Source: a virus (lineage: Duplodnaviria; Heunggongvirae; Uroviricota; Caudoviricetes). Taken from it: a stretch of 64,000 nucleotides of DNA. Numbering within the stretch: the stretch's first letter is position 1; every line of letters begins with the position of its first letter. The DNA lies in the IMG/VR virus record IMGVR_UViG_3300009164_000055; one strand, written 5' to 3'. A program made the translations under genes and the position numbers. Below are positions 1-64,000 of this stretch, in pieces. The notes under the pieces are model-generated. The model saw only the letters and a list, made by a program, of their open reading frames with translations. It had not been told where the DNA came from and did not search any database.

Positions 1-68
1 GAAGGGATCAAGTCGTTCAACGGAACATTCTTAAAAGATTAAAAATATAAATTTAATGAGGTATTGAA

Positions 69-887
69 ATGAAGAAATATTATTTTTGCGTAGCGACTAC
101 TTTTAAGAATGAAAGCTGGGGAATGAAAGAATGGGTCGAGCATTATAAAGCTCATGGTGCAGATCATATCTATATGGTGGATGATGGTAGTACTGATGAT
201 TTTCTTCCTATTCTACAACCATACATTGATGATGGATTTGTGACCCTATATTATAATAAATTTACGGAAAGATATAGGGGTAGACAAGACGATATCAGCC
301 GTCATTACTTTAAAAGCAATATGCACGAGACACAGTGGCTTTCTGTTATTGATATGGATGAGTATCTTTATTCTCCTATAGTGATGAACATGAAAGAATT
401 GCTTCAAAAATATCAAGAAGCCAATATAACTTATATTGAGGTTAATTGGGCATACTTCACTTCAAATGGCTACATCAAACAGCCAGAGAATGTTGTAGAA
501 TCTTTTACCAAGAGAGTGCCATATAAAGCTGTTGTACACGCACGTCTTCCACACATGGATGAACCCGGCCCTATCGATTCGCATAGCGTGAAGGTGATAT
601 TCAATACAGATTCAGATGTTGTCCATATTGGCATACATGATGTTTGGAATTCAGGCATTCGTGTAAACGGTTCCTTTGTTGCTAACGAAGAAAATCCACA
701 CTTCATCATCAATCACTACCAGCTTCAGTCTAGAGAATATTGGGAAAAGATTAAAATGCATCGTGGAGATGTTAACTTTTGGCTTGGAGGTAAACCAAGA
801 GATTTTGAAATCTTTGATGCATTTGATAAGATTGGAACTGTAGAAGACACTAAGCTGAGAGACATGAATAGAGGCATTAAGCTTTAA
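69..887 (+). CDS. glycosyltransferase-like protein (GT2/GT92-type N-terminal fold)
   Basis: 272 aa ORF with SD GAGG upstream; N-terminus FCVATTFKNE...WVEHY...DHIYMVDDGSTDD resembles nucleotide-sugar transferase DxD region. Confidence 0.45.
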   Translation: MKKYYFCVATTFKNESWGMKEWVEHYKAHGADHIYMVDDGSTDDFLPILQPYIDDGFVTLYYNKFTERYRGRQDDISRHYFKSNMHETQWLSVIDMDEYLYSPIVMNMKELLQKYQEANITYIEVNWAYFTSNGYIKQPENVVESFTKRVPYKAVVHARLPHMDEPGPIDSHSVKVIFNTDSDVVHIGIHDVWNSGIRVNGSFVANEENPHFIINHYQLQSREYWEKIKMHRGDVNFWLGGKPRDFEIFDAFDKIGTVEDTKLRDMNRGIKL

Positions 888-888
888 T

Positions 889-1614
889 ATGACTAGGTTC
901 TCCATTTGTATTCCATCATACGAGATGCATGGATATGGTCATACTGTAGTCAATGAGCTTATGCATGAATTAAAGATGCAGTCGTTTCAAGACTTTGATA
1001 TTGTTATCTCTGATCAGAGCAATGATTCGAAAATCCTAGACGTTGTACATGAGCATTCAAAAGACTTAGATATCAAGTTTATGACTGATCTTGCCAATCG
1101 TGGTAAGGCCACATCCAACATTAACAAGGCTATGCGTTATGCTGAAGGCGAGATTATCAAGATTATGTTTCAGGATGACTTCTTTGTCAACTTTGATGCA
1201 CTGAAGATTATCAGCGCAGAGTTTGACAAGGGCGCAAAGTGGACAACCAATTCGTTCACTCACACAGTCGATAAAAAGCAATTCTTCAACACCAAGCCAT
1301 CATACTATCAGGATAGTGTAATCACTAGTCGTAATTCTATTGGCAATCCATCAAACATTTCTGTTCATCGTGATGCACGTGTGTACATGGATACAGAATT
1401 GTATTACCTTTTTGACTGTGAATATTACTGGCAGTTGAAACATAAAAATGGTATGCCAAACGTCATCAATGATGTACTGGTATGCTCACGCCTACATCCT
1501 ACATCACAGTCACAGAACAAAGATGTAGTTGGTTTGCTGGAAAAAGAAACAGAATATTGTTGCAAAAAGTACAACATCAAAGCAGAGGATTATCAGTTTG
1601 ACATACGCCATTAA
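889..1614 (+). CDS. glycosyltransferase family 2-like protein
   Basis: 241 aa; N-terminal SICIPSYE...DIVISDQSND typical GT2 start; TAATATG overlap with upstream gene. Confidence 0.45.
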   Translation: MTRFSICIPSYEMHGYGHTVVNELMHELKMQSFQDFDIVISDQSNDSKILDVVHEHSKDLDIKFMTDLANRGKATSNINKAMRYAEGEIIKIMFQDDFFVNFDALKIISAEFDKGAKWTTNSFTHTVDKKQFFNTKPSYYQDSVITSRNSIGNPSNISVHRDARVYMDTELYYLFDCEYYWQLKHKNGMPNVINDVLVCSRLHPTSQSQNKDVVGLLEKETEYCCKKYNIKAEDYQFDIRH

Positions 1615-1618
1615 TTAT

Positions 1619-2341
1619 ATGCCAGTGTTCTACATTGGCTTCATTCGTGACTATAACTCATACCGTGAAAAGTTTGTCAACGATCCTTTGTTCTTTGCAA
1701 AAAAGCATGTTGATTTTCTTAACACCTGTGTTGACACTCCTATCAAGACTGCCACTATGGTCTACAACGAAGAAATTCCTAATGAATTAAAGCAGATGGC
1801 GGTTGAGCTAACAGGCACAATCACTACAATGGATGCACGTACTATTTTCCGTCCTAACGGCGGCTTCTCTTATGGCGGCTGGAATGACGTTATTGCCAAC
1901 GACATTCAAAATGGTATTAACCATGACTATCATTTTCTCACTGAGGATGATTATATACCAACACGTCCAGACTTTTATGAACATTTTATTAAGCGTATGG
2001 ATGAAACCTGTCCATTTGTTTGTTGCAAAATATCTCCACCAGAATGGGGTAAGGCATATCCTGAACGTCCTGATGGTATGATTCGTGAAGATGCTTGCAG
2101 ACAGGTATACGCCAAGTATGGTGAGGTGTTTATTACCAATCGTAAACTTGAATATCCTGCTGGTTGGGATACACAGATAAACTACATGAATAATTATGGG
2201 GCTGAAGGATTTGAGCTACGTGATATCTCAGATGAGTTTAAGATCACAACAATTTTAAATTGTAATATAAATGAAGCTCGTATGTGGGGTAAGGAAGATG
2301 GCGAATCAATCATGATGCCTATAATTTTACCGCCCATGTGA
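1619..2341 (+). CDS. hypothetical protein
   Basis: ORF track 1529..2341 trimmed to first ATG after upstream stop (MPVFYIGF...). Confidence 0.4.
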   Translation: MPVFYIGFIRDYNSYREKFVNDPLFFAKKHVDFLNTCVDTPIKTATMVYNEEIPNELKQMAVELTGTITTMDARTIFRPNGGFSYGGWNDVIANDIQNGINHDYHFLTEDDYIPTRPDFYEHFIKRMDETCPFVCCKISPPEWGKAYPERPDGMIREDACRQVYAKYGEVFITNRKLEYPAGWDTQINYMNNYGAEGFELRDISDEFKITTILNCNINEARMWGKEDGESIMMPIILPPM

Positions 2342-2351
2342 GTACAATGTT

Positions 2352-2795
2352 ATGTCTGTTCTTTTCGAATATATGATAGATTTCTGTGATGAACAAATGT
2401 CAGGATGGGAAAAAAATCTACCAACAAAAACGTGTTTGTATTGTAAGGAAGCTTTGCCAAAATCAGCATTTCCAAAACACATTCATCACAAAGATAATTT
2501 AGATTCAAGATGTTATTCTTGTAAGAAAAATGAAGATGATATAAGAGAAAAGCTTCGTTCAGTAGCACCATCAAAACCAACTATTTGTGAATGCTGTGGG
2601 GAAGAAGGAAAAATGATAAATTTGGATCATGATCATGATACACTAGAAATTCGTGGATGGATATGCAGTGCATGTAACACTGGAATAGGAAAACTAAGCG
2701 ATAGCATCGAAGGCGTAAAAAAAGCATTGACTTATCTACAAAAAGATAAGAAAGCATATAACACACGAAATGTGTGGATGATAAGACATAACTGA
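2352..2795 (+). CDS. 49: recombination endonuclease VII-like (T4 gp49-type) His-Me nuclease
   Basis: CxxC zinc pairs plus LDHDHDTLEIRGWICSACNTGIG motif matching Endonuclease_7 family signature. Confidence 0.6.
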   Translation: MSVLFEYMIDFCDEQMSGWEKNLPTKTCLYCKEALPKSAFPKHIHHKDNLDSRCYSCKKNEDDIREKLRSVAPSKPTICECCGEEGKMINLDHDHDTLEIRGWICSACNTGIGKLSDSIEGVKKALTYLQKDKKAYNTRNVWMIRHN

Positions 2796-2840
2796 AGAAG
2801 GCAATACAATCATAATGCCTTCTATGTAAGGAGATATATT

Positions 2841-3128
2841 ATGACCATTGATGAAGCAATTGAGTATGGTAGAAGCCTAGAACGTGCTGCTATAGTTGAA
2901 AGAATGTGCTATGTTCATTTTGAACTTATTTACATGAAAAATAGAGCACGAAGCCCACATAAAATAACTGAGTGGCAGCATCATGCTGATGCTTGTAAAC
3001 AAATGGCGGAATCAATCAATGACAAGTATCATCATCGTGACCAATATCTACAAATACTAGAAGCATCAAAACATAATAAACCAATTGGTAAATGCGCCAA
3101 TGAACTAAACATCGAAATCAAAGTATAA
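2841..3128 (+). CDS. hypothetical protein
   Basis: 95 aa ORF, SD AAGGAG 8 nt upstream. Confidence 0.4.
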   Translation: MTIDEAIEYGRSLERAAIVERMCYVHFELIYMKNRARSPHKITEWQHHADACKQMAESINDKYHHRDQYLQILEASKHNKPIGKCANELNIEIKV

Positions 3129-3132
3129 ACAA

Positions 3133-3684
3133 ATGAACATTTTTTATATTGATGAAGACCCAAGTCAATGTGCAGAGTGGATGGTTGATCGCCATGTAGT
3201 CAAGATGATTCTTGAGACTGCACAACTGCTGTCAACTGCTCATCGTGTTCTTGATGGTAAGGAAACAATTGTAGAAGGATGGGTTGATGAGTTTGGTATC
3301 AAACATAGAAAATCAAAGCACTGGACACTCACAGATGTTCGAGATAACATACTGTATAGTGCTACTCACATTAACCACCCTTCTGCTGTTTGGGTTCGTC
3401 AGTCTGTTGAAAATTATAACTGGCTCGTGGATCATCTCTATGCTCTTGGTGCTGAGTACACTTATAGGTACGGGAAGACCCATGCAACAATGCTTAAGAT
3501 GGCTTATGAGCTTCAGTCGCCGCCTCATGCACTGAAGGAATGGGATTGGACACCAATGCCATGTTGTATGCCAGACTGTTACAAAACCTCTGACAATCCT
3601 GTGATCAATTATAGGAATTATTACAGAGACGCTAAGTCTGAACTTCATAGTTGGAAGAAGAGAGACAAACCACATTGGATTTAA
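3133..3684 (+). CDS. conserved phage protein (MNIFY...HVVKMILETAQLLSTAH N-terminus; possibly pyrimidine-dimer glycosylase/Pyr_excise-like)
   Basis: 183 aa; characteristic N-terminal motif seen in marine T4-like phage proteins; followed by strong terminator. Confidence 0.35.
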   Translation: MNIFYIDEDPSQCAEWMVDRHVVKMILETAQLLSTAHRVLDGKETIVEGWVDEFGIKHRKSKHWTLTDVRDNILYSATHINHPSAVWVRQSVENYNWLVDHLYALGAEYTYRYGKTHATMLKMAYELQSPPHALKEWDWTPMPCCMPDCYKTSDNPVINYRNYYRDAKSELHSWKKRDKPHWI

Positions 3685-3690
3685 AGATCA

Positions 3691-3713
3691 GCCCCGCTTC
3701 GGCGGGGTTTTTC
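3691..3713 (+). terminator. rho-independent terminator (CCCCGC-TTCG-GCGGGG + T run)
   Basis: GC stem with UUCG tetraloop followed by TTTTTCTT. Confidence 0.7.
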
Positions 3714-3751
3714 TTGTATAAATAGTCATATGAATAATCAAGAGGACTATC

Positions 3752-4171
3752 ATGACTAGGTGGGTAAAAGGAAGGTTTGAGAGCGAAATTAAAAGCTTTA
3801 CGACTATTGCTAACAAAATTATAGGTAGCGCAAGTCAACAAGTTATTAAAAAGCAATTAGTTGATCAGATGCTGGAAGACTTCAAAAAGAATTATAATTC
3901 CAAGAATGTTCAGCAATTAAAAAATGTAACATGGAGAACACTTCAAGGCACCGAGTCTTGGAACTCTGATACAATGACAAAGATTGAAAAGCATCTTAAT
4001 AAATCTGAAATTGATGCGCTAAATAAAACAATCGTTGATATTTTGTCAATGAAGCCTGTCAGTGCTCCTATTATTATGATGCAAAACAATGTTGGTATGC
4101 TTGTTTGTGGAGAGTATACGCTAATTGCATGTAGGCTATTAAATATCCAACCAAAGGTAGTAATGTTCTAA
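3752..4171 (+). CDS. hypothetical protein
   Basis: 139 aa ORF. Confidence 0.4.
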   Translation: MTRWVKGRFESEIKSFTTIANKIIGSASQQVIKKQLVDQMLEDFKKNYNSKNVQQLKNVTWRTLQGTESWNSDTMTKIEKHLNKSEIDALNKTIVDILSMKPVSAPIIMMQNNVGMLVCGEYTLIACRLLNIQPKVVMF

Positions 4172-5079
4172 TGGCACAGTGGCGCATTGATCAACAGAAA
4201 AAAGTAGAACAGAACAGCAAGACCCTATATGAGTTGGGGATGATTGCTACTGTGAATGGTGATCCTGTCACTAATGCTAATCCGTTTCCTGTCACTCTAG
4301 GTTCCAATAATATTACAATCACTGGAAATGTGAATGTTGGTACAACAGTTGAAGTATCTAGTACTCCTGAAAATCCAGTACACAGCCATATTACTGAAGT
4401 TGGTAATAGTGGTATTTTAACAGTTTCGTATATGCCTGTTAGTGGTAATGTAGTAATTACATCAGGCAATCTAAATTCAAATGTTACTGGTATTGTTAAC
4501 GTAGGCAACTTCCCTGCATCACAGAATGTTGTTGTAACTTCTGGTAATATAAATATTACTAGTACTGTTACTGTTATTACAACACAAGAAGCGGGTGATT
4601 TATATGCCTTTAATAATCATGCAATAAATACGAATCGTGGTTGGACTATGGACGATACTATGCGTCCTGTTGTTAGTTTTAGAAATAATAGTGCAAGTGT
4701 TGCGGATTTAATAAAAATTATTGAATATGAAATTGGAAACAACAACGCTAATCAAAGCACTATTGTGTATGAGTGGTATGAAGGTGATCTAACAATAACT
4801 GGAGCAGCTATACCTGCTTGGACTACGTTTGGTGTTCACAGTCAATATCGTGTATATCAAGACAAATATTCTTCTAATCAAGGAAACACGTTTACTCCAA
4901 ACGGTTCAATAATGAGACATAGTGGTATCATTATTGGTAAGAATACATCTGGTGATGAAGGCCCAGCATCAATGCATGGCGGTGGAACTCCAAATATGCT
5001 TACTTTGTGTATGAGACGTGTTGATAATTCAACCAAACTAGACGTATGGTTTGCATTTACTATTAAGGAACTATCATAA
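4171..5079 (+). CDS. putative virion structural / fibre-like protein with repeated V(T/V)SGN-type beta motifs
   Basis: 302 aa; repeats ITITGNVNVG / VVITSGNLNSNVTGIVNVGN / VVVTSGNINITS. Confidence 0.4.
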   Translation: MAQWRIDQQKKVEQNSKTLYELGMIATVNGDPVTNANPFPVTLGSNNITITGNVNVGTTVEVSSTPENPVHSHITEVGNSGILTVSYMPVSGNVVITSGNLNSNVTGIVNVGNFPASQNVVVTSGNINITSTVTVITTQEAGDLYAFNNHAINTNRGWTMDDTMRPVVSFRNNSASVADLIKIIEYEIGNNNANQSTIVYEWYEGDLTITGAAIPAWTTFGVHSQYRVYQDKYSSNQGNTFTPNGSIMRHSGIIIGKNTSGDEGPASMHGGGTPNMLTLCMRRVDNSTKLDVWFAFTIKELS

Positions 5080-5080
5080 G

Positions 5081-5374
5081 ATGAAAACGCTAAAAGATTT
5101 TATTTCAGAATGTGTTCTCATAGAGCGTGGTGAAGACGGTAAAGGATATTACCGTGCAACAGAAGATGGTGCTGGTCTTACAAAGAAGGGTGCAGCGCAC
5201 TTTGGTATAAAGACTGCTGTAACAAAAAAGAATGTCGATCCTGATTCTAAGTCAGGTAAACGCCGTAAATCATTCTGTGCAAGAATGTCTGGTATGCCCG
5301 GCCCAATGAAAGATGAAAAAGGAAGACCTACACGTAAGGCAATGTCTCTAAAAAGGTGGAGATGTAAAGTTTAA
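5081..5374 (+). CDS. small basic protein with capsid-targeting-sequence-like N-terminus (MKTLKDFISE)
   Basis: ORF track 5051 trimmed to ATG immediately after upstream stop; N-terminus matches the MK(T)FK.FI.E family in this window. Confidence 0.45.
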   Translation: MKTLKDFISECVLIERGEDGKGYYRATEDGAGLTKKGAAHFGIKTAVTKKNVDPDSKSGKRRKSFCARMSGMPGPMKDEKGRPTRKAMSLKRWRCKV

Positions 5375-5554
5375 AAAGTATAAATAAAGAGTGGTTAAGG
5401 CTAAGGCAAACACCCATTTAAACAGATAAGCCCAAGGGAAACTCTGATGGATAGAACAAAAGTAACACCCAACAACCAATTTTCTTCTCCCAAGCTAGAT
5501 ACCGTTGTAGGAGAAATGGGTGCCTTAGTCTTAATCAACGGAATTTAATAGGAG

Positions 5555-5584
5555 GCTTCTTGTATTCTACAAGGGGCTTTTTTT
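5555..5584 (+). terminator. rho-independent terminator
   Basis: 10-bp stem GGCTTCTTGTA/TACAAGGGGC then TTTTTTT. Confidence 0.5.
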
Positions 5585-5600
5585 GTATATAGAGGAAAAT

Positions 5601-7217
5601 ATGAGCACACCTGAAAACATTAGAAATAAAGCTTATAGTGCAGCCAGACAACTCGTGAGAAATCGTCTTGCTGAGAGTGCTGGTGCTGCTTATGAAAAGC
5701 TTGGTCCAACTGAAAAGATGAACATTGACAGAGCGATTGAAACAAAGCAAACTCATATTAAAAAGATTGCTCTAAAATTAATTCCACAAATTGCCAATAA
5801 TGAAAAGAAGCGTAAAGATTCATTCACCGCTGGAAGTCCGTTATCGAATAATGGTTCCCCAGAAAAGGGTGATGTTCATGAAGCTCTTAATAAGAAATTC
5901 TCTTTAACAATCAAGTCTACTGAAAAGAAGCCTGAAACCAAGAAGGGTAAGTCACCTCACATCATAGTGCACAATACCTTTGGTGAAGAAGTTGCGCTTG
6001 ATAGTCCAGTATACAAAGCATTACTAAACAAAGCCGAAAAGGCAAATATCGATATTACCATCATTGGCGAAATTTATAATCGTGGTATTTCTGTATGGTA
6101 TGAAGACACAAATGTTTCACAACAACAATACGCATTTGCTCGTGTAAACTCTTTTATCAATAAGGGCAAAACATATTTCAATGAAGATTCAGATTTAGCA
6201 GAAGATTTGCGTAAATGGTTCGATCAGAAATGGGTTCGCATGGACACCAAGGGTAAGATCAAAGGCGACTGTGCTAGAGAAGAAGGTGAAGGCAAACCAA
6301 AGTGTCTTCCAATGGCTCAAGCACAAGCTATGGACCCAAAGGATAGAGCCAAAGCTGCTCGACGTAAGCGTAGAGAAGACCCTGTTGCCGATAGAGAAGG
6401 TAAGGGTGGTAAGCCAATTAATGTTGCAACAGAAGCTGTAAACCCAGCACAACAAGCTGCAATTGCTATTGCTATGAAGAAAGCTGGTAAGAAACCAATA
6501 AAAGAAGAACAGCTTGATGAAAAAAATTCTCCTACCAATCCAACACTTTGGTCAAAAGCGAAGTCTCTTGCTCGTCAAAAGTTTGACGTATACCCATCTG
6601 CTTATGCAAATGGTTGGGCTGCTAAGTGGTATAAATCAAAGGGTGGTGGATGGAATTCTGCTAACGAAGAATTTGTAGATACATCAAAAGGTCTAAATGA
6701 ATCTTTCAACATGGCATTTGACTATCAAGGAAAGCCAACACTGGCTCCTACAGCACATCAATTAATGATGAAAACTCAAGGTGGGTTTGCTCATCACAAT
6801 GATGTTAAAGACGTTATGAACGTCACTGCTATTAAGGAACAGATTGAGAAAGCATTTCAAGCCACCATCCTTGAAGAAGATAAGGATGAGCTATCAATCT
6901 CCATGGACAATCTAATTGATATGGTCAATGAAGCATTTGCTACAATTGAAAATATTAAATCAGCAAATATTGATCGTGATGCATGGTCACAAGCACAAAT
7001 CCTTAAGTTAGAACGCTATATTGAATCGGTTGCTGCATACATCAATAACATGAATGAAACTGTAAGAAGCGGTGAATCACATGGTGTTATCGTTCCTGCA
7101 CATACAATTGTTAGTCAGAAGACAGGACAGTCAATCACTATACCTGCTAAGACAAAGAATGTAAAAAAGAATGATGTTATTCTTCATCCACATGACAATC
7201 CATTCGACGGTAAATGA
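5601..7217 (+). CDS. Lys-rich hypothetical protein (possible virion internal protein)
   Basis: ORF track start (TTG) trimmed to ATG with SD AGAGGAAAAT; 538 aa, low-complexity K/A/E-rich segments. Confidence 0.4.
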   Translation: MSTPENIRNKAYSAARQLVRNRLAESAGAAYEKLGPTEKMNIDRAIETKQTHIKKIALKLIPQIANNEKKRKDSFTAGSPLSNNGSPEKGDVHEALNKKFSLTIKSTEKKPETKKGKSPHIIVHNTFGEEVALDSPVYKALLNKAEKANIDITIIGEIYNRGISVWYEDTNVSQQQYAFARVNSFINKGKTYFNEDSDLAEDLRKWFDQKWVRMDTKGKIKGDCAREEGEGKPKCLPMAQAQAMDPKDRAKAARRKRREDPVADREGKGGKPINVATEAVNPAQQAAIAIAMKKAGKKPIKEEQLDEKNSPTNPTLWSKAKSLARQKFDVYPSAYANGWAAKWYKSKGGGWNSANEEFVDTSKGLNESFNMAFDYQGKPTLAPTAHQLMMKTQGGFAHHNDVKDVMNVTAIKEQIEKAFQATILEEDKDELSISMDNLIDMVNEAFATIENIKSANIDRDAWSQAQILKLERYIESVAAYINNMNETVRSGESHGVIVPAHTIVSQKTGQSITIPAKTKNVKKNDVILHPHDNPFDGK

Positions 7218-7255
7218 TTCAATAAATAACAAACAACTAATTAACAGGAAATACC

Positions 7256-7696
7256 ATGAATGAATTAATTGAACAAATGAAGAAATTATTGGCTGATGTT
7301 TATGCGTATGGTCTAAAAGCTCAAAACTACCACTGGAATGTGGAAGGACCAGATTTTCCACAATATCACGGTTTGTTTGGTGGTATCTATGAAAAGGCTG
7401 CTGATGATGTGGATTTGGTTGCAGAACACATTCGTGCTCTAGATTCATATACCCCTGCTTCATTCGGACGCTTTCAAGAGCTAACATCAATTCAAGATGA
7501 GACAACTGTTCCTATTGCACTTGAGATGATTAATCGTCTCTATGGTGATAACGGCAAGGTTCTTGCTACTGCAAAGATTGCATGTGCAACTGCTGATGAA
7601 CTAAAGCAACATGGTGTTTTAAATTTCCTTGAAGGTCTAATTGATGATTACGAAAAGCAATCATGGATGCTTCGTTCAACTGTAAAGAGGGGCTAA
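7256..7696 (+). CDS. Dps-like ferritin-family protein
   Basis: NYHWNVEGPDFPQYHGLF...motif matches Dps ferroxidase-site region (NYHWNVKGP.F..LH). Confidence 0.55.
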   Translation: MNELIEQMKKLLADVYAYGLKAQNYHWNVEGPDFPQYHGLFGGIYEKAADDVDLVAEHIRALDSYTPASFGRFQELTSIQDETTVPIALEMINRLYGDNGKVLATAKIACATADELKQHGVLNFLEGLIDDYEKQSWMLRSTVKRG

Positions 7697-7697
7697 T

Positions 7698-8303
7698 ATG
7701 GCCAATTACAAATCGCTTGCATCATTTGTGAGAGAAATTTTAGAGAAGAAAGAACTGAGAGCTAAGAACAATCAGGCTCCTGGCGGTGGACCTGAGACTG
7801 ATATGAATGATCAGATTGCTGTTGGTTCATATAATACCAAAGCATTTGAAATGTCAAATAAGGCACAGAAGCTTTATTCAAATCTACCAAAAGAAACAGA
7901 TTCTAATAGTGCTGAACAGGCTGCTATTCATCTTGATCAACTATTTGCTCTTCATAAGACTGCCAAGGTAAAAGGTTATACTTCACCTGAAGCTGCCAAG
8001 ACTGCACAAGAACATGCAGATAAGGTAATGTATCTTGCCAAAGCCTTGAAGATGGAAAAACAATTTGGTGATATTGTTGATGATTCTATGAGCTATCTCA
8101 AAGGACAAACTGGTAAATATCCAAGCAATGAGATTGAACCAGATCAAGAAAAATCGCCTGAGAATGACAGCAGATTTAATACGCCATCTAAGGACTATAC
8201 CACAGACCGTAATAGTGACCGTGATGTTGACAACGTGAAGAACTTTTTGATCAAAAGATCATTGAAAGCTCAACGTAAGCTCAAGATTATCGATGACGAT
8301 TAA
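7698..8303 (+). CDS. hypothetical protein
   Basis: 201 aa. Confidence 0.4.
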   Translation: MANYKSLASFVREILEKKELRAKNNQAPGGGPETDMNDQIAVGSYNTKAFEMSNKAQKLYSNLPKETDSNSAEQAAIHLDQLFALHKTAKVKGYTSPEAAKTAQEHADKVMYLAKALKMEKQFGDIVDDSMSYLKGQTGKYPSNEIEPDQEKSPENDSRFNTPSKDYTTDRNSDRDVDNVKNFLIKRSLKAQRKLKIIDDD

Positions 8304-8347
8304 TTCATAACAAAAAAAAATAAATAGCATATCAATTGGAGAAGAAA

Positions 8348-10885
8348 ATGATCAAGAATAATAACTACCTAGACAGTCTATCAAAGAGCCTACTTGCTGA
8401 CGTTCGTGGTGTCATGGAAGGCAAGAAGAAAGCATGTAAGTGCGACAATAATTGCTCTTGTGGAAAAATGGACAATGAAAAGTCTGAAAAGAAAGCCGAC
8501 GATGAAAATGCTGAAATGAAGACTGAAGCTTATATTAAAAAGCCGCCAAAGGGCGATTATAAAAAGCCTGGCCAAAGAGTATCTGGCACTATTGGAAATG
8601 GCTATGTAGTTCATGGCTATAGGAATGATGATAATGTTGATAGAATTCATTATAAAGTAAAACTAATGCATAAGCCTGACGATGAATATAAAAAAGACTT
8701 TCCAGAAGCAAAATGGCAAGAACGTAAAGATGAACCAGAACATCCAAAGAAGTTTGGTTCAAAAGTTCGAGCATTTGCCTTCGCAAGAAAGCTTAGAGCC
8801 GAAAGAGATTCACAGACAAATGAAGCTTATGATGAGGTTGCTGTAAACAAGGCAATCAGTTCTTCAAATCGTTCTGGTAAAAAGATCAGTCCTAAAGCAG
8901 CAAGGAATATTCACGCTCTTCTAAAGGGTTCATCTGGCTACGCTGCAAAAAAGAATGCTGAAGAAACAAAGAAGACTTTTCCTAACGTAAAGCACCTTAC
9001 AAAGGATGGCCATCCTGATTGGAAGAAGCATGGCATGGGCGAAGAAGTTGAAATTGAAGAAGGTGAAGAAAAGGGCGGTGGTTATAATGCTCCAAAGTCC
9101 AGAGGAACTGAATTGACATATAAAAAGGTTCTTGGCCAACACACCGTTCATAAAGGCAATACTTTTCATAGATCATTCCCATCAGAAATCGAAGCAATGA
9201 ATTATGTTAAAAAGAATCAAAGCAACGAGCCTAAGAAGAAAACTTATTCTTATAATGAAGAAGCTGAACTTGACGAAGCATATTATTCTCAAGGTAGAAA
9301 TCCATACACAATTAAAAGAGTTGATGGCAAAGATGTAACAGTTAGCAAGCCTAAGCCTTTAAAAGGCAATGCTGCTATTAGAGCAGCTATGGCTGCTTCT
9401 GATGAAAGAATGAAGGCCAAAAAAGATGCTGAAAAGATTGATGAAGCCAAGGCTGAAAGCCCAATCAAAGGCACTCGTCTAATTTCAAAGCATCAAGGCA
9501 AAGATGGTCATCACGCAGAAGTTCGTTTTAATCCAGATTACAACGAATATCAAGTTCATCACTATGAAGGTGGTAAGCATATGGGTGAAGGTCCAGTTTC
9601 TTATCATGGCGAAGGCAAGGAAGGTAGAGAAGACGCTACTCATACTGCTGAGTATGAAGTAAAGAACTATCGTCCTAAGAATGGTTCTCTTCAAAAAGAA
9701 GCTTTAGAGCCTTGGATGAAAGAAAAGGATGCTGTAGACGGTACTGTTCCTGCTTACATGCGTAAGAAGAAGCATGAAGATGAAATGAAGAAGGCTACAG
9801 GCGGTCCTGCTGTTCGTACTGCTAAGAATGAAGAAGTCGAACTTGATGAAATTAGTCATAAAATACGTAGTAGCTGGTTATCTAAAACCTTTAACAATCA
9901 TTTCAATCATCGTGTAGATGATAGCGCCACTGCTTCGGGTTGGAGAATAGACCCACCTTTAAAAGGACCAATGTCAGATTCTCGTCTAAAAATTTATAAA
10001 ATAGCTAGTGATAAAGCTGAAAAGCAGAACTCGAAAGATTATCAAAATCATGTACGTAAGAAGCGTGAAGAACATACTCCTAAAGTTCATGATCTACGTC
10101 ACATGGATCATGACGAAGTATATGACCACACTCAGACTAGCGATAAAATTAAGGATGGAGATGTTATGCGTGTCAAAAATGGCACTGCTGCTCTAATTGG
10201 TGCATGGCCAACAATGATTCACGGTAAAAGTGATGTTCTTCATAGCTTCAAGCCTGGCACTTCTATTAAGACAATTGATGACGGTACATATCATAAGACT
10301 TCTGACCTAGCTGATCGAACTCATGGTATTAAAGAAGAAGTCGAGGTGGTCGATAATGAATTCAATAGAACTAATTATAAGCATTTAATTGGTAAAAGAT
10401 ATTCAGATGAAAAAGCACCGTCATATGCAAGAGTAAAGAAGATTGATAAACCTTTAGTTGGTGATCAACATAAGCTTGACAAGAACAAGAATGGTAGGCT
10501 CGACACACAAGACTTCAAGATGGTTCGTAAGGAAGAGACAATTGAAGAGAAGCTAAATCCTTCTATGGGTACTGCTAAATACATCGAAGACTTTGTTAAG
10601 TCAAAAGACCCTCGCTTTGAAGGTAAAACAAAGAAAGAACGTATTAAAATGGCGCTTGGTGCATACTATGGTGCCAAGAATGAATCAGTAGAAACTGAAG
10701 AAGTTGATACTATTGAAGAAGCCTATGGCAAAAAGAGGGATCATAAGCCATTACATATTATAGTAGGTGGCAGGTATATCGCTACAACAACTTGGGCAAA
10801 GAATGCAGAGGAAGCCAAAGCAAGGTTCCTTAAGTCACATCCAGAGCACAAGGATAAAAGAATTACTGTAGAGACAGAACGCTAA
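8348..10885 (+). CDS. large Lys/Glu-rich hypothetical protein
   Basis: 845 aa after trimming TTG start to ATG with SD GGAGAAG. Confidence 0.4.
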   Translation: MIKNNNYLDSLSKSLLADVRGVMEGKKKACKCDNNCSCGKMDNEKSEKKADDENAEMKTEAYIKKPPKGDYKKPGQRVSGTIGNGYVVHGYRNDDNVDRIHYKVKLMHKPDDEYKKDFPEAKWQERKDEPEHPKKFGSKVRAFAFARKLRAERDSQTNEAYDEVAVNKAISSSNRSGKKISPKAARNIHALLKGSSGYAAKKNAEETKKTFPNVKHLTKDGHPDWKKHGMGEEVEIEEGEEKGGGYNAPKSRGTELTYKKVLGQHTVHKGNTFHRSFPSEIEAMNYVKKNQSNEPKKKTYSYNEEAELDEAYYSQGRNPYTIKRVDGKDVTVSKPKPLKGNAAIRAAMAASDERMKAKKDAEKIDEAKAESPIKGTRLISKHQGKDGHHAEVRFNPDYNEYQVHHYEGGKHMGEGPVSYHGEGKEGREDATHTAEYEVKNYRPKNGSLQKEALEPWMKEKDAVDGTVPAYMRKKKHEDEMKKATGGPAVRTAKNEEVELDEISHKIRSSWLSKTFNNHFNHRVDDSATASGWRIDPPLKGPMSDSRLKIYKIASDKAEKQNSKDYQNHVRKKREEHTPKVHDLRHMDHDEVYDHTQTSDKIKDGDVMRVKNGTAALIGAWPTMIHGKSDVLHSFKPGTSIKTIDDGTYHKTSDLADRTHGIKEEVEVVDNEFNRTNYKHLIGKRYSDEKAPSYARVKKIDKPLVGDQHKLDKNKNGRLDTQDFKMVRKEETIEEKLNPSMGTAKYIEDFVKSKDPRFEGKTKKERIKMALGAYYGAKNESVETEEVDTIEEAYGKKRDHKPLHIIVGGRYIATTTWAKNAEEAKARFLKSHPEHKDKRITVETER

Positions 10886-10930
10886 TATTATAAATATTAC
10901 AAGAAACAATTTCTAAACGGAGAAGAAAAA

Positions 10931-11533
10931 ATGAGCCAATTGGGCATGATCGATAGAGCAAATAACTCACCACTTTTTGCTGCATCACTAGTAAACTTAA
11001 CACCATCTGCTGCTAATGCAAACAATGTTTTTGGTAACACAACTTTTGGTGTGTTCCTTAATAATGGCGTTGCAATGAAAAAGGCATTTGGTACATTCGG
11101 CATTAGTACTGTTGAAGCGGGTAATACTGTTTCTGGTGGTACGAAGGCAGCACACGCTGGTTGGAATACAAGAACAGCATTCACTGGTTATCTTGCAACT
11201 CTCACTGTTGCTACTGTAGGTAAGCTCTACACAAACGGTGATATCGTTACAGTAGCTCCTAGTGGTGGTACTCTAGTCAGTTCCAATGCTACTGCTGTTA
11301 TTACAACCAATGCATCAGGTAATATCGTTTCAACATCAATCACATCAGGCGGTGCTGGATTTATTACAGCAGCACCTACAGCTATCACTGTAGCGAACTC
11401 AACTGGTGGTGCAACAACTGGTAGTAACGCAGTATTTACTGCTGTTGCTGGTGGTCGTGCAGGACGTGTTCAGCTAGAGACTTTAGTTGCCGCTGGTTCA
11501 ATCACTGGTGATGGTGACGGAACATTATTCTAA
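10931..11533 (+). CDS. Ala/Thr/Gly-rich hypothetical structural protein
   Basis: 200 aa, low-complexity ATGS-rich; SD GGAGAAG. Confidence 0.4.
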   Translation: MSQLGMIDRANNSPLFAASLVNLTPSAANANNVFGNTTFGVFLNNGVAMKKAFGTFGISTVEAGNTVSGGTKAAHAGWNTRTAFTGYLATLTVATVGKLYTNGDIVTVAPSGGTLVSSNATAVITTNASGNIVSTSITSGGAGFITAAPTAITVANSTGGATTGSNAVFTAVAGGRAGRVQLETLVAAGSITGDGDGTLF

Positions 11534-11544
11534 TTTTGAAATAT

Positions 11545-11568
11545 GGGGTGGTTTAGGCCACCCCTTTT
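11545..11568 (+). terminator. rho-independent terminator
   Basis: GGGGTGG...CCACCCC stem then TTTTATT. Confidence 0.55.
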
Positions 11569-11585
11569 ATTAAGTATAAAAAAGC

Positions 11586-11969
11586 ATGAATTATGAAAAG
11601 CTTGACTCGAATAACTTTGTATTATTTGCTGCGAAACATTACGACAATCCGCAGTGTCATGATACAACAGAATTCTATGATGACTTAAAAAGATTTAAGT
11701 ATCTTAAAAGATTATTTGTTAAATATCACGAAACTAGTGAGTTGCGTGAGCGTTTAATACTAAATCATTTAATTATATTATACAATGTTTTTGGCGAAGC
11801 TACAACAAGAATGTTGTTTCTGAAGCTTGAAGGTCATTATTCATATTTAAAGCCATTCATTGTCATGCTTGGTCATATGCCTGATAAAATTGTGGTAGAA
11901 AACCGATTGTATTATAGCAGTGACATTTCAATGGACAGTCATATTGTAGAAGTTTTAAGGAAAATTTAA
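11586..11969 (+). CDS. hypothetical protein
   Basis: 127 aa. Confidence 0.4.
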   Translation: MNYEKLDSNNFVLFAAKHYDNPQCHDTTEFYDDLKRFKYLKRLFVKYHETSELRERLILNHLIILYNVFGEATTRMLFLKLEGHYSYLKPFIVMLGHMPDKIVVENRLYYSSDISMDSHIVEVLRKI

Positions 11970-12487
11970 TGGCAAAATCTGTAGATAAAGGCGAATACGA
12001 CTACGAAGGTGATATGGCCATGTCACAGCTTAAGAGTGTTATGAGAAATGCTCAGAAGATTCATGACATGCTAAGCCCTGATACAAATCTTCCTGAATGG
12101 GTTCAATCAAAAATTACCTTGGCTGAAGACTATATCACAACTGCTGCTAATTATCTTCAAAGTGAAGATGTAAATGAGTCGAATAATAAACCATACGTAA
12201 AACCATTTATGCATACTGGTAGTGACAAACAAGCAGGATGGAAAGCTTCAAATAAGCATGGTAAGTTAAAGTTTTTTGGTCTTGAATTTAAAAAATCTGC
12301 TGAGAAACATGCTGGTATTACCACTGAAGATGCTAGTGGAGCACCAGTAAATTCAACTGGTCCTGCTGTATATGGAACTAACAAGGGTGATGCTCCTCCA
12401 ATGTTCCCTAAAGCAATTGAAAAGTATAAGAAGAGCAATCAACCTCTCAAGCGTAAATCACTAGAGCAATTCCGAAAGGGAAACTAA
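11969..12487 (+). CDS. hypothetical protein
   Basis: 172 aa, TAATG overlap. Confidence 0.4.
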   Translation: MAKSVDKGEYDYEGDMAMSQLKSVMRNAQKIHDMLSPDTNLPEWVQSKITLAEDYITTAANYLQSEDVNESNNKPYVKPFMHTGSDKQAGWKASNKHGKLKFFGLEFKKSAEKHAGITTEDASGAPVNSTGPAVYGTNKGDAPPMFPKAIEKYKKSNQPLKRKSLEQFRKGN

Positions 12488-12488
12488 T

Positions 12489-13004
12489 ATGTTTGGTATG
12501 ATCCCATTCCCTGTTAAAATTCTTGCTATTATCTTTATTATATTGGGTGCTGCTGGTTGGGGGTATATGAAAGGCTCCGCACATGCAGAGATTGAACTTG
12601 CTAACTATCATGCCAAAGCAGAGAAACAAATCTCTGAGCTTAAGACAGAAAATGCAACCATCTCAAGTAAAGTTGTAACCGAATATGTTGATCGTGTCAA
12701 CACAATTCATGACAAAGAAATCATCTATAAGACTGCTACTGCAAAGATGGAACCACAGCATGATATGTCTAATGGCTGGATTGAACTTCACGATGCTTCT
12801 GCCAGACTAGCTAATCCTGATGCAATCTTAGCATCTGATAAGTCACCATCCGGTATAATGGATAACTCTGCATTAGCAGTTGTGATTGGTAACTATGCAG
12901 TATGCCACGAGAATAAACAGCAACTAATCAGTCTACAAAAGTGGATTGCAGATAATAAAACAGCGATTGATGCTGCTAACCTTAAAGCACCAAAGGGGAA
13001 ATGA
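12489..13004 (+). CDS. Rz-like inner-membrane spanin candidate
   Basis: N-terminal TM helix (ILAIIFIILGAAGWGY) then coiled-coil periplasmic region; C-terminal QQLISLQKWI resembles lambda Rz; overlaps downstream lipoprotein gene. Confidence 0.45.
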   Translation: MFGMIPFPVKILAIIFIILGAAGWGYMKGSAHAEIELANYHAKAEKQISELKTENATISSKVVTEYVDRVNTIHDKEIIYKTATAKMEPQHDMSNGWIELHDASARLANPDAILASDKSPSGIMDNSALAVVIGNYAVCHENKQQLISLQKWIADNKTAIDAANLKAPKGK

Positions 13005-13198
13005 TTATGAAAAGGTTGATTATATTATTACCTTTAGTGTTGCTCATGGGATGTGCTGGTAAGACACGTCTAGTGCCACAGGCTTACATGCCAGAGCCAC
13101 CAGAAATTCTTATGAAAGCACCTAAAGAACTAAATACGATTAAAGTCAATAAGACTTCCGTTATTATTAACAATACAGAAAAAGGTGAACCAAAATGA
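13001..13198 (+). CDS. Rz1-like outer-membrane spanin lipoprotein candidate
   Basis: signal peptide with lipobox LLMGC, Pro-rich short mature part (PQAYMPEPPEI). Confidence 0.45.
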   Translation: MIMKRLIILLPLVLLMGCAGKTRLVPQAYMPEPPEILMKAPKELNTIKVNKTSVIINNTEKGEPK

Positions 13199-13494
13199 GT
13201 CTATGGGAAAAAATTAAAGCTTTCTTCAATACAACTAAAGGCCCAACTATCGTTGAGCAATTTAAGGAAATCATTGAAGAAGAAAAAACTATCGCAAAAA
13301 ATGTCGAAGCTGTTGTTGAAGCTTCAATTAATAAAGTTGAAGAAATTATCAAAACAGAAGTAAAGGCTGTAGAAACTTCTATTCATAAAGCTGAAGAAGC
13401 TGTCAAGGTAGAAGTAAAGGCTGTTAACGATCAGATTACTGATGCAGTAACACAAGCTAAGGCTATCGTAAAGAAGCCACGCAAGAAAAAGTAA
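13195..13494 (+). CDS. hypothetical coiled-coil protein
   Basis: 99 aa, repeats of KAVE/KVE heptads. Confidence 0.35.
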   Translation: MSLWEKIKAFFNTTKGPTIVEQFKEIIEEEKTIAKNVEAVVEASINKVEEIIKTEVKAVETSIHKAEEAVKVEVKAVNDQITDAVTQAKAIVKKPRKKK

Positions 13495-13503
13495 GGGACA
13501 ACA

Positions 13504-13755
13504 ATGAAGAGCGTAATCGATTACATTAAGGGCGTACTTGCTGATGGTAAGGGATCGCCTTCTTCAAAAAGAGTAATCACATTTCTTTTTGCAGTATTGT
13601 TGGGAGTGGCATTCGTTGCCAATCTATTCTATGGATACCATGTAGATAAAGAACTTCTTGATTCAGTAATGTATATCGTGATCGCAGGATTTGGCTTTAC
13701 AGGCATTGAGAAGTTTGCTCCTAATGGTATAGCGGGGGCTTCGACAGCACAATGA
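13504..13755 (+). CDS. small two-TM membrane protein (holin-class candidate)
   Basis: 83 aa with two hydrophobic helices, adjacent to spanin pair. Confidence 0.3.
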   Translation: MKSVIDYIKGVLADGKGSPSSKRVITFLFAVLLGVAFVANLFYGYHVDKELLDSVMYIVIAGFGFTGIEKFAPNGIAGASTAQ

Positions 13756-14234
13756 CAACAGATAGTGACGTTAAGAAGTTATCAGAGAACGTAGCTTCCC
13801 TACAAAAAGATATGGCACAAGTCGGAACTTTGGTGGACCGTCTTGACGTTACTATTGAAAAACTAACAGAAGTGTCAACGGCTGTATCTCAGCTATTAGC
13901 AGTTCAAGGCAATCGTCTTGAGTTTCAAGAAAAAGTTCAAGAGAGATTAGAGAAGATGGTTGAAACTCGTCGTAGCGAAACAGATAAAAGTATCAAAGAT
14001 GTTTATATTCGTATTGAAAATGTAGAAAGAGGACTACAGGAAGATATGGATGATGGATATAACAAGATTGCTGGTAAAATTGAACAACTTAGTAAAGAAG
14101 GTACAGATCAGCATAAGGTACTAAATGACCGTATGACACGCATGGAAAAGTGGATGTGGATGCTCGTTGGCGGCGGTATTGTTATCGGAACTCTCTTCAA
14201 TCATCTCAAACTACCAGTACTTTTCGGGGGCTAA
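13752..14234 (+). CDS. coiled-coil protein with C-terminal TM anchor
   Basis: 160 aa; C-terminal WMWMLVGGGIVIGTLF. Confidence 0.35.
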   Translation: MTTDSDVKKLSENVASLQKDMAQVGTLVDRLDVTIEKLTEVSTAVSQLLAVQGNRLEFQEKVQERLEKMVETRRSETDKSIKDVYIRIENVERGLQEDMDDGYNKIAGKIEQLSKEGTDQHKVLNDRMTRMEKWMWMLVGGGIVIGTLFNHLKLPVLFGG

Positions 14235-14243
14235 CCTTTCTCC

Positions 14244-14272
14244 TTGACTCATTATAGCCGGATTGTTATAAT
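14244..14272 (+). promoter_or_regulatory. sigma70-type promoter TTGACT-N17-TATAAT upstream of primase gene
   Basis: exact consensus hexamers with 17 nt spacer. Confidence 0.5.
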
Positions 14273-14322
14273 CTGATTGTTGATACGAAATATATTCGAA
14301 TCATTTATATAATGGAAAACAA

Positions 14323-15351
14323 GTGGATTGGTTAGATAGAAAATATATTGGTTTCATATCCAATAGACTCCGCAACTATAAGCAGAAGTCACAGAATTTA
14401 TATAATTTCTCGTGTCCCATTTGCGGAGATTCCAAAACAGATAAGAGAAAAGCACGTGCTTACTTCTATGAAAAGAAGGGTAAGGCATGGATGTGCTGTC
14501 ACAACTGTGGTGTTGGTATGACAGTCGATAAGCTTGTCAAGCATCTAGACCAAGGTCTATATAATGAATATGTCAAAGAGCGTATGGTTGCTAATGGGCA
14601 AGAACGTAAAAAGACGGATGTTGAACTCTTCGCTGAAAAGATGAAGAAACCAAAGTTCATGAAGTCAAGTCCTTTGATGAAACTCAAAAAAGTATCTTTA
14701 CTCAATCCTGTCGGTCCAACACGTATGTATGTTGATGGTCGTAAAATTCCCACGTCTATGCATCACAAATTGTTTTATTGCAAGAACTTTAAGGCATGGG
14801 TGAACAGTTTTCTACCGGGTAAGTTTGAGCATGAAGACAATGATGAGGCTCGTTTGATCATTCCATTCATCGATCAAGATGGAGAGTTTTTTGGTCTTCA
14901 GGGTCGTTCACTGGCTAAGGAAAGCAACCTACGATACATCACGATCATTCTTGATGAGGATCAGCCAAAGATTTATGGTCTAGATAGTGTCAAACTGGAT
15001 AGACCTATATATGTGGTAGAAGGCCCAATTGATTCGATGTTTATTCCAAACGCTATCGCATCTGCTGGTAGTGATCTTATCTCTAACTTAAGGCAGGTTA
15101 ACACCGATAAGAGCAATTTTATTATTGTGTTTGATAATGAACCACGAAACAAGGAAATCGTAAAGAAGATAGAAAAGGCAATCGATCAAGGGTATAAGGT
15201 TTGTTTATGGCCTGAAACAATTGCAGAAAAAGATATTAATGATATGATTCTTGCTGGACTAACGTCGAAAAAAATTGTTGACATTATAAATGAGAATACA
15301 TACAATGACCTTTCGGCAAAAATGAAATTTGCAACATGGAAGAAAATTTAA
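14323..15351 (+). CDS. 61: DNA primase, T4 gp61 type
   Basis: 342 aa (same as T4 gp61); CPICGDSKTDKRKARAYFY zinc ribbon, RLIIPFID, QGRSLAK, YITIILDE, IYVVEGPIDSMFI, VFDNEPRN, DINDMI all align with T4 gp61. Confidence 0.85.
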   Translation: MDWLDRKYIGFISNRLRNYKQKSQNLYNFSCPICGDSKTDKRKARAYFYEKKGKAWMCCHNCGVGMTVDKLVKHLDQGLYNEYVKERMVANGQERKKTDVELFAEKMKKPKFMKSSPLMKLKKVSLLNPVGPTRMYVDGRKIPTSMHHKLFYCKNFKAWVNSFLPGKFEHEDNDEARLIIPFIDQDGEFFGLQGRSLAKESNLRYITIILDEDQPKIYGLDSVKLDRPIYVVEGPIDSMFIPNAIASAGSDLISNLRQVNTDKSNFIIVFDNEPRNKEIVKKIEKAIDQGYKVCLWPETIAEKDINDMILAGLTSKKIVDIINENTYNDLSAKMKFATWKKI

Positions 15352-15613
15352 TATGATTACAGATCGTTCTATTGAAACTATAGAAAAGTTCCCCGTTGAT
15401 CCAGATGGGCATATTCTCTATATCGTGTACAATAAGGATATGGTTCGTGCTGCTGAAGATTTGATTTCTGAAGTTCACGGTAAAGACTATTTTGATAATT
15501 TTGTATCAGTTACTCCTATTGGTGGAAAACTTAAGCCTAGCTTAGAAGGCAAGAGATGTATGATGTATTTTGATCCTATGTTTCATGCTCATAATGGAAA
15601 CGGATATAACTGA
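15329..15613 (+). CDS. hypothetical protein
   Basis: 94 aa. Confidence 0.35.
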   Translation: MQHGRKFNMITDRSIETIEKFPVDPDGHILYIVYNKDMVRAAEDLISEVHGKDYFDNFVSVTPIGGKLKPSLEGKRCMMYFDPMFHAHNGNGYN

Positions 15614-15749
15614 TGTGGCGCAGGTTTCTTTGCCGTATTGGATGGCACTGGTGGACACCATGGGATACTCCTAGAGCTATTCCTGATGGGCGTTCTCAGC
15701 AATTCCGTATGTGCAAAGTATGTAACAAACAACAAAGGTATATTTTCTA

Positions 15750-16115
15750 ATGAAGGTTATTATTGCGGGTAGTCGTAAAGTTGATGACTACAGCCTTATT
15801 ATTGAAGCGGTTAAGCGTTCTGGTTACAACATTACTGAAGTGGTGTGTGGCTGTGCTATTGGTATTGATCGCCTTGGTGAGAAATGGGCTATTGCAAATA
15901 ATATACCTATTAAGGAAATGCCAGCAGATTGGAACCGCAACGGCAAAGCTGCTGGTCCTATGCGTAATCGTGATATGGCAGAATATGCTGATGCTGCTAT
16001 TGTCGTTTGGGATGGTAAGTCACCCGGCACTCGCAACATGATTGAGAATATGATTCGCAGAAAGAAGCCTTATTATGTTGCGTTAACTTCAACAACATTA
16101 GAGGATTTCATTTAA
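15750..16115 (+). CDS. SLOG-superfamily (DUF2493/DprA-like Rossmann) protein
   Basis: IIAGSR...GCAIGIDRLGE...DAAIVVWDGKSPGTRNMI pattern. Confidence 0.45.
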   Translation: MKVIIAGSRKVDDYSLIIEAVKRSGYNITEVVCGCAIGIDRLGEKWAIANNIPIKEMPADWNRNGKAAGPMRNRDMAEYADAAIVVWDGKSPGTRNMIENMIRRKKPYYVALTSTTLEDFI

Positions 16116-16384
16116 TGGATATTTACAAAACAGATATGGCAGAATTGGGTCTTGAATACGTTCAATGGCCCATTACTGCTGTTCGTATACATAGAACAGA
16201 TGGTCAGTGGCTTGTAGAGTATAAGCGTAAGCCAAAGTGGTATTTTGATCAATGGTGGTGGTTCAATGACGGTAAGTTTGTTGACTATACAGACGCACAG
16301 GATCGTGCTGGTAAGCTAGCTGCACAAGGCTATACTATTTCTACTCGCTATCGCACTGATTATATACAGGTGAATAATGACTAA
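16115..16384 (+). CDS. hypothetical protein
   Basis: 89 aa. Confidence 0.35.
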   Translation: MDIYKTDMAELGLEYVQWPITAVRIHRTDGQWLVEYKRKPKWYFDQWWWFNDGKFVDYTDAQDRAGKLAAQGYTISTRYRTDYIQVNND

Positions 16385-16534
16385 TAATACTGCCGTGATG
16401 AGCGTTTTATTATATAACGCTATCGTAATAGGTATTATGACATTTTTGTTTGTTCATTTTGAAAATGGTTGGCCAGTATTGATGGTATTCCTACTTGCTA
16501 ATTTTAGCACTGATGATAAAAAGGGAGGTTCTTA

Positions 16535-16705
16535 ATGAGCAAAGTTAATTGTATAGCATGTGATGATACACCAGAGCCAGCCATGTATATCCGCTATACA
16601 CAATTTGCGGGTGATCATCCTTTGTGCGAAAAACACGCAAAAGAAGATAAAAATTTTATGAATGATGATGATTATGCTTTTTGGGAGGTGATAGAAAGTG
16701 ACTAA
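16535..16705 (+). CDS. small zinc-ribbon-like protein (56 aa, below ORF-track cutoff)
   Basis: strong SD AAGGGAGG 5 nt upstream of ATG; CIACDD...PLCEKH. Confidence 0.4.
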   Translation: MSKVNCIACDDTPEPAMYIRYTQFAGDHPLCEKHAKEDKNFMNDDDYAFWEVIESD

Positions 16706-16853
16706 AGAAGAACTTGATGTAAAATGTAGAGACGTAGCCAAGAGACTTGATGAAGCTTCTATTGATGATTTTGAATTGATGAAGAAACTATTAAAAGAAA
16801 CTGAAGAGTTGCGTTTAGAATTTGTTAAACTATATGGATTAGATGATGAGTGA
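16698..16853 (+). CDS. small acidic protein (51 aa, GTG start)
   Basis: SD TGGGAGG upstream; ends overlapping thyX start. Confidence 0.25.
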   Translation: MTKEELDVKCRDVAKRLDEASIDDFELMKKLLKETEELRLEFVKLYGLDDE

Positions 16854-17547
16854 AGTGAATCTAGTTGGCATTACACAGCCAAATTATAAATATACAGGTT
16901 GCGATACTGCACAGGAACTAATTGGTTGGTGTGCTCGTATTTCAAATCCTGCTAATCAACAAAAGCACAGTACAGCACCAAAGTTGATCCAATCATTACT
17001 ACGTGATAAGCATTGGTCGCCACTAGAAATGGTTGATGCATCAATGGAAATCAAGACCACACGTGATATTGCACGTCAAATCTTGCGTCATCATTCATTC
17101 TCATTCCAAGAGTATAGCCAGCGTTACGCTGATCCTACCAAGGATTTAGGCTTTGTCACAAGAGAAGCAAGACTTCAAGATGCCAAGAACCGTCAGAATT
17201 CCATTGAAACTGAAGACACTGAGCTTCAAACAGAATGGAATATGAGACAACGAAAGGTAATGTCAGAGGCTCTGATCCAGTATCGTTGGGCTATTGAAAA
17301 TGGTATTGCAAAGGAACAGGCTCGTGCTGTACTTCCTGAAGGTAACACCGAATCAACTATAATTATGAAGGGTTCACTTCGTTCTTGGGTACACTATTGT
17401 GATCTACGTATGAAGTGGGACACACAGAAAGAACACCGTATTGTTGCTAAACAGTGCTGGAACATTATTGAAGAACAATTTCCAGATATCAAGATTGCTC
17501 TTGACAATATTAAAGCATGGCAGGAATTTGAAAGAAAGCTTCCATGA
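16843..17547 (+). CDS. thyX: flavin-dependent thymidylate synthase ThyX
   Basis: RHHSFSFQEYSQRY = ThyX motif RHRxxSxxxxSxR; 234 aa. Confidence 0.85.
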   Translation: MMSEVNLVGITQPNYKYTGCDTAQELIGWCARISNPANQQKHSTAPKLIQSLLRDKHWSPLEMVDASMEIKTTRDIARQILRHHSFSFQEYSQRYADPTKDLGFVTREARLQDAKNRQNSIETEDTELQTEWNMRQRKVMSEALIQYRWAIENGIAKEQARAVLPEGNTESTIIMKGSLRSWVHYCDLRMKWDTQKEHRIVAKQCWNIIEEQFPDIKIALDNIKAWQEFERKLP

Positions 17548-17702
17548 CTAAGGTAACGGTAGAATTTGATGAAGATTTGCAAGAATATTACATCTCTTCA
17601 TCAATATTAGAAAAACATTTTGATGTAGGGGATACTGTCGAATGGACAGAACAATCTACAGGCGTATACATATTAACCAAAGTAAAAGATAAAGGCGAAT
17701 AA
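17544..17702 (+). CDS. small hypothetical protein (52 aa)
   Basis: ATGA overlap with thyX stop; fills gap before nrdA. Confidence 0.3.
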   Translation: MTKVTVEFDEDLQEYYISSSILEKHFDVGDTVEWTEQSTGVYILTKVKDKGE

Positions 17703-17705
17703 TAA

Positions 17706-19514
17706 ATGACAACTGAAAGTTATCTTGGGATTACCATTGATAAAGAAAGAGATGCTCTTTTCGATGAACTTGGATTAAAGCGTCTTAAAGAATCTTATAT
17801 GAAAGATGATGAAACATCACCCCAAGAGAGATTTGCTTTTGTTTCAACTGCCTTTGCTACAGACGCTGCACACGCTCAGCGTCTATATGACTATTCCAGT
17901 AAGCATTGGCTATCATATGCCACACCAATCCTCTCGTTTGGTCGTACAACAAATGGTATGCCCATTAGCTGCTTCCTTAACTATATCGAAGATACTGCTG
18001 AAGGTTTGGTAAAGAACTATGAAGAAACAAGTCGCTTGTCTATGATGGGCGGCGGTGTTGGTATTGGGTTTGGTATTCGTTCTGCTGGCGATAAGTCAAC
18101 AGGAGTTATGCCTCACCTTAAGACATATGATTCTGGTTCAATGGCATATCGTCAAGGTCGTACTCGTCGTGGTTCGTATGCAACATACTTGAATATCAGC
18201 CACCCTGATATCACAATGTATCTTGAGATGCGTAAGCCTACTGGTGATCCGAATGTTCGCTGTTTGAACCTTCACCATGCTGTAAACATCACAGATGACT
18301 TCATGGAAATTATCGAACGCTGTATGATTGATCCAGAAGCAGATGATTCGTGGCATCTACGTGACCCACATTCTGGTGAAATTCGTGATACTGTTTCTGC
18401 TAAGAATTTATGGCAGTCTTTGCTTGAAATTCGTATGCAGACAGGCGAACCATACATTCACTTCATCGATACTTCTAATCGTCAAATGAAGGACTTCCAG
18501 AAGGCACTTGGTCTACGTATTAACCAAAGCAATCTTTGCAGTGAAATCATTCTACCAACTGACAAGAGCCGCACTGCTGTATGTTGTTTGTCTTCACTAA
18601 ACCTAGATCATTTTGATGCATGGAGTAAGGCTGGCATCATTGAACCATTCATTCGTGATGTTGCTGAGATGTTGGATAATGTTCTTCAGTACTTCATTGA
18701 CAATGCTGATCGTAAAGTGAAACGTGCTATCTATTCTGCTACTCGTGAACGCTCTATTGGTGTTGGTGCTCTAGGTTTCCATGCTTATCTACAGAAGAAG
18801 AATGTTCCTTTTGAAAGTGCTGTTGCTAAGGCAATCAACATCAAGATTTTCAAGAACATCAATGCTGCTATGGAAAAGGCTAATCTTGATATAGGTACAG
18901 AACGTGGTGAAGCTCCTGATGCTGTTGGTACTGGTCGCCGCTTCTCTAACTGTATGGCGATTGCTCCTAATGCATCATCATCATTGATCATGGGTAACAC
19001 TTCAGCTTCTATTGAGCCAATGCCAGCCAACGCATATCGTCAAGATACATTGTCCGGTGCATTTCTTAATAAAAATAAATACCTTGATTTGATCATCAAG
19101 AAGGAAGCTGAAGACAAGAAAGATGGTTGGTATGATGACGTTTGGTCAAGCATCATTGCAAACGATGGTTCTGTTCAGCATTTAAATTGGCTTGACGATG
19201 ACACTAAGCTAGTATATAAGACTGCAATGGAAATTGATCAGCGTTGGGTTATTGACCTTGCTGCTGATCGCCAACAGTTTATTGATCAATCTCAATCACT
19301 TAACGTATTCTTTAGACCAACTGCCAATATCAAATATATTCATGCAGTCCACTTCCTTGCTTGGAAGCGTGGTCTTAAGACACTTTATTACTGCCGCTCA
19401 GAAAAGATCGGTAAGGCTGATAAGGTTTCGAAGAGAATTGAGCGTGAAGTCATTAAAGAAATTGATATGCAGAGCCTAGTAGATGGCGATACCTGCATCG
19501 CATGTGAAGGTTAA
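17706..19514 (+). CDS. nrdA: ribonucleotide reductase large subunit (NrdA-type, no long ATP-cone)
   Basis: 602 aa; RNR catalytic barrel motifs, C-terminal CxxC (CIACEG); followed by nrdC/nrdB. Confidence 0.8.
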   Translation: MTTESYLGITIDKERDALFDELGLKRLKESYMKDDETSPQERFAFVSTAFATDAAHAQRLYDYSSKHWLSYATPILSFGRTTNGMPISCFLNYIEDTAEGLVKNYEETSRLSMMGGGVGIGFGIRSAGDKSTGVMPHLKTYDSGSMAYRQGRTRRGSYATYLNISHPDITMYLEMRKPTGDPNVRCLNLHHAVNITDDFMEIIERCMIDPEADDSWHLRDPHSGEIRDTVSAKNLWQSLLEIRMQTGEPYIHFIDTSNRQMKDFQKALGLRINQSNLCSEIILPTDKSRTAVCCLSSLNLDHFDAWSKAGIIEPFIRDVAEMLDNVLQYFIDNADRKVKRAIYSATRERSIGVGALGFHAYLQKKNVPFESAVAKAINIKIFKNINAAMEKANLDIGTERGEAPDAVGTGRRFSNCMAIAPNASSSLIMGNTSASIEPMPANAYRQDTLSGAFLNKNKYLDLIIKKEAEDKKDGWYDDVWSSIIANDGSVQHLNWLDDDTKLVYKTAMEIDQRWVIDLAADRQQFIDQSQSLNVFFRPTANIKYIHAVHFLAWKRGLKTLYYCRSEKIGKADKVSKRIEREVIKEIDMQSLVDGDTCIACEG

Positions 19515-19517
19515 AAA

Positions 19518-19751
19518 ATGAAAGCAATTATTTACTCTAAGCCCGACTGTGGCTTTTGCGTTAAAGCAAAGGAATTTATGTGGGGGGCTGATATTGAGTA
19601 TAGTGAGTATACTGTAGGCATGGATGTTTTATGGGAAAATGTTCAGGCACGTGCACCAGTTGATATTACAACTGTTCCACAGATTTGGATTGATGGTCAA
19701 TATGTCGGTGGTTACACAGAGTTAGTCAAATGGTATTCGGAGAATCTCTAA
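19518..19751 (+). CDS. nrdC: glutaredoxin/thioredoxin-like NrdC
   Basis: 77 aa, CGFC active site, VPQIWIDGQYVGGY glutaredoxin C-terminal motif. Confidence 0.7.
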   Translation: MKAIIYSKPDCGFCVKAKEFMWGADIEYSEYTVGMDVLWENVQARAPVDITTVPQIWIDGQYVGGYTELVKWYSENL

Positions 19752-20743
19752 TGGCAAAGAAAAGTACAGAATCGTCCTTAATGGATACAAGGTCTTATTT
19801 TAAGCCTTTTAATTATAGTTGGGCATATGATGCTTGGCTAAAGCACGAACAAAGTCATTGGCTTCACACTGAAGTACCAATGCTTGAAGACCTTCAAGAT
19901 TGGAAGAAATTTCTTACCAGTGAAGAAAAGTATTTCCTAACCAACATCTTTCGTTTCTTCACACAAGGCGATATTGACGTTGCAAACGGTTATGTAAATA
20001 ACTACCTGCCACACTTTCGTCAACCTGAAGTACGTATGATGTTGTTGGGTTTTGCTGCTCGTGAAGCATTGCATATTGCTGCATACTCACACTTGATTGA
20101 AACTCTTGGTATGCCTGAAGCAACATACTCAGAATTTCTTGAGTATGAAGCTATGAAGGATAAGCACGAATATATCATAGAGATGGCTATTGCTGATAAT
20201 AACAAGCAAACGATTGCTGCAAACATTGCTGCATTCTCAGCCTTTACTGAAGGTATGCAGTTATTCTCTTCATTCATTATGCTATTGAACTTCCCTCGTC
20301 ATGGTCGTATGAAGGGTATGGGTCAGATTGTTACATGGTCAATTGTTGACGAAACAATCCATGCCGAATCAATGATCAAGGTATTCCGTACATATATTCA
20401 AGAGAATAATGAAATCTGGAATGATGAACTCAAGGAACGTATCTACGGTATTGCTGAAAAGATGGTTGCTCTTGAAGACAAGTTTATTGATCTATCATTC
20501 AGTATGGGTCCAATGCAGAACTTAACTTCTGATGAAGTGAAGAAGTATATTCGATATATTGCTGATCGTCGTTTGATTGCTCTTGGGCTAAAGGGTATCT
20601 TTAAAGTAAAGAAGAATCCACTTCCATGGGTTGAAGGTATGATCAATGCTCCATCTCATACAAACTTCTTTGAAAATCGTTCTACAGACTATGCTAAGGG
20701 CGCTCTGAGTGGAACTTGGCAGGATGTTTGGGCAGCATCATGA
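19751..20743 (+). CDS. nrdB: ribonucleotide reductase small subunit NrdB
   Basis: ferritin-like di-iron radical protein; start trimmed to TAATG-overlapping ATG. Confidence 0.8.
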   Translation: MAKKSTESSLMDTRSYFKPFNYSWAYDAWLKHEQSHWLHTEVPMLEDLQDWKKFLTSEEKYFLTNIFRFFTQGDIDVANGYVNNYLPHFRQPEVRMMLLGFAAREALHIAAYSHLIETLGMPEATYSEFLEYEAMKDKHEYIIEMAIADNNKQTIAANIAAFSAFTEGMQLFSSFIMLLNFPRHGRMKGMGQIVTWSIVDETIHAESMIKVFRTYIQENNEIWNDELKERIYGIAEKMVALEDKFIDLSFSMGPMQNLTSDEVKKYIRYIADRRLIALGLKGIFKVKKNPLPWVEGMINAPSHTNFFENRSTDYAKGALSGTWQDVWAAS

Positions 20744-20876
20744 TAAGTTATAGTATTGATATAATTGATGGAAAGTATTTTCTGAAATGTGAAGGTATGG
20801 ACTTCAATTTATTGCACAAGTATAGAAAACAAATAAAAAGAATGTGTGGTATTGAAATTTCAGGATGGGATTATAG

Positions 20877-21197
20877 ATGAAGAAATCTAAAACTTCTCTT
20901 TTTACTGAGAGAAATAAAGCGTCCTATTCTGGTGTTATTGAAGGTAGTACTTGGCGACACTACAAAGGAACAATATATAGAGTAACTGACATTGCATTTG
21001 ATTGTGATACAAATGCAATGTTGGTTGTATATCAGGTCGAAGATGAGTATGAAAAGGAATATCCATTCAGCTTTTCTAGACCATATAGTCAATGGCACGA
21101 TGAAGTTGAAGAAGGCGTTAGACGCTTTGAGCAGGTTGATGCCAGAACACTATACATGACAGATAAAGAATATTGTGATTATCATAGGAGTAAATGA
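20877..21197 (+). CDS. hypothetical protein
   Basis: 106 aa. Confidence 0.35.
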   Translation: MKKSKTSLFTERNKASYSGVIEGSTWRHYKGTIYRVTDIAFDCDTNAMLVVYQVEDEYEKEYPFSFSRPYSQWHDEVEEGVRRFEQVDARTLYMTDKEYCDYHRSK

Positions 21198-21391
21198 TGA
21201 TTAAAAAAGGTGATTGGATTACATTAGATAATGATAAGTGGTACGATCATGGAAGAAGATATCATGTCCTAGACTTTAATTGTCGTGAAGGTTCAACCGC
21301 TGTTGATCTTCATCTTGAGGATGAAGATGATAATATGTTTCATCGTACTGAATCTTCTAATATAATTATTGTGGAAAAGATAAATGATTGA
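21194..21391 (+). CDS. hypothetical protein
   Basis: 65 aa. Confidence 0.3.
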   Translation: MMIKKGDWITLDNDKWYDHGRRYHVLDFNCREGSTAVDLHLEDEDDNMFHRTESSNIIIVEKIND

Positions 21392-21560
21392 ACCATATGC
21401 TAATGTAGATGCTGCTGTTGATGACATTGCTAATCAACACTGGAAAAACATTACAACAGCAATGCTTACTCGTAATGTTGACTTGTTATATGATAATGCA
21501 ATTTCATTGAAAGCTTTGGAAGAAGCCAGAAAATCAGTTAAAAAGAAACTAAAACAATAA
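21384..21560 (+). CDS. small hypothetical protein (58 aa)
   Basis: fills 21392-21573 gap, overlaps upstream stop. Confidence 0.25.
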   Translation: MIEPYANVDAAVDDIANQHWKNITTAMLTRNVDLLYDNAISLKALEEARKSVKKKLKQ

Positions 21561-21573
21561 AAGGAAAAAAGGA

Positions 21574-21720
21574 ATGAAGTGGTACGAATGTGGAAGCTGT
21601 TTATCAGAATTTCGTGTTGTGTCTGATATTGATGACCCCATTGATTATTGCCCCTTCTGTGGTTCTGAAATAGAAAACAAAGAAGAAGAAGACGAAGATG
21701 GTTATGATTATAACGACTAA
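21574..21720 (+). CDS. small zinc-ribbon protein (48 aa)
   Basis: CGSC...CPFC pairs; SD AAGGAAAAAAGGA upstream. Confidence 0.35.
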   Translation: MKWYECGSCLSEFRVVSDIDDPIDYCPFCGSEIENKEEEDEDGYDYND

Positions 21721-21746
21721 ATAATACTCCTGAAGTGGAGTATAAA

Positions 21747-22169
21747 ATGTGGTTATATAAAAACAAAGAATTAACTGAATTGCCAGCAGGGTGTGAGGCA
21801 TTTGTCTACTTGATTACTAACAAAATATCTGGTATGATGTATGTTGGTAAAAAGTTAGCAAAGTTTAAAATCACAAAGCCACCGCTTAAAGGCAAGAAAA
21901 ACAAAAGACGTTCTACAAAAGAAAGTGATTGGCGAGAATATTGGGGTTCTAGCGACAGACTAAATGCCGATGTAGAACAACTTGGCCCTGAAAATTTTAC
22001 AAGAGAAATTTTGCATTTTTGTCCAAGTAGAGGTATTGCTAGTTATCTGGAAGCAAGAGAACAATTTGAACGTAGAGTATTAGAAACCGATGATTACTAT
22101 AATGGTATCATAAACGTAAGAATTGGTGGATCAAACATTTTGAAAGAACATTTAAAAACTATAGAATAA
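21747..22169 (+). CDS. GIY-YIG nuclease-domain protein
   Basis: VYLITNKISGMMYVGKK matches GIY-(10)-YIG spacing; 141 aa. Confidence 0.5.
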   Translation: MWLYKNKELTELPAGCEAFVYLITNKISGMMYVGKKLAKFKITKPPLKGKKNKRRSTKESDWREYWGSSDRLNADVEQLGPENFTREILHFCPSRGIASYLEAREQFERRVLETDDYYNGIINVRIGGSNILKEHLKTIE

Positions 22170-22183
22170 AGGGAATTTATGAG

Positions 22184-22570
22184 TTGCTACAGATATTGGA
22201 ACATAAGCATCTAATTGTACGAGCAGAATTGTTTAATCCGCCACAGTGCGTTGAAGCAATTCAAGATTGGATGAAGAAGCTCGTGGATAAGATTGGCATG
22301 AAAATTCTCATGGGTCCATATGCAGTGTATTCTGATATGGTTGGTAATAGGGGCTTGACTGCTGTTACAATTATTGAGACTAGTCATATTGCTATGCATG
22401 TCTGGGATGAAGTTGATCCTGCACTTATGCAACTTGATGTATATACGTGCTCTACGTTAGATATTAAAAATGTGTTTGATGCATTAGAAGAATTCGGTCC
22501 TACAGAAATTGAGTATAAGTATATTGATCGTGAACATAATTTGACTGTTCTAGATCATGGTAAAAAATGA
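22184..22570 (+). CDS. speD: S-adenosylmethionine decarboxylase proenzyme (pyruvoyl, SpeH/SpeD class)
   Basis: LEHKHLIV N-terminus and ETSHIAMHVWDE matching the ESHISIHTWPE self-cleavage site; TTG start inferred. Confidence 0.65.
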   Translation: MLQILEHKHLIVRAELFNPPQCVEAIQDWMKKLVDKIGMKILMGPYAVYSDMVGNRGLTAVTIIETSHIAMHVWDEVDPALMQLDVYTCSTLDIKNVFDALEEFGPTEIEYKYIDREHNLTVLDHGKK

Positions 22571-22584
22571 AAGGTGAATAAACT

Positions 22585-22854
22585 ATGGGTAAGAAGCGCA
22601 GTCGTAAGACACAGGTGTCGAAGGGTGAACGCCGTTCAATTGGACGTTGGGCAGTAAATGCTGTTCGTCGTGATAGATCAGAATTTGATAAGATGATTAA
22701 CAAGCTTGAGGCTTGGAGAAAGGGGCAGAATCCTTGGATTACAGTTCCCGGCACAGCAAGCAACATGCGTTTCATTAGGGTACGTGCAAACACACTCTAT
22801 GGCAGTCCAAAAGCTGCTAGAGCAAATATTTATGGAAACAAAGGTGAAGAATGA
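22585..22854 (+). CDS. small basic hypothetical protein
   Basis: 89 aa, Arg/Lys rich. Confidence 0.35.
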   Translation: MGKKRSRKTQVSKGERRSIGRWAVNAVRRDRSEFDKMINKLEAWRKGQNPWITVPGTASNMRFIRVRANTLYGSPKAARANIYGNKGEE

Positions 22855-23849
22855 GTGAATTGAATATTTTTGGTAAGGATACTCAGGCAAAGAATGCCAT
22901 GGGTGGAACTGAGCTTATGAAGTATGGTCTTGAGAAACGTCTTCCTAAAGACCTCCTGTCAAACTTTCAAATCTTTGTGTCTCGTATTGAAGAAGACTTT
23001 GATGAGACAAAGATTCGTCTACTATGGTGTCATGATCTTCCAAACGATCCAGCATCCCATCATCTAGCCAATAATGGATGGAAGAATTTCCATCGTATTA
23101 TCTTTGCGTCTAATTGGCAGATGCAAGCATACATTCAAACATATAACATTCCTTGGTCACATTGTGTGGTCATGCAGAATGCAATTGATCCTATTGAAGA
23201 TCACAAGAAGCCAAACGATGGTACGATTCGTCTTGCCTATTGGTCAACACCACATCGTGGTCTGAACATTCTTGTTCCTGTATTCGATAAGCTATGCGAG
23301 AAGTATGATAACATCGAACTTGATGTTTATTCTTCGTTTAAGCTTTATGGTTGGGAGCAACGTGATAAGGAATTCCAGCCGCTGTTTGATCAGTGCAAGA
23401 ATCATCCAAAGATCAACTATCATGGTACTGTTCCAAATGAAACTCTTCGTAAGAACCTGAAGAACACCCATATTCTTGCCTACCCATCAACTTGGCCTGA
23501 AACATCATGCATCACATTGATGGAAGGTATGTCTGCTGGTCTAATGTGTGTACATCCTAACTTTGCAGCACTCTATGAGACTTCTGCAAACTGGTCACAC
23601 ATGTATCAGTGGCAAGAAGACCCTAACCAACACGCATCTGTTTTCTACAGTGTTCTAGATAGCTCAATTCAAAGCTTCTGGGACGAAGGTGTGCAGTCAC
23701 GTCTATCCTCACAGTCATCATATGCAAACGTGTATTATAACTGGAATATTCGTGCATTGCAATGGGAAAGTTTATTGACAACTCTTTTGGATATGCCACG
23801 TGCATTGCCAAAGCCAGAAGGTCAATTTTTCCAGTATAGAACTCCATAA
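22851..23849 (+). CDS. glycosyltransferase (GT1/GT4-like C-terminal domain)
   Basis: PETSCITLMEGMSAGLMCV matches E..G...EAMA.G.P motif of GT4 family. Confidence 0.45.
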   Translation: MSELNIFGKDTQAKNAMGGTELMKYGLEKRLPKDLLSNFQIFVSRIEEDFDETKIRLLWCHDLPNDPASHHLANNGWKNFHRIIFASNWQMQAYIQTYNIPWSHCVVMQNAIDPIEDHKKPNDGTIRLAYWSTPHRGLNILVPVFDKLCEKYDNIELDVYSSFKLYGWEQRDKEFQPLFDQCKNHPKINYHGTVPNETLRKNLKNTHILAYPSTWPETSCITLMEGMSAGLMCVHPNFAALYETSANWSHMYQWQEDPNQHASVFYSVLDSSIQSFWDEGVQSRLSSQSSYANVYYNWNIRALQWESLLTTLLDMPRALPKPEGQFFQYRTP

Positions 23850-23916
23850 AACTCCTTGACATTCCTCATGGATGCTCTATTATGATTGATCTACTTATAG
23901 TATCCATGAGGATTTT

Positions 23917-25026
23917 ATGATTAAAACAACAAAAAGAAAAGCCACCACTCGTCGCCCAAAGTTTGCCGATGAGCGTTGGACAGGACCAGAGCCAGAAAAC
24001 GATGTTGCTATTGTTGACAGCAATGATCTTCGTTATGGCAAAGCGTTAAGTTGGTATAATTATTATTATGATAATGAACAAGCAAAAGCTTGGTTGTTGG
24101 AATATATGAAGAATAATAATTATGCTGAAACTTTAATTGCAGATGTTAAGTCTGCACCACCAATCCGCACAATAACCACTGTGGGATGGACGGCTAGACT
24201 TATGCTTAAGGGATGGTCGTTCCCTGATAAGTCTATGGAAAAATTTAATTCTCACATTCAAGAAAATGCTTCTTTTGCTAAGCATGAAAAGAATAACGAT
24301 GCGCCAAAGGTTGTTGTCAACATTCAAGACAAGATCGCCGCAAAGGCTCGTGAGCTTCGTGGTAAGCTTGACGAACATATTGATAAGTTTGTTTTTGATG
24401 GCGTTGATGAAAAATTTTCTTTGTACAACTTTCTTCAGGTTGAGAAGCCATCTCCTGTTGGTATGAATATGGTTTTGACTTACGTTACTTCTCTATATCA
24501 AGAGTTGTTGAGTAAGGATGGATATGAACACCTTTCAACATGGAAGTATAATTCATGGCTTAAGTTCTATAAGACACTAGCTGACGATGCTGATCGCTAT
24601 CACGCAAACATGAAGATTACACGTCAGGTTCGTAAGCCACGTGCTATCAAGGTAAAGCCAGCAGCTAAGCTTGTCGAAAAGGTAAAGTTCAAGAAGGAAG
24701 ATGCTGAGCAAAAGCTTGTGAGTATCAATCCAGTTGACATTATCAAGGCTCAAACTCTCTGGGTTTACAACACTAAATATAGACAGCTATCAGTGTATCA
24801 TGCTATTGATGATGGTGGTTTGTCAGTTAAGGGTACGACTGTTACTCAGTTTGATGAGAAAAAGTCTGTATCAAAGCGTCTACGCAAACCACAAGAAGTT
24901 CTACCTCAATTGCTTGGTGCAGGTAAGATTGCTCTTAGGTCATTCATGGATGGCATTAAGACCAACACAACCGTACCAACTGGTCGCATCAACGAAGATG
25001 TAATATTATTGAGGATAACTAAATGA
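23917..25026 (+). CDS. hypothetical protein
   Basis: 369 aa. Confidence 0.4.
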   Translation: MIKTTKRKATTRRPKFADERWTGPEPENDVAIVDSNDLRYGKALSWYNYYYDNEQAKAWLLEYMKNNNYAETLIADVKSAPPIRTITTVGWTARLMLKGWSFPDKSMEKFNSHIQENASFAKHEKNNDAPKVVVNIQDKIAAKARELRGKLDEHIDKFVFDGVDEKFSLYNFLQVEKPSPVGMNMVLTYVTSLYQELLSKDGYEHLSTWKYNSWLKFYKTLADDADRYHANMKITRQVRKPRAIKVKPAAKLVEKVKFKKEDAEQKLVSINPVDIIKAQTLWVYNTKYRQLSVYHAIDDGGLSVKGTTVTQFDEKKSVSKRLRKPQEVLPQLLGAGKIALRSFMDGIKTNTTVPTGRINEDVILLRITK

Positions 25027-25385
25027 AAGATAACGTAGTAATGTTCCCAAAGGCTAAGAGGGACAGTCCTCTTAATACTAGAGAAGAAGTTGAAGCAAAA
25101 GTCGTTGAAGGCAGAAAAGAGCACGTTGAATATATCATTGACGAAACTCTTTCATTTGTTTTCAGTCGTTGTTATGAAGAAGGTTTTAATCTGAATAATG
25201 ATGATTGCTTTAAAACTACTGGTATGCTAGTAGAGTCGATGAGAGCAGCACTATTTAAAAGCGTTGGAATTGTCCATCCATTACACCTAGTAGCTGAAGA
25301 GCTTTTTGTTAGTGATGAAGATGCAATTGAGCAAACTGAAAGTATTATGGCAAAAAGTCTTGATGAGGAATACTTGGAAGACTAA
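25023..25385 (+). CDS. hypothetical acidic protein
   Basis: 120 aa. Confidence 0.35.
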   Translation: MKDNVVMFPKAKRDSPLNTREEVEAKVVEGRKEHVEYIIDETLSFVFSRCYEEGFNLNNDDCFKTTGMLVESMRAALFKSVGIVHPLHLVAEELFVSDEDAIEQTESIMAKSLDEEYLED

Positions 25386-25414
25386 ATAGATCATGAAATA
25401 TAAGGTATGATAAT

Positions 25415-26272
25415 GTGTTTATAGTCGATTTATCTCAAACAATGATTTCTACGTTCATGGCAACGATTGGAAATCATACTAACATCCCTGTAGAAGAAGA
25501 CCTTCTACGACATATGGTGCTAAATGCTATTCGTAGTTACAACGTCAAGTTCCGTAGAGAATATGGACAGATGATTATTGCTTGCGATGACCGCCGTAGT
25601 TGGCGTAAAGAGCTATACCCATATTACAAGGCGAACCGCCATAAGGATCGTGAAGAATCTGAGATTGATTGGAACACCGTGTTCGAAGTTCTCAACAAGG
25701 TTCGTGACGAACTCAAAGAATATTTCCCATACAAAGTTATTCATATCGATAGAGCAGAAGCTGATGATATCATTGGTACGCTAGTTCATGAGAACGGCAA
25801 CACCCTTGAGAAGATCATGATTGTTTCTGGCGATAAAGACTTTCGTCAATTGCAAACGTATACCAACGTCAAGCAATACGATCCCACACGCAAAAAATAT
25901 CTAGAAGAACGTGATCCTGATCGTTATCTACGTGAGCACATTTTACGTGGCGACAGAGGCGATGGTGTGCCTAACTTCCTTTCACAAGACGATTGTTTTG
26001 TGCTTGGTGTAAGGCAGAAGCAGTTAAGGGAAACAAAGATTGATCAGTGGGTCAATCAAAACCCTGATGAATTTTGTGATGAAGTAATGTTGAAGCGTTA
26101 CAATAGAAATAAGCAGATGGTTGATCTGTCTCTGATTCCTGATGATATCAAGGCATCAATCAATCAATCATATGCAGAACAGGAAGATGTGAAGAAGAGC
26201 AGAAATGATTTGTTCAACTACTTCATTCAACACAAACTAAAACATCTAATTGACAATATTAATGAATTTTGA
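25415..26272 (+). CDS. rnh: RNase H / 5'-3' flap exonuclease, T4 rnh type
   Basis: DRAEADD, SGDKDFRQL, NVKQYDP, RGDRGDGV and C-terminal NINEF align with T4 RNase H; GTG start. Confidence 0.85.
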   Translation: MFIVDLSQTMISTFMATIGNHTNIPVEEDLLRHMVLNAIRSYNVKFRREYGQMIIACDDRRSWRKELYPYYKANRHKDREESEIDWNTVFEVLNKVRDELKEYFPYKVIHIDRAEADDIIGTLVHENGNTLEKIMIVSGDKDFRQLQTYTNVKQYDPTRKKYLEERDPDRYLREHILRGDRGDGVPNFLSQDDCFVLGVRQKQLRETKIDQWVNQNPDEFCDEVMLKRYNRNKQMVDLSLIPDDIKASINQSYAEQEDVKKSRNDLFNYFIQHKLKHLIDNINEF

Positions 26273-26283
26273 TAGGAAAAATA

Positions 26284-26697
26284 ATGGCACGTAAATCAAT
26301 CGCATGGATTTTGGACTTTACTTCAAAGTTACCAAATGAAGAAGAGCAAATTAGATGCTTACAAGCAAATGATACCTTTGCTCTAAGAACTGTTCTAGCA
26401 GGAGCATTTGATCCTAACATCAAGTGGCTTCTTCCAGAAGGTGATGCTCCATATACTCCATGCGAATATCCAAACATGGAAAACTCGCTTTATCTTGAAG
26501 CGAGACGTATGTACCTTTTTGTTGATGGTGGAAATAATAACTTGAACCCTCGCAAGAGAGAAGCTATGTTCTTAGAACTGCTTCAAACCGTAACCCCTGA
26601 AGATGCAAAGCTTCTAATTGCTGTAAAGGATAAGAAGCTACCATTCGAAGGACTTTCTGCAAAAACCGTGCTAAAAGCATTTCCAAAGCTTTTTTAA
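26284..26697 (+). CDS. hypothetical protein
   Basis: start trimmed to ATG with SD. Confidence 0.35.
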   Translation: MARKSIAWILDFTSKLPNEEEQIRCLQANDTFALRTVLAGAFDPNIKWLLPEGDAPYTPCEYPNMENSLYLEARRMYLFVDGGNNNLNPRKREAMFLELLQTVTPEDAKLLIAVKDKKLPFEGLSAKTVLKAFPKLF

Positions 26698-26715
26698 ATA
26701 CCACCGGAGTTATTA

Positions 26716-26886
26716 ATGAGTAAGAAGTTTTCACGCAGCCCACAGTTTGATGACTATTATGACGAAGATGAATACAACAATGGATATCATGATAGTTTAA
26801 AAGAACGTAGAAAGCTGAAGAGAATGAAGAATGCGTTGAAAACACGCAATGTCGATTACCTCTTAGACCTAGACGAAGAGTTTTAA
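26716..26886 (+). CDS. small hypothetical protein (56 aa)
   Basis: fills gap; acidic/basic mixed. Confidence 0.25.
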   Translation: MSKKFSRSPQFDDYYDEDEYNNGYHDSLKERRKLKRMKNALKTRNVDYLLDLDEEF

Positions 26887-26889
26887 TTA

Positions 26890-27198
26890 ATGCCGATATA
26901 TTCTGTCCACAATACAGAAACAGATGAGCCAGAAGAAGACTTCTGGGGATCGTGGGATGCTCTTCAAACATATCTTGAAGAGCATCCACATCTACGACAA
27001 ACAATTACCGCACCCAACTTTGTTTCTGGGGTAGCAGGTATCACCCATAAAAATGACAGTGGATTTAAAGATATGCTTTCACGCATATCTGATGCTAACC
27101 CACATTCACCTCTTGCTCAAACACATGGCAAAAAGGGTGTCAAAGAAACTAAAACTAGAGAGGCTGTGAACAAAGCAAGAGCAAAACAGCCTTACTAG
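26890..27198 (+). CDS. hypothetical protein
   Basis: 102 aa. Confidence 0.35.
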   Translation: MPIYSVHNTETDEPEEDFWGSWDALQTYLEEHPHLRQTITAPNFVSGVAGITHKNDSGFKDMLSRISDANPHSPLAQTHGKKGVKETKTREAVNKARAKQPY

Positions 27199-27253
27199 AC
27201 AGGTATATATTATGCTTCAGTGATAACACTAACAACACTAGGAGCCAACCAAT

Positions 27254-28009
27254 ATGGTAGCCAGAAGCACTCAGCGTTTAACTAGAAGACAACAGAGACT
27301 AGCTGAAAAGGGAACAATAAAACTTGTTCCAACTATCAAGCAACAACACTTTGATTTAGAAGATATCTACCCAATGACTGATAATCAAGTGGCGACATTT
27401 GATGCATATGATGAGGGTAAAAATCTGTTCTTACATGGTTGTGCTGGTACTGGCAAAACTTTCATTTCAATGTTTCTTGCACTTAACGAAATCATGAATG
27501 AAAGAACACCTCGCAAAAAACTCGTTATCATTCGCAATACGCAGTCATCAAAAGATCAAGGATTTTTACCAGGTAATGTCAAAGAAAAGGGAGAGATTTT
27601 CGAAGCAGCCTATAGAGCTATCTGCTGCGAGTTGTTCCACCGTGATGATGCTTATGAAATCCTTAAGCAAAAAGGAATCATCGAATTCCACACCACATCA
27701 TTCCTTCGTGGAACCACCATCGACAACGCCATTATCCTCGTAGATGAAGTTCAAAACCAACGCTATGTTGAGCTAAGAACCGTCTTGACAAGAACTGGAG
27801 ATAATAGTAAAGTGATTCTTTGTGGCGACACAAAGCAGGATGACCTGTCTTCGACTCGCTACAATGAAGTGTCCGGTCTTAAGGATATGATGAAAGTATT
27901 TGAACGCATGGGCCTTATGTCTACCGTTCAATTTGGTATTGATGATATTGTGCGCTCTGGCTTTGTCAAATCGTTCATTATCGCTGAGTATGAATTAGGA
28001 CTATATTGA
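27254..28009 (+). CDS. phoH: PhoH-like ATPase
   Basis: Walker A GCAGTGKT, Walker B LVDEVQN; typical marine phage phoH length. Confidence 0.85.
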   Translation: MVARSTQRLTRRQQRLAEKGTIKLVPTIKQQHFDLEDIYPMTDNQVATFDAYDEGKNLFLHGCAGTGKTFISMFLALNEIMNERTPRKKLVIIRNTQSSKDQGFLPGNVKEKGEIFEAAYRAICCELFHRDDAYEILKQKGIIEFHTTSFLRGTTIDNAIILVDEVQNQRYVELRTVLTRTGDNSKVILCGDTKQDDLSSTRYNEVSGLKDMMKVFERMGLMSTVQFGIDDIVRSGFVKSFIIAEYELGLY

Positions 28010-28023
28010 TAAAGGAATGAAAA

Positions 28024-28269
28024 ATGGATAATGAAAATGCACAAATAATTTTTAATAAAATGAATGAAACACTCCCTTTTATTAAAGAAATGGATTTTAT
28101 AAGTGAGTTTGTATTGAAGCACTATAATATTGGAGATAGTAATTTACATGATATTATTTATGAAGCTCAATGTTGTTTTGAAGAAATTTGGGATGCTGCT
28201 TTTAAATCCAATAAGGGTCACATTCTAGGTTTTGATAAACGTTTAGTGAAAGGAATACAAAATGGATAA
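28024..28269 (+). CDS. hypothetical protein
   Basis: 81 aa. Confidence 0.3.
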   Translation: MDNENAQIIFNKMNETLPFIKEMDFISEFVLKHYNIGDSNLHDIIYEAQCCFEEIWDAAFKSNKGHILGFDKRLVKGIQNG

Positions 28270-28423
28270 GCGTGAATTTGTACAATATTATTTGATTGAA
28301 AATTATGATGGCGGTAATATGTATATGATGATTGATACTGCTGTAAAAATTTTTGATGCAATTGAAGAAACTTTTGTAAAGCCTGTAGTTTCTACTGATC
28401 TTTGGAAAAATGAACAAAGGTAA
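28262..28423 (+). CDS. small hypothetical protein (53 aa)
   Basis: fills gap, TAATG overlap with next gene. Confidence 0.25.
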   Translation: MDKREFVQYYLIENYDGGNMYMMIDTAVKIFDAIEETFVKPVVSTDLWKNEQR

Positions 28424-29091
28424 TGTTCAACCTTGATCTAATAGAGCTACCAAAGCTATTGCAGATTAATGGACCGAAAAGATACTATCAAATCCCTAAC
28501 GGGAAGAAGTATCCCTCTGTTACCACAATCCTTGGCGCTATGACAGACAAGTCTGGTCTTGATCGTTGGCGTGAAAGGGTTGGAGAAGAAGAAGCCAATC
28601 GTAAGATGAAGCAAGCTTCTGCTCGTGGTACAGCGGTCCATGCAATCTGTGAAAAGTATGTGTTGAATGAAGCTGTAGATATGGCTGGTGAAATGCCTTT
28701 GACAACTCGTTGTTATTATCAACTTCGAAACTTTGTCAGGGATAACGTCAACAATATTCGAAGTTCTGAAGGACAGTTATATTCAGACACATTGAAGACT
28801 GCTGGTTCAGTCGATCTGGTTGCTGAGTATCGTGGTCTTCCATCGATCATCGATTTCAAAACATCCGAAAAAGAAAAGAAAGAAGAATGGATTGAGAGTT
28901 ATTTTCTCCAAACGTCCATGTACTCTTTCATGCTTTGGGAAAGAACAGGAATGCTATATCCCAACATCGTTGTCGCAATTGGTGTAGACGAACGTAGCGA
29001 AGCACAAATCTTTGTCCGTAAGGCTAAGGACTATCTACCAAAAGCAAAGAAAATGTGCATTGAATATCATGAAAGGTATGAAAATGAGTGA
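28423..29091 (+). CDS. PD-(D/E)XK nuclease (RecB/Cas4-like fold)
   Basis: GTAVHAICE (motif I) ... DLVAEY ... IIDFKTSEK (D-x-K motif III). Confidence 0.55.
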   Translation: MFNLDLIELPKLLQINGPKRYYQIPNGKKYPSVTTILGAMTDKSGLDRWRERVGEEEANRKMKQASARGTAVHAICEKYVLNEAVDMAGEMPLTTRCYYQLRNFVRDNVNNIRSSEGQLYSDTLKTAGSVDLVAEYRGLPSIIDFKTSEKEKKEEWIESYFLQTSMYSFMLWERTGMLYPNIVVAIGVDERSEAQIFVRKAKDYLPKAKKMCIEYHERYENE

Positions 29092-29494
29092 GATTAATCT
29101 AAACAAGTATGCAGACTTCACATTTGAACTTGCATCACTTGCCAGCAAAGACCTACAGACATTGATTGCACGTCTGATTGAACTTGATCAACATGAAACT
29201 GTCAATATTCCATTATTGCTAACTGGTGCTTTTGGACTTGGTAGCGAGGGCGGTGAGTTTCAGGAAATCGTCAAGAAGATGTTATTTCAAGGTAAGCCCT
29301 TGAATGAAGACAATATTTTTCATATGAAGCGTGAGCTTGGAGATATTGCTTGGTATTGGGTAAATGCTTGTAATGCTTTGGGTATCGATCCAAACGAAGT
29401 GATCGCTGAGAATGTTGAGAAACTGAAGGCACGTTATCCTAGTGGTGCCTTTGATCCTTACTACAGCGAAAATCGCAAGGAAAATGACCTCTAA
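29084..29494 (+). CDS. mazG: MazG-like nucleotide pyrophosphohydrolase
   Basis: EGGEFQE...ELGDIAWYW...NVEKLKARYP = MazG EExGE / ELGD signature; start trimmed to ATG with SD. Confidence 0.8.
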   Translation: MSEINLNKYADFTFELASLASKDLQTLIARLIELDQHETVNIPLLLTGAFGLGSEGGEFQEIVKKMLFQGKPLNEDNIFHMKRELGDIAWYWVNACNALGIDPNEVIAENVEKLKARYPSGAFDPYYSENRKENDL

Positions 29495-30015
29495 TGTATC
29501 AGAGCATAGAATCTTCTCGTGGTATGTCTGGTGCTTTAAAATCTTTTGATAATACAGAACATAAGATTTATGATACCAAGGGCAAGGATGCCATGATATC
29601 TGTGCTCAATAAAAACTGTCCTCAATACAAAAATATCGAAAATCCCAACACCTTTGGCATTGATGTGCTTACCCTAAACAATAGCGGTAAGGTTGTCGGG
29701 TGTTGGGAAGTCGAAGTTCGTCATGGAAACTGGCAGGGAGATGTTTCATTTCCTTTCAGAGAAATCAATTGCATCGAACGCAAGGATTATCAATGGCGTA
29801 GGGACCAAGAATTTTTGGACAAGATACCATATGAGATGGCTGACAAATATAAGGTGTACTATGTACAGATGAACAGAGAATGCACCAGAGCAGTTATCAT
29901 TGATGGTGATATTATTCTCGATTACCCATTGAAAGAATGGAGAAATCGTAAAGCTGATGGCGAGTGCGTTAGACAAATTCCTATCTCAAAAACAATTCAA
30001 ATAAAATTGAGTTGA
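29494..30015 (+). CDS. hypothetical protein (possible nuclease fold; GIDVL...CWEVEVR)
   Basis: 173 aa. Confidence 0.35.
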   Translation: MYQSIESSRGMSGALKSFDNTEHKIYDTKGKDAMISVLNKNCPQYKNIENPNTFGIDVLTLNNSGKVVGCWEVEVRHGNWQGDVSFPFREINCIERKDYQWRRDQEFLDKIPYEMADKYKVYYVQMNRECTRAVIIDGDIILDYPLKEWRNRKADGECVRQIPISKTIQIKLS

Positions 30016-30040
30016 CACAAAAAACGAATCGTTTTATATT
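30012..30040 (+). promoter_or_regulatory. early-type sigma70 promoter TTGACA-N17-TATATT (family member P0)
   Basis: TTGACACAAAAAACGAATCGTTTTATATT; ORF-track N-terminal extension 30012.. is this promoter. Confidence 0.5.
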
Positions 30041-30068
30041 CTCTTTATCAAGACGAAAGGGAAATGAA

Positions 30069-30224
30069 ATGACCGTAAATGATTTGATCAATGCTCTTCA
30101 AGCTAACGTCGATAGCTACAAAGCAATCATCAGCAATCCTTCCAGTGATGCTGATCACGTCGAAAGACTGAAGCGTGTAGTTGTTGGATATGAAGCAGAC
30201 ATTCGTGAACTAAAAGGTGAATGA
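30069..30224 (+). CDS. small hypothetical protein (51 aa)
   Basis: ATG with SD AAAGGGAAAT downstream of P0. Confidence 0.35.
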   Translation: MTVNDLINALQANVDSYKAIISNPSSDADHVERLKRVVVGYEADIRELKGE

Positions 30225-30420
30225 TATGATCCCCTATAAAATCTTTAACGCTCCTGTCGATCCAAAGTGGCCAGACTATGGTTGCAACATCTACAAGGAT
30301 GAAGTCTTTGTTGAAGGTCGAATCTATTCCAACTATAGCGGAAACGCCATGATGGATGAAATGAAAGACCTTAAGAGATATGAATTCAAACCTGAAGATG
30401 GATACAAGATAGAATGGTAA
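30217..30420 (+). CDS. small hypothetical protein
   Basis: 67 aa. Confidence 0.35.
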   Translation: MNDMIPYKIFNAPVDPKWPDYGCNIYKDEVFVEGRIYSNYSGNAMMDEMKDLKRYEFKPEDGYKIEW

Positions 30421-30425
30421 AGAAC

Positions 30426-30456
30426 TCCCTCAGAGAAATCTGGGGGATTTTTTTTT
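30426..30456 (+). terminator. rho-independent terminator with GAAA tetraloop and T9
   Basis: TCCCTCAGA-GAAA-TCTGGGGGA then TTTTTTTTT. Confidence 0.65.
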
Positions 30457-30459
30457 ATG

Positions 30460-30488
30460 TTGACACGAATCACAAATGATTATATAAT
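30460..30488 (+). promoter_or_regulatory. early-type promoter TTGACACGAATCACAAATGATTA-TATAAT (P1)
   Basis: perfect -35/-10 consensus, 17 nt spacer, directly after terminator. Confidence 0.55.
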
Positions 30489-30517
30489 CACTTCATCAAG
30501 ACGGAAGGATATACATT

Positions 30518-31168
30518 ATGTCGATTTATCTTAGCATCAATCAAATTCATGAAATTGCCAACGAGAACGAAGTGTCTCTTCGGGTTGCTAACCTTTATGC
30601 TGAGTATGTTGCAAAGGCGAAGGAAAAGAATATGGTCCTGAAGATGGGCCGTAATACGCTTCGTGATAGCACCCGCCAGAAGACCTATAACGCCGAAAAC
30701 AAGTTCATGGCAACTCATGGTCGTGGTGTATGGTTCACCACTGTAGAGGAAGCTCAGAAGTTTGCTGACAAGGTGTTTGCTTCGAAGGTGTGGGAAAAGC
30801 ATAAGACCAATCGTGTCAGCAGCACTTCACCCCGCATCGAATATTCTAACAAGATGACTCGCTACAGCGGGATGGCTTATAGCAATCGTATCACCCTTAG
30901 TCGTAACGGGATGAACGCATACATCCTGCTTCATGAACTGGCGCACACCAATGGCCATCGTCATCACGACTCAACATTCCGTAAGTGCCTCGTTGCCTTT
31001 GTCACCAAGTTCATGGGCAAGGAGCAGGGTGAACTTCTCAATAAGCACTTCAAGGATGCTGGTCTTAAGATGACCGTTCCTACCATCAAGTCGGTGAAGG
31101 AATTCAAAGATTGGCACATCATGTTCAAGCGCATGGAAACTGCACGTCAGGTAAAAAATAATTATTAA
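30518..31168 (+). CDS. putative zinc metallopeptidase-like protein (HExxH)
   Basis: ILLHELAHTNGHRHHD motif; GC-richer codon usage than neighbours. Confidence 0.4.
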   Translation: MSIYLSINQIHEIANENEVSLRVANLYAEYVAKAKEKNMVLKMGRNTLRDSTRQKTYNAENKFMATHGRGVWFTTVEEAQKFADKVFASKVWEKHKTNRVSSTSPRIEYSNKMTRYSGMAYSNRITLSRNGMNAYILLHELAHTNGHRHHDSTFRKCLVAFVTKFMGKEQGELLNKHFKDAGLKMTVPTIKSVKEFKDWHIMFKRMETARQVKNNY

Positions 31169-31176
31169 ATTGTTTG

Positions 31177-31205
31177 TTGACACGAATCAACGAATCGACT
31201 ATTGT
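31177..31205 (+). promoter_or_regulatory. early-type promoter TTGACACGAATCAACGAATCGAC-TATTGT (P2)
   Basis: conserved TTGACACGAATCA box; weaker -10. Confidence 0.4.
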
Positions 31206-31235
31206 CATTTCACAGACAGAGAAAAGGAATTCAAA

Positions 31236-31577
31236 ATGCAAATCACGGTTATTCATAAAGACTTCGAAACCAACAAGCAGGAAGCTGTTGCCGTTGTTAC
31301 CTTTAATGGTACTGATATCATTGCTGGTCTTGATTATGCTTATCGTTGGACCAATAATCTTGATGGTTCATGGTCGCAGGGTGAAGAGTTTGCAATGGAC
31401 GGTCAACTCTATGATAATCCTGACTTCAACGAGAACGTCAAGGTTCTGGCTCCTCTGCGTAAGTTCATGGGTCGTACCATTGGTCATCGCTCTTCGTCAG
31501 TTGGCGATACGATGATTGTCGATGGCGAAGCATACAAGGTTGCTTCATTCGGTTTTGAAAAGATGGAAAACGCTTAA
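31236..31577 (+). CDS. hypothetical protein
   Basis: ORF-track TTG extension lies in promoter; ATG with SD GAAAAGGAA. Confidence 0.4.
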   Translation: MQITVIHKDFETNKQEAVAVVTFNGTDIIAGLDYAYRWTNNLDGSWSQGEEFAMDGQLYDNPDFNENVKVLAPLRKFMGRTIGHRSSSVGDTMIVDGEAYKVASFGFEKMENA

Positions 31578-32101
31578 TGGGTAAGCGTTCAGACTTCGAT
31601 AGGGTAGAGAGAGATTTCTACCCTACACCCATGAAGGCTGTGCTTCCTTTACTTCCACACCTAAAACCAGAAAGCTGGTTCATTGAGCCTTGCGCTGGTG
31701 ATGGTCGCCTTATAGATCATCTACAGGCGCATGGGCACAGGTGTACGTATGGTGTCGATGTTGAACCCATATGGCCTATTCAAAGGGTTGGTGATGCAAC
31801 TTCGATGCAGTATAATCATGGCGAAAATGATTACTTCATTACCAATCCACCATGGGACAGGAAAATACTCCATCCTATGATTGAAAATCTCAGCAACCAG
31901 TTGCCCACGTGGCTTTTGTTTGATGCTGATTGGATGCACACAAAACAAGCCGTACCCTACTTGACACGTCTCATAAGGGTTGTTAGTATCGGAAGGGTAA
32001 AATGGATAGAAGATAGCAAGTCTGTCGGAAAAGACAATTGCTGCTGGTATCTGTTCTGGCATAAGAATGTCTCGCAAACGCAATTTTTTGGAAAGATTTA
32101 A
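31577..32101 (+). CDS. small DNA N6-adenine/N4-cytosine methyltransferase (motif I EPCAGDG, motif IV NPPW)
   Basis: 174 aa; FIEPCAGDGRL and FITNPPW. Confidence 0.55.
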   Translation: MGKRSDFDRVERDFYPTPMKAVLPLLPHLKPESWFIEPCAGDGRLIDHLQAHGHRCTYGVDVEPIWPIQRVGDATSMQYNHGENDYFITNPPWDRKILHPMIENLSNQLPTWLLFDADWMHTKQAVPYLTRLIRVVSIGRVKWIEDSKSVGKDNCCWYLFWHKNVSQTQFFGKI

Positions 32102-32102
32102 T

Positions 32103-32315
32103 ATGAAGATGTGGTTGATACTTTGGTTCTTCAATCTGGATGGTCAATACATTCAGAAAGTGGAGCTTCCCTATAAAAACCGTGTAGAGTGTGTACAGGC
32201 TGCTGGTAATATGGCTAAGAAGTTTGTAAATAAATCATTCGCAATCTCTGCATTCTGTGTTACCGATAACCACCATAAGGGATTGACGATTGATCCCGGC
32301 GTACCAATGGACTAA
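32103..32315 (+). CDS. small hypothetical protein with hydrophobic N-terminus
   Basis: ATG directly after upstream stop. Confidence 0.3.
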   Translation: MKMWLILWFFNLDGQYIQKVELPYKNRVECVQAAGNMAKKFVNKSFAISAFCVTDNHHKGLTIDPGVPMD

Positions 32316-32325
32316 GGAATTTATT

Positions 32326-32502
32326 ATGACTGAAGGTTTGATCAGAATTGAACATCACATGTACAAGTCTTGGATTCGTGAGAATCCAGAGATTGCTATG
32401 CGTAGGATGATGGAACATCATAATAAGATGATGGGCCTTGGTATGATGGTTCGTGTCGAAGAAGACGAACATTATTATGATGTAATTGGAGAAAAGATGT
32501 GA
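32326..32502 (+). CDS. small hypothetical protein
   Basis: SD AAGGA upstream of ATG. Confidence 0.3.
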   Translation: MTEGLIRIEHHMYKSWIRENPEIAMRRMMEHHNKMMGLGMMVRVEEDEHYYDVIGEKM

Positions 32503-33626
32503 ACTACGATTTCCCTATCATCAATAACATTAGTGACGTGCTTCCTGCTATTGAAGGTAGGGATGAGTTCACTGTGGCCGTCAAGGAAGGCTACACTGTC
32601 ATCAACTATAACGTGATGATGAGTGATACCTTTGACTGCCCCATTCGCCGTGAGTGTCGTGGTATCATCTTCGACACTGCTTCTGGTGATATCATTCGCC
32701 GTCCCTTCCAAAAGTTCTTCAACGTGAATGAGCGTGAAGAAACTCAGGATCATGTGGTCGATCTATCACGTCCTCACGCTATCCTTGAGAAGCTTGATGG
32801 TTCAATGATAGCACCTTTCATTGTGAATGGTCAAATGATCTGGGGTACGAAGATGGGCGCTACTGACGTGGCAAAGCCTGTTGAGGAGTTTGTGAAGAAC
32901 AATCCAGATTATCAATTTTTAGCTGAAGAAGCTATTAGCTATGGTTATACTCCAATCTTCGAATGGTGCTCTCGTAAGCAGCGTATCGTTCTTGATTATC
33001 AGGAAGACCAATTAATTCTCACTGCTGTTCGAAATATGACAACTGGTAATTATGCTTTTTTTAAGGCATGGAATCATCTTGTTCCTTTGGTTCGTGAATT
33101 CGATCCACAGACTGACATGAAGGAATTCATTGAGTATGTTCGTGGTCTAGAAGACCTAGAAGGCTTCGTGGTTCGTTTTGATGATGGCCATATGATCAAG
33201 CTGAAGTGTGATTGGTATGTCCAAATTCACAAGGCGAAGGAAGCTATTCTACAGGATCGCAACATCGTTGAGTTGATCCTTGACGATAAGTTGGACGATA
33301 TCAAGGCGCACCTTCCTGCTGAAGATCGTGATCGCCTGACTTACTTCGAGTCTCAGATTAACAGTCGTATTCTTGATAGGTCTGCTCATCTTTCTGATGC
33401 AACAAATACTGAACAGGATTTGGGTGATCGTAAATATTTTGCTCTAAACCGTGCACAAGAATATAACTCATATTCTAAGGCGATTGTGTTTGCTCTTTGG
33501 GATGACAATTCTTATGAGCGTTCTTCAGAATTGGTTCGTAGAACTGTTCGTAATAATCTTGGTCGTACTACCAAGTGGGAAGAGTTGCGTGATCATTGGT
33601 TTGAGGGAGTAACTTATAATGGATGA
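32499..33626 (+). CDS. rnlA: RNA ligase 1 (T4 RnlA type)
   Basis: ECRGIIFD, QKFFNVNERE and nucleotidyl-lysine motif KLDGSM parallel T4 Rnl1 ECRGIMFE/KFFNLNE/KEDGSL; 375 aa. Confidence 0.75.
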   Translation: MNYDFPIINNISDVLPAIEGRDEFTVAVKEGYTVINYNVMMSDTFDCPIRRECRGIIFDTASGDIIRRPFQKFFNVNEREETQDHVVDLSRPHAILEKLDGSMIAPFIVNGQMIWGTKMGATDVAKPVEEFVKNNPDYQFLAEEAISYGYTPIFEWCSRKQRIVLDYQEDQLILTAVRNMTTGNYAFFKAWNHLVPLVREFDPQTDMKEFIEYVRGLEDLEGFVVRFDDGHMIKLKCDWYVQIHKAKEAILQDRNIVELILDDKLDDIKAHLPAEDRDRLTYFESQINSRILDRSAHLSDATNTEQDLGDRKYFALNRAQEYNSYSKAIVFALWDDNSYERSSELVRRTVRNNLGRTTKWEELRDHWFEGVTYNG

Positions 33627-33792
33627 ATACCCCATGATTGCCCTTTGGATGGGAAAGCCCCTGACATATTATACCAAAGAAGAGCTTATTGAAATTGTCA
33701 CTACGCTAGGACGTGAAGTAGAATCAGAACGTGCTAGACATAAGGCAACATTGGATGTATGGTCTTCTATGCGAAAGAGACAAGAGGCATAA
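33619..33792 (+). CDS. small hypothetical protein (57 aa)
   Basis: below ORF-track cutoff; overlaps rnlA end. Confidence 0.25.
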   Translation: MDEYPMIALWMGKPLTYYTKEELIEIVTTLGREVESERARHKATLDVWSSMRKRQEA

Positions 33793-33793
33793 A

Positions 33794-34030
33794 GTGAAGA
33801 AGTATAGAATTAAAGAAAAACTAGACGGATCGTGGAAGGTAGAGCATAAAGGATTTTTAGGGTTCTGGGTCAACTCTGTTGATGATTATTATGGTAGCCC
33901 CAATAACAAATGGACATATTATCAATGCAAAGATTATATTAAAAGGCGACACGAGATAGCTGCCTTTAAGCCAAAGATTTTATATCCTCCGTTTCCAGAT
34001 AGTGACCCAAACTATGGTCATGGTGTTTAA
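33794..34030 (+). CDS. hypothetical protein (GTG start)
   Basis: ORF track 33731.. trimmed; SD AGAGG upstream. Confidence 0.3.
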   Translation: MKKYRIKEKLDGSWKVEHKGFLGFWVNSVDDYYGSPNNKWTYYQCKDYIKRRHEIAAFKPKILYPPFPDSDPNYGHGV

Positions 34031-34047
34031 TTTAAAGGAAAAACGAA

Positions 34048-34524
34048 ATGCCTAAGTGTACAATTCTTGTCGGTGTTCCTGCCTCTGGTAAGTCCACGTG
34101 GGTTCAGGAAAACATGTCTGAAAGGACATGGGTTGTCTCGACTGATAATATTATTGAAAGTCTTGCTACGAGGTATGGCTTTACATATAATGAAATCTTT
34201 AAGGAAACGATTCGCTTTGCTGATATGGTAATGGTAAAGCATATGATCATGAATGCTGAAATTGGTTATGATTTGATCATTGATCGTACTAATCTTTCTG
34301 AGAAGAGCCGCCATCAGTTTATCACTAAGCTGAAAAAGTATGGCTATACCTTTGATGCTATGGTTTTTGAAACCCCTGAAAAGGAAGAGTGGAGCCGCCG
34401 CCTGACAAACCGTGACGGCAAGACCATTCCTGCTGAAGTTTTGAAGAAGATGCAGGATAGCTATGAGATACCCCTATATTCTGAAGGTTTCGAGAATATC
34501 AATTTTATTGAAAATAATTGTTGA
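34048..34524 (+). CDS. pnk: P-loop polynucleotide kinase (T4 Pnk kinase domain only, no phosphatase domain)
   Basis: ILVGVPASGKSTW, LIIDRTNLSEKSR, and C-terminal region align with T4 PseT N-terminal kinase domain; adjacent to rnlA. Confidence 0.6.
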   Translation: MPKCTILVGVPASGKSTWVQENMSERTWVVSTDNIIESLATRYGFTYNEIFKETIRFADMVMVKHMIMNAEIGYDLIIDRTNLSEKSRHQFITKLKKYGYTFDAMVFETPEKEEWSRRLTNRDGKTIPAEVLKKMQDSYEIPLYSEGFENINFIENNC

Positions 34525-34549
34525 CACGAATCACAAATAGTTTTATATT
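34521..34549 (+). promoter_or_regulatory. early-type promoter TTGACACGAATCACAAATAGTTT-TATATT (P3)
   Basis: identical 29-mer to P4. Confidence 0.55.
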
Positions 34550-34578
34550 GTGATCCTCAATAGAAAAAGGAACACCCT

Positions 34579-34860
34579 ATGGAAAAGACTTTTAATTTTC
34601 ACTCTGATTGTGGTCATGGTTGGTTGGCTGTTAAGATTGCTGATCTGAGCAAGGTCAATCTGCCACTGAGCGATATCAGCAACTATTCTTTTGTTCGAGG
34701 CAAGACCTTATATCTTGAAGAAGATTGTGATGCACCTAAGTTTATAAAGGCTTATGAAGCCACTTACGGTACATGCATGAAGTATGTTGAAAAGCATACT
34801 AGCCGTAGCACTATTCGCTCTTATGATGGTGTTTGTACACTTCGTCGTATTGCTGCTTAA
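34579..34860 (+). CDS. hypothetical protein
   Basis: 93 aa, SD AAAAAGGAA. Confidence 0.4.
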   Translation: MEKTFNFHSDCGHGWLAVKIADLSKVNLPLSDISNYSFVRGKTLYLEEDCDAPKFIKAYEATYGTCMKYVEKHTSRSTIRSYDGVCTLRRIAA

Positions 34861-35002
34861 AAGTTACCAACCACAAACCTTAAATGGCCGACATTCTCAG
34901 CGGCCACGAAGGGTATCCACCGGAAGGAACAAACGCCATTGTGAGTTGGCATATTTTTTTGGCGTGAATGGGTACCAATGAGAAACTTTTTGGAGATATA
35001 TT

Positions 35003-35458
35003 ATGCGTGTTGCAGTTGAATATGATCAGTATTGTAATGAAGATTATCACTCAGGTGAACAGTATGGTGAATGGAGAACTAGTTTTAGTTCGTCAGTAAC
35101 TGGCGTTCGTGTGCTTGGTGAAAAAGAAAAGGCTGAATATACCAGTGAGGTTTTTATTCTTCCTGATGATGCCACCACAGCCTACGTTGTCTATATGATC
35201 TATAGCAGCGGTGATAGCTTTGGTAATTCTAACGGAAACATCGATATCATTCATTGCACTTCTAGCTCTGAAAAAGCACATGAACTAGCAAAGAAGATCA
35301 CTGAAAACTCAGAAGATTTCACAATTAAGTTCATTGATGATTTTGATCGTGAAATCAGCATTCACAACAACGGTGCTGGCTACTTCGAACATATTGATTA
35401 TGTTGAAGTTCTTTCGTTTGATCTAAATGGTCAACCTCGTCGTTATCGTGTGAACTAA
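35003..35458 (+). CDS. hypothetical protein
   Basis: 151 aa. Confidence 0.4.
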   Translation: MRVAVEYDQYCNEDYHSGEQYGEWRTSFSSSVTGVRVLGEKEKAEYTSEVFILPDDATTAYVVYMIYSSGDSFGNSNGNIDIIHCTSSSEKAHELAKKITENSEDFTIKFIDDFDREISIHNNGAGYFEHIDYVEVLSFDLNGQPRRYRVN

Positions 35459-35481
35459 AAAAAAAACAAAAAAATGTTTGA

Positions 35482-35536
35482 CAGTCCTTTCCGACTTATG
35501 TAGAAGAAATTCAACAGAGACGGAAAGGACTTTTTT
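35482..35536 (+). terminator. long-loop hairpin (11-bp stem AGTCCTTTCCG/CGGAAAGGACT) + T6, overlapping a TTGACA -35 box
   Basis: perfect inverted repeat followed by TTTTTT immediately before ATG 35537. Confidence 0.45.
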
Positions 35537-35851
35537 ATGATCAAGTTTATCGCAATCAAGGAAGACGGTAAGTACAAGCATCAGTACAAGATTGTATCTG
35601 AAACGAACCGAGGTTACACCTTTGGCCGTATTCGCTTCGAACCTACTGGTCCCAAGGGTGCTGGTTGGAATGTTCGTTGCAGCGAATGTGATGAAGACCT
35701 TGAAGATGCAGTTCGTGCCAAGTTCATCCAGCATGGTCGCCGCTTTCCTATGAAGAAAGCAATGGAGCTTTTCGCTGAAGCTCAACAGGAACTGGAAATG
35801 GAATATCGTGCAGAGAAAAATAATTGGGAAAAAATGTACGAGGCAGCATAA
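35537..35851 (+). CDS. hypothetical protein
   Basis: 104 aa; GC-richer codons. Confidence 0.4.
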   Translation: MIKFIAIKEDGKYKHQYKIVSETNRGYTFGRIRFEPTGPKGAGWNVRCSECDEDLEDAVRAKFIQHGRRFPMKKAMELFAEAQQELEMEYRAEKNNWEKMYEAA

Positions 35852-35857
35852 AAAGCT

Positions 35858-35886
35858 GTTGACACGAATCACAAATAGTTTTATAT
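35858..35886 (+). promoter_or_regulatory. early-type promoter (P4), identical 29-mer to P3
   Basis: TTGACACGAATCACAAATAGTTTTATATT. Confidence 0.55.
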
Positions 35887-35915
35887 TCTCTTCATAGAAA
35901 CGAAAGGAACCCCAC

Positions 35916-36269
35916 ATGGGCGTTTATCAGTACACACTCCGCAAGGAAACTAAGACTGTCGATGGCACCAAGATTGGCCGCTATGGCTATGCTTACAAGC
36001 ATTCTTATTTCCGTCACTACAATCAGGACCGCTATGCTACAATGTACAACCGTCTGGTTGGCAGCGTTGAAGCAGCCGCTGATCGTGCTTTTGAAGCTAA
36101 CTCCGATCTGGAATATGCTGCAATCGGTGAATGGAAGTATGCCAGTGAAGATGAAGGTCTGACTGTCATCAAGGTCAAGAATTCTTCGTTTGCTGACGAT
36201 ACTGCTAATCATGAAGTGGTCGGCTTCTTGAAGAAGCAAGGTCGTAAGTTTAAGTTCGTCAAAAAGTAA
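35916..36269 (+). CDS. hypothetical protein
   Basis: 117 aa. Confidence 0.4.
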   Translation: MGVYQYTLRKETKTVDGTKIGRYGYAYKHSYFRHYNQDRYATMYNRLVGSVEAAADRAFEANSDLEYAAIGEWKYASEDEGLTVIKVKNSSFADDTANHEVVGFLKKQGRKFKFVKK

Positions 36270-36291
36270 GAAACTCAAAAGGAATTATATT

Positions 36292-36897
36292 ATGGGTACA
36301 CGTCATCTTATCGCAGTGCAGAAGAACCATGAGTACAAGGTCGCTCAGTATGGTCAGTGGGATGGTTATCTCTCTGGTCAGGGTGATAGCATCCTTAAGT
36401 TCTTCCATAGAACCGATCTTGAAGCATTCCGTGCCAAGGTTGATAACTGCTTCTATGGTACTCAGGAACAGATTGATGAGGCATACACACCATATACCAA
36501 TGGTGATGGGTGGATGACCTTTAAACAGTCTGCTGAGTTTAAGAAGTCAGAATTCGGTCATATTGGTCGTGATACTGGCTCTGAAATTCTGAGTGTTATT
36601 CTGAATTCAGATGGTCCACTTATGTTGATTGATCAGATTGATTTCGCCAAGGAATCTTTGTTCTGTGAATATGCCTACGTGATCGATCTGGACGATAACG
36701 TCCTTGAAGTCTATCAAGGTTTCAACAAAGAACCACTTCCTGATAGTGCACGTTTCACTGGCACCTCTAAGGATAATGGAGAATATCAGGCTGTGAAGCT
36801 GGTTGCTTCTTTCCCACTTGGAAACCTGCCTGAGAACTTTGATGAGCTTGAAAAGGAACTTTATCCTGATGAAGTTTATGATGAGGATGAAGGATAA
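36292..36897 (+). CDS. hypothetical protein
   Basis: 201 aa. Confidence 0.4.
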   Translation: MGTRHLIAVQKNHEYKVAQYGQWDGYLSGQGDSILKFFHRTDLEAFRAKVDNCFYGTQEQIDEAYTPYTNGDGWMTFKQSAEFKKSEFGHIGRDTGSEILSVILNSDGPLMLIDQIDFAKESLFCEYAYVIDLDDNVLEVYQGFNKEPLPDSARFTGTSKDNGEYQAVKLVASFPLGNLPENFDELEKELYPDEVYDEDEG

Positions 36898-36915
36898 AAA
36901 AAATTAAAATTAGTT

Positions 36916-36944
36916 GTTGACACGAATCACAAATAATTTTATAA
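36916..36944 (+). promoter_or_regulatory. early-type promoter TTGACACGAATCACAAATAATTT-TATAAA (P5) with A-rich UP element
   Basis: preceded by AAAAAAATTAAAATTAGTTG shared with P6. Confidence 0.5.
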
Positions 36945-36950
36945 AGGTGT

Positions 36951-37020
36951 CACTGAGCGGGGAACGAATGGTCTTTCGTAAATTGGCAGATGCCTAAGTG
37001 GACTTCCCCGCTTTTTTTTT
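36951..37020 (+). ncRNA. candidate small RNA / transcription attenuator: multi-hairpin element closed by GCGGGGAA/TTCCCCGC and T10, lying entirely downstream of P5 TSS
   Basis: promoter then ~70 nt structured RNA then TTTTTTTTTT then SD+ATG of 37035 gene. Confidence 0.3.
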
Positions 37021-37034
37021 GAAAGGAATACATT

Positions 37035-37223
37035 ATGCGTATTGGTGAAAAGTATACATTCAAGCGGTTCAAGAAGACCATTGGTCGCCGCCCTGTTGGT
37101 GAAGTTGTTCGTAAGGCTGGTGCTCTGACTTATTTCAAGAAGAGCAATGGTGAAATAGTTCCCATTCAAACCCGCTTCATCGAATACTACTATGTCTATC
37201 TTCCTAACAAGAAGGTGGCGTGA
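37035..37223 (+). CDS. small basic hypothetical protein
   Basis: 62 aa. Confidence 0.35.
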   Translation: MRIGEKYTFKRFKKTIGRRPVGEVVRKAGALTYFKKSNGEIVPIQTRFIEYYYVYLPNKKVA

Positions 37224-37224
37224 C

Positions 37225-37584
37225 ATGGACGAATATAAACATTTATTTGATGAACATATGGCCTATTTTACTAGGCATAATGGTAAAAAAGGACCACGTG
37301 GTACAGATGACGATGTTTTCATCATCATCTATGGTACTGGTAATTTTGGTGTCCTCACAAAAAGTGATATGGACCTTCTTAAATGGGAAGATGGCGATGT
37401 TGAAGATTTTGCAGGTCAGGCAAATCCTTTTATGGACTATATGCAGATAAAAATTCTTGCATACTGTAACATTACAAAATTTCTCATAGAAGATTCTATG
37501 GAATTGAAAGAAGAATTCACCAAAGAAAATATTGTTAAAACTCGTGAAGAACTTCATCGATTTCATCGTTACGATCCTTGGTGA
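37225..37584 (+). CDS. hypothetical protein
   Basis: ORF track 37192 trimmed to ATG after upstream stop. Confidence 0.35.
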   Translation: MDEYKHLFDEHMAYFTRHNGKKGPRGTDDDVFIIIYGTGNFGVLTKSDMDLLKWEDGDVEDFAGQANPFMDYMQIKILAYCNITKFLIEDSMELKEEFTKENIVKTREELHRFHRYDPW

Positions 37585-37612
37585 GAAGACTAAAAAAAAC
37601 TAAAATTAGTTG

Positions 37613-37641
37613 TTGACACGAATCAAAAACTATTCTAAAAC
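37613..37641 (+). promoter_or_regulatory. early-type promoter TTGACACGAATCAAAAACTATTC-TAAAAC (P6, weak -10)
   Basis: same UP element + -35 box as P5. Confidence 0.4.
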
Positions 37642-37691
37642 CAATTCATCAGATGGCGATGTGCCACTGACTACTTGAAGGAAATTATATT

Positions 37692-38654
37692 ATGTCTCAT
37701 GAACTTGAAATGCTCAATGGCGTTGCTCAGATGGCTTACGCTGGTGAAACCCCTTGGCACGGTCTTGGTGTTAAGGTTTCGAATGACCTTACCCCTGATC
37801 AGATGCTTAAGGCTGCTGGTCTTGATTGGTCGGTTAGCAAGGCTCCTGCCTTCGTCAACATCGATGGTGAACAGGTTGATATTGGCCGTTCGGCACTGAT
37901 CCGCAACACGGACAACAGCATTCTGGATATCGTCTCTGACGATTGGAACCCTTGCCAGAACACTGAAGCTTTCGAATTCTTCAATGACTTCGTTGCTGCT
38001 GGTGACATGGAAATGCACACTGCTGGTTCGCTCAAGGACGGCAAGATTGTTTGGGCTTTGGCTAAGGTCAAGGATAGCTTCGAACTCTTTGGTGGTCGTG
38101 ATCAGGTCGATGCTTACCTGCACTTCACCAATCCTCACCAGTATGGTCAGTCGATTGACGTTCGCTTCACTCCAATTCGTGTTGTGTGCAACAACACCTT
38201 GACCCTCTCGCTCAACATGAAGAGCAAAAATATGGTCAAGATCAGCCATGCACGTCAGTTTGACGGTGACATGGTGAAGGAAGCTCTTGGCGTTGCCAAG
38301 GAAAAGCTGAGCACCTACAAGGAAATGGCTCAGTACCTGTCGCAGAAGCGTTTCAGCAATGAGAACATTGTTGACTACTTCAAGCGTGTCTTCCCTGTTG
38401 TTACGACTAAGGAAGAAGCAAAGAAGGAACTGTCCCTCAATGCACGTACCGCTCTAGAAGCCCTCCACATCCAGCCTGGTGCTGAACTTGGCGAAGGTAC
38501 ATGGTGGCAAGCTTTTAACGCTGTGACCTTCATGACCGATCACGTCATGGGTCGTACCGCTGACAACCGCCTCCACAACGCATGGTACGGTGTCAACAAG
38601 AACCTTAAGACCAAGGCTCTTCAGACCGCTGTAGAGATGGCTGAAGCATCCTAA
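37692..38654 (+). CDS. DUF932-family protein (MxHELE...TPWHGLG N-terminus)
   Basis: 320 aa; conspicuously GC-rich codon usage vs genome, suggesting horizontal acquisition. Confidence 0.45.
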   Translation: MSHELEMLNGVAQMAYAGETPWHGLGVKVSNDLTPDQMLKAAGLDWSVSKAPAFVNIDGEQVDIGRSALIRNTDNSILDIVSDDWNPCQNTEAFEFFNDFVAAGDMEMHTAGSLKDGKIVWALAKVKDSFELFGGRDQVDAYLHFTNPHQYGQSIDVRFTPIRVVCNNTLTLSLNMKSKNMVKISHARQFDGDMVKEALGVAKEKLSTYKEMAQYLSQKRFSNENIVDYFKRVFPVVTTKEEAKKELSLNARTALEALHIQPGAELGEGTWWQAFNAVTFMTDHVMGRTADNRLHNAWYGVNKNLKTKALQTAVEMAEAS

Positions 38655-38660
38655 TTGGAA

Positions 38661-38688
38661 GGGGGGAGAAATCCCCCCAACCTTTTTT
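38661..38688 (+). terminator. rho-independent terminator GGGGGG-AGAAAT-CCCCCC + T6
   Basis: perfect G6/C6 stem. Confidence 0.65.
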
Positions 38689-38689
38689 G

Positions 38690-38718
38690 TTGACAGACCT
38701 GATTTACTCAGCTATTGA
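38690..38718 (+). promoter_or_regulatory. promoter TTGACA-N17-TATTGA (P7)
   Basis: directly follows terminator (PeSL-like arrangement). Confidence 0.4.
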
Positions 38719-38731
38719 AGGTTTAACGAAA

Positions 38732-38977
38732 ATGGAGTGTGACATGATTGCTCTTAGCAAACTTGATAATCCCGGTTTAGTTAAAGAACTTAACAAATGG
38801 AAAGATGTTGAGTTTCGTATCGACAATGCAGGTAAGCACATTAAGTTCTATCTGACTGTCAACAACAAATCACGGTTTGTTCTTTTCTCAAAGACAATCG
38901 GTGATTGGCGAGGAAAACACCGCCAAGTGTCTGATGTACGTAAGACACTAATTGAACTTGGCGCTGAAAAAAAGTAA
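38732..38977 (+). CDS. hypothetical protein
   Basis: start trimmed to first ATG downstream of P7. Confidence 0.35.
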   Translation: MECDMIALSKLDNPGLVKELNKWKDVEFRIDNAGKHIKFYLTVNNKSRFVLFSKTIGDWRGKHRQVSDVRKTLIELGAEKK

Positions 38978-38987
38978 AGGAAATAAT

Positions 38988-39209
38988 ATGTCTGAATCAA
39001 GTTCTGTATCAGTAAACTTTCCCTTCTTGGGAATTCTCACCCTGATCTTTATCACCCTTAAGCTCACTGGTCATATTGCATGGTCTTGGTGGTGGGTGCT
39101 TGCTCCTATGTGGATTCCTCTGGCAATCATTCTTGGTATTGGTATCATCGTTGTAATTATTGCTATGATTACTGGCGCTAACATCAATGTTAGGAAGCGT
39201 AAGCCATGA
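38988..39209 (+). CDS. small integral membrane protein (2 TM, Trp-rich)
   Basis: 73 aa after trimming to ATG with SD AAAGG. Confidence 0.4.
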   Translation: MSESSSVSVNFPFLGILTLIFITLKLTGHIAWSWWWVLAPMWIPLAIILGIGIIVVIIAMITGANINVRKRKP

Positions 39210-39418
39210 AGATTTCTATGAAATACGCTGCATTGCCTTTGGGTGCATTTGCAGTGTTCTTCCTAATACCCAAACTATTTCAGTTTCTGATCAATGCACA
39301 CTCAGATTTTGGAATTGTAATTGCTGTTACCGTTGTGTGCGTTATCGCCAGTATTGTTATTGGTGTAATTAACAAAATTATGAAATCCACCAAAAAGGAA
39401 AATGTTAATGAAGATTAA
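39206..39418 (+). CDS. small integral membrane protein (2 TM)
   Basis: 70 aa. Confidence 0.4.
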   Translation: MKISMKYAALPLGAFAVFFLIPKLFQFLINAHSDFGIVIAVTVVCVIASIVIGVINKIMKSTKKENVNED

Positions 39419-40235
39419 GAATATCGTTCTGGTTGCTCTTGCGGCTCTCTCACTTGCCGCATGTAGTCGTGTCGAACCGGGTCATGTTGGTATCAAGGTT
39501 GACCAGTATGGTTCATCTGCTGGTGTTGCCGCCGAATCTCTTCCAGTTGGTACATACTTTACTGGACCAGGCACAAGCATCTATGAATATCCAGTGTTCA
39601 CCAATACGTACACATGGACAAAGGATACTGAGGAAGGTTCTGCTTCAAATCAGGAATTTAGTTTCTCTGATAAGAATGGTATGACCGTCACCGCTGATGT
39701 TGCTGTTAGCTATCATGTTGATGCGACTAAGGCTCCTATTCTGTTCCAAAAGTATCGTACTGATATGGATGGTATTGTTGCTGGTCCTATGCGTGTTGCT
39801 ATTCGTGACGCTATCAACCAAGAAGCTAGTGGCATGACAGTAGAAGAAGTCTATGGTTCACGTAAGGCGGAACTTATCACTAAGTCGCTTCTACGTGTTC
39901 AAAAGTTCTTTGCTCCTTTTGGTCTGAATGTTGAACAGCTTTATTGGGCTTCACCAGTACGTGTCCCTGATCAAATCAAGGCACAGATCAATCAGAAGAT
40001 TGCTAACGAACAACAGGCTCTAGCCGCTCAGGCTAATGTTGCTACGGCAGAAGCTAATGCTCGTGCAAGAGTTGCTGAAGCAGAAGGTCGTGCTAAGGCT
40101 ACACAGATTGAAGCAAATGCTATCTCTTCAAATCCGCAGATTCTTACTCAGCGCATGATTGAAAAGTGGGATGGTCATTATCCTCAGTATGTTGGTGGTG
40201 GTATGCCTTTGCCTACCATTGCTATCAAGAAGTAA
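39402..40235 (+). CDS. SPFH/band-7 (prohibitin/HflC-like) lipoprotein
   Basis: signal peptide with lipobox LAAC; SPFH core; Ala/Gln-rich coiled C-terminus typical of band-7. Confidence 0.6.
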   Translation: MLMKIKNIVLVALAALSLAACSRVEPGHVGIKVDQYGSSAGVAAESLPVGTYFTGPGTSIYEYPVFTNTYTWTKDTEEGSASNQEFSFSDKNGMTVTADVAVSYHVDATKAPILFQKYRTDMDGIVAGPMRVAIRDAINQEASGMTVEEVYGSRKAELITKSLLRVQKFFAPFGLNVEQLYWASPVRVPDQIKAQINQKIANEQQALAAQANVATAEANARARVAEAEGRAKATQIEANAISSNPQILTQRMIEKWDGHYPQYVGGGMPLPTIAIKK

Positions 40236-40249
40236 AACCATACATAATG

Positions 40250-40282
40250 ATACCCTCAGCAGCAATGTCGGGGGTATTTTTT
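40250..40282 (+). terminator. putative terminator
   Basis: ATACCC...GGGTAT stem then TTTTTT. Confidence 0.4.
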
Positions 40283-40295
40283 ATAAAAATAATGC

Positions 40296-40324
40296 TTGAC
40301 TTATTTCTAAAAGTATGTTATAAT
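40296..40324 (+). promoter_or_regulatory. sigma70 consensus promoter TTGACT-N17-TATAAT (P8)
   Basis: exact hexamers. Confidence 0.5.
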
Positions 40325-40357
40325 GGTTTATAAGGTCAATTGAAGAGGAACTTAAAC

Positions 40358-40510
40358 ATGTATGCTTTTGATAAGTGGAGAGCCGAAAATTCCGAAACTC
40401 TTGATTCGGATTTGATATACGGAAAGTTTACTAGAGATCAATTACAGATTTTATTTTCATGGATGGAATCTGCTTATGAGGCTGGATTTGATGATGGCAG
40501 CGAAACATAA
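40358..40510 (+). CDS. small acidic hypothetical protein (50 aa) forming a stand-alone promoter-ORF-terminator unit
   Basis: SD GAAGAGGA upstream; flanked by P8 and terminator 40580..40604. Confidence 0.35.
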   Translation: MYAFDKWRAENSETLDSDLIYGKFTRDQLQILFSWMESAYEAGFDDGSET

Positions 40511-40579
40511 ACTCTGATAAGAGAGATTTATGATATTCTTATCAAGAAGTAAAAACTCACATCATAGCACAGAAAAAAG

Positions 40580-40604
40580 GGGGGAGCAATCCTCCCTTTT
40601 TTTT
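40580..40604 (+). terminator. putative terminator GGGAG-CAATC-CTCCC + T8
   Basis: short GC stem, 8 T. Confidence 0.4.
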
Positions 40605-40639
40605 GTTTTGATAAATAATACAAACCTAATGGAGAAACC

Positions 40640-41107
40640 ATGAAAACTTTTAAAGAATTTTTTGATGAGGCTACTAGAACTATTGATAGAGCATTAAAGC
40701 TTGGTGATCGATTAGCTGACAAATCAAAAAAAGATTGGGTAAAACAACCACCAAGCTATATGCAGAATAAAGCGTTGTCTTCACCATCACACAAACTGAT
40801 AAGCGGTTCTAAACCAGATTATACTGGAATGAGTGCATATAAAGCTAAGGCTGAAAGAGGCACAGACGTATTTGATCCAAAAATTAATGAACCAAATAAA
40901 ACACGAATTGATATAAAAAAATTAATCCCATCACAAGCCTTTACTGATTGGAATTCTAAAAAGGCAAAAGAAAAAATCAATGATGAAAATCCTATTTTAG
41001 TACTACATCATAACAATAAGCATTATGTTATAGATGGTCATCATAGAATTGTAGCAGCGAGACTTAAAGGTGATACTCACATAATCGCAAATATTCAGAA
41101 AGTATAA
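40640..41107 (+). CDS. ParB-like nuclease-domain protein with capsid-targeting-like N-terminus (MKTFKEFFDEA)
   Basis: C-terminal HYVIDGHHRIVAARLKG = ParB/Srx DGHHR motif. Confidence 0.55.
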   Translation: MKTFKEFFDEATRTIDRALKLGDRLADKSKKDWVKQPPSYMQNKALSSPSHKLISGSKPDYTGMSAYKAKAERGTDVFDPKINEPNKTRIDIKKLIPSQAFTDWNSKKAKEKINDENPILVLHHNNKHYVIDGHHRIVAARLKGDTHIIANIQKV

Positions 41108-41111
41108 TATA

Positions 41112-41981
41112 ATGCTGACCAATTTTAAAGATTTTATGGACAATGTTATTGTTGAAAATCTCCACCCAGAACTTCAGGACGTGGTTCGTACAGGTTCTAG
41201 TAGAAAAACTAAACAAAAGCAACTTGCTGATAAGATCAAAGACCTTACATCACGTGGTGAAAAAACAGGCATTGAAGGTAACATGCCTAAAGGTTCTTCT
41301 CGTGCTTACATGCAACATGCAGAGCCTGAGAATATCATTGTAGACAAGAAGATTGTACCTATGAAAGTTGGCACAAAGGTTGCTATTCGTTCCCCATTAG
41401 ACAGGTTTCACAATTCAAAAGAACATGATGGGCTTCACCTTGGTGCAATGCAAAATCATGCTGAAGGTGGGGATCATTGGGTGAACAGTAACTATCGCAC
41501 ATTGACAGACAAAGGTCATGGTCATTTCGAAACAAATGATGAAGGCATTTTTCCACCACTTGTTGACCATGATGATAAGGATCATCAGTGGACTAAAATA
41601 GGTCATGCACGTGATATTAAAGCTGGGGATTGGAAGAAGCTAACCAAAACAAAAGAGTATCCACAGGGTATAACTCATGATGATTTTACAAGCACTCTCC
41701 TACGTTTTCATAATCGTAATATTGGTAATCATTGGAAAAGTACTGATAATCACGAAAGACATATGGATCATATTGAACAACATCCGCTTGTACAAAAGTT
41801 TCTTGATTATCATGGCAATACAGGCAATTCCCCTGCTGATTATAGACAGCAAAAAAATCTTGGAGTATGGAAACACCCTGTTACTGGTCAAGAACATATT
41901 GTAGCACGTGATCATGGCTTCAGTAATGAAGTTGAACGTGCGTATAGAGATGCTAGAAAGAAACAATACGGCAACCGTTAA
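41112..41981 (+). CDS. His-rich hypothetical protein with CTS-like N-terminus (MLTNFKDFMDN)
   Basis: 289 aa. Confidence 0.4.
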   Translation: MLTNFKDFMDNVIVENLHPELQDVVRTGSSRKTKQKQLADKIKDLTSRGEKTGIEGNMPKGSSRAYMQHAEPENIIVDKKIVPMKVGTKVAIRSPLDRFHNSKEHDGLHLGAMQNHAEGGDHWVNSNYRTLTDKGHGHFETNDEGIFPPLVDHDDKDHQWTKIGHARDIKAGDWKKLTKTKEYPQGITHDDFTSTLLRFHNRNIGNHWKSTDNHERHMDHIEQHPLVQKFLDYHGNTGNSPADYRQQKNLGVWKHPVTGQEHIVARDHGFSNEVERAYRDARKKQYGNR

Positions 41982-42031
41982 TATTATAAATACATATGAA
42001 TATGTTCATATACCTAAAGGAATCCAAATAA

Positions 42032-43276
42032 ATGATTAATTTTAAATCTTTCATGACTGAAGCAACTGGTAGCACTGCACTTACAACACTTCCTGGTGTC
42101 CCAGAAAATCTTCACAACTTCCTTTTCCACCTTAGTGGTCCTTCTGATCCTACCAAGCTTCTCAACGAAGCTGCTGAGTATTATGATCAGATTGAAGAAG
42201 AGGAACGTAAAAGAGATGTTATGGATGTAAGTCAGCCAAAATTTAATCCTGATGAAGCTGCACATCCTTCAATGAATTTACCTAAAACACGTAATCTTAT
42301 TGATATGGGCCGTAGAGACATTCCAGCGGGAAACGTCCATAAGCGTATTGGTGAAGGCTTTCAATCAACATTCAAATCAATGGCAAATGAAACTCCAAAG
42401 GAATCAAGAGCAAAGCTTTCAGAATCACATAAGGTTCTAAGCGATTTTGCTAAGTCACGTGGTTTCAAGAGCAAGTTTCCCCTTTTGGGCGAAAACATGA
42501 AGACAGAAAAATCTTCTGGTGAGGGCGTTCTAACCAAAGGTCTAACACTAGCTCCACATACAACATCAGGTCTACATGGCTTTAACTCATGCGTTAAGGC
42601 ATCAACTGAATGTAAGAGGGGTTGCCTTGGTCTTACTGCTGGTGGCAATCGTCAGTACCCAGATGCTGCTCTATCAAGCAAGGTTATCAGAACACACTTC
42701 ATTGCAAAGCATCCTGAACATGCTGCACGTATCCTAGACAACGAAATCGGCAATCACGTCAAGAATGCCGCTAAGAAGGGCATGAAGCCTGGTGTGCGTC
42801 TAAACGTGACTTCAGATATCTCATGGGAAAAACATGCTCCACAACTATTTGATCGTCATCCAGATGCTCAATTCTATGACTATACCAAGCTCTCTAATCG
42901 TGTAGGCCATCCTGATCTACCAAAGAACTATCACCTTACCCTATCACACACAGGTACGGATCACGCTGAATCAAACGATAAGGCTGCTGTAGATACCTTG
43001 AAGAGAGGCCACGTGGTTGCGATGGTTTATCACCGTGGTAAGAAAATTCCACATCCAACACACGTTGAAGACGTTAAGACAGGCACTCGTTATCCAATCG
43101 TAAATGGCGATAAGGATGACAACACATTTGACCGTCATGAATCAATCGGCAGAACTGAAGGCAAGAAGGGACATGGAGTTGTGTCTGGTCTACAGCTTAA
43201 GGGCATTAAGAACGAAGAAGCTGGTAAATTTGCCAATCCAGTTGATAAAGATGGTATCATTCGTATCAATAAGTAA
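42032..43276 (+). CDS. hypothetical protein with CTS-like N-terminus (MINFKSFMTEA)
   Basis: 414 aa. Confidence 0.4.
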   Translation: MINFKSFMTEATGSTALTTLPGVPENLHNFLFHLSGPSDPTKLLNEAAEYYDQIEEEERKRDVMDVSQPKFNPDEAAHPSMNLPKTRNLIDMGRRDIPAGNVHKRIGEGFQSTFKSMANETPKESRAKLSESHKVLSDFAKSRGFKSKFPLLGENMKTEKSSGEGVLTKGLTLAPHTTSGLHGFNSCVKASTECKRGCLGLTAGGNRQYPDAALSSKVIRTHFIAKHPEHAARILDNEIGNHVKNAAKKGMKPGVRLNVTSDISWEKHAPQLFDRHPDAQFYDYTKLSNRVGHPDLPKNYHLTLSHTGTDHAESNDKAAVDTLKRGHVVAMVYHRGKKIPHPTHVEDVKTGTRYPIVNGDKDDNTFDRHESIGRTEGKKGHGVVSGLQLKGIKNEEAGKFANPVDKDGIIRINK

Positions 43277-43321
43277 GGTTCAATAATGATATATAATAAT
43301 AAAAGTAAAATATAAAAACTT

Positions 43322-43359
43322 ATGGGGGCGACATTTTTTAATGATGCCCCCATTTTTTT
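43322..43359 (+). terminator. rho-independent terminator ATGGGGGC...GCCCCCAT + T7
   Basis: 8-bp stem, 16-nt loop. Confidence 0.55.
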
Positions 43360-43361
43360 AC

Positions 43362-43390
43362 TTTACACGAGTTGCAACTGCCGTTATAAT
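43362..43390 (+). promoter_or_regulatory. promoter TTTACA-N17-TATAAT
   Basis: follows terminator, precedes 43438 gene. Confidence 0.45.
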
Positions 43391-43437
43391 CCGTTTGTCG
43401 GCATGAAATATTACTAACATATTACAGAAAGACTCAC

Positions 43438-43647
43438 ATGGAACAAGAAGACAAGAATAGAAACACATTCTATGCCATACCATGTAGAATGGATGACGAA
43501 GATGATGATGAATATATGTTCTTCCTTACATTTAATACAAGGAATGAAAAGGAAGCATTGAGATTAGCTAGTTGTGTTTGTGGTGAAGAGTCTAAACGTA
43601 GCTTAGTGGTTATTACAGATAATGGTGATTATTACGATTGCTATTGA
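43438..43647 (+). CDS. small acidic, Cys-containing hypothetical protein
   Basis: 69 aa. Confidence 0.35.
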   Translation: MEQEDKNRNTFYAIPCRMDDEDDDEYMFFLTFNTRNEKEALRLASCVCGEESKRSLVVITDNGDYYDCY

Positions 43648-43659
43648 CTGATACATCAG

Positions 43660-43854
43660 TCATTTTTCTTTTGGAAATATTTCAGGATATCTTTCATACA
43701 TACAGTAATATAATACAGTGCCTCTAAGCTTGCTATAAAATGTTGTCTGTTCTTTACCGTCCATCATACACTCATACTTAGATGGATGTACGTGAACAAT
43801 CCTTGCCTTTAAATCTCCATTATAAAAAATGTAAGCAATCATCCACCAAGTCAT
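43660..43854 (-). CDS. small hypothetical protein, last gene of minus-strand operon
   Basis: ATGA overlap with cyclase stop. Confidence 0.35.
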   Translation of the reverse strand: MTWWMIAYIFYNGDLKARIVHVHPSKYECMMDGKEQTTFYSKLRGTVLYYCMYERYPEIFPKEK

Positions 43855-45905
43855 TTACTGGTAGCACGGTAAACACCGTCCCAATTATTTGGTGCAGACT
43901 TTTGCTCATTCATGCGATCTATCATAGCGTTGTAATAGCCAGAAAGTTCACCTTTCCACACTGGTCCCATTTCATAAGCCATAGCTAAAGCTCTACCCCA
44001 TTCACCAGTACGATAATAATTTAAAAATTTATTATGAGCTTTTTCTGCTGCACTATCTTTCTTTTCAACCACAGTATAAATCTTTACTGGTTCTGTCTTG
44101 CCCTTAACAGCAATGAGGTCCAGTTCAATTATTTGGTATACATCCCTAACCAATTCGGCAGTTTCTGGCCCAATAATGAGTTTGACTCCATAAGGCTTGG
44201 ATTGACCTTCCAAACGAGAAGCCAGATTAACGCCATCCCCCAAGCAAGTATAGTCAAAACGCTGATCACTGCCCATATTACCAACAACCACAGTGGCAGT
44301 GTTAATACCAAGACCCATCCCAAAAGCGGGTACACCTTCTCTTGTAACTTCATCATTAAATTCCTTTAGTGAGTTTAGCATCTGGAATGCAGTCTTCACA
44401 GCATCTAGAGCATGTTGTTCATTGTTTAGTGGTGCATTCCAGAATGCCATCTGAGCGTCACCGATATACTTATCAAGCGTTCCTTTGTTCTCTAGGATTG
44501 CCTTTGTCATGGCAGTCATGTAGCGATTCATGATCTTAGTTAAACCTTGAACGTCTCTTCCATAGTGTTCTGAGATTGTTGTGAAGCCACGAACGTCTGT
44601 GAACATGATAGAGAGCTTTTGCTCTGTTCCACCTAGCTGTAGCAAGTCTGGTTGCTTTTGCAACTGTGCAACAAGGTCTGGTGACAGATATGTACCAAAC
44701 TGTTTCTTGATTTGTTGCTTCTGAAGGAATTCTGAGATATAATTGACGATGTTGACATGTAGGTATATAAGAATCATTGATCCAATAATGAAACTTGAAT
44801 CAAGTAGAATTTTATAATGTTCCATCGCATAGTATGGTGCATATACAGCCGCTGCTAATAATCCACCTACCCAAACGAATGAGAAGCGTACACGTGAAAG
44901 ACCAATCACCAAAATGCCAAGGGTTAGGAAACCAGCCCATTCCACTAAAGGAACCCATGACGGAATGGAAACGCTTGATCCGTCAAGAAGGGTCTGCAAT
45001 AATGAAGCTTGAATATACTGTGGAGACTTTGCTCCCACAGGAGTTGGAACAGGGTTCTGAATTCCTTCAGCAGTTACGCCAAGAATTACAAACTTATTTT
45101 GAAGAGATGGTAATGGGGAACCAACATCATACTCCTGAAATGCCTTGTTCCAATTTACAAACACTCGACTATAAGGGTCTGTTGAAATTGTATCGTACTG
45201 AGGGACACGAACAGCCTCAACACCTGTCTCATTTATCTTTGCTTGATATGATGTATCACCAGCCGCATTTCGAAGCATCTCAAGAGCAAAAGATGGGTAA
45301 TACTCATTATTTGACATTGCCAAAAGAGGAATACGACGAACAACGCCGTCAACTTCTGGAAGGGTTGATGTTACGCCAATCCCAGAAGCTTTATTTTGGA
45401 CCGTAGCTACGTTATCAAGAATGCATTTATATTGTGGTAGATAATCGGTGGCTTTGCCGTCACCAACAACTGCTACACCTGTACGCTTTGTGTTTGAGTT
45501 ATCTCTAGCGCACTTTTCACTAGCAACTTGAGATAAGACTACAGGATTAGATAAAAGTGATTGTTGTAGATCGGTGTCATGATTGAAGCGATCTGGCTCA
45601 GGATATAGTATGGTAGTACCGACTAAGCCAGCACCGCTGCTGTAAGCGTCATTAATAACCTTAGCATAAACATCTCTTGAGAATGGATACTGCCCATACT
45701 TTTCCAAAGTTTTTTCGGAAATATTGAGCAATACAACATCAGTACTAACAACTTGCTGCTCTGCTACCATCAGGTTATCGTAGAAATTCAAGCGGGTTGA
45801 TTCGATAAGGCGAGGATCAGCTACCTTCAATGTGATCAGAAGAGAAAAAGTAAGTAAAGCTAACCATGGGGACAATAATGTCTTTTTAATTTTGTTGACT
45901 AACAA
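43851..45905 (-). CDS. CHASE2 sensor domain - class III adenylate/guanylate cyclase
   Basis: N-terminal signal/TM + large periplasmic CHASE2-like region + TM cluster, then FTDVRGFTTISEH...GDGVNLASRLE class III cyclase catalytic motifs. Confidence 0.75.
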   Translation of the reverse strand: MLVNKIKKTLLSPWLALLTFSLLITLKVADPRLIESTRLNFYDNLMVAEQQVVSTDVVLLNISEKTLEKYGQYPFSRDVYAKVINDAYSSGAGLVGTTILYPEPDRFNHDTDLQQSLLSNPVVLSQVASEKCARDNSNTKRTGVAVVGDGKATDYLPQYKCILDNVATVQNKASGIGVTSTLPEVDGVVRRIPLLAMSNNEYYPSFALEMLRNAAGDTSYQAKINETGVEAVRVPQYDTISTDPYSRVFVNWNKAFQEYDVGSPLPSLQNKFVILGVTAEGIQNPVPTPVGAKSPQYIQASLLQTLLDGSSVSIPSWVPLVEWAGFLTLGILVIGLSRVRFSFVWVGGLLAAAVYAPYYAMEHYKILLDSSFIIGSMILIYLHVNIVNYISEFLQKQQIKKQFGTYLSPDLVAQLQKQPDLLQLGGTEQKLSIMFTDVRGFTTISEHYGRDVQGLTKIMNRYMTAMTKAILENKGTLDKYIGDAQMAFWNAPLNNEQHALDAVKTAFQMLNSLKEFNDEVTREGVPAFGMGLGINTATVVVGNMGSDQRFDYTCLGDGVNLASRLEGQSKPYGVKLIIGPETAELVRDVYQIIELDLIAVKGKTEPVKIYTVVEKKDSAAEKAHNKFLNYYRTGEWGRALAMAYEMGPVWKGELSGYYNAMIDRMNEQKSAPNNWDGVYRATSK

Positions 45906-46947
45906 TTATGCTACTCCCGCCATCGTTTAATTGAATAATATTTGTTTTTCCATTATCAGTGAATGATATATTTAGGTTTGATGTTTTTTCTGTAAGGATC
46001 GATGCCGTATTGTTTTGAATTCTAGTAAACTGGATAGTAACCTGTTCAACAAATGTGTATATCTTTGTTGTGCTATCAAGACCAAAATTTGTACCAATCA
46101 ATCGAATATTATCTTTAGTAACTTCTCCACCTTCAGAATATGTTAAATCATCCTCAAAAAAGTTTACATCAAGTCTATTGATACTAAGATCATTGTCGTT
46201 GATATCATTCTTTTCAAGTTCATCGTTCTTTAGGAAGTCAATATCTAGTTCTGATAGATCAAGAATATTGGCTCTTTTATCAACTATATCCTGTTGTTTA
46301 ACCACATCTGGTGGAGACACGATCAACATATTGTCGATCATGCTTAGGTCTAGGTTGAGAATGACAGGTTTTGTTGGTGGTGTATCAGCCGTCAGAACAA
46401 TAGTTGATTGAAAGGCTTTATCTAAAATAACAGTCCCTGCACTATTCGACACAGTAATCTGCCCAACATGACCGTTTTCTTCTGGTAGAAGAATAAACAG
46501 GCTCTTACCCATTTCATCTACGGTTGTTGTGAAATCTGTTCCTCTAACCGCTATGGTAGCAGTAGGAGTTTTAAGGTTGATACCTTTCTTACCCATGGAA
46601 CCAGTTACGAACCTAGCAGTACCTGAAGCAAATCGAAGATTCATCTTTCCTTTACTAGCATCGCCATCATAAACAAAATCATCGATCACAAGCTTTGATT
46701 GTTCTGTGAGTTTAACCTTAGTGTTGTCAACAAATGTTATTTCGATGCGACCATTACCAGTACGCACGTTATCCATTTTTTGCACAGGTAAGCGAGGCTG
46801 TGTAGGAATTTTTTGTGTTTTCCTAACAACCTCGCTTGGTCCTCTTAGCTCAGTAACACTGCCAATATTAGCAGTTGCCGCTATTGCATTGTGTGATGTT
46901 AATAATACCACCAGTAGCAGTAGTATTAAGTTTAATCGTATCCACAT
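45886..46947 (-). CDS. FecR-domain periplasmic protein
   Basis: signal peptide; FecR-like beta domain (GSVTELRGPSEV..., MGKSLFILLPEENGHVG); start overlaps curlin gene by ~80 nt so start codon uncertain. Confidence 0.5.
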   Translation of the reverse strand: MWIRLNLILLLLVVLLTSHNAIAATANIGSVTELRGPSEVVRKTQKIPTQPRLPVQKMDNVRTGNGRIEITFVDNTKVKLTEQSKLVIDDFVYDGDASKGKMNLRFASGTARFVTGSMGKKGINLKTPTATIAVRGTDFTTTVDEMGKSLFILLPEENGHVGQITVSNSAGTVILDKAFQSTIVLTADTPPTKPVILNLDLSMIDNMLIVSPPDVVKQQDIVDKRANILDLSELDIDFLKNDELEKNDINDNDLSINRLDVNFFEDDLTYSEGGEVTKDNIRLIGTNFGLDSTTKIYTFVEQVTIQFTRIQNNTASILTEKTSNLNISFTDNGKTNIIQLNDGGSSIIVSQQN

Positions 46948-47572
46948 TCAATGTACTCTTCTGATCGATATTAATAGTATTCAATGAACCTAGTACGTTC
47001 ATATCGATGTTCTTACCAGCATAACCAGTTTGAGTAGTTGTAATGGTATTTTGATCACCAGTTACGTTTATTGTATTGGTAACATCATCTGTATTGATAT
47101 TTGCCAGTAATGTATTATAGTCTCCTGAGATTACATAATTCAGAAGAGCATTTGTTGCTGATGAATAATCACCATGATTAAATGTTGTTTTATTGTTATC
47201 ACCAGTAATTGTCATATTTTGGGTTGTACCTGCAACAGAAGCACTACTGCCTGTGTTGAAGATATTTTCGTTAGAATTACCAGTAATATTAAGGTTATAA
47301 TTCACACCAGATGCATTTGTTATACGTCCAGTAAGAATGTTGTTTGAACCAGTTTGAGTAATAGTGATATCTTGTGAGTTTCCTTCAAGATTAAATCTAT
47401 TATTTTCAGAACCGATCTTATTATCTTGGCCTGTTTGCGTTACTGTTATCTTACTTGTTTCGCCTACTTGCTCAATATAGATTGCGTTTGGATTTGCAAT
47501 CGCTGTGGATGAAATCATGACCATCAAGAGTGATAACATCTTGATTTTCTTTAACATATCTTTTAACTCCAA
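46868..47572 (-). CDS. curlin-repeat (CsgA/CsgB-like) secreted protein
   Basis: signal peptide then imperfect repeats TVTQTGQDNKIGS / ITITQTGSNNILTG / MTITGDNNKTT / INVTGDQNTITTTQTGYAGKN resembling S-x5-Q-x-G-x-G-N curlin repeats. Confidence 0.5.
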   Translation of the reverse strand: MELKDMLKKIKMLSLLMVMISSTAIANPNAIYIEQVGETSKITVTQTGQDNKIGSENNRFNLEGNSQDITITQTGSNNILTGRITNASGVNYNLNITGNSNENIFNTGSSASVAGTTQNMTITGDNNKTTFNHGDYSSATNALLNYVISGDYNTLLANINTDDVTNTINVTGDQNTITTTQTGYAGKNIDMNVLGSLNTINIDQKSTLNVDTIKLNTTATGGIINITQCNSGNC

Positions 47573-48330
47573 TATCCCTTAATTCTGCCTTGTTTGATTA
47601 GTTCGACTACTGCCGCTTCAATTGTCATCTTAACCGCAATCGTGTTTGCTTCATTTTCGGTTATACCTACTTCTGTTTCAACAAGTTTGGTTCCTACATC
47701 AATAAATTTAAATAATGTAAAGTCTGTACCAGTTGAAAGGATTGTTTTTGAAACCTGTACGTTCATAATGACTTCGCCAGTGTTTGTTGAAACCGCCCTT
47801 AGTGCTACTGTTACTTGGTCTTTGCGATATTTTGTGCTTGAACCGATACCAAGATATCTGGCTCCAGCACCACCAGTAACAATATTGGTATCGTAACCAA
47901 TAATGCCACCTTGAATCATTATTCCTGCAAAGACTAAAGGTTCAAGCTTATTAGCGCCTTCACCTTGGTATTCTTCACGAGTTTGACGAACAATTTGACG
48001 TTCTTTAGTAAGATCGTCTATTCTTTGACGTTCGACAACTCTAAACCACTTTCCACGTCCAGCATTTTTCAATGCATCAATTAATAAACTTGTTCCGCCT
48101 TGAGTTACGGAAGTTGAAAATGTCGCTACACCATCTTTATCTTTTCTTTGACCTGTAAGATCAGGAAAGTCATACACAGCTACTACTGCTGGCATTTGTG
48201 GTGGTCTAATATCTAACAGTGGCTTATATGCCACACTATCAACAACAGGTAAATTTCTGTTGAAGTCATGTAGAGCAGGGGTTGCACAACCACCTAGCAA
48301 TAGTAATAATGCTAAACCTATGCTTTTCAT
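47563..48330 (-). CDS. csgG: curli production assembly/transport lipoprotein CsgG
   Basis: lipobox LLGGC; long blocks align with E. coli CsgG (VAVYDFPDLTGQ..., FSTSV...LLIDALK, MIQGGIIGYDTNIVTGGAGARYLGIGSSTKY...SKTILS...FKFID). Confidence 0.85.
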   Translation of the reverse strand: MKSIGLALLLLLGGCATPALHDFNRNLPVVDSVAYKPLLDIRPPQMPAVVAVYDFPDLTGQRKDKDGVATFSTSVTQGGTSLLIDALKNAGRGKWFRVVERQRIDDLTKERQIVRQTREEYQGEGANKLEPLVFAGIMIQGGIIGYDTNIVTGGAGARYLGIGSSTKYRKDQVTVALRAVSTNTGEVIMNVQVSKTILSTGTDFTLFKFIDVGTKLVETEVGITENEANTIAVKMTIEAAVVELIKQGRIKGYWS

Positions 48331-48854
48331 TAGAATTTAAATGACCCTGCTGTTGGAATGGTGATTGAAGTTGATGTACCATCTGGCTGTGTTATTGTCA
48401 GTGTTATACCATTTAAGTCTTTTTGAAATGCAACGGTATTTCCATCAAGCTCAAAGGTTCCTGAATCCTGTGCGTTTGGACCGAAAAGACTATCTGTCAG
48501 TTGTTTGGCTAGTTGAGAATATATACGAGACTGCAAATTGGTCATGAATTTGTTCATGATTGAATTTTGCTCAGCTTGAACTGCTGCTTTCAAATCTGAT
48601 TCAATTTTGTCTTGAATTGTTTTACGTCTGGTTGCTTCTTGATTTTCAATTGTTAACCAATGTGCAGAAGTGCCAACTCCACTAAATGAAGGGCTTTTGA
48701 ATTGCTGAACAATTTCTGTGGAATGTGCAGGACTACTTAGAAACAGTAGGCTTGCTAGTATCAGGCTCTTTCTTAGCAACTTCTTCTTCCTTTTTCTTTT
48801 TATTATTTTCAGAAGAAAGATCGAATTCAAGTTTGAAGATTTTGATGATTTCAA
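48330..48854 (-). CDS. csgF: CsgF-like curli assembly protein
   Basis: signal peptide then EIVQQFKSPSFSG (cf. CsgF TMTFQFRNPNFGG) and C-terminal ITLTITQPDGTSTSITIP (cf. LNVTDRKTGQTSTIQVSG). Confidence 0.55.
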   Translation of the reverse strand: MKSSKSSNLNSIFLLKIIKRKRKKKLLRKSLILASLLFLSSPAHSTEIVQQFKSPSFSGVGTSAHWLTIENQEATRRKTIQDKIESDLKAAVQAEQNSIMNKFMTNLQSRIYSQLAKQLTDSLFGPNAQDSGTFELDGNTVAFQKDLNGITLTITQPDGTSTSITIPTAGSFKF

Positions 48855-49114
48855 TTTTTAGGCTTATAATCACCGTGATCTTCCTTTATCTGTAGTACTA
48901 CATTCACCTTCTGGTTCAACCGAATGAGGTCATTGTCCAACATGCGAACACGATCAATCAGTGCGATTAAAATAACATTGGTTTCGCCAATCAACGGCAT
49001 TAATTTATCTGTAACAAACTTATAGATGAAGAATACGAAATATCCCATACCGACTGCGGCAACAATTGGGAATCCATATTGCTTCACAAATTGAGCAATT
49101 AGATCGGGTGACAT
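48851..49114 (-). CDS. small single-TM protein (paralog of next gene)
   Basis: shares D.I....GFPI.AA...G.F.....I...L.....I..L..RV....D.IR pattern with 49114..49401. Confidence 0.4.
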   Translation of the reverse strand: MSPDLIAQFVKQYGFPIVAAVGMGYFVFFIYKFVTDKLMPLIGETNVILIALIDRVRMLDNDLIRLNQKVNVVLQIKEDHGDYKPKN

Positions 49115-49401
49115 TAGTCTCTCCTAGCATCGTTCTTCCCGTCTGCTCGTGCAATTCTTTCAAGATCAGGCTTAAGACCTAATGCAGAACTTACTACGGC
49201 ATCAACACGGATAATATCATGGTTCATTGTTTTGACTCGATTATCGAGTCCCATAATAATACCCTGCATTCCTTTGATGGCTTTGAGGACGCTTTCTAGG
49301 ATGTAGTTAATAACAAAGTACACGAAGACACCACCCAACAACGCTGCTGCGATGGGGAACCCTACGTCACCAATCAGTTTGAATATAACATCGTATCCCA
49401 T
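49114..49401 (-). CDS. small single-TM protein, first gene of minus-strand operon
   Basis: ORF-track TTG start (49554) trimmed to ATG giving paralog-length product. Confidence 0.35.
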   Translation of the reverse strand: MGYDVIFKLIGDVGFPIAAALLGGVFVYFVINYILESVLKAIKGMQGIIMGLDNRVKTMNHDIIRVDAVVSSALGLKPDLERIARADGKNDARRD

Positions 49402-49673
49402 GCTTATATTTATGCAAATGGCATCTTTGTATGTAGCATACGAAAAAAAAAAAGTTGACAATCCATTTTTTTCTGCTATTTGCGTCTCAACTTGTATAAA
49501 TAAATGTAAGAAACTATTTACTAAGAAAGACTTAAAGTGCAACTCACCTATCAACCCATTATGAAAGATATGAAACCAGCCAGTTCATTCGAACATGGCC
49601 GCTTTGCGTCTGTCAATAATGGTGCGTGGACAGATGAGATGTAACTGAAGTACGACATAAGTATAACTTGTCA

Positions 49674-49705
49674 AGCTTCGGTCCACAAAACCGGAGCTTT
49701 TTTTT
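49674..49705 (+). terminator. rho-independent terminator AGCTTCGG...CCGGAGCT + T8
   Basis: 8-bp stem incl. one G-U, then TTTTTTTT. Confidence 0.55.
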
Positions 49706-49716
49706 ATGATAGTGGG

Positions 49717-49744
49717 TTGACACTGATGGAACGAAACGTATAAT
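49717..49744 (+). promoter_or_regulatory. sigma70 consensus promoter TTGACA-N16-TATAAT driving tRNA array
   Basis: 12 nt upstream of first tRNA. Confidence 0.55.
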
Positions 49745-49756
49745 ACAACCCATAAC

Positions 49757-49832
49757 GCCGCTATAGCTCAGTTGGTAGAGCGTCTGCCTTGTAAGCAGAA
49801 TGTCTGGGGTTCGATTCCTCATGGCGGCACCA
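49757..49832 (+). tRNA. tRNA-Thr (anticodon TGT)
   Basis: cloverleaf by eye; GCTCAGTTGGTAGAGC D-arm, GGTTCGATTCC T-arm, CCA encoded. Confidence 0.7.
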
Positions 49833-49839
49833 GAATTTC

Positions 49840-49915
49840 GGGGACTTAGCTCAGTTGGGAGAGCGATAGCTTTGCAAGCTATAGGTCAAGGGTTCGATCC
49901 CCTTAGTCTCCACCA
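49840..49915 (+). tRNA. tRNA-Ala (TGC)
   Basis: acceptor GGGGACT/AGTCTCC incl. G3-U70, anticodon loop TTTGCAA. Confidence 0.7.
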
Positions 49916-49985
49916 AGTTAGGGGTTGACGTTTAATAAGCACGGATGTAATGTAATTGAATGTTGGCTTCGACAAAATAGATTAT

Positions 49986-50064
49986 AGCGGGATAGAGGAG
50001 TATGGCCGTCCTCGCCAGTTTCATAAGCTGGAAATCGTCGGTTCAAATCCGGCTCCCGCAACCA
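49986..50064 (+). tRNA. initiator tRNA-fMet (CAT)
   Basis: 3' half ATCGTCGGTTCAAATCCGGCTCCCGCAACCA nearly identical to E. coli tRNA-fMet; 1-72 mismatch (A·A). Confidence 0.65.
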
Positions 50065-50103
50065 ATCTATGCTCTTTGACATTGTTAGAAACGTAATATT
50101 TTA

Positions 50104-50180
50104 CGGGGATTAGCGCAGTCCGGTAGCGCACCTGCTTTGGGAGCAGGGGGTCGTAGGTTCGAATCCTACATTCCCGACCA
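50104..50180 (+). tRNA. tRNA-Pro (TGG)
   Basis: anticodon loop TTTGGGA, T-arm GTAGGTTCGAATCCTAC. Confidence 0.7.
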
Positions 50181-50310
50181 TTAAGTTTTCTTGTTTTTCC
50201 TTTAAAAAACAAGTGGTGGATCGCAGAATTAGATGCTAATTCGGCCCCAAATGTGGTGTATGCCAAAGACCATTGAAAGAGATGGGCAGCGAATGGGAGC
50301 TTCGCAGTAT

Positions 50311-50386
50311 GGTGGCTGTAGCTCAGAGGCAGAGCGTTGGGTTGTGAACCCAAATGTCGGGATTTCGAAACTCCTCAGTCACCCCA
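50311..50386 (+). tRNA. tRNA-His (GTG) with encoded G-1
   Basis: G-1 opposite C73, anticodon loop TTGTGAA; T-arm GGGATTTCGAAACTCCT imperfect. Confidence 0.55.
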
Positions 50387-50387
50387 T

Positions 50388-50465
50388 GTCGGTGTAGCTT
50401 AGCCCGGTCTAAAGCAACGGTCTCCAAAACCGTGATCGTGAGTTCGAATCTCACCACCTTCGCCA
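50388..50465 (+). tRNA. tRNA-Trp (CCA)
   Basis: anticodon arm ACGGTCTCCAAAACCGT identical to E. coli tRNA-Trp; acceptor stem shows two mismatches as read. Confidence 0.5.
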
Positions 50466-50487
50466 TTTTTTAAACAATAGGTGATTT

Positions 50488-50925
50488 ATGATTGAAGAAG
50501 CAAAACAGGCAATCTTGGCATCAAGTCAAAGTTCTTCTGTTTACATCGGTGCTGACAGCATCCGTTACAAAAAAGACGGTAAGTGGTATGCTAAGTATTC
50601 GACTGTGATTGTTCTTCACATAGATTCTAAGCGGGGCTGCAAACTATTCCATAACAGCGTTGATTTGCCAGACTATGGCAACTTAAAACAACGCTTGCTA
50701 ACAGAAGTTGGATATGCTATTGAAGCAGCAATCGAGATTATTGATGTGGTTGGTAAACGTCATTTGGAAGTTCATATTGACGTTAATCCAAATCCAAAGC
50801 ATAAATCTTCTGTTGCAATCAAGGAAGCCTTGGGTTATGTTAAGGGTTCACTTGGTATAGATGCTATTCCAAAGCCAAATGGATGGGCAGCTACTCATGC
50901 TGCTGACCATATGGCAAGACACTAA
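50488..50925 (+). CDS. RNase H-like fold protein (YkuK/DUF458-like) embedded in tRNA array
   Basis: VYIGADS...KYSTVIVLH pattern reminiscent of DUF458; 145 aa. Confidence 0.35.
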   Translation: MIEEAKQAILASSQSSSVYIGADSIRYKKDGKWYAKYSTVIVLHIDSKRGCKLFHNSVDLPDYGNLKQRLLTEVGYAIEAAIEIIDVVGKRHLEVHIDVNPNPKHKSSVAIKEALGYVKGSLGIDAIPKPNGWAATHAADHMARH

Positions 50926-50930
50926 ATAAT

Positions 50931-51005
50931 GCCTGATTAGCTCAGCGGTAGAGCAAATCCTTTACACGGATAAGGTCGGCGGTTCAATCCCGTCATCAGG
51001 TACCA
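50931..51005 (+). tRNA. tRNA-Val (TAC)
   Basis: close to E. coli tRNA-Val1 3' half (GGTCGGCGGTTCAATCCCGTCATCA). Confidence 0.7.
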
Positions 51006-51013
51006 AAGTTCAT

Positions 51014-51088
51014 TCCCTGATAGCTCAATGGTAGAGCTTTCGGCTGTTAACCGGACGGTTGTAGGTTCGAGTCCTACTCAGGGAGCCA
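51014..51088 (+). tRNA. tRNA-Asn (GTT)
   Basis: anticodon loop CTGTTAA; acceptor TCCCTGA/TCAGGGA. Confidence 0.7.
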
Positions 51089-51444
51089 GAGTTTAGTGAG
51101 TGTTATAGTTAGACGGCACTGTGTGTAAACTAATCGATTGTTGTAACACAGTAAAAGATGACGGTGCAAGTACGCAACATAGATAAACCATCTGCTCTCT
51201 ATCAATTTATAACGTACCCTAAGAACGCAAGTTCAATAGCAGAGGCGCTGATAAATTCTGCATAATGCTCCATTGTTGGGTTGGAGGCTCACTAATTCAA
51301 GTTTACTAGGCGGGTGCAGTACACCGTAAGTCCTCAGAAGTTGGGGAATGGCAAAGTGCTCAACGGCTATACAACTACTATTGTATAGCAACTGTAGTAG
51401 CAGTGTTGATGTGGTGCAAGTCCATACGTTCCCCTCATTTTAAT

Positions 51445-51520
51445 GGATCGTTAGCTCAATCGGGAGAGCACCGCACTGTCCATGCGGAGGTAAGGGGATC
51501 GAAACCCCTACGATTCGCCA
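51445..51520 (+). tRNA. tRNA-Asp (GTC), non-canonical T-loop ATCGAAA
   Basis: anticodon loop CTGTCCA; T-arm AGGGG-ATCGAAA-CCCCT (A at position 54). Confidence 0.55.
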
Positions 51521-51525
51521 TCAAT

Positions 51526-51600
51526 GGCCCTGTCGTCTAGTGGCTAGGACGCTAGGTTTTCAACCTAGAGAAGCGGGATCGAAACCCGTCAGGGCTACCA
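51526..51600 (+). tRNA. tRNA-Glu (TTC), 3-bp D-stem, T-loop ATCGAAA
   Basis: anticodon loop TTTTCAA. Confidence 0.55.
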
Positions 51601-51622
51601 TTTTTTAAGGTTGACAAACGAT

Positions 51623-51793
51623 ATGGATAACGATAATAAAGAAGCCGTATTGCTTAGTTTAAAGGAACGTAAAACTGCATGTTGGGCAATGGCTAAAGTG
51701 TTTCTCTTGAATGAAGATGCACACGGCGTTCACGACATGGGAGTTGAAATTCAAGCTTTAGACAGAGCAATCAAAGAGATTGAAAGTCTTTAA
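51623..51793 (+). CDS. doubtful small ORF (56 aa) without RBS, overlapping a TTGACA-N17-TAATAA promoter-like site
   Basis: ORF track 51611..51793 trimmed to ATG; may be non-coding. Confidence 0.2.
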   Translation: MDNDNKEAVLLSLKERKTACWAMAKVFLLNEDAHGVHDMGVEIQALDRAIKEIESL

Positions 51794-51800
51794 AGTTTAG

Positions 51801-51883
51801 GGTGACTAAAGTCGATAGTTTCGGCAATCGGTCTGTAAAACCGATCTTTCGGGGAGTGGAGCGTAACCACAGTCACCCACCAA
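51801..51883 (+). pseudogene. tRNA-Tyr-like degenerate element (acceptor GGTGACT/AGTCACC, anticodon arm with CTGTAAA loop, no T-arm)
   Basis: anticodon loop identical to E. coli tRNA-Tyr; 3' tail ...AGTCACCCACCA; lacks recognisable T-loop. Confidence 0.3.
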
Positions 51884-51910
51884 GTTTTTTGAGATAGTGA
51901 AAAATAGTTG

Positions 51911-51939
51911 TTGATATAAAGACAACGAATCACTATATT
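51911..51939 (+). promoter_or_regulatory. early-type promoter TTGATA-N17(…CGAATCAC)-TATATT in front of the large ORF-free region
   Basis: shares CGAATCAC spacer element with P1-P6 family. Confidence 0.4.
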
Positions 51940-51945
51940 GAGTTC

Positions 51946-53090
51946 AACAAAGAGATAAATGGCGGTGTAGCGTCAATAGGGTAAGGTCGGGTAACTGATC
52001 CCAAAGCAAGTTCTCCTACAGAACTGCGCCAGTGATGGTCCATCTATGCAAGCCTGAACAAACCCGAAAGGGTCCGTCAGTAGAATGGCGGTAGGCATTA
52101 AGTGCTGGTCGAAGGTCCGAAAGGATAGGTTACAGAGCCACATCGGTGAGTAGCTAAATGGGGTGGTACCCATACCAAGTCAAACCAACAGTACGATTGC
52201 TGAATGTTAACAGGTAGTTATTGAGTCTGACCCTGCAAGGAAAGGCAAGATAGCAGTCACAAAGTTGAAGGGATGACCGGAGACTTGAAGGATCGTTGAG
52301 TAGTTCGCAAGACGAAAGACAGGAGGTGTGCAGTATTTTGTATCCCAAAAGGATATGAAGCAGCAGTAGCAGCACATCTTGGTAGGTTTCTTACTTTGCA
52401 CAAACTTTAGGTGTCTGATCGCAAATCAAACAAAAAAAAGCAAAGTCTGCTACGGTACTATGTGAAAGGTGCTTAATACCACACTCGAAAGGGAATGTGG
52501 TTCATGGATACTCGCAAGGTTGAAGTGATTGTTCGGATTGAAAACGTAAGAGCTTAGCGGCTCCTAACTGCTCGTAAGGTAGACGGAAGATTGAGGGATG
52601 AATAGCATAGTATGACAGGTCAAACGCCAGACCTTAAAAAAGGCAGCACTGAGAGATACTAGATGACTGTAAAAAGCTCTAGTGGATAACGAGTTAACAA
52701 TCCTCGCAAGGGACTTGGTACGGCTCAAAGGCTCTCATATGAAGCAGTAATCTCATGCTTCTCAAAGACTTTTTAGATGAACACATTCTATAAGACTTAC
52801 GGCCTTCGGGTACGCTTGAGTGTGTTCTTCTAAAAAGTTTTGATGAACACACCAAACAGGACGCTGGCTCGTTGAAGTATTTGGGGGAAGTAGCTGCCCT
52901 TGGGTATGGAGAGATGAGTGTGTTCTTCTAAACTTTTTAAATCTACTCTGCTGGGGGTAGCAGTGTATGGACGCATACACTATGTGAGGATAGGGCCATC
53001 TTACCCTCACTGACATAACCCTAGCAATGGCTTAGGACAGGAAGCACCTGACTCCGAAATTCGCTCATGAGCAGAGTAGATTTAAATAGT
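51946..53090 (+). ncRNA. candidate large structured non-coding RNA (~1.15 kb, GNRA-tetraloop-rich, GC-enriched; GOLLD/ROOL-class or novel)
   Basis: no + strand ORF >=60 aa across 1.3 kb in an otherwise tightly packed genome; many C(n)GAAAG(n) / CGCAAG hairpins; 17-bp long-range inverted repeat 52936-52952 / 53069-53085; flanked by tRNAs. Confidence 0.45.
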
Positions 53091-53094
53091 TTAT

Positions 53095-53169
53095 GCCAGT
53101 ATAGCTCAGCGGTAGAGTACGGGACTCATATTCCCTTGGTCGCTAGTTCGATCCTAGCTACTGGTACCA
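53095..53169 (+). tRNA. tRNA with CAT anticodon, tRNA-Ile2 (lysidine) type more likely than elongator Met
   Basis: ACTCATATTCCCTTGGTCGCTAGTTCGATCC resembles E. coli tRNA-Ile2 (TTGGTC variable loop). Confidence 0.55.
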
Positions 53170-53220
53170 ATTTGTGGATTATTTTACAACTATATACAAT
53201 GTCTTTATATAAAGGAAATT

Positions 53221-53784
53221 ATGATGAATAATAACAATTTGCCACATCATTTGGGTGGACACGAAAACATGACACATGTTGATGATGGTGCTCTTCAATT
53301 TTTGATTGAACGCTATGATGCTAAGTCATTTCTTGATGTTGGCTGTGGTCCTGGTGGAATGGTTGACCTATCACTTGAAAAAGGATTGATTGCTCATGGT
53401 GTTGATGGAGATTTTACAGTAAATCATAAAAATCCAAATAACATTACCATTCATGATTATGTTACTGGTCCTGTAAAGCTCAATAGAAATTATGATATTG
53501 GTTGGTCTTGTGAATTTCTAGAGCATGTTGAAGAAGTTTATATGGCTAATTATATGGATACCTTCAAGTATTGTAAAGTTATTGCAGTCACACATGCTTT
53601 TCCAAATCAACAGGGCCATCATCATGTTAACTTGAAAAGTCCAGAATATTGGATTGAAAAGTTTTCTTTTTATGGTTTTTCACAGGATATTGAAGCAACT
53701 CAGTTGATCCGTGAAAAGTCAACAATGGGCGATGAATACATTCGTTTGAGCGGTCTTGTATTTTTGAATTCAAATTTTAGTTAA
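53221..53784 (+). CDS. class I SAM-dependent methyltransferase
   Basis: motif I FLDVGCGPGGM, motif II-like ITIHDYV. Confidence 0.55.
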   Translation: MMNNNNLPHHLGGHENMTHVDDGALQFLIERYDAKSFLDVGCGPGGMVDLSLEKGLIAHGVDGDFTVNHKNPNNITIHDYVTGPVKLNRNYDIGWSCEFLEHVEEVYMANYMDTFKYCKVIAVTHAFPNQQGHHHVNLKSPEYWIEKFSFYGFSQDIEATQLIREKSTMGDEYIRLSGLVFLNSNFS

Positions 53785-53789
53785 ATATT

Positions 53790-53864
53790 GCACCATTAGC
53801 TCAGTAGTAGAGCATTCGACTGATAATCGAAAGGTGACAGGGGCGGTACCTGTATGGTGTACCA
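53790..53864 (+). tRNA. tRNA-Ile (GAT), unusual T-loop GGCGGTA
   Basis: anticodon arm TTCGA-CTGATAA-TCGAA; T-arm ACAGG-GGCGGTA-CCTGT. Confidence 0.5.
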
Positions 53865-53908
53865 AAAATTACTAATACTTCTAGTAAATGGAAGTTTCTA
53901 TAATTTGT

Positions 53909-53985
53909 GGCCGTGTAGTCCAACTGGCAGAGACACTAGTTTTAGGTACTAGGTGTTGGGAGTTCGAATCTCTCCACGGCTACCA
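53909..53985 (+). tRNA. class-I tRNA with anticodon TAG (Leu-decoding anticodon but short 5-nt variable loop)
   Basis: anticodon arm CTAGT-TTTAGGT-ACTAG; variable loop GTGTT; canonical T-arm. Confidence 0.45.
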
Positions 53986-53990
53986 TTTAT

Positions 53991-54067
53991 ATCCTTGTAG
54001 CTCAACTGGAGAGAGCACTTGATTACGAATCAAGAGGTTACAGGTTCGAATCCTGTCAAGGATGCCA
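53991..54067 (+). tRNA. tRNA-Arg (ACG)
   Basis: anticodon loop TTACGAA, perfect acceptor ATCCTTG/CAAGGAT. Confidence 0.7.
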
Positions 54068-54108
54068 ATCCTTATAAATAGTAAAAACTATTTCGTTGAG
54101 GACAATAC

Positions 54109-54813
54109 ATGAAACCTTTTAAATCATTTATCGAAGAATCATTGATTAAACAACTTACGTTGAAGTATCATGGTAAGCTTAATCCAAAGATTTGGAAGAA
54201 AGATCAACTGAAGGATGGTATCGCTGAACTTTTGATTAAGAAAGCATATGAGTTTGCCGTCTATTCTGGTGTGAGCAAAGGTCGTATTAAAGATATTGTC
54301 ATCACTGGCGGTAATGTCAATTACAACTATACCAAGTTCTCTGATATCGATGTTCATTTAATGTGTGATGTTGACGGCTTGAATAGCGATAAGCTTTATG
54401 AAAAGAAAGTTTCATGGACAGCTAGTCACAAGAATTTGAAGGTTGCTGGATATCCATTAGAGTTTTATGCTGCTAATAACAAAGATCATTTTCCAAAGGG
54501 ACAGGGTGTATATTCTATCCTTGAAAATAAATGGTTGATCATACCAAAACATCTTGATCATTTAGATATTCTGCATGATCCAAAAGTGATTGACAAGATC
54601 AATTACTATGTTAAGTATATCAGAACACTTCTAAAAAGTGGAACAGAAACAGAAATCAAGGCTTTTAAAGATAAGCTACATACAATGCGTGGTGCTGGAT
54701 TGCATCATGGTGGTGAATTTTCGGTTGAGAATGTTCTTTATAAAGACCTTCGTAATCGTGGTCTGCTTGATAAGTTGAATGCAAAAATTCACCATACAGG
54801 TGAAGAAGTTTAA
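54109..54813 (+). CDS. nucleotidyltransferase-fold protein with CTS-like N-terminus (MKPFKSFIEES)
   Basis: GGNVNYNYTKFSDIDVHL fits hG[GS]x9-13Dh[DE]h pol-beta NTase motif. Confidence 0.45.
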   Translation: MKPFKSFIEESLIKQLTLKYHGKLNPKIWKKDQLKDGIAELLIKKAYEFAVYSGVSKGRIKDIVITGGNVNYNYTKFSDIDVHLMCDVDGLNSDKLYEKKVSWTASHKNLKVAGYPLEFYAANNKDHFPKGQGVYSILENKWLIIPKHLDHLDILHDPKVIDKINYYVKYIRTLLKSGTETEIKAFKDKLHTMRGAGLHHGGEFSVENVLYKDLRNRGLLDKLNAKIHHTGEEV

Positions 54814-54818
54814 AGTTT

Positions 54819-54890
54819 GCGGGTAAGCATAAGGTATGCAGTCGGTCTTCCAAACCGTACATAGAGTGAGTTCGATTCTCATTATCCGCT
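54819..54890 (+). pseudogene. tRNA-Gly(TCC)-like element with truncated D-loop (possible tRNA pseudogene)
   Basis: acceptor GCGGGTA/TATCCGC, anticodon loop CTTCCAA, T-arm GTGAG-TTCGATT-CTCAT, but 5-nt D-loop and no CCA. Confidence 0.3.
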
Positions 54891-54955
54891 CATAGAGTTC
54901 CAGACCACCAACACCTTTTTTAGGAAAATCTCATTCATTAGAAACTAAGAAAAAA

Positions 54956-55099
54956 ATGAGTGAATCTAAAAAAGGAAAATTTACTGGTGAAAAAAATTCA
55001 CAATATGGTACAATGTGGATAACCAATGGAAATATAAATAAAAAAGTAAAATGTGATGATATCATCCCTGATGGATGGTATAAAGGAAGATTGAAATAA
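54956..55099 (+). CDS. homing-endonuclease C-terminal DNA-binding module remnant (47 aa)
   Basis: TGEKNSQYGTMWITNG...IPDGWYKGR resembles repeated G.K.S.E...G..W..NG / P.GW..GR modules of T4 Seg/Tev-type endonucleases; no catalytic domain. Confidence 0.35.
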   Translation: MSESKKGKFTGEKNSQYGTMWITNGNINKKVKCDDIIPDGWYKGRLK

Positions 55100-55192
55100 T
55101 AGTTTGATGTGAATACAAAGCGTTCGTCGCTGTCGCAATATCACACACATTCGTACCAATACGTGCGGTACAGATTTATTATGAGGGAACAT

Positions 55193-56443
55193 ATGTTAAA
55201 CAATGCTTATATTTTATATCTAGATGAACCAAAATCATTAAAGTATCTACAAGACTGCATCGATTCATGTGAGCAGTTTCCTAATATCAATCCCATTCCA
55301 GTAGCTGGTCCACTTCGTGCTTCATACAAAGAATTGTGTGAAGAATTTGGTATCGGCATCATTCCTTATTACGTTAATCAGATGGCCACCAATGCACAGA
55401 CGTTGAACAATACGTTCTCCTGTAATGGTGGTCATTATCGTATTTGGAAGAAGATTGTCGAAAGCGGTGAAGCTGGTGTTGTGTTTGAGCACGATGTAGT
55501 TGTCAAGCAAGACTTTACAACTCTTGAGCCAGTTGATGGTGAAATTCTCTGGCTTGGTCCACGTATTCATAATGTAGATGACTACAACTATCCTGATGGA
55601 TGGGAAAGCAGATACGTAGAAGTTGATCGTTGGGAAGGCACCCATGCCTATGCCATTACACCAAACACAGCACAGATGCTGCTTGACTGTATTGATGAGT
55701 ATGGCATCAATGATTCGATTGATGGTCAGTTAGGTATGAGAAATATCTTTGACATGCGTATGAGGGCGGTTGATCCACCTCCTGCTGTAGCTGTTGTTTC
55801 TGGTGATCGTCAATCAACGATTGAACTTAGCGGAAATGCTGCAACATGGAATGCGTATAGTACTGATGGATTTCGTGCTGGTCTGAAGGCTGGTATGGAG
55901 CCACCTGTTCGTCAGCTATATTTCACTAACAGTAGCTTCATGAAACACACTGGTGTTCTTGATACTATTCTTAAGGAAAATGGCTTCTACGAAAACAAAC
56001 CATTAAAGGTTCTTGTTATCGGTGGTGAAGAAGGTATGTCAACTTTATGGTTGAGCAATAAGTTGCTTCGTCATGACGACAGTCAGTTATTCTGTGCTGG
56101 TGGCTTTGAAAAAAAGAATTTGGAAATATTCAACTTCAACACATATTTCAGTAAGTACTATTACAAGTTGAACGCAATCAATTGTGATGATCCCACTGAT
56201 CTTTTGATTGCAAGCTGTGGTGATCCTGATATTGTCTTAGATGTTGTGTATATTGGCGGTAATACAAACACAAAAAATACAGTATTTAATGGTACTGCTT
56301 CTTTCTCAATGTTAAGGGATGGTGGTCTGATTATTTTTGATAATTATGATCAGCCAATCGTTAAGGCGGGTGTTGATATCATTGATAATGCAACCTGTAT
56401 GGAATCGCTTTACAAAGGCGATGTTGCAGTGTACAAATACTGA
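55193..56443 (+). CDS. putative glycosyltransferase (GT25-like N-terminus) with uncharacterised C-terminal domain
   Basis: start chosen at ATG with SD GAGGG; ORF track offers 55109 GTG. Confidence 0.3.
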   Translation: MLNNAYILYLDEPKSLKYLQDCIDSCEQFPNINPIPVAGPLRASYKELCEEFGIGIIPYYVNQMATNAQTLNNTFSCNGGHYRIWKKIVESGEAGVVFEHDVVVKQDFTTLEPVDGEILWLGPRIHNVDDYNYPDGWESRYVEVDRWEGTHAYAITPNTAQMLLDCIDEYGINDSIDGQLGMRNIFDMRMRAVDPPPAVAVVSGDRQSTIELSGNAATWNAYSTDGFRAGLKAGMEPPVRQLYFTNSSFMKHTGVLDTILKENGFYENKPLKVLVIGGEEGMSTLWLSNKLLRHDDSQLFCAGGFEKKNLEIFNFNTYFSKYYYKLNAINCDDPTDLLIASCGDPDIVLDVVYIGGNTNTKNTVFNGTASFSMLRDGGLIIFDNYDQPIVKAGVDIIDNATCMESLYKGDVAVYKY

Positions 56444-56447
56444 GTGT

Positions 56448-56521
56448 TGCCCTTTCCTCTAATGGTAAGAGAGCGGACTTTGAATCCGTCAATTGGGGTT
56501 CGAGTCCCTGAAGGGCATCCA
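56448..56521 (+). tRNA. tRNA-Gln (TTG)
   Basis: anticodon loop CTTTGAA; 3-bp D-stem; CCA encoded. Confidence 0.6.
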
Positions 56522-56549
56522 AATTTTATTTTATAATGGAGAAAAAACT

Positions 56550-56786
56550 ATGAGTGACAATATTTCTGTAAATGAACTACGTCAGTACATTGAACGTATT
56601 GAGCGTCTTGAAGAAGAACTTGATGGTATCAAGGGTGATCGTAAGGACGTATATGCTGAAGTTAAGGCTGTAGGCTTTGACGTTAAGGCAGTACGCAAGA
56701 TTGTTCGTATTCGCAAGATGGACCCAACACAGCGCCAGATTGAAGAAGCGGTAGAAGATACATATCGTACTGCATTAGGTCTATAA
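56550..56786 (+). CDS. hypothetical coiled-coil protein
   Basis: ORF track 56493 trimmed (5' part overlaps tRNA-Gln); SD GGAG. Confidence 0.4.
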   Translation: MSDNISVNELRQYIERIERLEEELDGIKGDRKDVYAEVKAVGFDVKAVRKIVRIRKMDPTQRQIEEAVEDTYRTALGL

Positions 56787-56801
56787 TAAAAGGATATATT
56801 T

Positions 56802-57032
56802 ATGGCAAAAACACTTGTAAATTTTCTTGTTGAAGAAGCTGATCTTCGTCGTTTTGATAACATAGCAGAAATTTTAGGAAGAACTCGCACATCAATTTTG
56901 AGAGAATACATAAATGACTTTTCTGCTGAACAGTCTATTATGATAGCACAGAAAAAGCTTAAACTACAGGAATTAGATCGTATTCTTGCAGAATATAAAT
57001 CGGTACTCACGCCTTCACAAGAACAAGACTAG
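56802..57032 (+). CDS. ribbon-helix-helix (CopG/Arc-like) DNA-binding protein
   Basis: KTLVNFLVEEADLRRFDNIAEILGRTRTSILREYIN fits beta-strand + two helices RHH pattern. Confidence 0.45.
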   Translation: MAKTLVNFLVEEADLRRFDNIAEILGRTRTSILREYINDFSAEQSIMIAQKKLKLQELDRILAEYKSVLTPSQEQD

Positions 57033-57066
57033 GCTTTAATAAATATACTAAAAGAAGGGAAACCAA

Positions 57067-57699
57067 ATGAAAACTTTTAGTGCATTTATTTCAGAAGAGC
57101 GTGAGAACAATACACGTAAGACACAGGTTGCCACAACTGGTGGTACCTATAGAAAGACAGGCGAATTCCTTAAGGATAAGCTTGCTCCTAAGTCAAAGAT
57201 CATCAGCATTGGTGCTGGTCTAGATCAAACACGTGAGGGTCTTCGTGCTGGTCTTGGTGACGGTCATACTATTGATGATCATGAACCAAATCCTGAAGGA
57301 CGTAAGACCAAGCCTGAATTCACAGATGCATCACGTATTCCAAAGAACGGATATGATGCTGCTGTATCACACAATGTTTTAAATGTTGTTGAACCACATG
57401 TACGTGAACAGGTTATGCATTCGATCTTTAATTCCGTCAAGGAAGGTGGTCATGCTATTATCGGTACACGTAAGTGGAGTGGTGATATCAACACCAACAA
57501 GAACTTTGAAAAGGGCGATGAACCTAAATCAATGTGGGTCAAGAAGGGTAATGCCACATCATATCAAAAGGGATTTGATGGTAACGAACTAAAGGACTAC
57601 GTTGAAGACTATGCAAAGCGCAATGGTCATCAGGTTGAAGTCAAGAAGGTTCCATTAGCAGCCAATGGCGTACATATAAAAATTATAAAAAAGGGTTGA
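57067..57699 (+). CDS. methyltransferase-like Rossmann protein with CTS-like N-terminus (MKTFSAFISEE)
   Basis: IISIGAGLD (motif I-like), DAAVSHNVL, EGGHAIIG. Confidence 0.4.
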   Translation: MKTFSAFISEERENNTRKTQVATTGGTYRKTGEFLKDKLAPKSKIISIGAGLDQTREGLRAGLGDGHTIDDHEPNPEGRKTKPEFTDASRIPKNGYDAAVSHNVLNVVEPHVREQVMHSIFNSVKEGGHAIIGTRKWSGDINTNKNFEKGDEPKSMWVKKGNATSYQKGFDGNELKDYVEDYAKRNGHQVEVKKVPLAANGVHIKIIKKG

Positions 57700-58085
57700 T
57701 GATGAAAAGTTTATCACAATTCATTGCAGAATCTTTATTTAGCGGCGAACATGTATTACAGCATTTCAACAATACCCATCATGAGCATGGACAAAATCCT
57801 GAGATGGAAAAATATATAAAAAATACAAAGTTTAAACTCACTAAAATACATCCTGACAAACTTCCAAGCGAAGAGAGTTTATGGGATAAAGACGATCCAT
57901 TTCATAGAGTTGTTGATATCGATAATGATACCGTCAAAAAGAATGAAATGAGAATTGATGCTGGTAAAAAATTACCACCAATTATCATGGGTAAAGGTGC
58001 CATAATCGATGGTCATCACAGGGCTTTAGCAGCAAAAAATAAAAATAAACATATTGATGCATATGTCCCTGTAGAAAAGGGTTGA
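57699..58085 (+). CDS. ParB-like nuclease-domain protein with CTS-like N-terminus (MMKSLSQFIAES)
   Basis: GAIIDGHHRALAAK DGHHR motif; paralogous in domain content to 40640..41107. Confidence 0.5.
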   Translation: MMKSLSQFIAESLFSGEHVLQHFNNTHHEHGQNPEMEKYIKNTKFKLTKIHPDKLPSEESLWDKDDPFHRVVDIDNDTVKKNEMRIDAGKKLPPIIMGKGAIIDGHHRALAAKNKNKHIDAYVPVEKG

Positions 58086-58110
58086 CACCCACCTCATAAT
58101 TGCATACTAT
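58082..58110 (+). promoter_or_regulatory. promoter TTGACA-N17-TACTAT
   Basis: precedes SD GGAGG and arfA-like ORF. Confidence 0.4.
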
Positions 58111-58136
58111 AAGTTCATAAGCGATGGAGGAAAGTC

Positions 58137-58283
58137 ATGAAATCACGTAATCCAATAGCCCGATCACTTCGCAGTGCACATCTTAAGCCTAAGATTGTAC
58201 GTGCAAAGAAGGGTAAAGGTTCTTATCGCCGTAGCAACAAAAAAATTGCTACGGCGGTTGACTCTTTTCTCCGTATTGCTTAA
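58137..58283 (+). CDS. ArfA-like alternative ribosome-rescue factor candidate (48 aa)
   Basis: PIARSLRSAHLKPKIVRAKKGKGSYRR parallels E. coli ArfA [27 protein letters not shown] including the KGKGS motif; strong SD GGAGG. Confidence 0.4.
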   Translation: MKSRNPIARSLRSAHLKPKIVRAKKGKGSYRRSNKKIATAVDSFLRIA

Positions 58284-58312
58284 TAAAATTTGAGATAAAC
58301 GGAGATTGTATT

Positions 58313-58645
58313 ATGACAGATTGTTATTGGTATCAGCGTGGAAAGTATCAGCAATTGGCTGAAGCTCTTCAGAGCCGTATTCCTATGCAGGGTGAGATTG
58401 CTAATAAGGATGAAAATCCCAAGCTTGAAGAGTATCGTAAGGTTTCTAACCAGTACTACGATCTTTTCAACAACGGACTGCATAATCAACCATATCACTT
58501 CAAGCGCCGTTTTGGTGTAACTGTTGTGGAAGCTCGTTCCATTCTTCGTGTTGGTGGTATCCTTGAGTGTGATATTCTTCGCACCATTGAAGCTAGCGTA
58601 GATCAGTTCATTCTTGAAGCTGCTGCTGAACAAGGATTAATTTAA
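58313..58645 (+). CDS. hypothetical protein
   Basis: 110 aa, SD GGAG. Confidence 0.4.
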   Translation: MTDCYWYQRGKYQQLAEALQSRIPMQGEIANKDENPKLEEYRKVSNQYYDLFNNGLHNQPYHFKRRFGVTVVEARSILRVGGILECDILRTIEASVDQFILEAAAEQGLI

Positions 58646-58653
58646 TAATTTAT

Positions 58654-58730
58654 GGACCCTTAGCTCATTTGGTTAGAGCGTCCGACTTTTAATCGGAAGG
58701 TGCTGGGTTCGAGTCCCAGAGGGTCCACCA
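58654..58730 (+). tRNA. tRNA-Lys (TTT)
   Basis: perfect acceptor GGACCCT/AGGGTCC, anticodon loop CTTTTAA. Confidence 0.75.
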
Positions 58731-58736
58731 TAACTC

Positions 58737-58801
58737 GCCATATGTGTCAATATATGATTAGTTATAGTACTTAATTAGCCATATGTGACCATATATGATC
58801 A
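58737..58801 (+). repeat. two 24-nt direct repeats GCCATATGTG(T/A)C(A/C)ATATATGAT(T/C)A between tRNA-Lys and tRNA-Ser
   Basis: copies at 58737-58760 and 58778-58801. Confidence 0.5.
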
Positions 58802-58805
58802 CTTA

Positions 58806-58893
58806 GGAACGTGGGCAGGATGGTAATGCAATCGCTTGCTAAGCGACACACCCTGAAAGGGGTGACAGGGTTCGATTCCCTGACGTTCCGCCA
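58806..58893 (+). tRNA. tRNA-Ser (GCT), class II
   Basis: 88 nt, variable-arm hairpin CACCC-TGAAA-GGGGTG. Confidence 0.7.
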
Positions 58894-58901
58894 TTCTATT
58901 G

Positions 58902-58930
58902 TTGACAAGACTATATACTTTGGTTATTGT
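58902..58930 (+). promoter_or_regulatory. promoter TTGACA-N17-TATTGT
   Basis: precedes 58962 gene. Confidence 0.4.
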
Positions 58931-58961
58931 AACAGTCGTTTGAAATTATCTGGAGATTAGT

Positions 58962-59225
58962 ATGCCATCATTAGATAAATGGTTTGATGATCCTGATACC
59001 ATTCAGGAAGATGAACCAACAACAAATGAATGGATTGATATGCCTGAGTTTGTTCAGGAAAGCAAACCACCATTTGCTAAGATTATTTTTCGTTTTGACA
59101 GTCAAGAAGACTTGGATGAATTTTCTAAGTTGATTGGCCAGAAATTGACACCAAAGACTAAAAGTGCTTGGTATCCAGAACTAGAGCGAGGCAAAAATGC
59201 TGCAAAGCGTTGGATACAAGAATAA
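58962..59225 (+). CDS. hypothetical acidic protein
   Basis: 87 aa. Confidence 0.35.
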   Translation: MPSLDKWFDDPDTIQEDEPTTNEWIDMPEFVQESKPPFAKIIFRFDSQEDLDEFSKLIGQKLTPKTKSAWYPELERGKNAAKRWIQE

Positions 59226-60111
59226 GCGTGAGAACCGCTATCCTGTGTATATTGTATCGAAAGGTCGCTATACCAATATGCTAACTAATAGGTCGCTGAA
59301 TAGACTTGGCGTTCCTTTTAGGGTTATTGTAGAGGAAGAAGAGTTTGACGAATACGCTAAGGTTGTTGGTGCAGAAAAGCTTCTGATCCTTCCTAAGAAA
59401 TACAAAGAAGAATATGAAGTTCTTGATGATCTTGGGCTGACAAAGAGCACAGGACCCGGTCCTGCTCGTAACTTTGCATGGGACCATTCTATTTCTGAAG
59501 GTCATGCATGGCATTGGGTATTAGATGATAATCTTGATGACTTCCATCGTCTAAATAGAAACATGAAGTCTCCTATGAGGACTAATGTGAATTTTGTGGC
59601 GACTGAAGATTTTGTAGATAGGTATGAGAACCTAGCAATTGCTGGCTTTAACTATTACTCTTTCTGTAAGTGTGATGCTAAAGCTAACCCATATGTTTTG
59701 AATACAAGGATTTATTCTTGTCTTCTTATTCGCAACGACATTCCTTTCAAATGGCGTGGTCGTTATAACGAAGACACTATCCTGTGTCTTGACGTGTTGA
59801 CTGCTGGATGGGCAACTATTCAGTTGAATGCTTTTTTACAAGGCAAGGTCACTACTCAGCGCATGGGTGGTGGTAACAGCAAAGACTTCTATGAAGTTGA
59901 AGGTACACTTGCTAAGTCTAAGATGTTAGCAGATGCATATCCTGATATTGCATCTGTTGTATGGAAGTTTAATCGCTGGCATCATCATGTGGATTATAGT
60001 CCGTTTAAGAATAATTCATTGAAGAGAAAGGCAAGTTTTATCCCACAAAATCAAATCAATGAATATGGTTTGAAACTTATTGATGGCGATAAAAACGATA
60101 AAAGGGATTAA
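59197..60111 (+). CDS. hypothetical protein (start uncertain: 59197 ATG, 59245 GTG or 59278 ATG)
   Basis: 304 aa. Confidence 0.35.
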   Translation: MLQSVGYKNKRENRYPVYIVSKGRYTNMLTNRSLNRLGVPFRVIVEEEEFDEYAKVVGAEKLLILPKKYKEEYEVLDDLGLTKSTGPGPARNFAWDHSISEGHAWHWVLDDNLDDFHRLNRNMKSPMRTNVNFVATEDFVDRYENLAIAGFNYYSFCKCDAKANPYVLNTRIYSCLLIRNDIPFKWRGRYNEDTILCLDVLTAGWATIQLNAFLQGKVTTQRMGGGNSKDFYEVEGTLAKSKMLADAYPDIASVVWKFNRWHHHVDYSPFKNNSLKRKASFIPQNQINEYGLKLIDGDKNDKRD

Positions 60112-60116
60112 AATAG

Positions 60117-60194
60117 GAGTCGGTGGCGGAGTGGTCCAACGCAAGGGATTGCAAATCCCTAAAGCCGTGAGTTCGAATCTCACCCGGCTCTCCA
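60117..60194 (+). tRNA. tRNA-Cys (GCA)
   Basis: anticodon arm AGGGA-TTGCAAA-TCCCT as in E. coli tRNA-Cys. Confidence 0.65.
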
Positions 60195-60209
60195 ACATAT
60201 GGGAACACA

Positions 60210-60962
60210 ATGCAAAAATATAAAACTATTTTTATCAGCGATGTACATTTGGGATCAAAAGATTGCAAAGCTGCATACCTAGATAACTTTCTCAAGCATA
60301 ATAGCTGTGAAACTCTATATCTTGTCGGTGATATTATAGATGCTTGGAAAATCCAACAAAATAAAGTAAAATGGAAAAAATCACACACAGATGTTATTCG
60401 TAGAATTTTAAAGCTTACAAAAAGAAATACCAAGGTCATATATGTTGCTGGCAATCATGACGAATTTCTTCGTCCTATGATACCATATGCAGCAAATTTT
60501 GGTACTGTACAAATCTGTAATCAGATAACTCATATCGGCGTTGATGGTAAAAAGTATCTCGTTGTTCATGGCGATCTATTTGATGGTATTACCAGATTAG
60601 CCCCATGGTTAAGTTTTCTTGGTGATCGTGCATATGACTTTATACTTAATGTAAATGGAAGATTTAATTGGATACGCCACAGGCTTGGATTTGGATATTG
60701 GTCATTAAGTAAGTGGCTGAAGCACAGAGTTAAAAAAGCTATTGACTTTATATTCATGTTTGAAAAAACCATAACTGACTATGCTAAAAAGCGTGGATTT
60801 GATGGTGTTATATGTGGTCATATTCATCATGCAGAAATAAAAGATATAAATGGTATCGTCTATATGAATGATGGTGATTGGGTAGAATCTCTCACTGCCC
60901 TTGTCGAACACCATGATGGAACGTGGGAAATTGTGACATGGCAAGAAATGGTGTATAAATGA
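60210..60962 (+). CDS. calcineurin-like metallophosphoesterase (LpxH-like layout)
   Basis: FISDVHLG, GDIIDAW, AGNHDEF, VVHGDLFD, CGHIHH phosphoesterase motifs. Confidence 0.65.
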   Translation: MQKYKTIFISDVHLGSKDCKAAYLDNFLKHNSCETLYLVGDIIDAWKIQQNKVKWKKSHTDVIRRILKLTKRNTKVIYVAGNHDEFLRPMIPYAANFGTVQICNQITHIGVDGKKYLVVHGDLFDGITRLAPWLSFLGDRAYDFILNVNGRFNWIRHRLGFGYWSLSKWLKHRVKKAIDFIFMFEKTITDYAKKRGFDGVICGHIHHAEIKDINGIVYMNDGDWVESLTALVEHHDGTWEIVTWQEMVYK

Positions 60963-61357
60963 AAATTGCAATTATCACTGATGCTACTCCACCACAGGTG
61001 AATGGAGTTGTTATGACATATGAAAATACTGTCGTAGAACTTGTGAACATGGGCCATAGCGTTATGGTGATCAAAGGTGTAGAGTGTAAAAAAGTACCTG
61101 TTATTGGATACAAAGAAATTAAAGTTGCTATCAATCCATGGAAAATTAAAAATCATATTGATGTTGCTATTGAGAATGAATTTACAATCCACATCGCCAC
61201 TGAAGGTCCGCTTGGATTATTTGCTAGATTATACCTGCAATATAAAAAATATCCTTTTACTACCTGCTATCATACTAAGTTTCCAGAATTTGTGGCTGCT
61301 AGATCAAAGCTAAAGGCTGATTGGATTTACTCATATTTTCGCTGGTTCCATAGTTAA
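60959..61357 (+). CDS. glycosyltransferase GT4-type N-terminal half
   Basis: KIAIITDATPPQVNGVVMTYENTVVEL; terminated by in-frame TAA 61355-61357. Confidence 0.5.
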   Translation: MKIAIITDATPPQVNGVVMTYENTVVELVNMGHSVMVIKGVECKKVPVIGYKEIKVAINPWKIKNHIDVAIENEFTIHIATEGPLGLFARLYLQYKKYPFTTCYHTKFPEFVAARSKLKADWIYSYFRWFHS

Positions 61358-61366
61358 TCAAGATGT

Positions 61367-61930
61367 GTGATGGTTCCTACCAATGATATGAAAACTTTCC
61401 TAGAAAATAAAGGTTTTGCTAATATCAAAATTTGGACACGTGGTGTCAATTCAAAACAATTTTATCCTGAAACAGAGACGGGTAAATATATCGTTTGTGT
61501 GTCTAGGGTATCAAAGGAAAAGAATTTAGATGCTTTCTGTCAACTCGACTATCCACACAAGGTTATAGTTGGGGATGGTCCATATCTTGAAGAGTTAAAG
61601 AAAAAATATCCAGATGTAATCTATGATGGAAAACTCACTGGAAATTCTCTTAGACGTGCATACGCAGATGCCCAATGTTTTGTGTTCCCATCAAAAGAAG
61701 ACACGTTTGGTATAGTTCTACTGGAAGCAATTGCTTGTGGTACGCCAATTGCTGCATATCCTGAGCCGGGTCCAAAAGAAGTTGTCAATGAGGACAATGG
61801 ACAAATGTCTGAAGACTTGCAATATGCATTAGAAATGGCCTTGAAAAAAGACCGCAAAAAAGTATATGCAACGTCAAAGAAATGGACATGGCGTTCTGCT
61901 ACTGAAAATTTTATAAAAAACTTAGGCTAA
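61367..61930 (+). CDS. glycosyltransferase GT4-type C-terminal half (same frame as upstream half)
   Basis: GDGPYLEELKKKYPDVIY...FPSKEDTFGIVLLEAIACGTPIAAY = GT1 catalytic domain motif. Confidence 0.5.
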   Translation: MMVPTNDMKTFLENKGFANIKIWTRGVNSKQFYPETETGKYIVCVSRVSKEKNLDAFCQLDYPHKVIVGDGPYLEELKKKYPDVIYDGKLTGNSLRRAYADAQCFVFPSKEDTFGIVLLEAIACGTPIAAYPEPGPKEVVNEDNGQMSEDLQYALEMALKKDRKKVYATSKKWTWRSATENFIKNLG

Positions 61931-61932
61931 AC

Positions 61933-62106
61933 ATGAGTGTATTTGACACACCAGAATTTAAGAAAGCTTTTTGGAAGTGGTTTGATGCTTTACCAAGGCA
62001 GGAACGCAAGCGTTTTCAGGAATACCCTGCTGATATGGCAGAGTTGAACTTTTATAACAGGGTATACAAGAATTCCATTGACAGCCGTGATTCGTCCCTA
62101 TATTAA
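61933..62106 (+). CDS. small hypothetical protein (57 aa)
   Basis: below ORF-track cutoff; fills gap. Confidence 0.25.
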   Translation: MSVFDTPEFKKAFWKWFDALPRQERKRFQEYPADMAELNFYNRVYKNSIDSRDSSLY

Positions 62107-62136
62107 TAATAGGACAGACAATCTAAGGAATATATT

Positions 62137-63651
62137 ATGGCATTCGTACCTTCTCCGTATCAGCAAGCAATTTTTGATGCAGTAACCGATCCATCACTTG
62201 GCTCAATCATTGTTGATGCTAAGGCTGGTTCTGGTAAGACCACCACTATCATTGAAGCTGCAAAGCTCATGAAGGGTGACATTTTTCTTGGCGCATTCAA
62301 TAAGAAGATGGCTGATGAACTGTTCCTTCGTTGTAAGGGCATGTTCAATGTAAAGGCTGGCACATTTCACTCTGCTGGTTATCAGGCTATCCGAAAGGTC
62401 ATGCCAAACATTGGTAGTCCTACCAATAAAATTTTTGGTATTGCCAAAGCTCTGAATGACAATGGTCATAAGGATGATGATTTCGACAAGCAAGCTTTTC
62501 AGATTGCTCGTATCGTCTCTATGGCTAAGCAGCGTGGTATCGGTGCAATTATTCCTGATGAACTGGATGTTTGGGAAAACATGATCCTAACCTTTGGTCT
62601 TGATGAAAATCTTCCTGAGCGTTTTGATGATCGTTCAGAGATGACGTATCTTATCAAGTTCTGTCAGGAAGTATTAAACTACGATTTCAATAACTCTGAA
62701 ATTATTGACTTTGACGATATGATCTATCTGCCACTCAAGATGAACCTTGAAATGCCGCAGTATGATTGGGTTATGATCGATGAAGCACAGGATACCAATC
62801 CTTCTCGCCGTGAACTGGCTAAGCGTATGCTGAAGCCTACTGGACGTATGCTGGCTGTTGGTGATCCGTATCAGGCAATCTATGGCTTTACTGGTGCTGA
62901 TAATGATGCGCTAGATCAAATTCGTGATGACTTTAATGCTATCACTCTTCCTCTTTCGGTGACGTATCGTTGCCCTAAGAAGGTAGTTGCACTGGCACAG
63001 AATTACGTTACTGGCATTGAAGCTCATGAGAGCGCCCCTGAAGGCGAAATTGATAGCATTCTATACCATAGCCTAGCTGACACGGTACAGCCCGGTGAGG
63101 TCATTCTCTCACGCTACAACAAGTATCTGGTTAACCTCTGCTTCAAGTTTATTCGTCAAGGTAAGGGCGCAAAGATTGAAGGTCGTGAAGTTGGTGCTAA
63201 TCTGATTTCACTTGCCAAGAAGTGGCGCACTAAGGATTTCGATCAGCTTTCCATGCACATTCGTGAGTGGACAAAGAAGGAAATCGAACGTGCAAAGAAG
63301 AAGGGTGTAGAACGCACTGACTTCATCACTGATCGTGCTGAAACATTGAATGTTCTGATTGATCGTGCAAAGGAACTGAAGCTTAAGGACAAGGATGATC
63401 TTATTGAGATGATCGAAGGTCTTTTTGTTGATGACTTGAATGGTCATAAGAACAAGGTTCTACTATGCTCTGTTCATCGTGCTAAGGGTCTTGAATGGGA
63501 TACTGTCTATCTGCTTGGACGTAATGAGATTATGGGTAAGCAGTGCACTATGCAATGGCAGACTGATCAGGAAAGAAATCTGGTATACGTTGGTGTAACT
63601 CGTGCTAAGAAGCGTTATGTTGATGTAACGCAAGTACCAAAGAAGTTATAA
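62137..63651 (+). CDS. SF1 DNA helicase (UvrD/Dda-like)
   Basis: YQQAIFDAV...VDAKAGSGKTTTI Walker A, DEAQD Walker B, C-terminal VYVGVTRAKKRYV like T4 Dda LYVGVTRGRY. Confidence 0.7.
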   Translation: MAFVPSPYQQAIFDAVTDPSLGSIIVDAKAGSGKTTTIIEAAKLMKGDIFLGAFNKKMADELFLRCKGMFNVKAGTFHSAGYQAIRKVMPNIGSPTNKIFGIAKALNDNGHKDDDFDKQAFQIARIVSMAKQRGIGAIIPDELDVWENMILTFGLDENLPERFDDRSEMTYLIKFCQEVLNYDFNNSEIIDFDDMIYLPLKMNLEMPQYDWVMIDEAQDTNPSRRELAKRMLKPTGRMLAVGDPYQAIYGFTGADNDALDQIRDDFNAITLPLSVTYRCPKKVVALAQNYVTGIEAHESAPEGEIDSILYHSLADTVQPGEVILSRYNKYLVNLCFKFIRQGKGAKIEGREVGANLISLAKKWRTKDFDQLSMHIREWTKKEIERAKKKGVERTDFITDRAETLNVLIDRAKELKLKDKDDLIEMIEGLFVDDLNGHKNKVLLCSVHRAKGLEWDTVYLLGRNEIMGKQCTMQWQTDQERNLVYVGVTRAKKRYVDVTQVPKKL

Positions 63652-63662
63652 ATAAAACTACT

Positions 63663-63750
63663 GGGAGCGTGGGTGAGCGGTTTAAACCTACAGTCTTGAA
63701 AACTGTCGTACCGCAAGGTACCGTGGGTTCGAATCCCACCGCTTCCTCCA
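63663..63750 (+). tRNA. tRNA-Ser (TGA), class II
   Basis: 88 nt; variable arm GTACC-GCAA-GGTAC; anticodon loop CTTGAAA. Confidence 0.65.
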
Positions 63751-63764
63751 ATAAAAAAAAACTA

Positions 63765-63793
63765 TTGACACTCCCTTTTGAATCGTCTATAAA
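63765..63793 (+). promoter_or_regulatory. promoter TTGACA-N17-TATAAA overlapping a terminator hairpin (63770..63819, ACTCCCTTT/AAAGGGAGT + T7)
   Basis: PeSL-like promoter/stem-loop pair before last gene. Confidence 0.4.
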
Positions 63794-63819
63794 GGACTTC
63801 TTCGAAAGGGAGTTTTTTT

Positions 63820-64000
63820 ATGGCTTTTGCCCCACACACCAACACTGACATTAAACACGGCAAGAATTTGCCTTTGGTTCTTGGTAGCTTTGTTGAGAAG
63901 GACAAGCGTAATCTTTTTGAGTATGCTATTCGTCCTGATGAAGGTATCGACTTTGCACCCGACTGTCCGCACATTGTCTATGTGACCAATGTTGTTGATG
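63820..64000 (+). CDS. hypothetical protein, 5' part only (runs off window)
   Basis: ATG 63820 after T-run. Confidence 0.3.
   Translation, partial: MAFAPHTNTDIKHGKNLPLVLGSFVEKDKRNLFEYAIRPDEGIDFAPDCPHIVYVTNVVD

Follow-up and report, generated by a model that had tools for sequence, protein, structure and literature searches.

ArfA and other alternative rescue factors

Most accounts present ArfA as a back-up for ribosome rescue in gammaproteobacteria and some betaproteobacteria, and it folds only on the ribosome together with RF2. In Escherichia coli, the KKGKGSY segment of the protein sits in the empty mRNA channel (PMC5378476, PMC6299226), and the substitution A18T abolishes release while sparing RF2 binding (PMC5378476). 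Bacterial arfA carries a stem-loop within its ORF that is cleaved by RNase III or terminates transcription, and the product of the resulting non-stop mRNA is tagged by tmRNA (PMC3989581, PMC8012679); this non-stop regulation has also been described in PMC6881298. Two other small release-factor-dependent rescue peptides, BrfA of Bacillus subtilis and ArfT of Francisella, are regarded as evolutionarily separate from ArfA (PMC6881298, PMC6299226). The brfA gene has a terminator within its ORF and is under trans-translation control (PMC6881298); ArfT possesses a KGKGS-like basic segment, can use RF1, and has no non-stop mRNA regulation (PMC6299226).

A 2024 survey found arfA in none of 2,376 alphaproteobacterial genomes (PMC11633108). 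ArfA in phages is already known: JGI has annotated it, as have the authors of two papers on phage genomes. The papers annotate as ArfA gp30 of pelagiphage HTVC027P, which is highly transcribed both early and late in infection (PMC12753301), and g10 of Citromicrobium phage RXM (PMC8953757); neither paper tests ArfA function or discusses non-stop regulation.

A phage gene of the ArfA family

The DNA considered here, called the window, is a stretch of 64,000 nt from the IMG/VR virus record IMGVR_UViG_3300009164_000055 (Caudoviricetes); positions are those of the whole stretch, and all of the features described lie on the + strand. At 58137-58283, an ORF of 48 codons plus TAA encodes the protein MKSRNPIARSLRSAHLKPKIVRAKKGKGSYRRSNKKIATAVDSFLRIA. 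The peptide that an earlier, sequence-only reading of this DNA had likened to ArfA, NPIARSLRSAHLKPKIVRAKKGKGSYRR, is found exactly within it and forms the conserved ArfA core, codons N5-R32 (58149-58232), equivalent to N14-R41 of E. coli ArfA.

The expression signals that had been claimed for the ORF are present. A strong Shine-Dalgarno sequence, GGAGG (58126-58130), lies 6 nt 5' of the ATG, and the stretch containing it, GATGGAGGAAAGT, is kept in 9 of 9 close relatives, differing only in the outgroup L013. The ORF also has its own sigma-70-type promoter (58082-58110), consisting of a -35 hexamer TTGACA (58082-58087), which overlaps the TGA stop of an upstream 129-aa ORF, a 17-nt spacer, and a -10 hexamer TACTAT (58105-58110). 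This site scores 10/12, joint best in the 4.5-kb region scanned, and both hexamers are retained in 9 relatives in which the spacer has diverged. Within the window, GTTGACA occurs 30 times versus 11.4 expected. Furthermore, comparison of codons 1-32 with the relative L011 reveals 11 synonymous codon differences and 1 non-synonymous; with L009 the numbers are 9 and 1, and a third comparison gives 7:2. The arfA-like ORF is a real gene under clear purifying selection.

An alignment to Pfam PF03889 scores 27.3 bits, above the gathering cut-off of 25.5 (E 2.4e-6), and so upholds the ArfA-family identity that had been proposed. PF03889 is also matched by 22 of 22 diverse phage relatives (best E 1.3e-11), and hhalign of these 22 against 10 gammaproteobacterial ArfAs gives a probability of 98.4% with an E of 4.4e-15 over 39 columns. 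In an ungapped alignment of 31 residues to the E. coli ArfA PDB chains, the conserved Asn stands equally far from KKGKGSY in both, and a 98%-identical protein, P0001, has been named 'stalled ribosome alternative rescue factor ArfA' by JGI. Among PHROGs, only the unannotated family phrog_20887 is matched. At least 266 viral contigs encode relatives of the ORF; a word-indexed protein search yielded no more than 5 close ones, and scanning viral and genome contigs with patterns supplied the wider diversity. Judged by these profile matches, the ORF is a phage-borne ArfA-family gene, and the strength of the match to the ArfA profile makes a separate (ArfT/BrfA) origin unnecessary.

One could still argue that a chance ORF in a non-coding region had produced an accidental match to KGKGS, given that the ORF is merely 48 codons long, that phmmer comparisons with the PDB ArfA chains are weak (E 0.5-0.8), and that no NCBIfam model matches the 48-aa protein. 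Such an accident is extremely improbable in view of the conserved promoter and Shine-Dalgarno sequence and the breadth of viral relatives, and it is effectively refuted by the Pfam score above the cut-off, the strong excess of synonymous differences, and the profile-profile match (E 4e-15).

The window is rich in tRNA genes, as had been noted, with a count by ARAGORN of 18 and not the 19 of the sequence-only reading. It also encodes a ribonucleotide reductase, a T4 Rnl1-type RNA ligase, and a TET-associated glycosyltransferase. Neither a near-identity DNA search of INPHARED phages with the arfA region nor tblastn with an 849-aa ORF of the window gave a match. The ribonucleotide reductase and GP88-like proteins point loosely toward proteobacterial phages.

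A conserved core and a diverged N-terminus

The KKGKGSY motif (K24-Y30, 58206-58226) is invariant throughout the close clade, and K25, G26, G28, and S29 are invariant in all of the aligned relatives. The Lys/Arg-rich C-terminal segment is present as well, running from K24 through the motif to R32 (KKGKGSYRR) and followed by K35 and K36. The motif and its basic surroundings are thus as had been described, and by homology they would bind in the mRNA channel.

The residues by which E. coli ArfA activates RF2 are not conserved. The N-terminal minidomain (Ala18, the Leu19/Leu24/Phe25 patch, and Pro23) is altered by the changes Ala18 to Arg9, Leu19 to Ser10, Leu24 to His15, and Pro23 to Ala14, and conservative replacements at the N-terminus are confined to Phe25 (Leu16) and Leu20 (Leu11). 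A check of the RF2-recruitment residues, which the sequence-only reading had suggested, finds them partly conserved, favorable at Phe25 and unfavorable at Ala18, Leu19, Leu24, and Pro23. E. coli residues 1-9, Thr7 and Lys8 among them, have no counterpart, and the same goes for Ile11. All 10 gammaproteobacterial sequences have Ala18, and most members of the phage family have Lys or Arg at this position. Because of this divergence, an E. coli-like RF2 interface is less certain; homology to the family is not affected. The phage proteins have an N-terminus of their own type, (R)NP(I/V)A(K/R)xL, with strong conservation (N5 and A8 invariant, P6 nearly so), which suggests a specific partner, not necessarily an RF2 surface of the E. 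coli type.

A stable hairpin within the ORF

Between the KGKGSY motif and the stop codon, the mRNA can form a hairpin with a perfect 13-bp stem, AUCGCCGUAGCAA / UUGCUACGGCGGU, and an 8-nt loop (58225-58258, codons Y30-V41). Lower stems, AAAGG/UCUUU (G.U on top) and UC/GA, extend it to a helix of about 20 bp with small internal loops (58215-58267). The sequence-only reading had overlooked this structure. The hairpin is present upstream of the stop, exceptional in stability, and conserved. Its folding energy is -24.3 kcal/mol (z -6.5 versus dinucleotide shuffles), and the native region, at -26.7 kcal/mol, compares with -11.0 +/- 3.3 kcal/mol after synonymous resampling, in which 1 of 2000 sequences was as low. 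The stability is no by-product of the protein sequence. Permutation of the codons inside the region (117/2000) was uninformative because too few codons are interchangeable, and synonymous resampling was used instead. Among some 12,800 windows of 40 nt on the + strand, the hairpin ranks third in stability. Five other top-ranking positions (3672, 30410, 38636, 40560, and 43310) are terminators at gene ends, with a GC stem and a T-run. Similarly strong hairpins lie within other ORFs at 11410, 19228, 31686, and 55860; thus, a hairpin inside an ORF is not unique to arfA in the window. Rfam has no match at the hairpin, which therefore does not belong to a described RNA family.

Across 6 relatives, 95.6% of the pair cells are paired, versus 36-62% with slid partners. 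Compensatory pairs vary on both sides at 18-37 (UA/UG/CG) and 20-35 (AU/GU/GC), and a 6-nt deletion shortens both arms together; the covariation score, from a sample of 6 closely related sequences, was reached by 27 of 500 shuffles. In the relative L018, the arfA stop has been lost and the ORF reads on in frame into the gene that follows, for a length of 171 aa; the hairpin is kept.

It is proposed that the hairpin is a site at which arfA mRNA is cut by RNase III or transcription terminates prematurely, giving a non-stop message. Cleavage by RNase III is a guess from helix length. The hairpin's GGCGGU is followed by UGACUCUUUU and not by an immediate T-run, unlike the phage's own terminators, which makes efficient termination doubtful. 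The codons beyond the hairpin, D42-A48 (DSFLRIA) with the TAA stop (58260-58283), make up a tail that varies more among relatives than any other part of the protein and is predicted to be translated rarely.

Directly 3' of the hairpin lies an invariant sequence, GGTTGACT (58258-58286), which may tentatively be seen as a weak promoter for the downstream gene, with TTGACT (58258-58263) as its -35 and TAATAA (58281-58286) completing it. The distance from this candidate to the downstream ATG, 55 nt, equals that in the arfA promoter, and modules of a terminator followed by a promoter occur elsewhere in the window (30410-30465, 38636-38695, 40250-40300, and 49670-49722). The downstream gene itself is a 110-aa ORF of unassigned function (58313-58645) with its own GGAG Shine-Dalgarno sequence, and in the phage clade it is always directly downstream of arfA. 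It has no Pfam or PHROG match; apart from a weak RHH match, the same holds for informative matches of the neighboring ORFs (210, 127, 110, 87, and 76 aa). A second hairpin (CUCCGU...ACGGAG) that would hide the Shine-Dalgarno sequence of the downstream gene was considered and rejected, its pairing not being kept in relatives.

Hairpins in other phage and bacterial arfA genes

A comparison of 26 non-redundant phage lineages shows more stable folding just downstream of the motif than upstream of it (Wilcoxon p 0.005), with a z below -2 in 7 of the 26. Textbook intrinsic terminators are found within the arfA ORF in the phage loci L021, L025, L026, L028, and L095. As a control, the E. coli gene shows a helix of 12+8 bp between motif and stop; in Pseudoalteromonas, Vibrio, and Colwellia, the arfA hairpins span the stop codon, and alphaproteobacterial copies have terminators inside the ORF. 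Short forms of arfA that have no hairpin and a stop few codons past the motif are seen in Caulobacter phage Cr30, pelagiphage HTVC027P, and L013, and hairpin-free short forms with ordinary stops are also present in SAR11 genomes. Such short phage forms could be expressed constitutively, as the sequence-only reading had imagined for this gene; the gene in the window is not among them.

A model for regulated rescue

The analysis shows that the gene belongs to the family and is under purifying selection, and that a hairpin exists, where it lies, and that it is conserved; cleavage or termination at the hairpin, tagging by tmRNA, the release-factor partner, and the benefit to the phage are inferred. 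In this model, which is probable overall, the gene is a phage arfA with a non-stop hairpin, and its protein is probably made only when host tmRNA is overloaded. Host RNA polymerase would transcribe arfA from its own sigma-70-type promoter, and the GGAGG sequence would allow efficient translation. By homology, the basic KKGKGSYRR segment would enter the mRNA channel left empty when a ribosome stalls at the 3' end of a truncated mRNA. The N-terminal segment RNPIARSLRSAHL would, with less certainty, recruit a host class-1 release factor, likeliest RF2, and this factor would then hydrolyze the peptidyl-tRNA. Because of the stem-loop that follows the KGKGSY codons, the arfA mRNA would end before the stop, either through RNase III acting on the helix of about 20 bp or through premature termination, and the ArfA peptide, of roughly 31-44 residues, would itself be a non-stop product. 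When there is spare capacity for trans-translation, host tmRNA would tag the peptide, which would be destroyed; when tmRNA is saturated, for example by an infection that floods the cell with broken mRNAs, ArfA would accumulate. Rare read-through would yield the 48-aa form ending in FLRIA, perhaps unstable like the full-length bacterial protein. The model assumes that RF2, tmRNA, and RNase III are present in the host. Two suggestions of the sequence-only reading, that the phage cleaves host mRNAs or tRNAs and that the factor bypasses a tmRNA-dependent defense, are without direct support here.

Constitutive expression had been deduced from the ordinary stop codon of the gene. This deduction is not supported: the E. 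coli gene, too, ends in an ordinary stop and is controlled by a hairpin within the ORF, and a hairpin of this kind is conserved here. The idea may nevertheless be put in another form, in which the full 48-aa protein is functional and made whenever the promoter fires, the hairpin being a 3' stabilizer, an ordinary overlapping terminator, or an RNase III site at which arfA is processed away from the downstream gene and the tRNAs. The normal TAA would suit this view, as would the hairpin's lack of an immediate T-run and a tail, AVD(S/F)(F/L)LRIA, that is fairly similar among the closest relatives; the hairpin-free short forms of other phages and SAR11 genomes show, in addition, that an unregulated design is viable. 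There is also a point against the non-stop model itself: a cut within the 5' arm would leave 1-4 residues past Tyr30, versus 13-16 past Tyr39 in mature E. coli ArfA (52-55 aa). However, the 13-bp stem ends 22 nt upstream of the stop, so any 3' end made by the hairpin is non-stop by construction. The same placement of a hairpin recurs in independent phage and bacterial arfA lineages, the tail gathers non-synonymous changes and indels while the pairing is retained, and L018 dispenses with the stop codon altogether. Constitutive rescue appears unlikely.

The diverged N-terminus raises another possibility, that the protein binds the ribosome but is not an RF2-dependent rescuer. Its basic tail would lie in the mRNA channel, and its N-terminus would recruit either another factor, accepting RF1 as well as RF2 in the manner of ArfT, or none. 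In the latter case, the peptide would compete with the SmpB tail and block trans-translation, for instance sparing phage proteins from tagging or blunting a tmRNA-linked response. The Arg at the position of the invariant Ala18 is compatible with this idea, given the phenotype of A18T in E. coli, and so are the polar residues at 2 of the 3 hydrophobic-patch positions, the missing N-terminal 9 residues, and the strong conservation of the phage-type N-terminus. However, an N-terminus of this NPxA(K/R) type is also encoded by arfA-like genes that are chromosomal and contain terminators, in Rhodospirillales, Thalassospiraceae, and Denitrobaculum, a finding that suits a genuine rescue subfamily more than a phage weapon. 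Furthermore, an inhibitor of tmRNA that is degraded by tmRNA would be self-defeating at low levels, and experimental precedent was not found in the papers searched. On balance, such a role is improbable, and the regulated rescue factor remains the preferred reading.

Implications

A large tRNA-rich phage here pairs a bona fide ArfA with the kind of hairpin that ties bacterial ArfA output to tmRNA overload. If the regulation is as in bacteria, the phage would gauge translational damage via host quality control and add rescue capacity only when needed. Phages have arfA in two designs, one with a hairpin and one that is short and ends in an ordinary stop, which allows regulated and unregulated rescue to be compared as they occur in nature, and the Arg at the Ala18 position could reveal release-factor recruitment outside the E. 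coli paradigm. The gene alone is an already annotatable homologue, and a new mechanism is not demonstrated.

There is a slim chance that the phage and alphaproteobacterial NPxA(K/R) proteins are a functionally distinct branch of ArfA in which the retained hairpin is a sensor of tmRNA saturation. If the branch is distinct, its N-terminus, short and with an Arg, would interact with the ribosome or the release factor in a manner unlike that of E. coli ArfA; RF1 might be accepted besides RF2, or SmpB-tmRNA might be competed. ArfA-type rescue would then extend far past the beta- and gammaproteobacteria, the range of current surveys. Were the hairpin such a sensor, the factor would be switched on exactly as infection or an RNA-cleaving defense system breaks mRNAs, and rescue-factor capacity would be a contested resource in the conflict between phage and host.

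Comparison with known systems

The phage protein shares KKGKGSY and a basic tail with E. coli ArfA (YhdL, PF03889; RF2-dependent). In both, the motif follows the conserved Asn at a spacing of 19 residues, and the position of Phe25 is hydrophobic or aromatic. Both genes also have a stem-loop of about 20 bp within the ORF, past the motif and some 20 nt short of the stop codon, which is an ordinary one. However, E. coli ArfA has 72 codons and the phage gene 48; the first 9 residues and the long hydrophobic tail TTGLLLSGAC are absent from the phage protein; and the E. coli hairpin starts 12 codons past the motif Tyr, whereas that of the phage is at the Tyr codon itself. E. coli arfA is antisense to mscL; the phage gene is not so placed and has its own promoter.

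ArfA proteins of Pseudoalteromonas, Colwellia, and Vibrio (loci L098-L131) are identical by eye to the phage protein at 15 of 26 positions (NALAALVTSKIFKPQIVKAKKGKGSY versus NPIARSLRSAHLKPKIVRAKKGKGSY). Their genes have a hairpin overlapping the 3' end of the ORF, as does the phage gene, and the C-termini, LIAA and the phage LRIA, are both small non-polar endings. Unlike the phage protein, they keep the GRGxI(K/R)DN extension and Ala18/Leu19, and their hairpin encloses the stop, whereas that of the phage precedes it.

The NPxA(K/R)-type loci (L110, L111, L115-L117, L125, and L132) come from Rhodospirillales, Thalassospiraceae, Denitrobaculum, and one Patescibacteria MAG. A functional description of this subtype was not found in the papers searched. 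Their products have the same N-terminal signature as the phage protein (NPFARVL..., NPIAKSI...) with Arg or Lys at the Ala18 position, and the genes likewise have an in-ORF hairpin right after KGKGSY(K/R)R. These genes are chromosomal, and their hairpins are textbook terminators with long T-runs, which the phage hairpin is not.

Among phage genes, HTVC027P gp30 and Citromicrobium phage RXM g10 are, like the ORF in the window, small ORFs that match PF03889. Unlike the window gene, gp30 has an ordinary stop 7 codons past the motif and no hairpin, and it is thus a potentially unregulated form. BrfA and ArfT are comparable in being small release-factor-dependent rescue peptides; the protein in the window differs from them in that it is clearly homologous to ArfA itself.

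The arfA locus and its family membership

The arfA ORF occupies 58137-58283 on the plus strand (48 codons plus TAA, encoding MKSRNPIARSLRSAHLKPKIVRAKKGKGSYRRSNKKIATAVDSFLRIA) and is preceded, 6 bases ahead of its ATG, by a GGAGG Shine-Dalgarno (SD) sequence at 58126-58130. Upstream on the same strand lies a sigma-70-type promoter-like site (TTGACA at 58082-58087, a 17-nt spacer, and TACTAT at 58105-58110; score 10/12), its -35 sharing bases with the preceding ORF's stop codon. Promoter hexamers and SD are kept among relatives, while the promoter spacer diverges. The sequence-only reading had placed a 48-aa ORF with a GGAGG SD and its own promoter at 58082-58283, and all of this stands, the span running from the promoter through the stop codon. 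The preceding 129-aa ORF (57696-58085), present only in some relatives, gave no match in Pfam or PHROG searches; it contains an IIDGHHR motif, which we take to resemble ParB/sulfiredoxin-type domains. On the relatives' contigs, the gene order is GapR, a 210-aa ORF, sometimes a 127-aa ORF, arfA, a 110-aa ORF, and a glycosyltransferase, and four proteins 83-98% identical to the window protein are encoded on metagenomic phage contigs of the same order. The JGI name for the 98%-identical protein is "stalled ribosome alternative rescue factor ArfA."

The proposed kinship with ArfA was borne out by Pfam: the window protein matches PF03889 at 27.3 bits (gathering score 25.5, E 2.4e-6). Its residues N5-K35 align without gaps to N14-K44 of the E. 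coli ArfA chains in ribosome structures, with identical spacing between the Asn and KKGKGSY. Furthermore, PF03889 is matched by all 22 members of a diverse relative set (17 IMG/VR contigs, 3 isolated phages, a metagenomic outgroup protein, and the window protein), and a profile of these 22 matches one of ten gammaproteobacterial ArfAs, E. coli included, with 98.4% probability (E 4.4e-15, 39 columns). Given these results, membership of the ArfA family is secure at the sequence level. By pattern scan of IMG/VR, relatives are encoded on at least 266 viral contigs.

A hairpin inside arfA

The sequence-only reading overlooked a hairpin inside the gene. A terminator scan and folding located it at 58225-58258 (plus strand): a perfect 13-bp stem, AUCGCCGUAGCAA and UUGCUACGGCGGU, around an 8-nt loop, reaching from the codon for Tyr30 of KGKGSY to that for Val41, 22 nt ahead of the stop codon. 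Flanking pairs (AAAGG/UCUUU and UC/GA) lengthen the stem to about 20 bp (58215-58267). The hairpin folds at -24.3 kcal/mol (z -6.5 versus dinucleotide shuffles) and ranks third in stability among about 12,800 40-nt plus-strand windows. When codons were resampled synonymously with the phage's own codon usage, the region folded at -11.0 +/- 3.3 kcal/mol, against -26.7 natively; only 1 of 2000 resamples was equally stable, and thus the amino acid sequence does not impose the hairpin.

Among six distinct clade members, standard pairs occupy 95.6% of the hairpin pair cells, versus 36-62% when the 3' partners are slid by 1-3 columns. Two pairs vary on both sides (UA/UG/CG and AU/GU/GC), a third changes from U.G to C-G, and a 6-nt deletion takes the tips of both arms at once. 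The compensating 3'-arm change replaces Thr39 with Ala, and the 5'-arm change is synonymous. In a covariation shuffle control, which draws on only six related sequences, 27 of 500 shuffles reach the observed score. In addition, non-synonymous changes and indels cluster in codons 33-48, as would follow from constraint on the RNA of that stretch rather than on its protein. In one 78-kb IMG/VR contig (L018, 1489-2004), the arfA stop is lost (GCATAT instead of GCTTAA), and the gene runs in frame into the downstream 110-aa gene, giving 171 aa; the contig retains the hairpin, as well as the separate SD and ATG of the 110-aa gene. Such a loss, seen in a single contig where a sequencing error is possible, would be tolerable if translation rarely passes the hairpin.

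RNase III site or terminator

Five other windows of top stability pair a GC-rich stem with a long T-run where a gene ends; they are this phage's ordinary terminators. Unlike these, the arfA stem is followed by UGACUCUUUU, without an immediate T-run, and its interrupted helix of about 20 bp resembles the RNase III substrate in E. coli arfA. An mRNA 3' end within the 5' arm would give an ArfA peptide of about 31-34 residues, and one just past the stem would give about 42-44. Perfect 12-13-bp hairpins without T-runs, also among the window's most stable structures, are found at 26951-26990 and 20983-21025 (arms GGATGCTCTTCAA...TTGAAGAGCATCC and ACATTGCATTTG...CAAATGCAATGT) and may be further RNA-processing sites.

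Directly after the arfA stem comes an invariant GGTTGACT. A weak plus-strand promoter candidate is formed by TTGACT (58258-58263) and TAATAA (58281-58286), and the distance from its -35 to the ATG of the 110-aa gene, 55 nt, is exactly that from the arfA -35 to the arfA ATG. Elsewhere, four modules (30410-30465, 38636-38695, 40250-40301, and 49670-49722, with junctions at 30460, 38690, 40296, and 49717) consist of a GC-rich terminator hairpin and T-run followed at once by a (G)TTGAC(A/T) promoter, whose -10 is good in all but one case; GTTGACA occurs 30 times in the window versus 11.4 expected. The hairpin could likewise end the arfA transcription unit, the last arfA codons overlying the next promoter, a reading given low weight because the candidate -10 is poor.

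Rescue residues and possible explanations

The channel-binding half of ArfA is conserved in the window protein (KKGKGSYRR plus K35 and K36). In E. coli ArfA, Leu19, Leu24, and Phe25 contact RF2 at Trp319, Val198, and Phe217; Ala18 belongs to the packed core of the minidomain, and release is lost in A18T; Pro23 touches A1492/A1493; and Thr7 and Lys8 bind h44 (PMC5378476). By alignment, Leu19, Leu24, Phe25, Ala18, and Pro23 correspond to Ser10, His15, Leu16, Arg9, and Ala14 of the phage protein, and residues 1-9 are absent. Thus, a check of RF2-recruitment residues, proposed in the sequence-only reading, finds the RF2-activating half not conserved. All members of the gammaproteobacterial set have Ala18, whereas Lys or Arg stands at this position in most of the phage family. 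Conservation of the phage-type N-terminus, (R)NP(I/V)A(K/R)xL, is strong in its own right (N5 and A8 never vary, P6 hardly ever), and chromosomal alphaproteobacterial copies share it; consequently, the phage-type protein may be read from its sequence as a distinct ArfA subtype rather than a degenerate copy.

Bacterial arfA carries a stem-loop that is cut by RNase III or terminates transcription, leaving a non-stop mRNA; the truncated ArfA is tmRNA-tagged and degraded unless trans-translation is saturated, and full-length ArfA is unstable owing to its hydrophobic C-terminus (PMC3989581, PMC8012679). The earlier argument that an ordinary stop codon makes the phage factor constitutive finds no support, as it misreads this control: E. 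coli arfA also has an ordinary stop, and the in-ORF hairpin is present in the window. That the 48-aa factor is made constitutively and the hairpin acts only as a stabiliser or processing site is considered improbable. A protein that binds the mRNA channel with some other partner, or has an anti-tmRNA role, seems less probable still. Synonymous differences outnumber non-synonymous ones in arfA codons 1-32 against each of three relatives (11:1, 9:1, and 7:2), which shows purifying selection on the ArfA protein, and a chance ORF is effectively excluded.

The explanation we favour, and hold to be probable, is an ArfA-family rescue factor made from non-stop mRNA and thus gated by host tmRNA capacity. 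Such a factor would add to ribosome rescue when infection produces truncated mRNAs in large numbers, although the benefit to the phage is our inference. Cleavage of host RNA by the phage, raised in the sequence-only reading, gained no support.

Phage genome surroundings

Judged from gene content, the window comes from a large phage, about 39% G+C, with both ribonucleotide reductase subunits, a TET-associated glycosyltransferase, GapR, UvrD helicase, and a GP88-like protein. ARAGORN gives 18 tRNA genes (49.7-63.7 kb) rather than the 19 counted earlier. A search for an isolated phage close to the window found none. A T4 Rnl1-type RNA ligase is encoded at 32499-33626, and in Caulobacter phage Cr30 (L014) an RNA ligase (2018-3096) follows the ArfA-like ORF at a distance of about 400 nt, a hint that RNA repair and ribosome rescue are linked in a shared translation-repair theme. 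Within the otherwise plus-strand region, a minus-strand island (43851-48854) contains the gene for a 684-aa protein that joins a CHASE2 sensor to an adenylate/guanylate cyclase domain, and after it one for a FecR-domain protein, signalling cargo unusual in a phage.

Comparison with known arfA genes

ArfA in phages was already annotated before this analysis: g10 of Citromicrobium phage RXM (PMC8953757) and gp30 of pelagiphage HTVC027P, strongly transcribed both early and late (PMC12753301), have been described as such. Our literature search turned up neither a functional study of phage ArfA nor any mention of phage copies keeping, or in some lineages having lost, the non-stop hairpin; what merits testing is the regulatory hairpin and the subtype with Arg in place of Ala18. 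ArfA-like ORFs of Cr30 (L014 1501-1596, KF301602.1 11142-11237) and Erythrobacter phage vB_EliS-L02 (OL955261.1 144110-144205) are unannotated in the deposited records. A 2024 survey reported arfA in 0 of 2,376 alphaproteobacterial genomes (PMC11633108). Here, arfA-like loci were found in Pelagibacteraceae (SAR11; L097, L101, L102, L107-L109, L112-L114, L120, and L130) and in other Alphaproteobacteria (L111, L115-L117, L125, and L132, Rhodospirillales-type with in-ORF terminators). The distribution of the family looks underestimated.

Full-length gammaproteobacterial ArfAs (L098-L131) end in ESYL(I/M/K)AA, which resembles the ...ENYALAA with which the ssrA tag of E. coli terminates; the window protein ends in FLRIA (58266-58280), and one relative in LRAA. 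These ends may be a built-in C-terminal degron for the read-through product. Seven IMG/VR contigs (L041, L043, L044, L052, L066, L071, and L094) carry the ArfA-like module and hairpin and then an in-frame 70-115-aa tail containing GNYTKPTMRKRLFxxIKAGGKGGAPGQWSARKAQ; through the hairpin, a single ORF might give two products there. A 544-aa ORF of the window (5583-7217) has a weak DUF5872 match, below the gathering score.

Folded likewise, E. coli arfA forms a 12+8-bp helix that lies after KGKGSY and ahead of the gene's ordinary stop. Hairpins span the stop in Pseudoalteromonas, Vibrio, and Colwellia, and textbook in-ORF terminators directly follow KGKGSY(K/R)R in Rhodospirillales, Thalassospiraceae, Denitrobaculum, and a Patescibacteria MAG; in B. 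subtilis brfA, an in-ORF terminator serves the same purpose (PMC6881298). In a set of 26 non-redundant phage lineages, the 76-nt stretch from just before the motif end folds into a more stable structure than the preceding 76 nt (Wilcoxon p 0.005), with z < -2 in seven, the window's hairpin being the strongest, and with unmistakable in-ORF terminators in L021, L025, L026, L028, and L095. The SAR11 form, 38 aa long, ends in an ordinary stop and has no hairpin, and a hairpin is likewise absent from phage lineages in which no more than 8 codons follow the motif (Cr30, HTVC027P, L013, and L020). These short phage forms are potentially of the constitutive type first proposed, whereas the window arfA belongs to the hairpin-bearing, probably regulated type.
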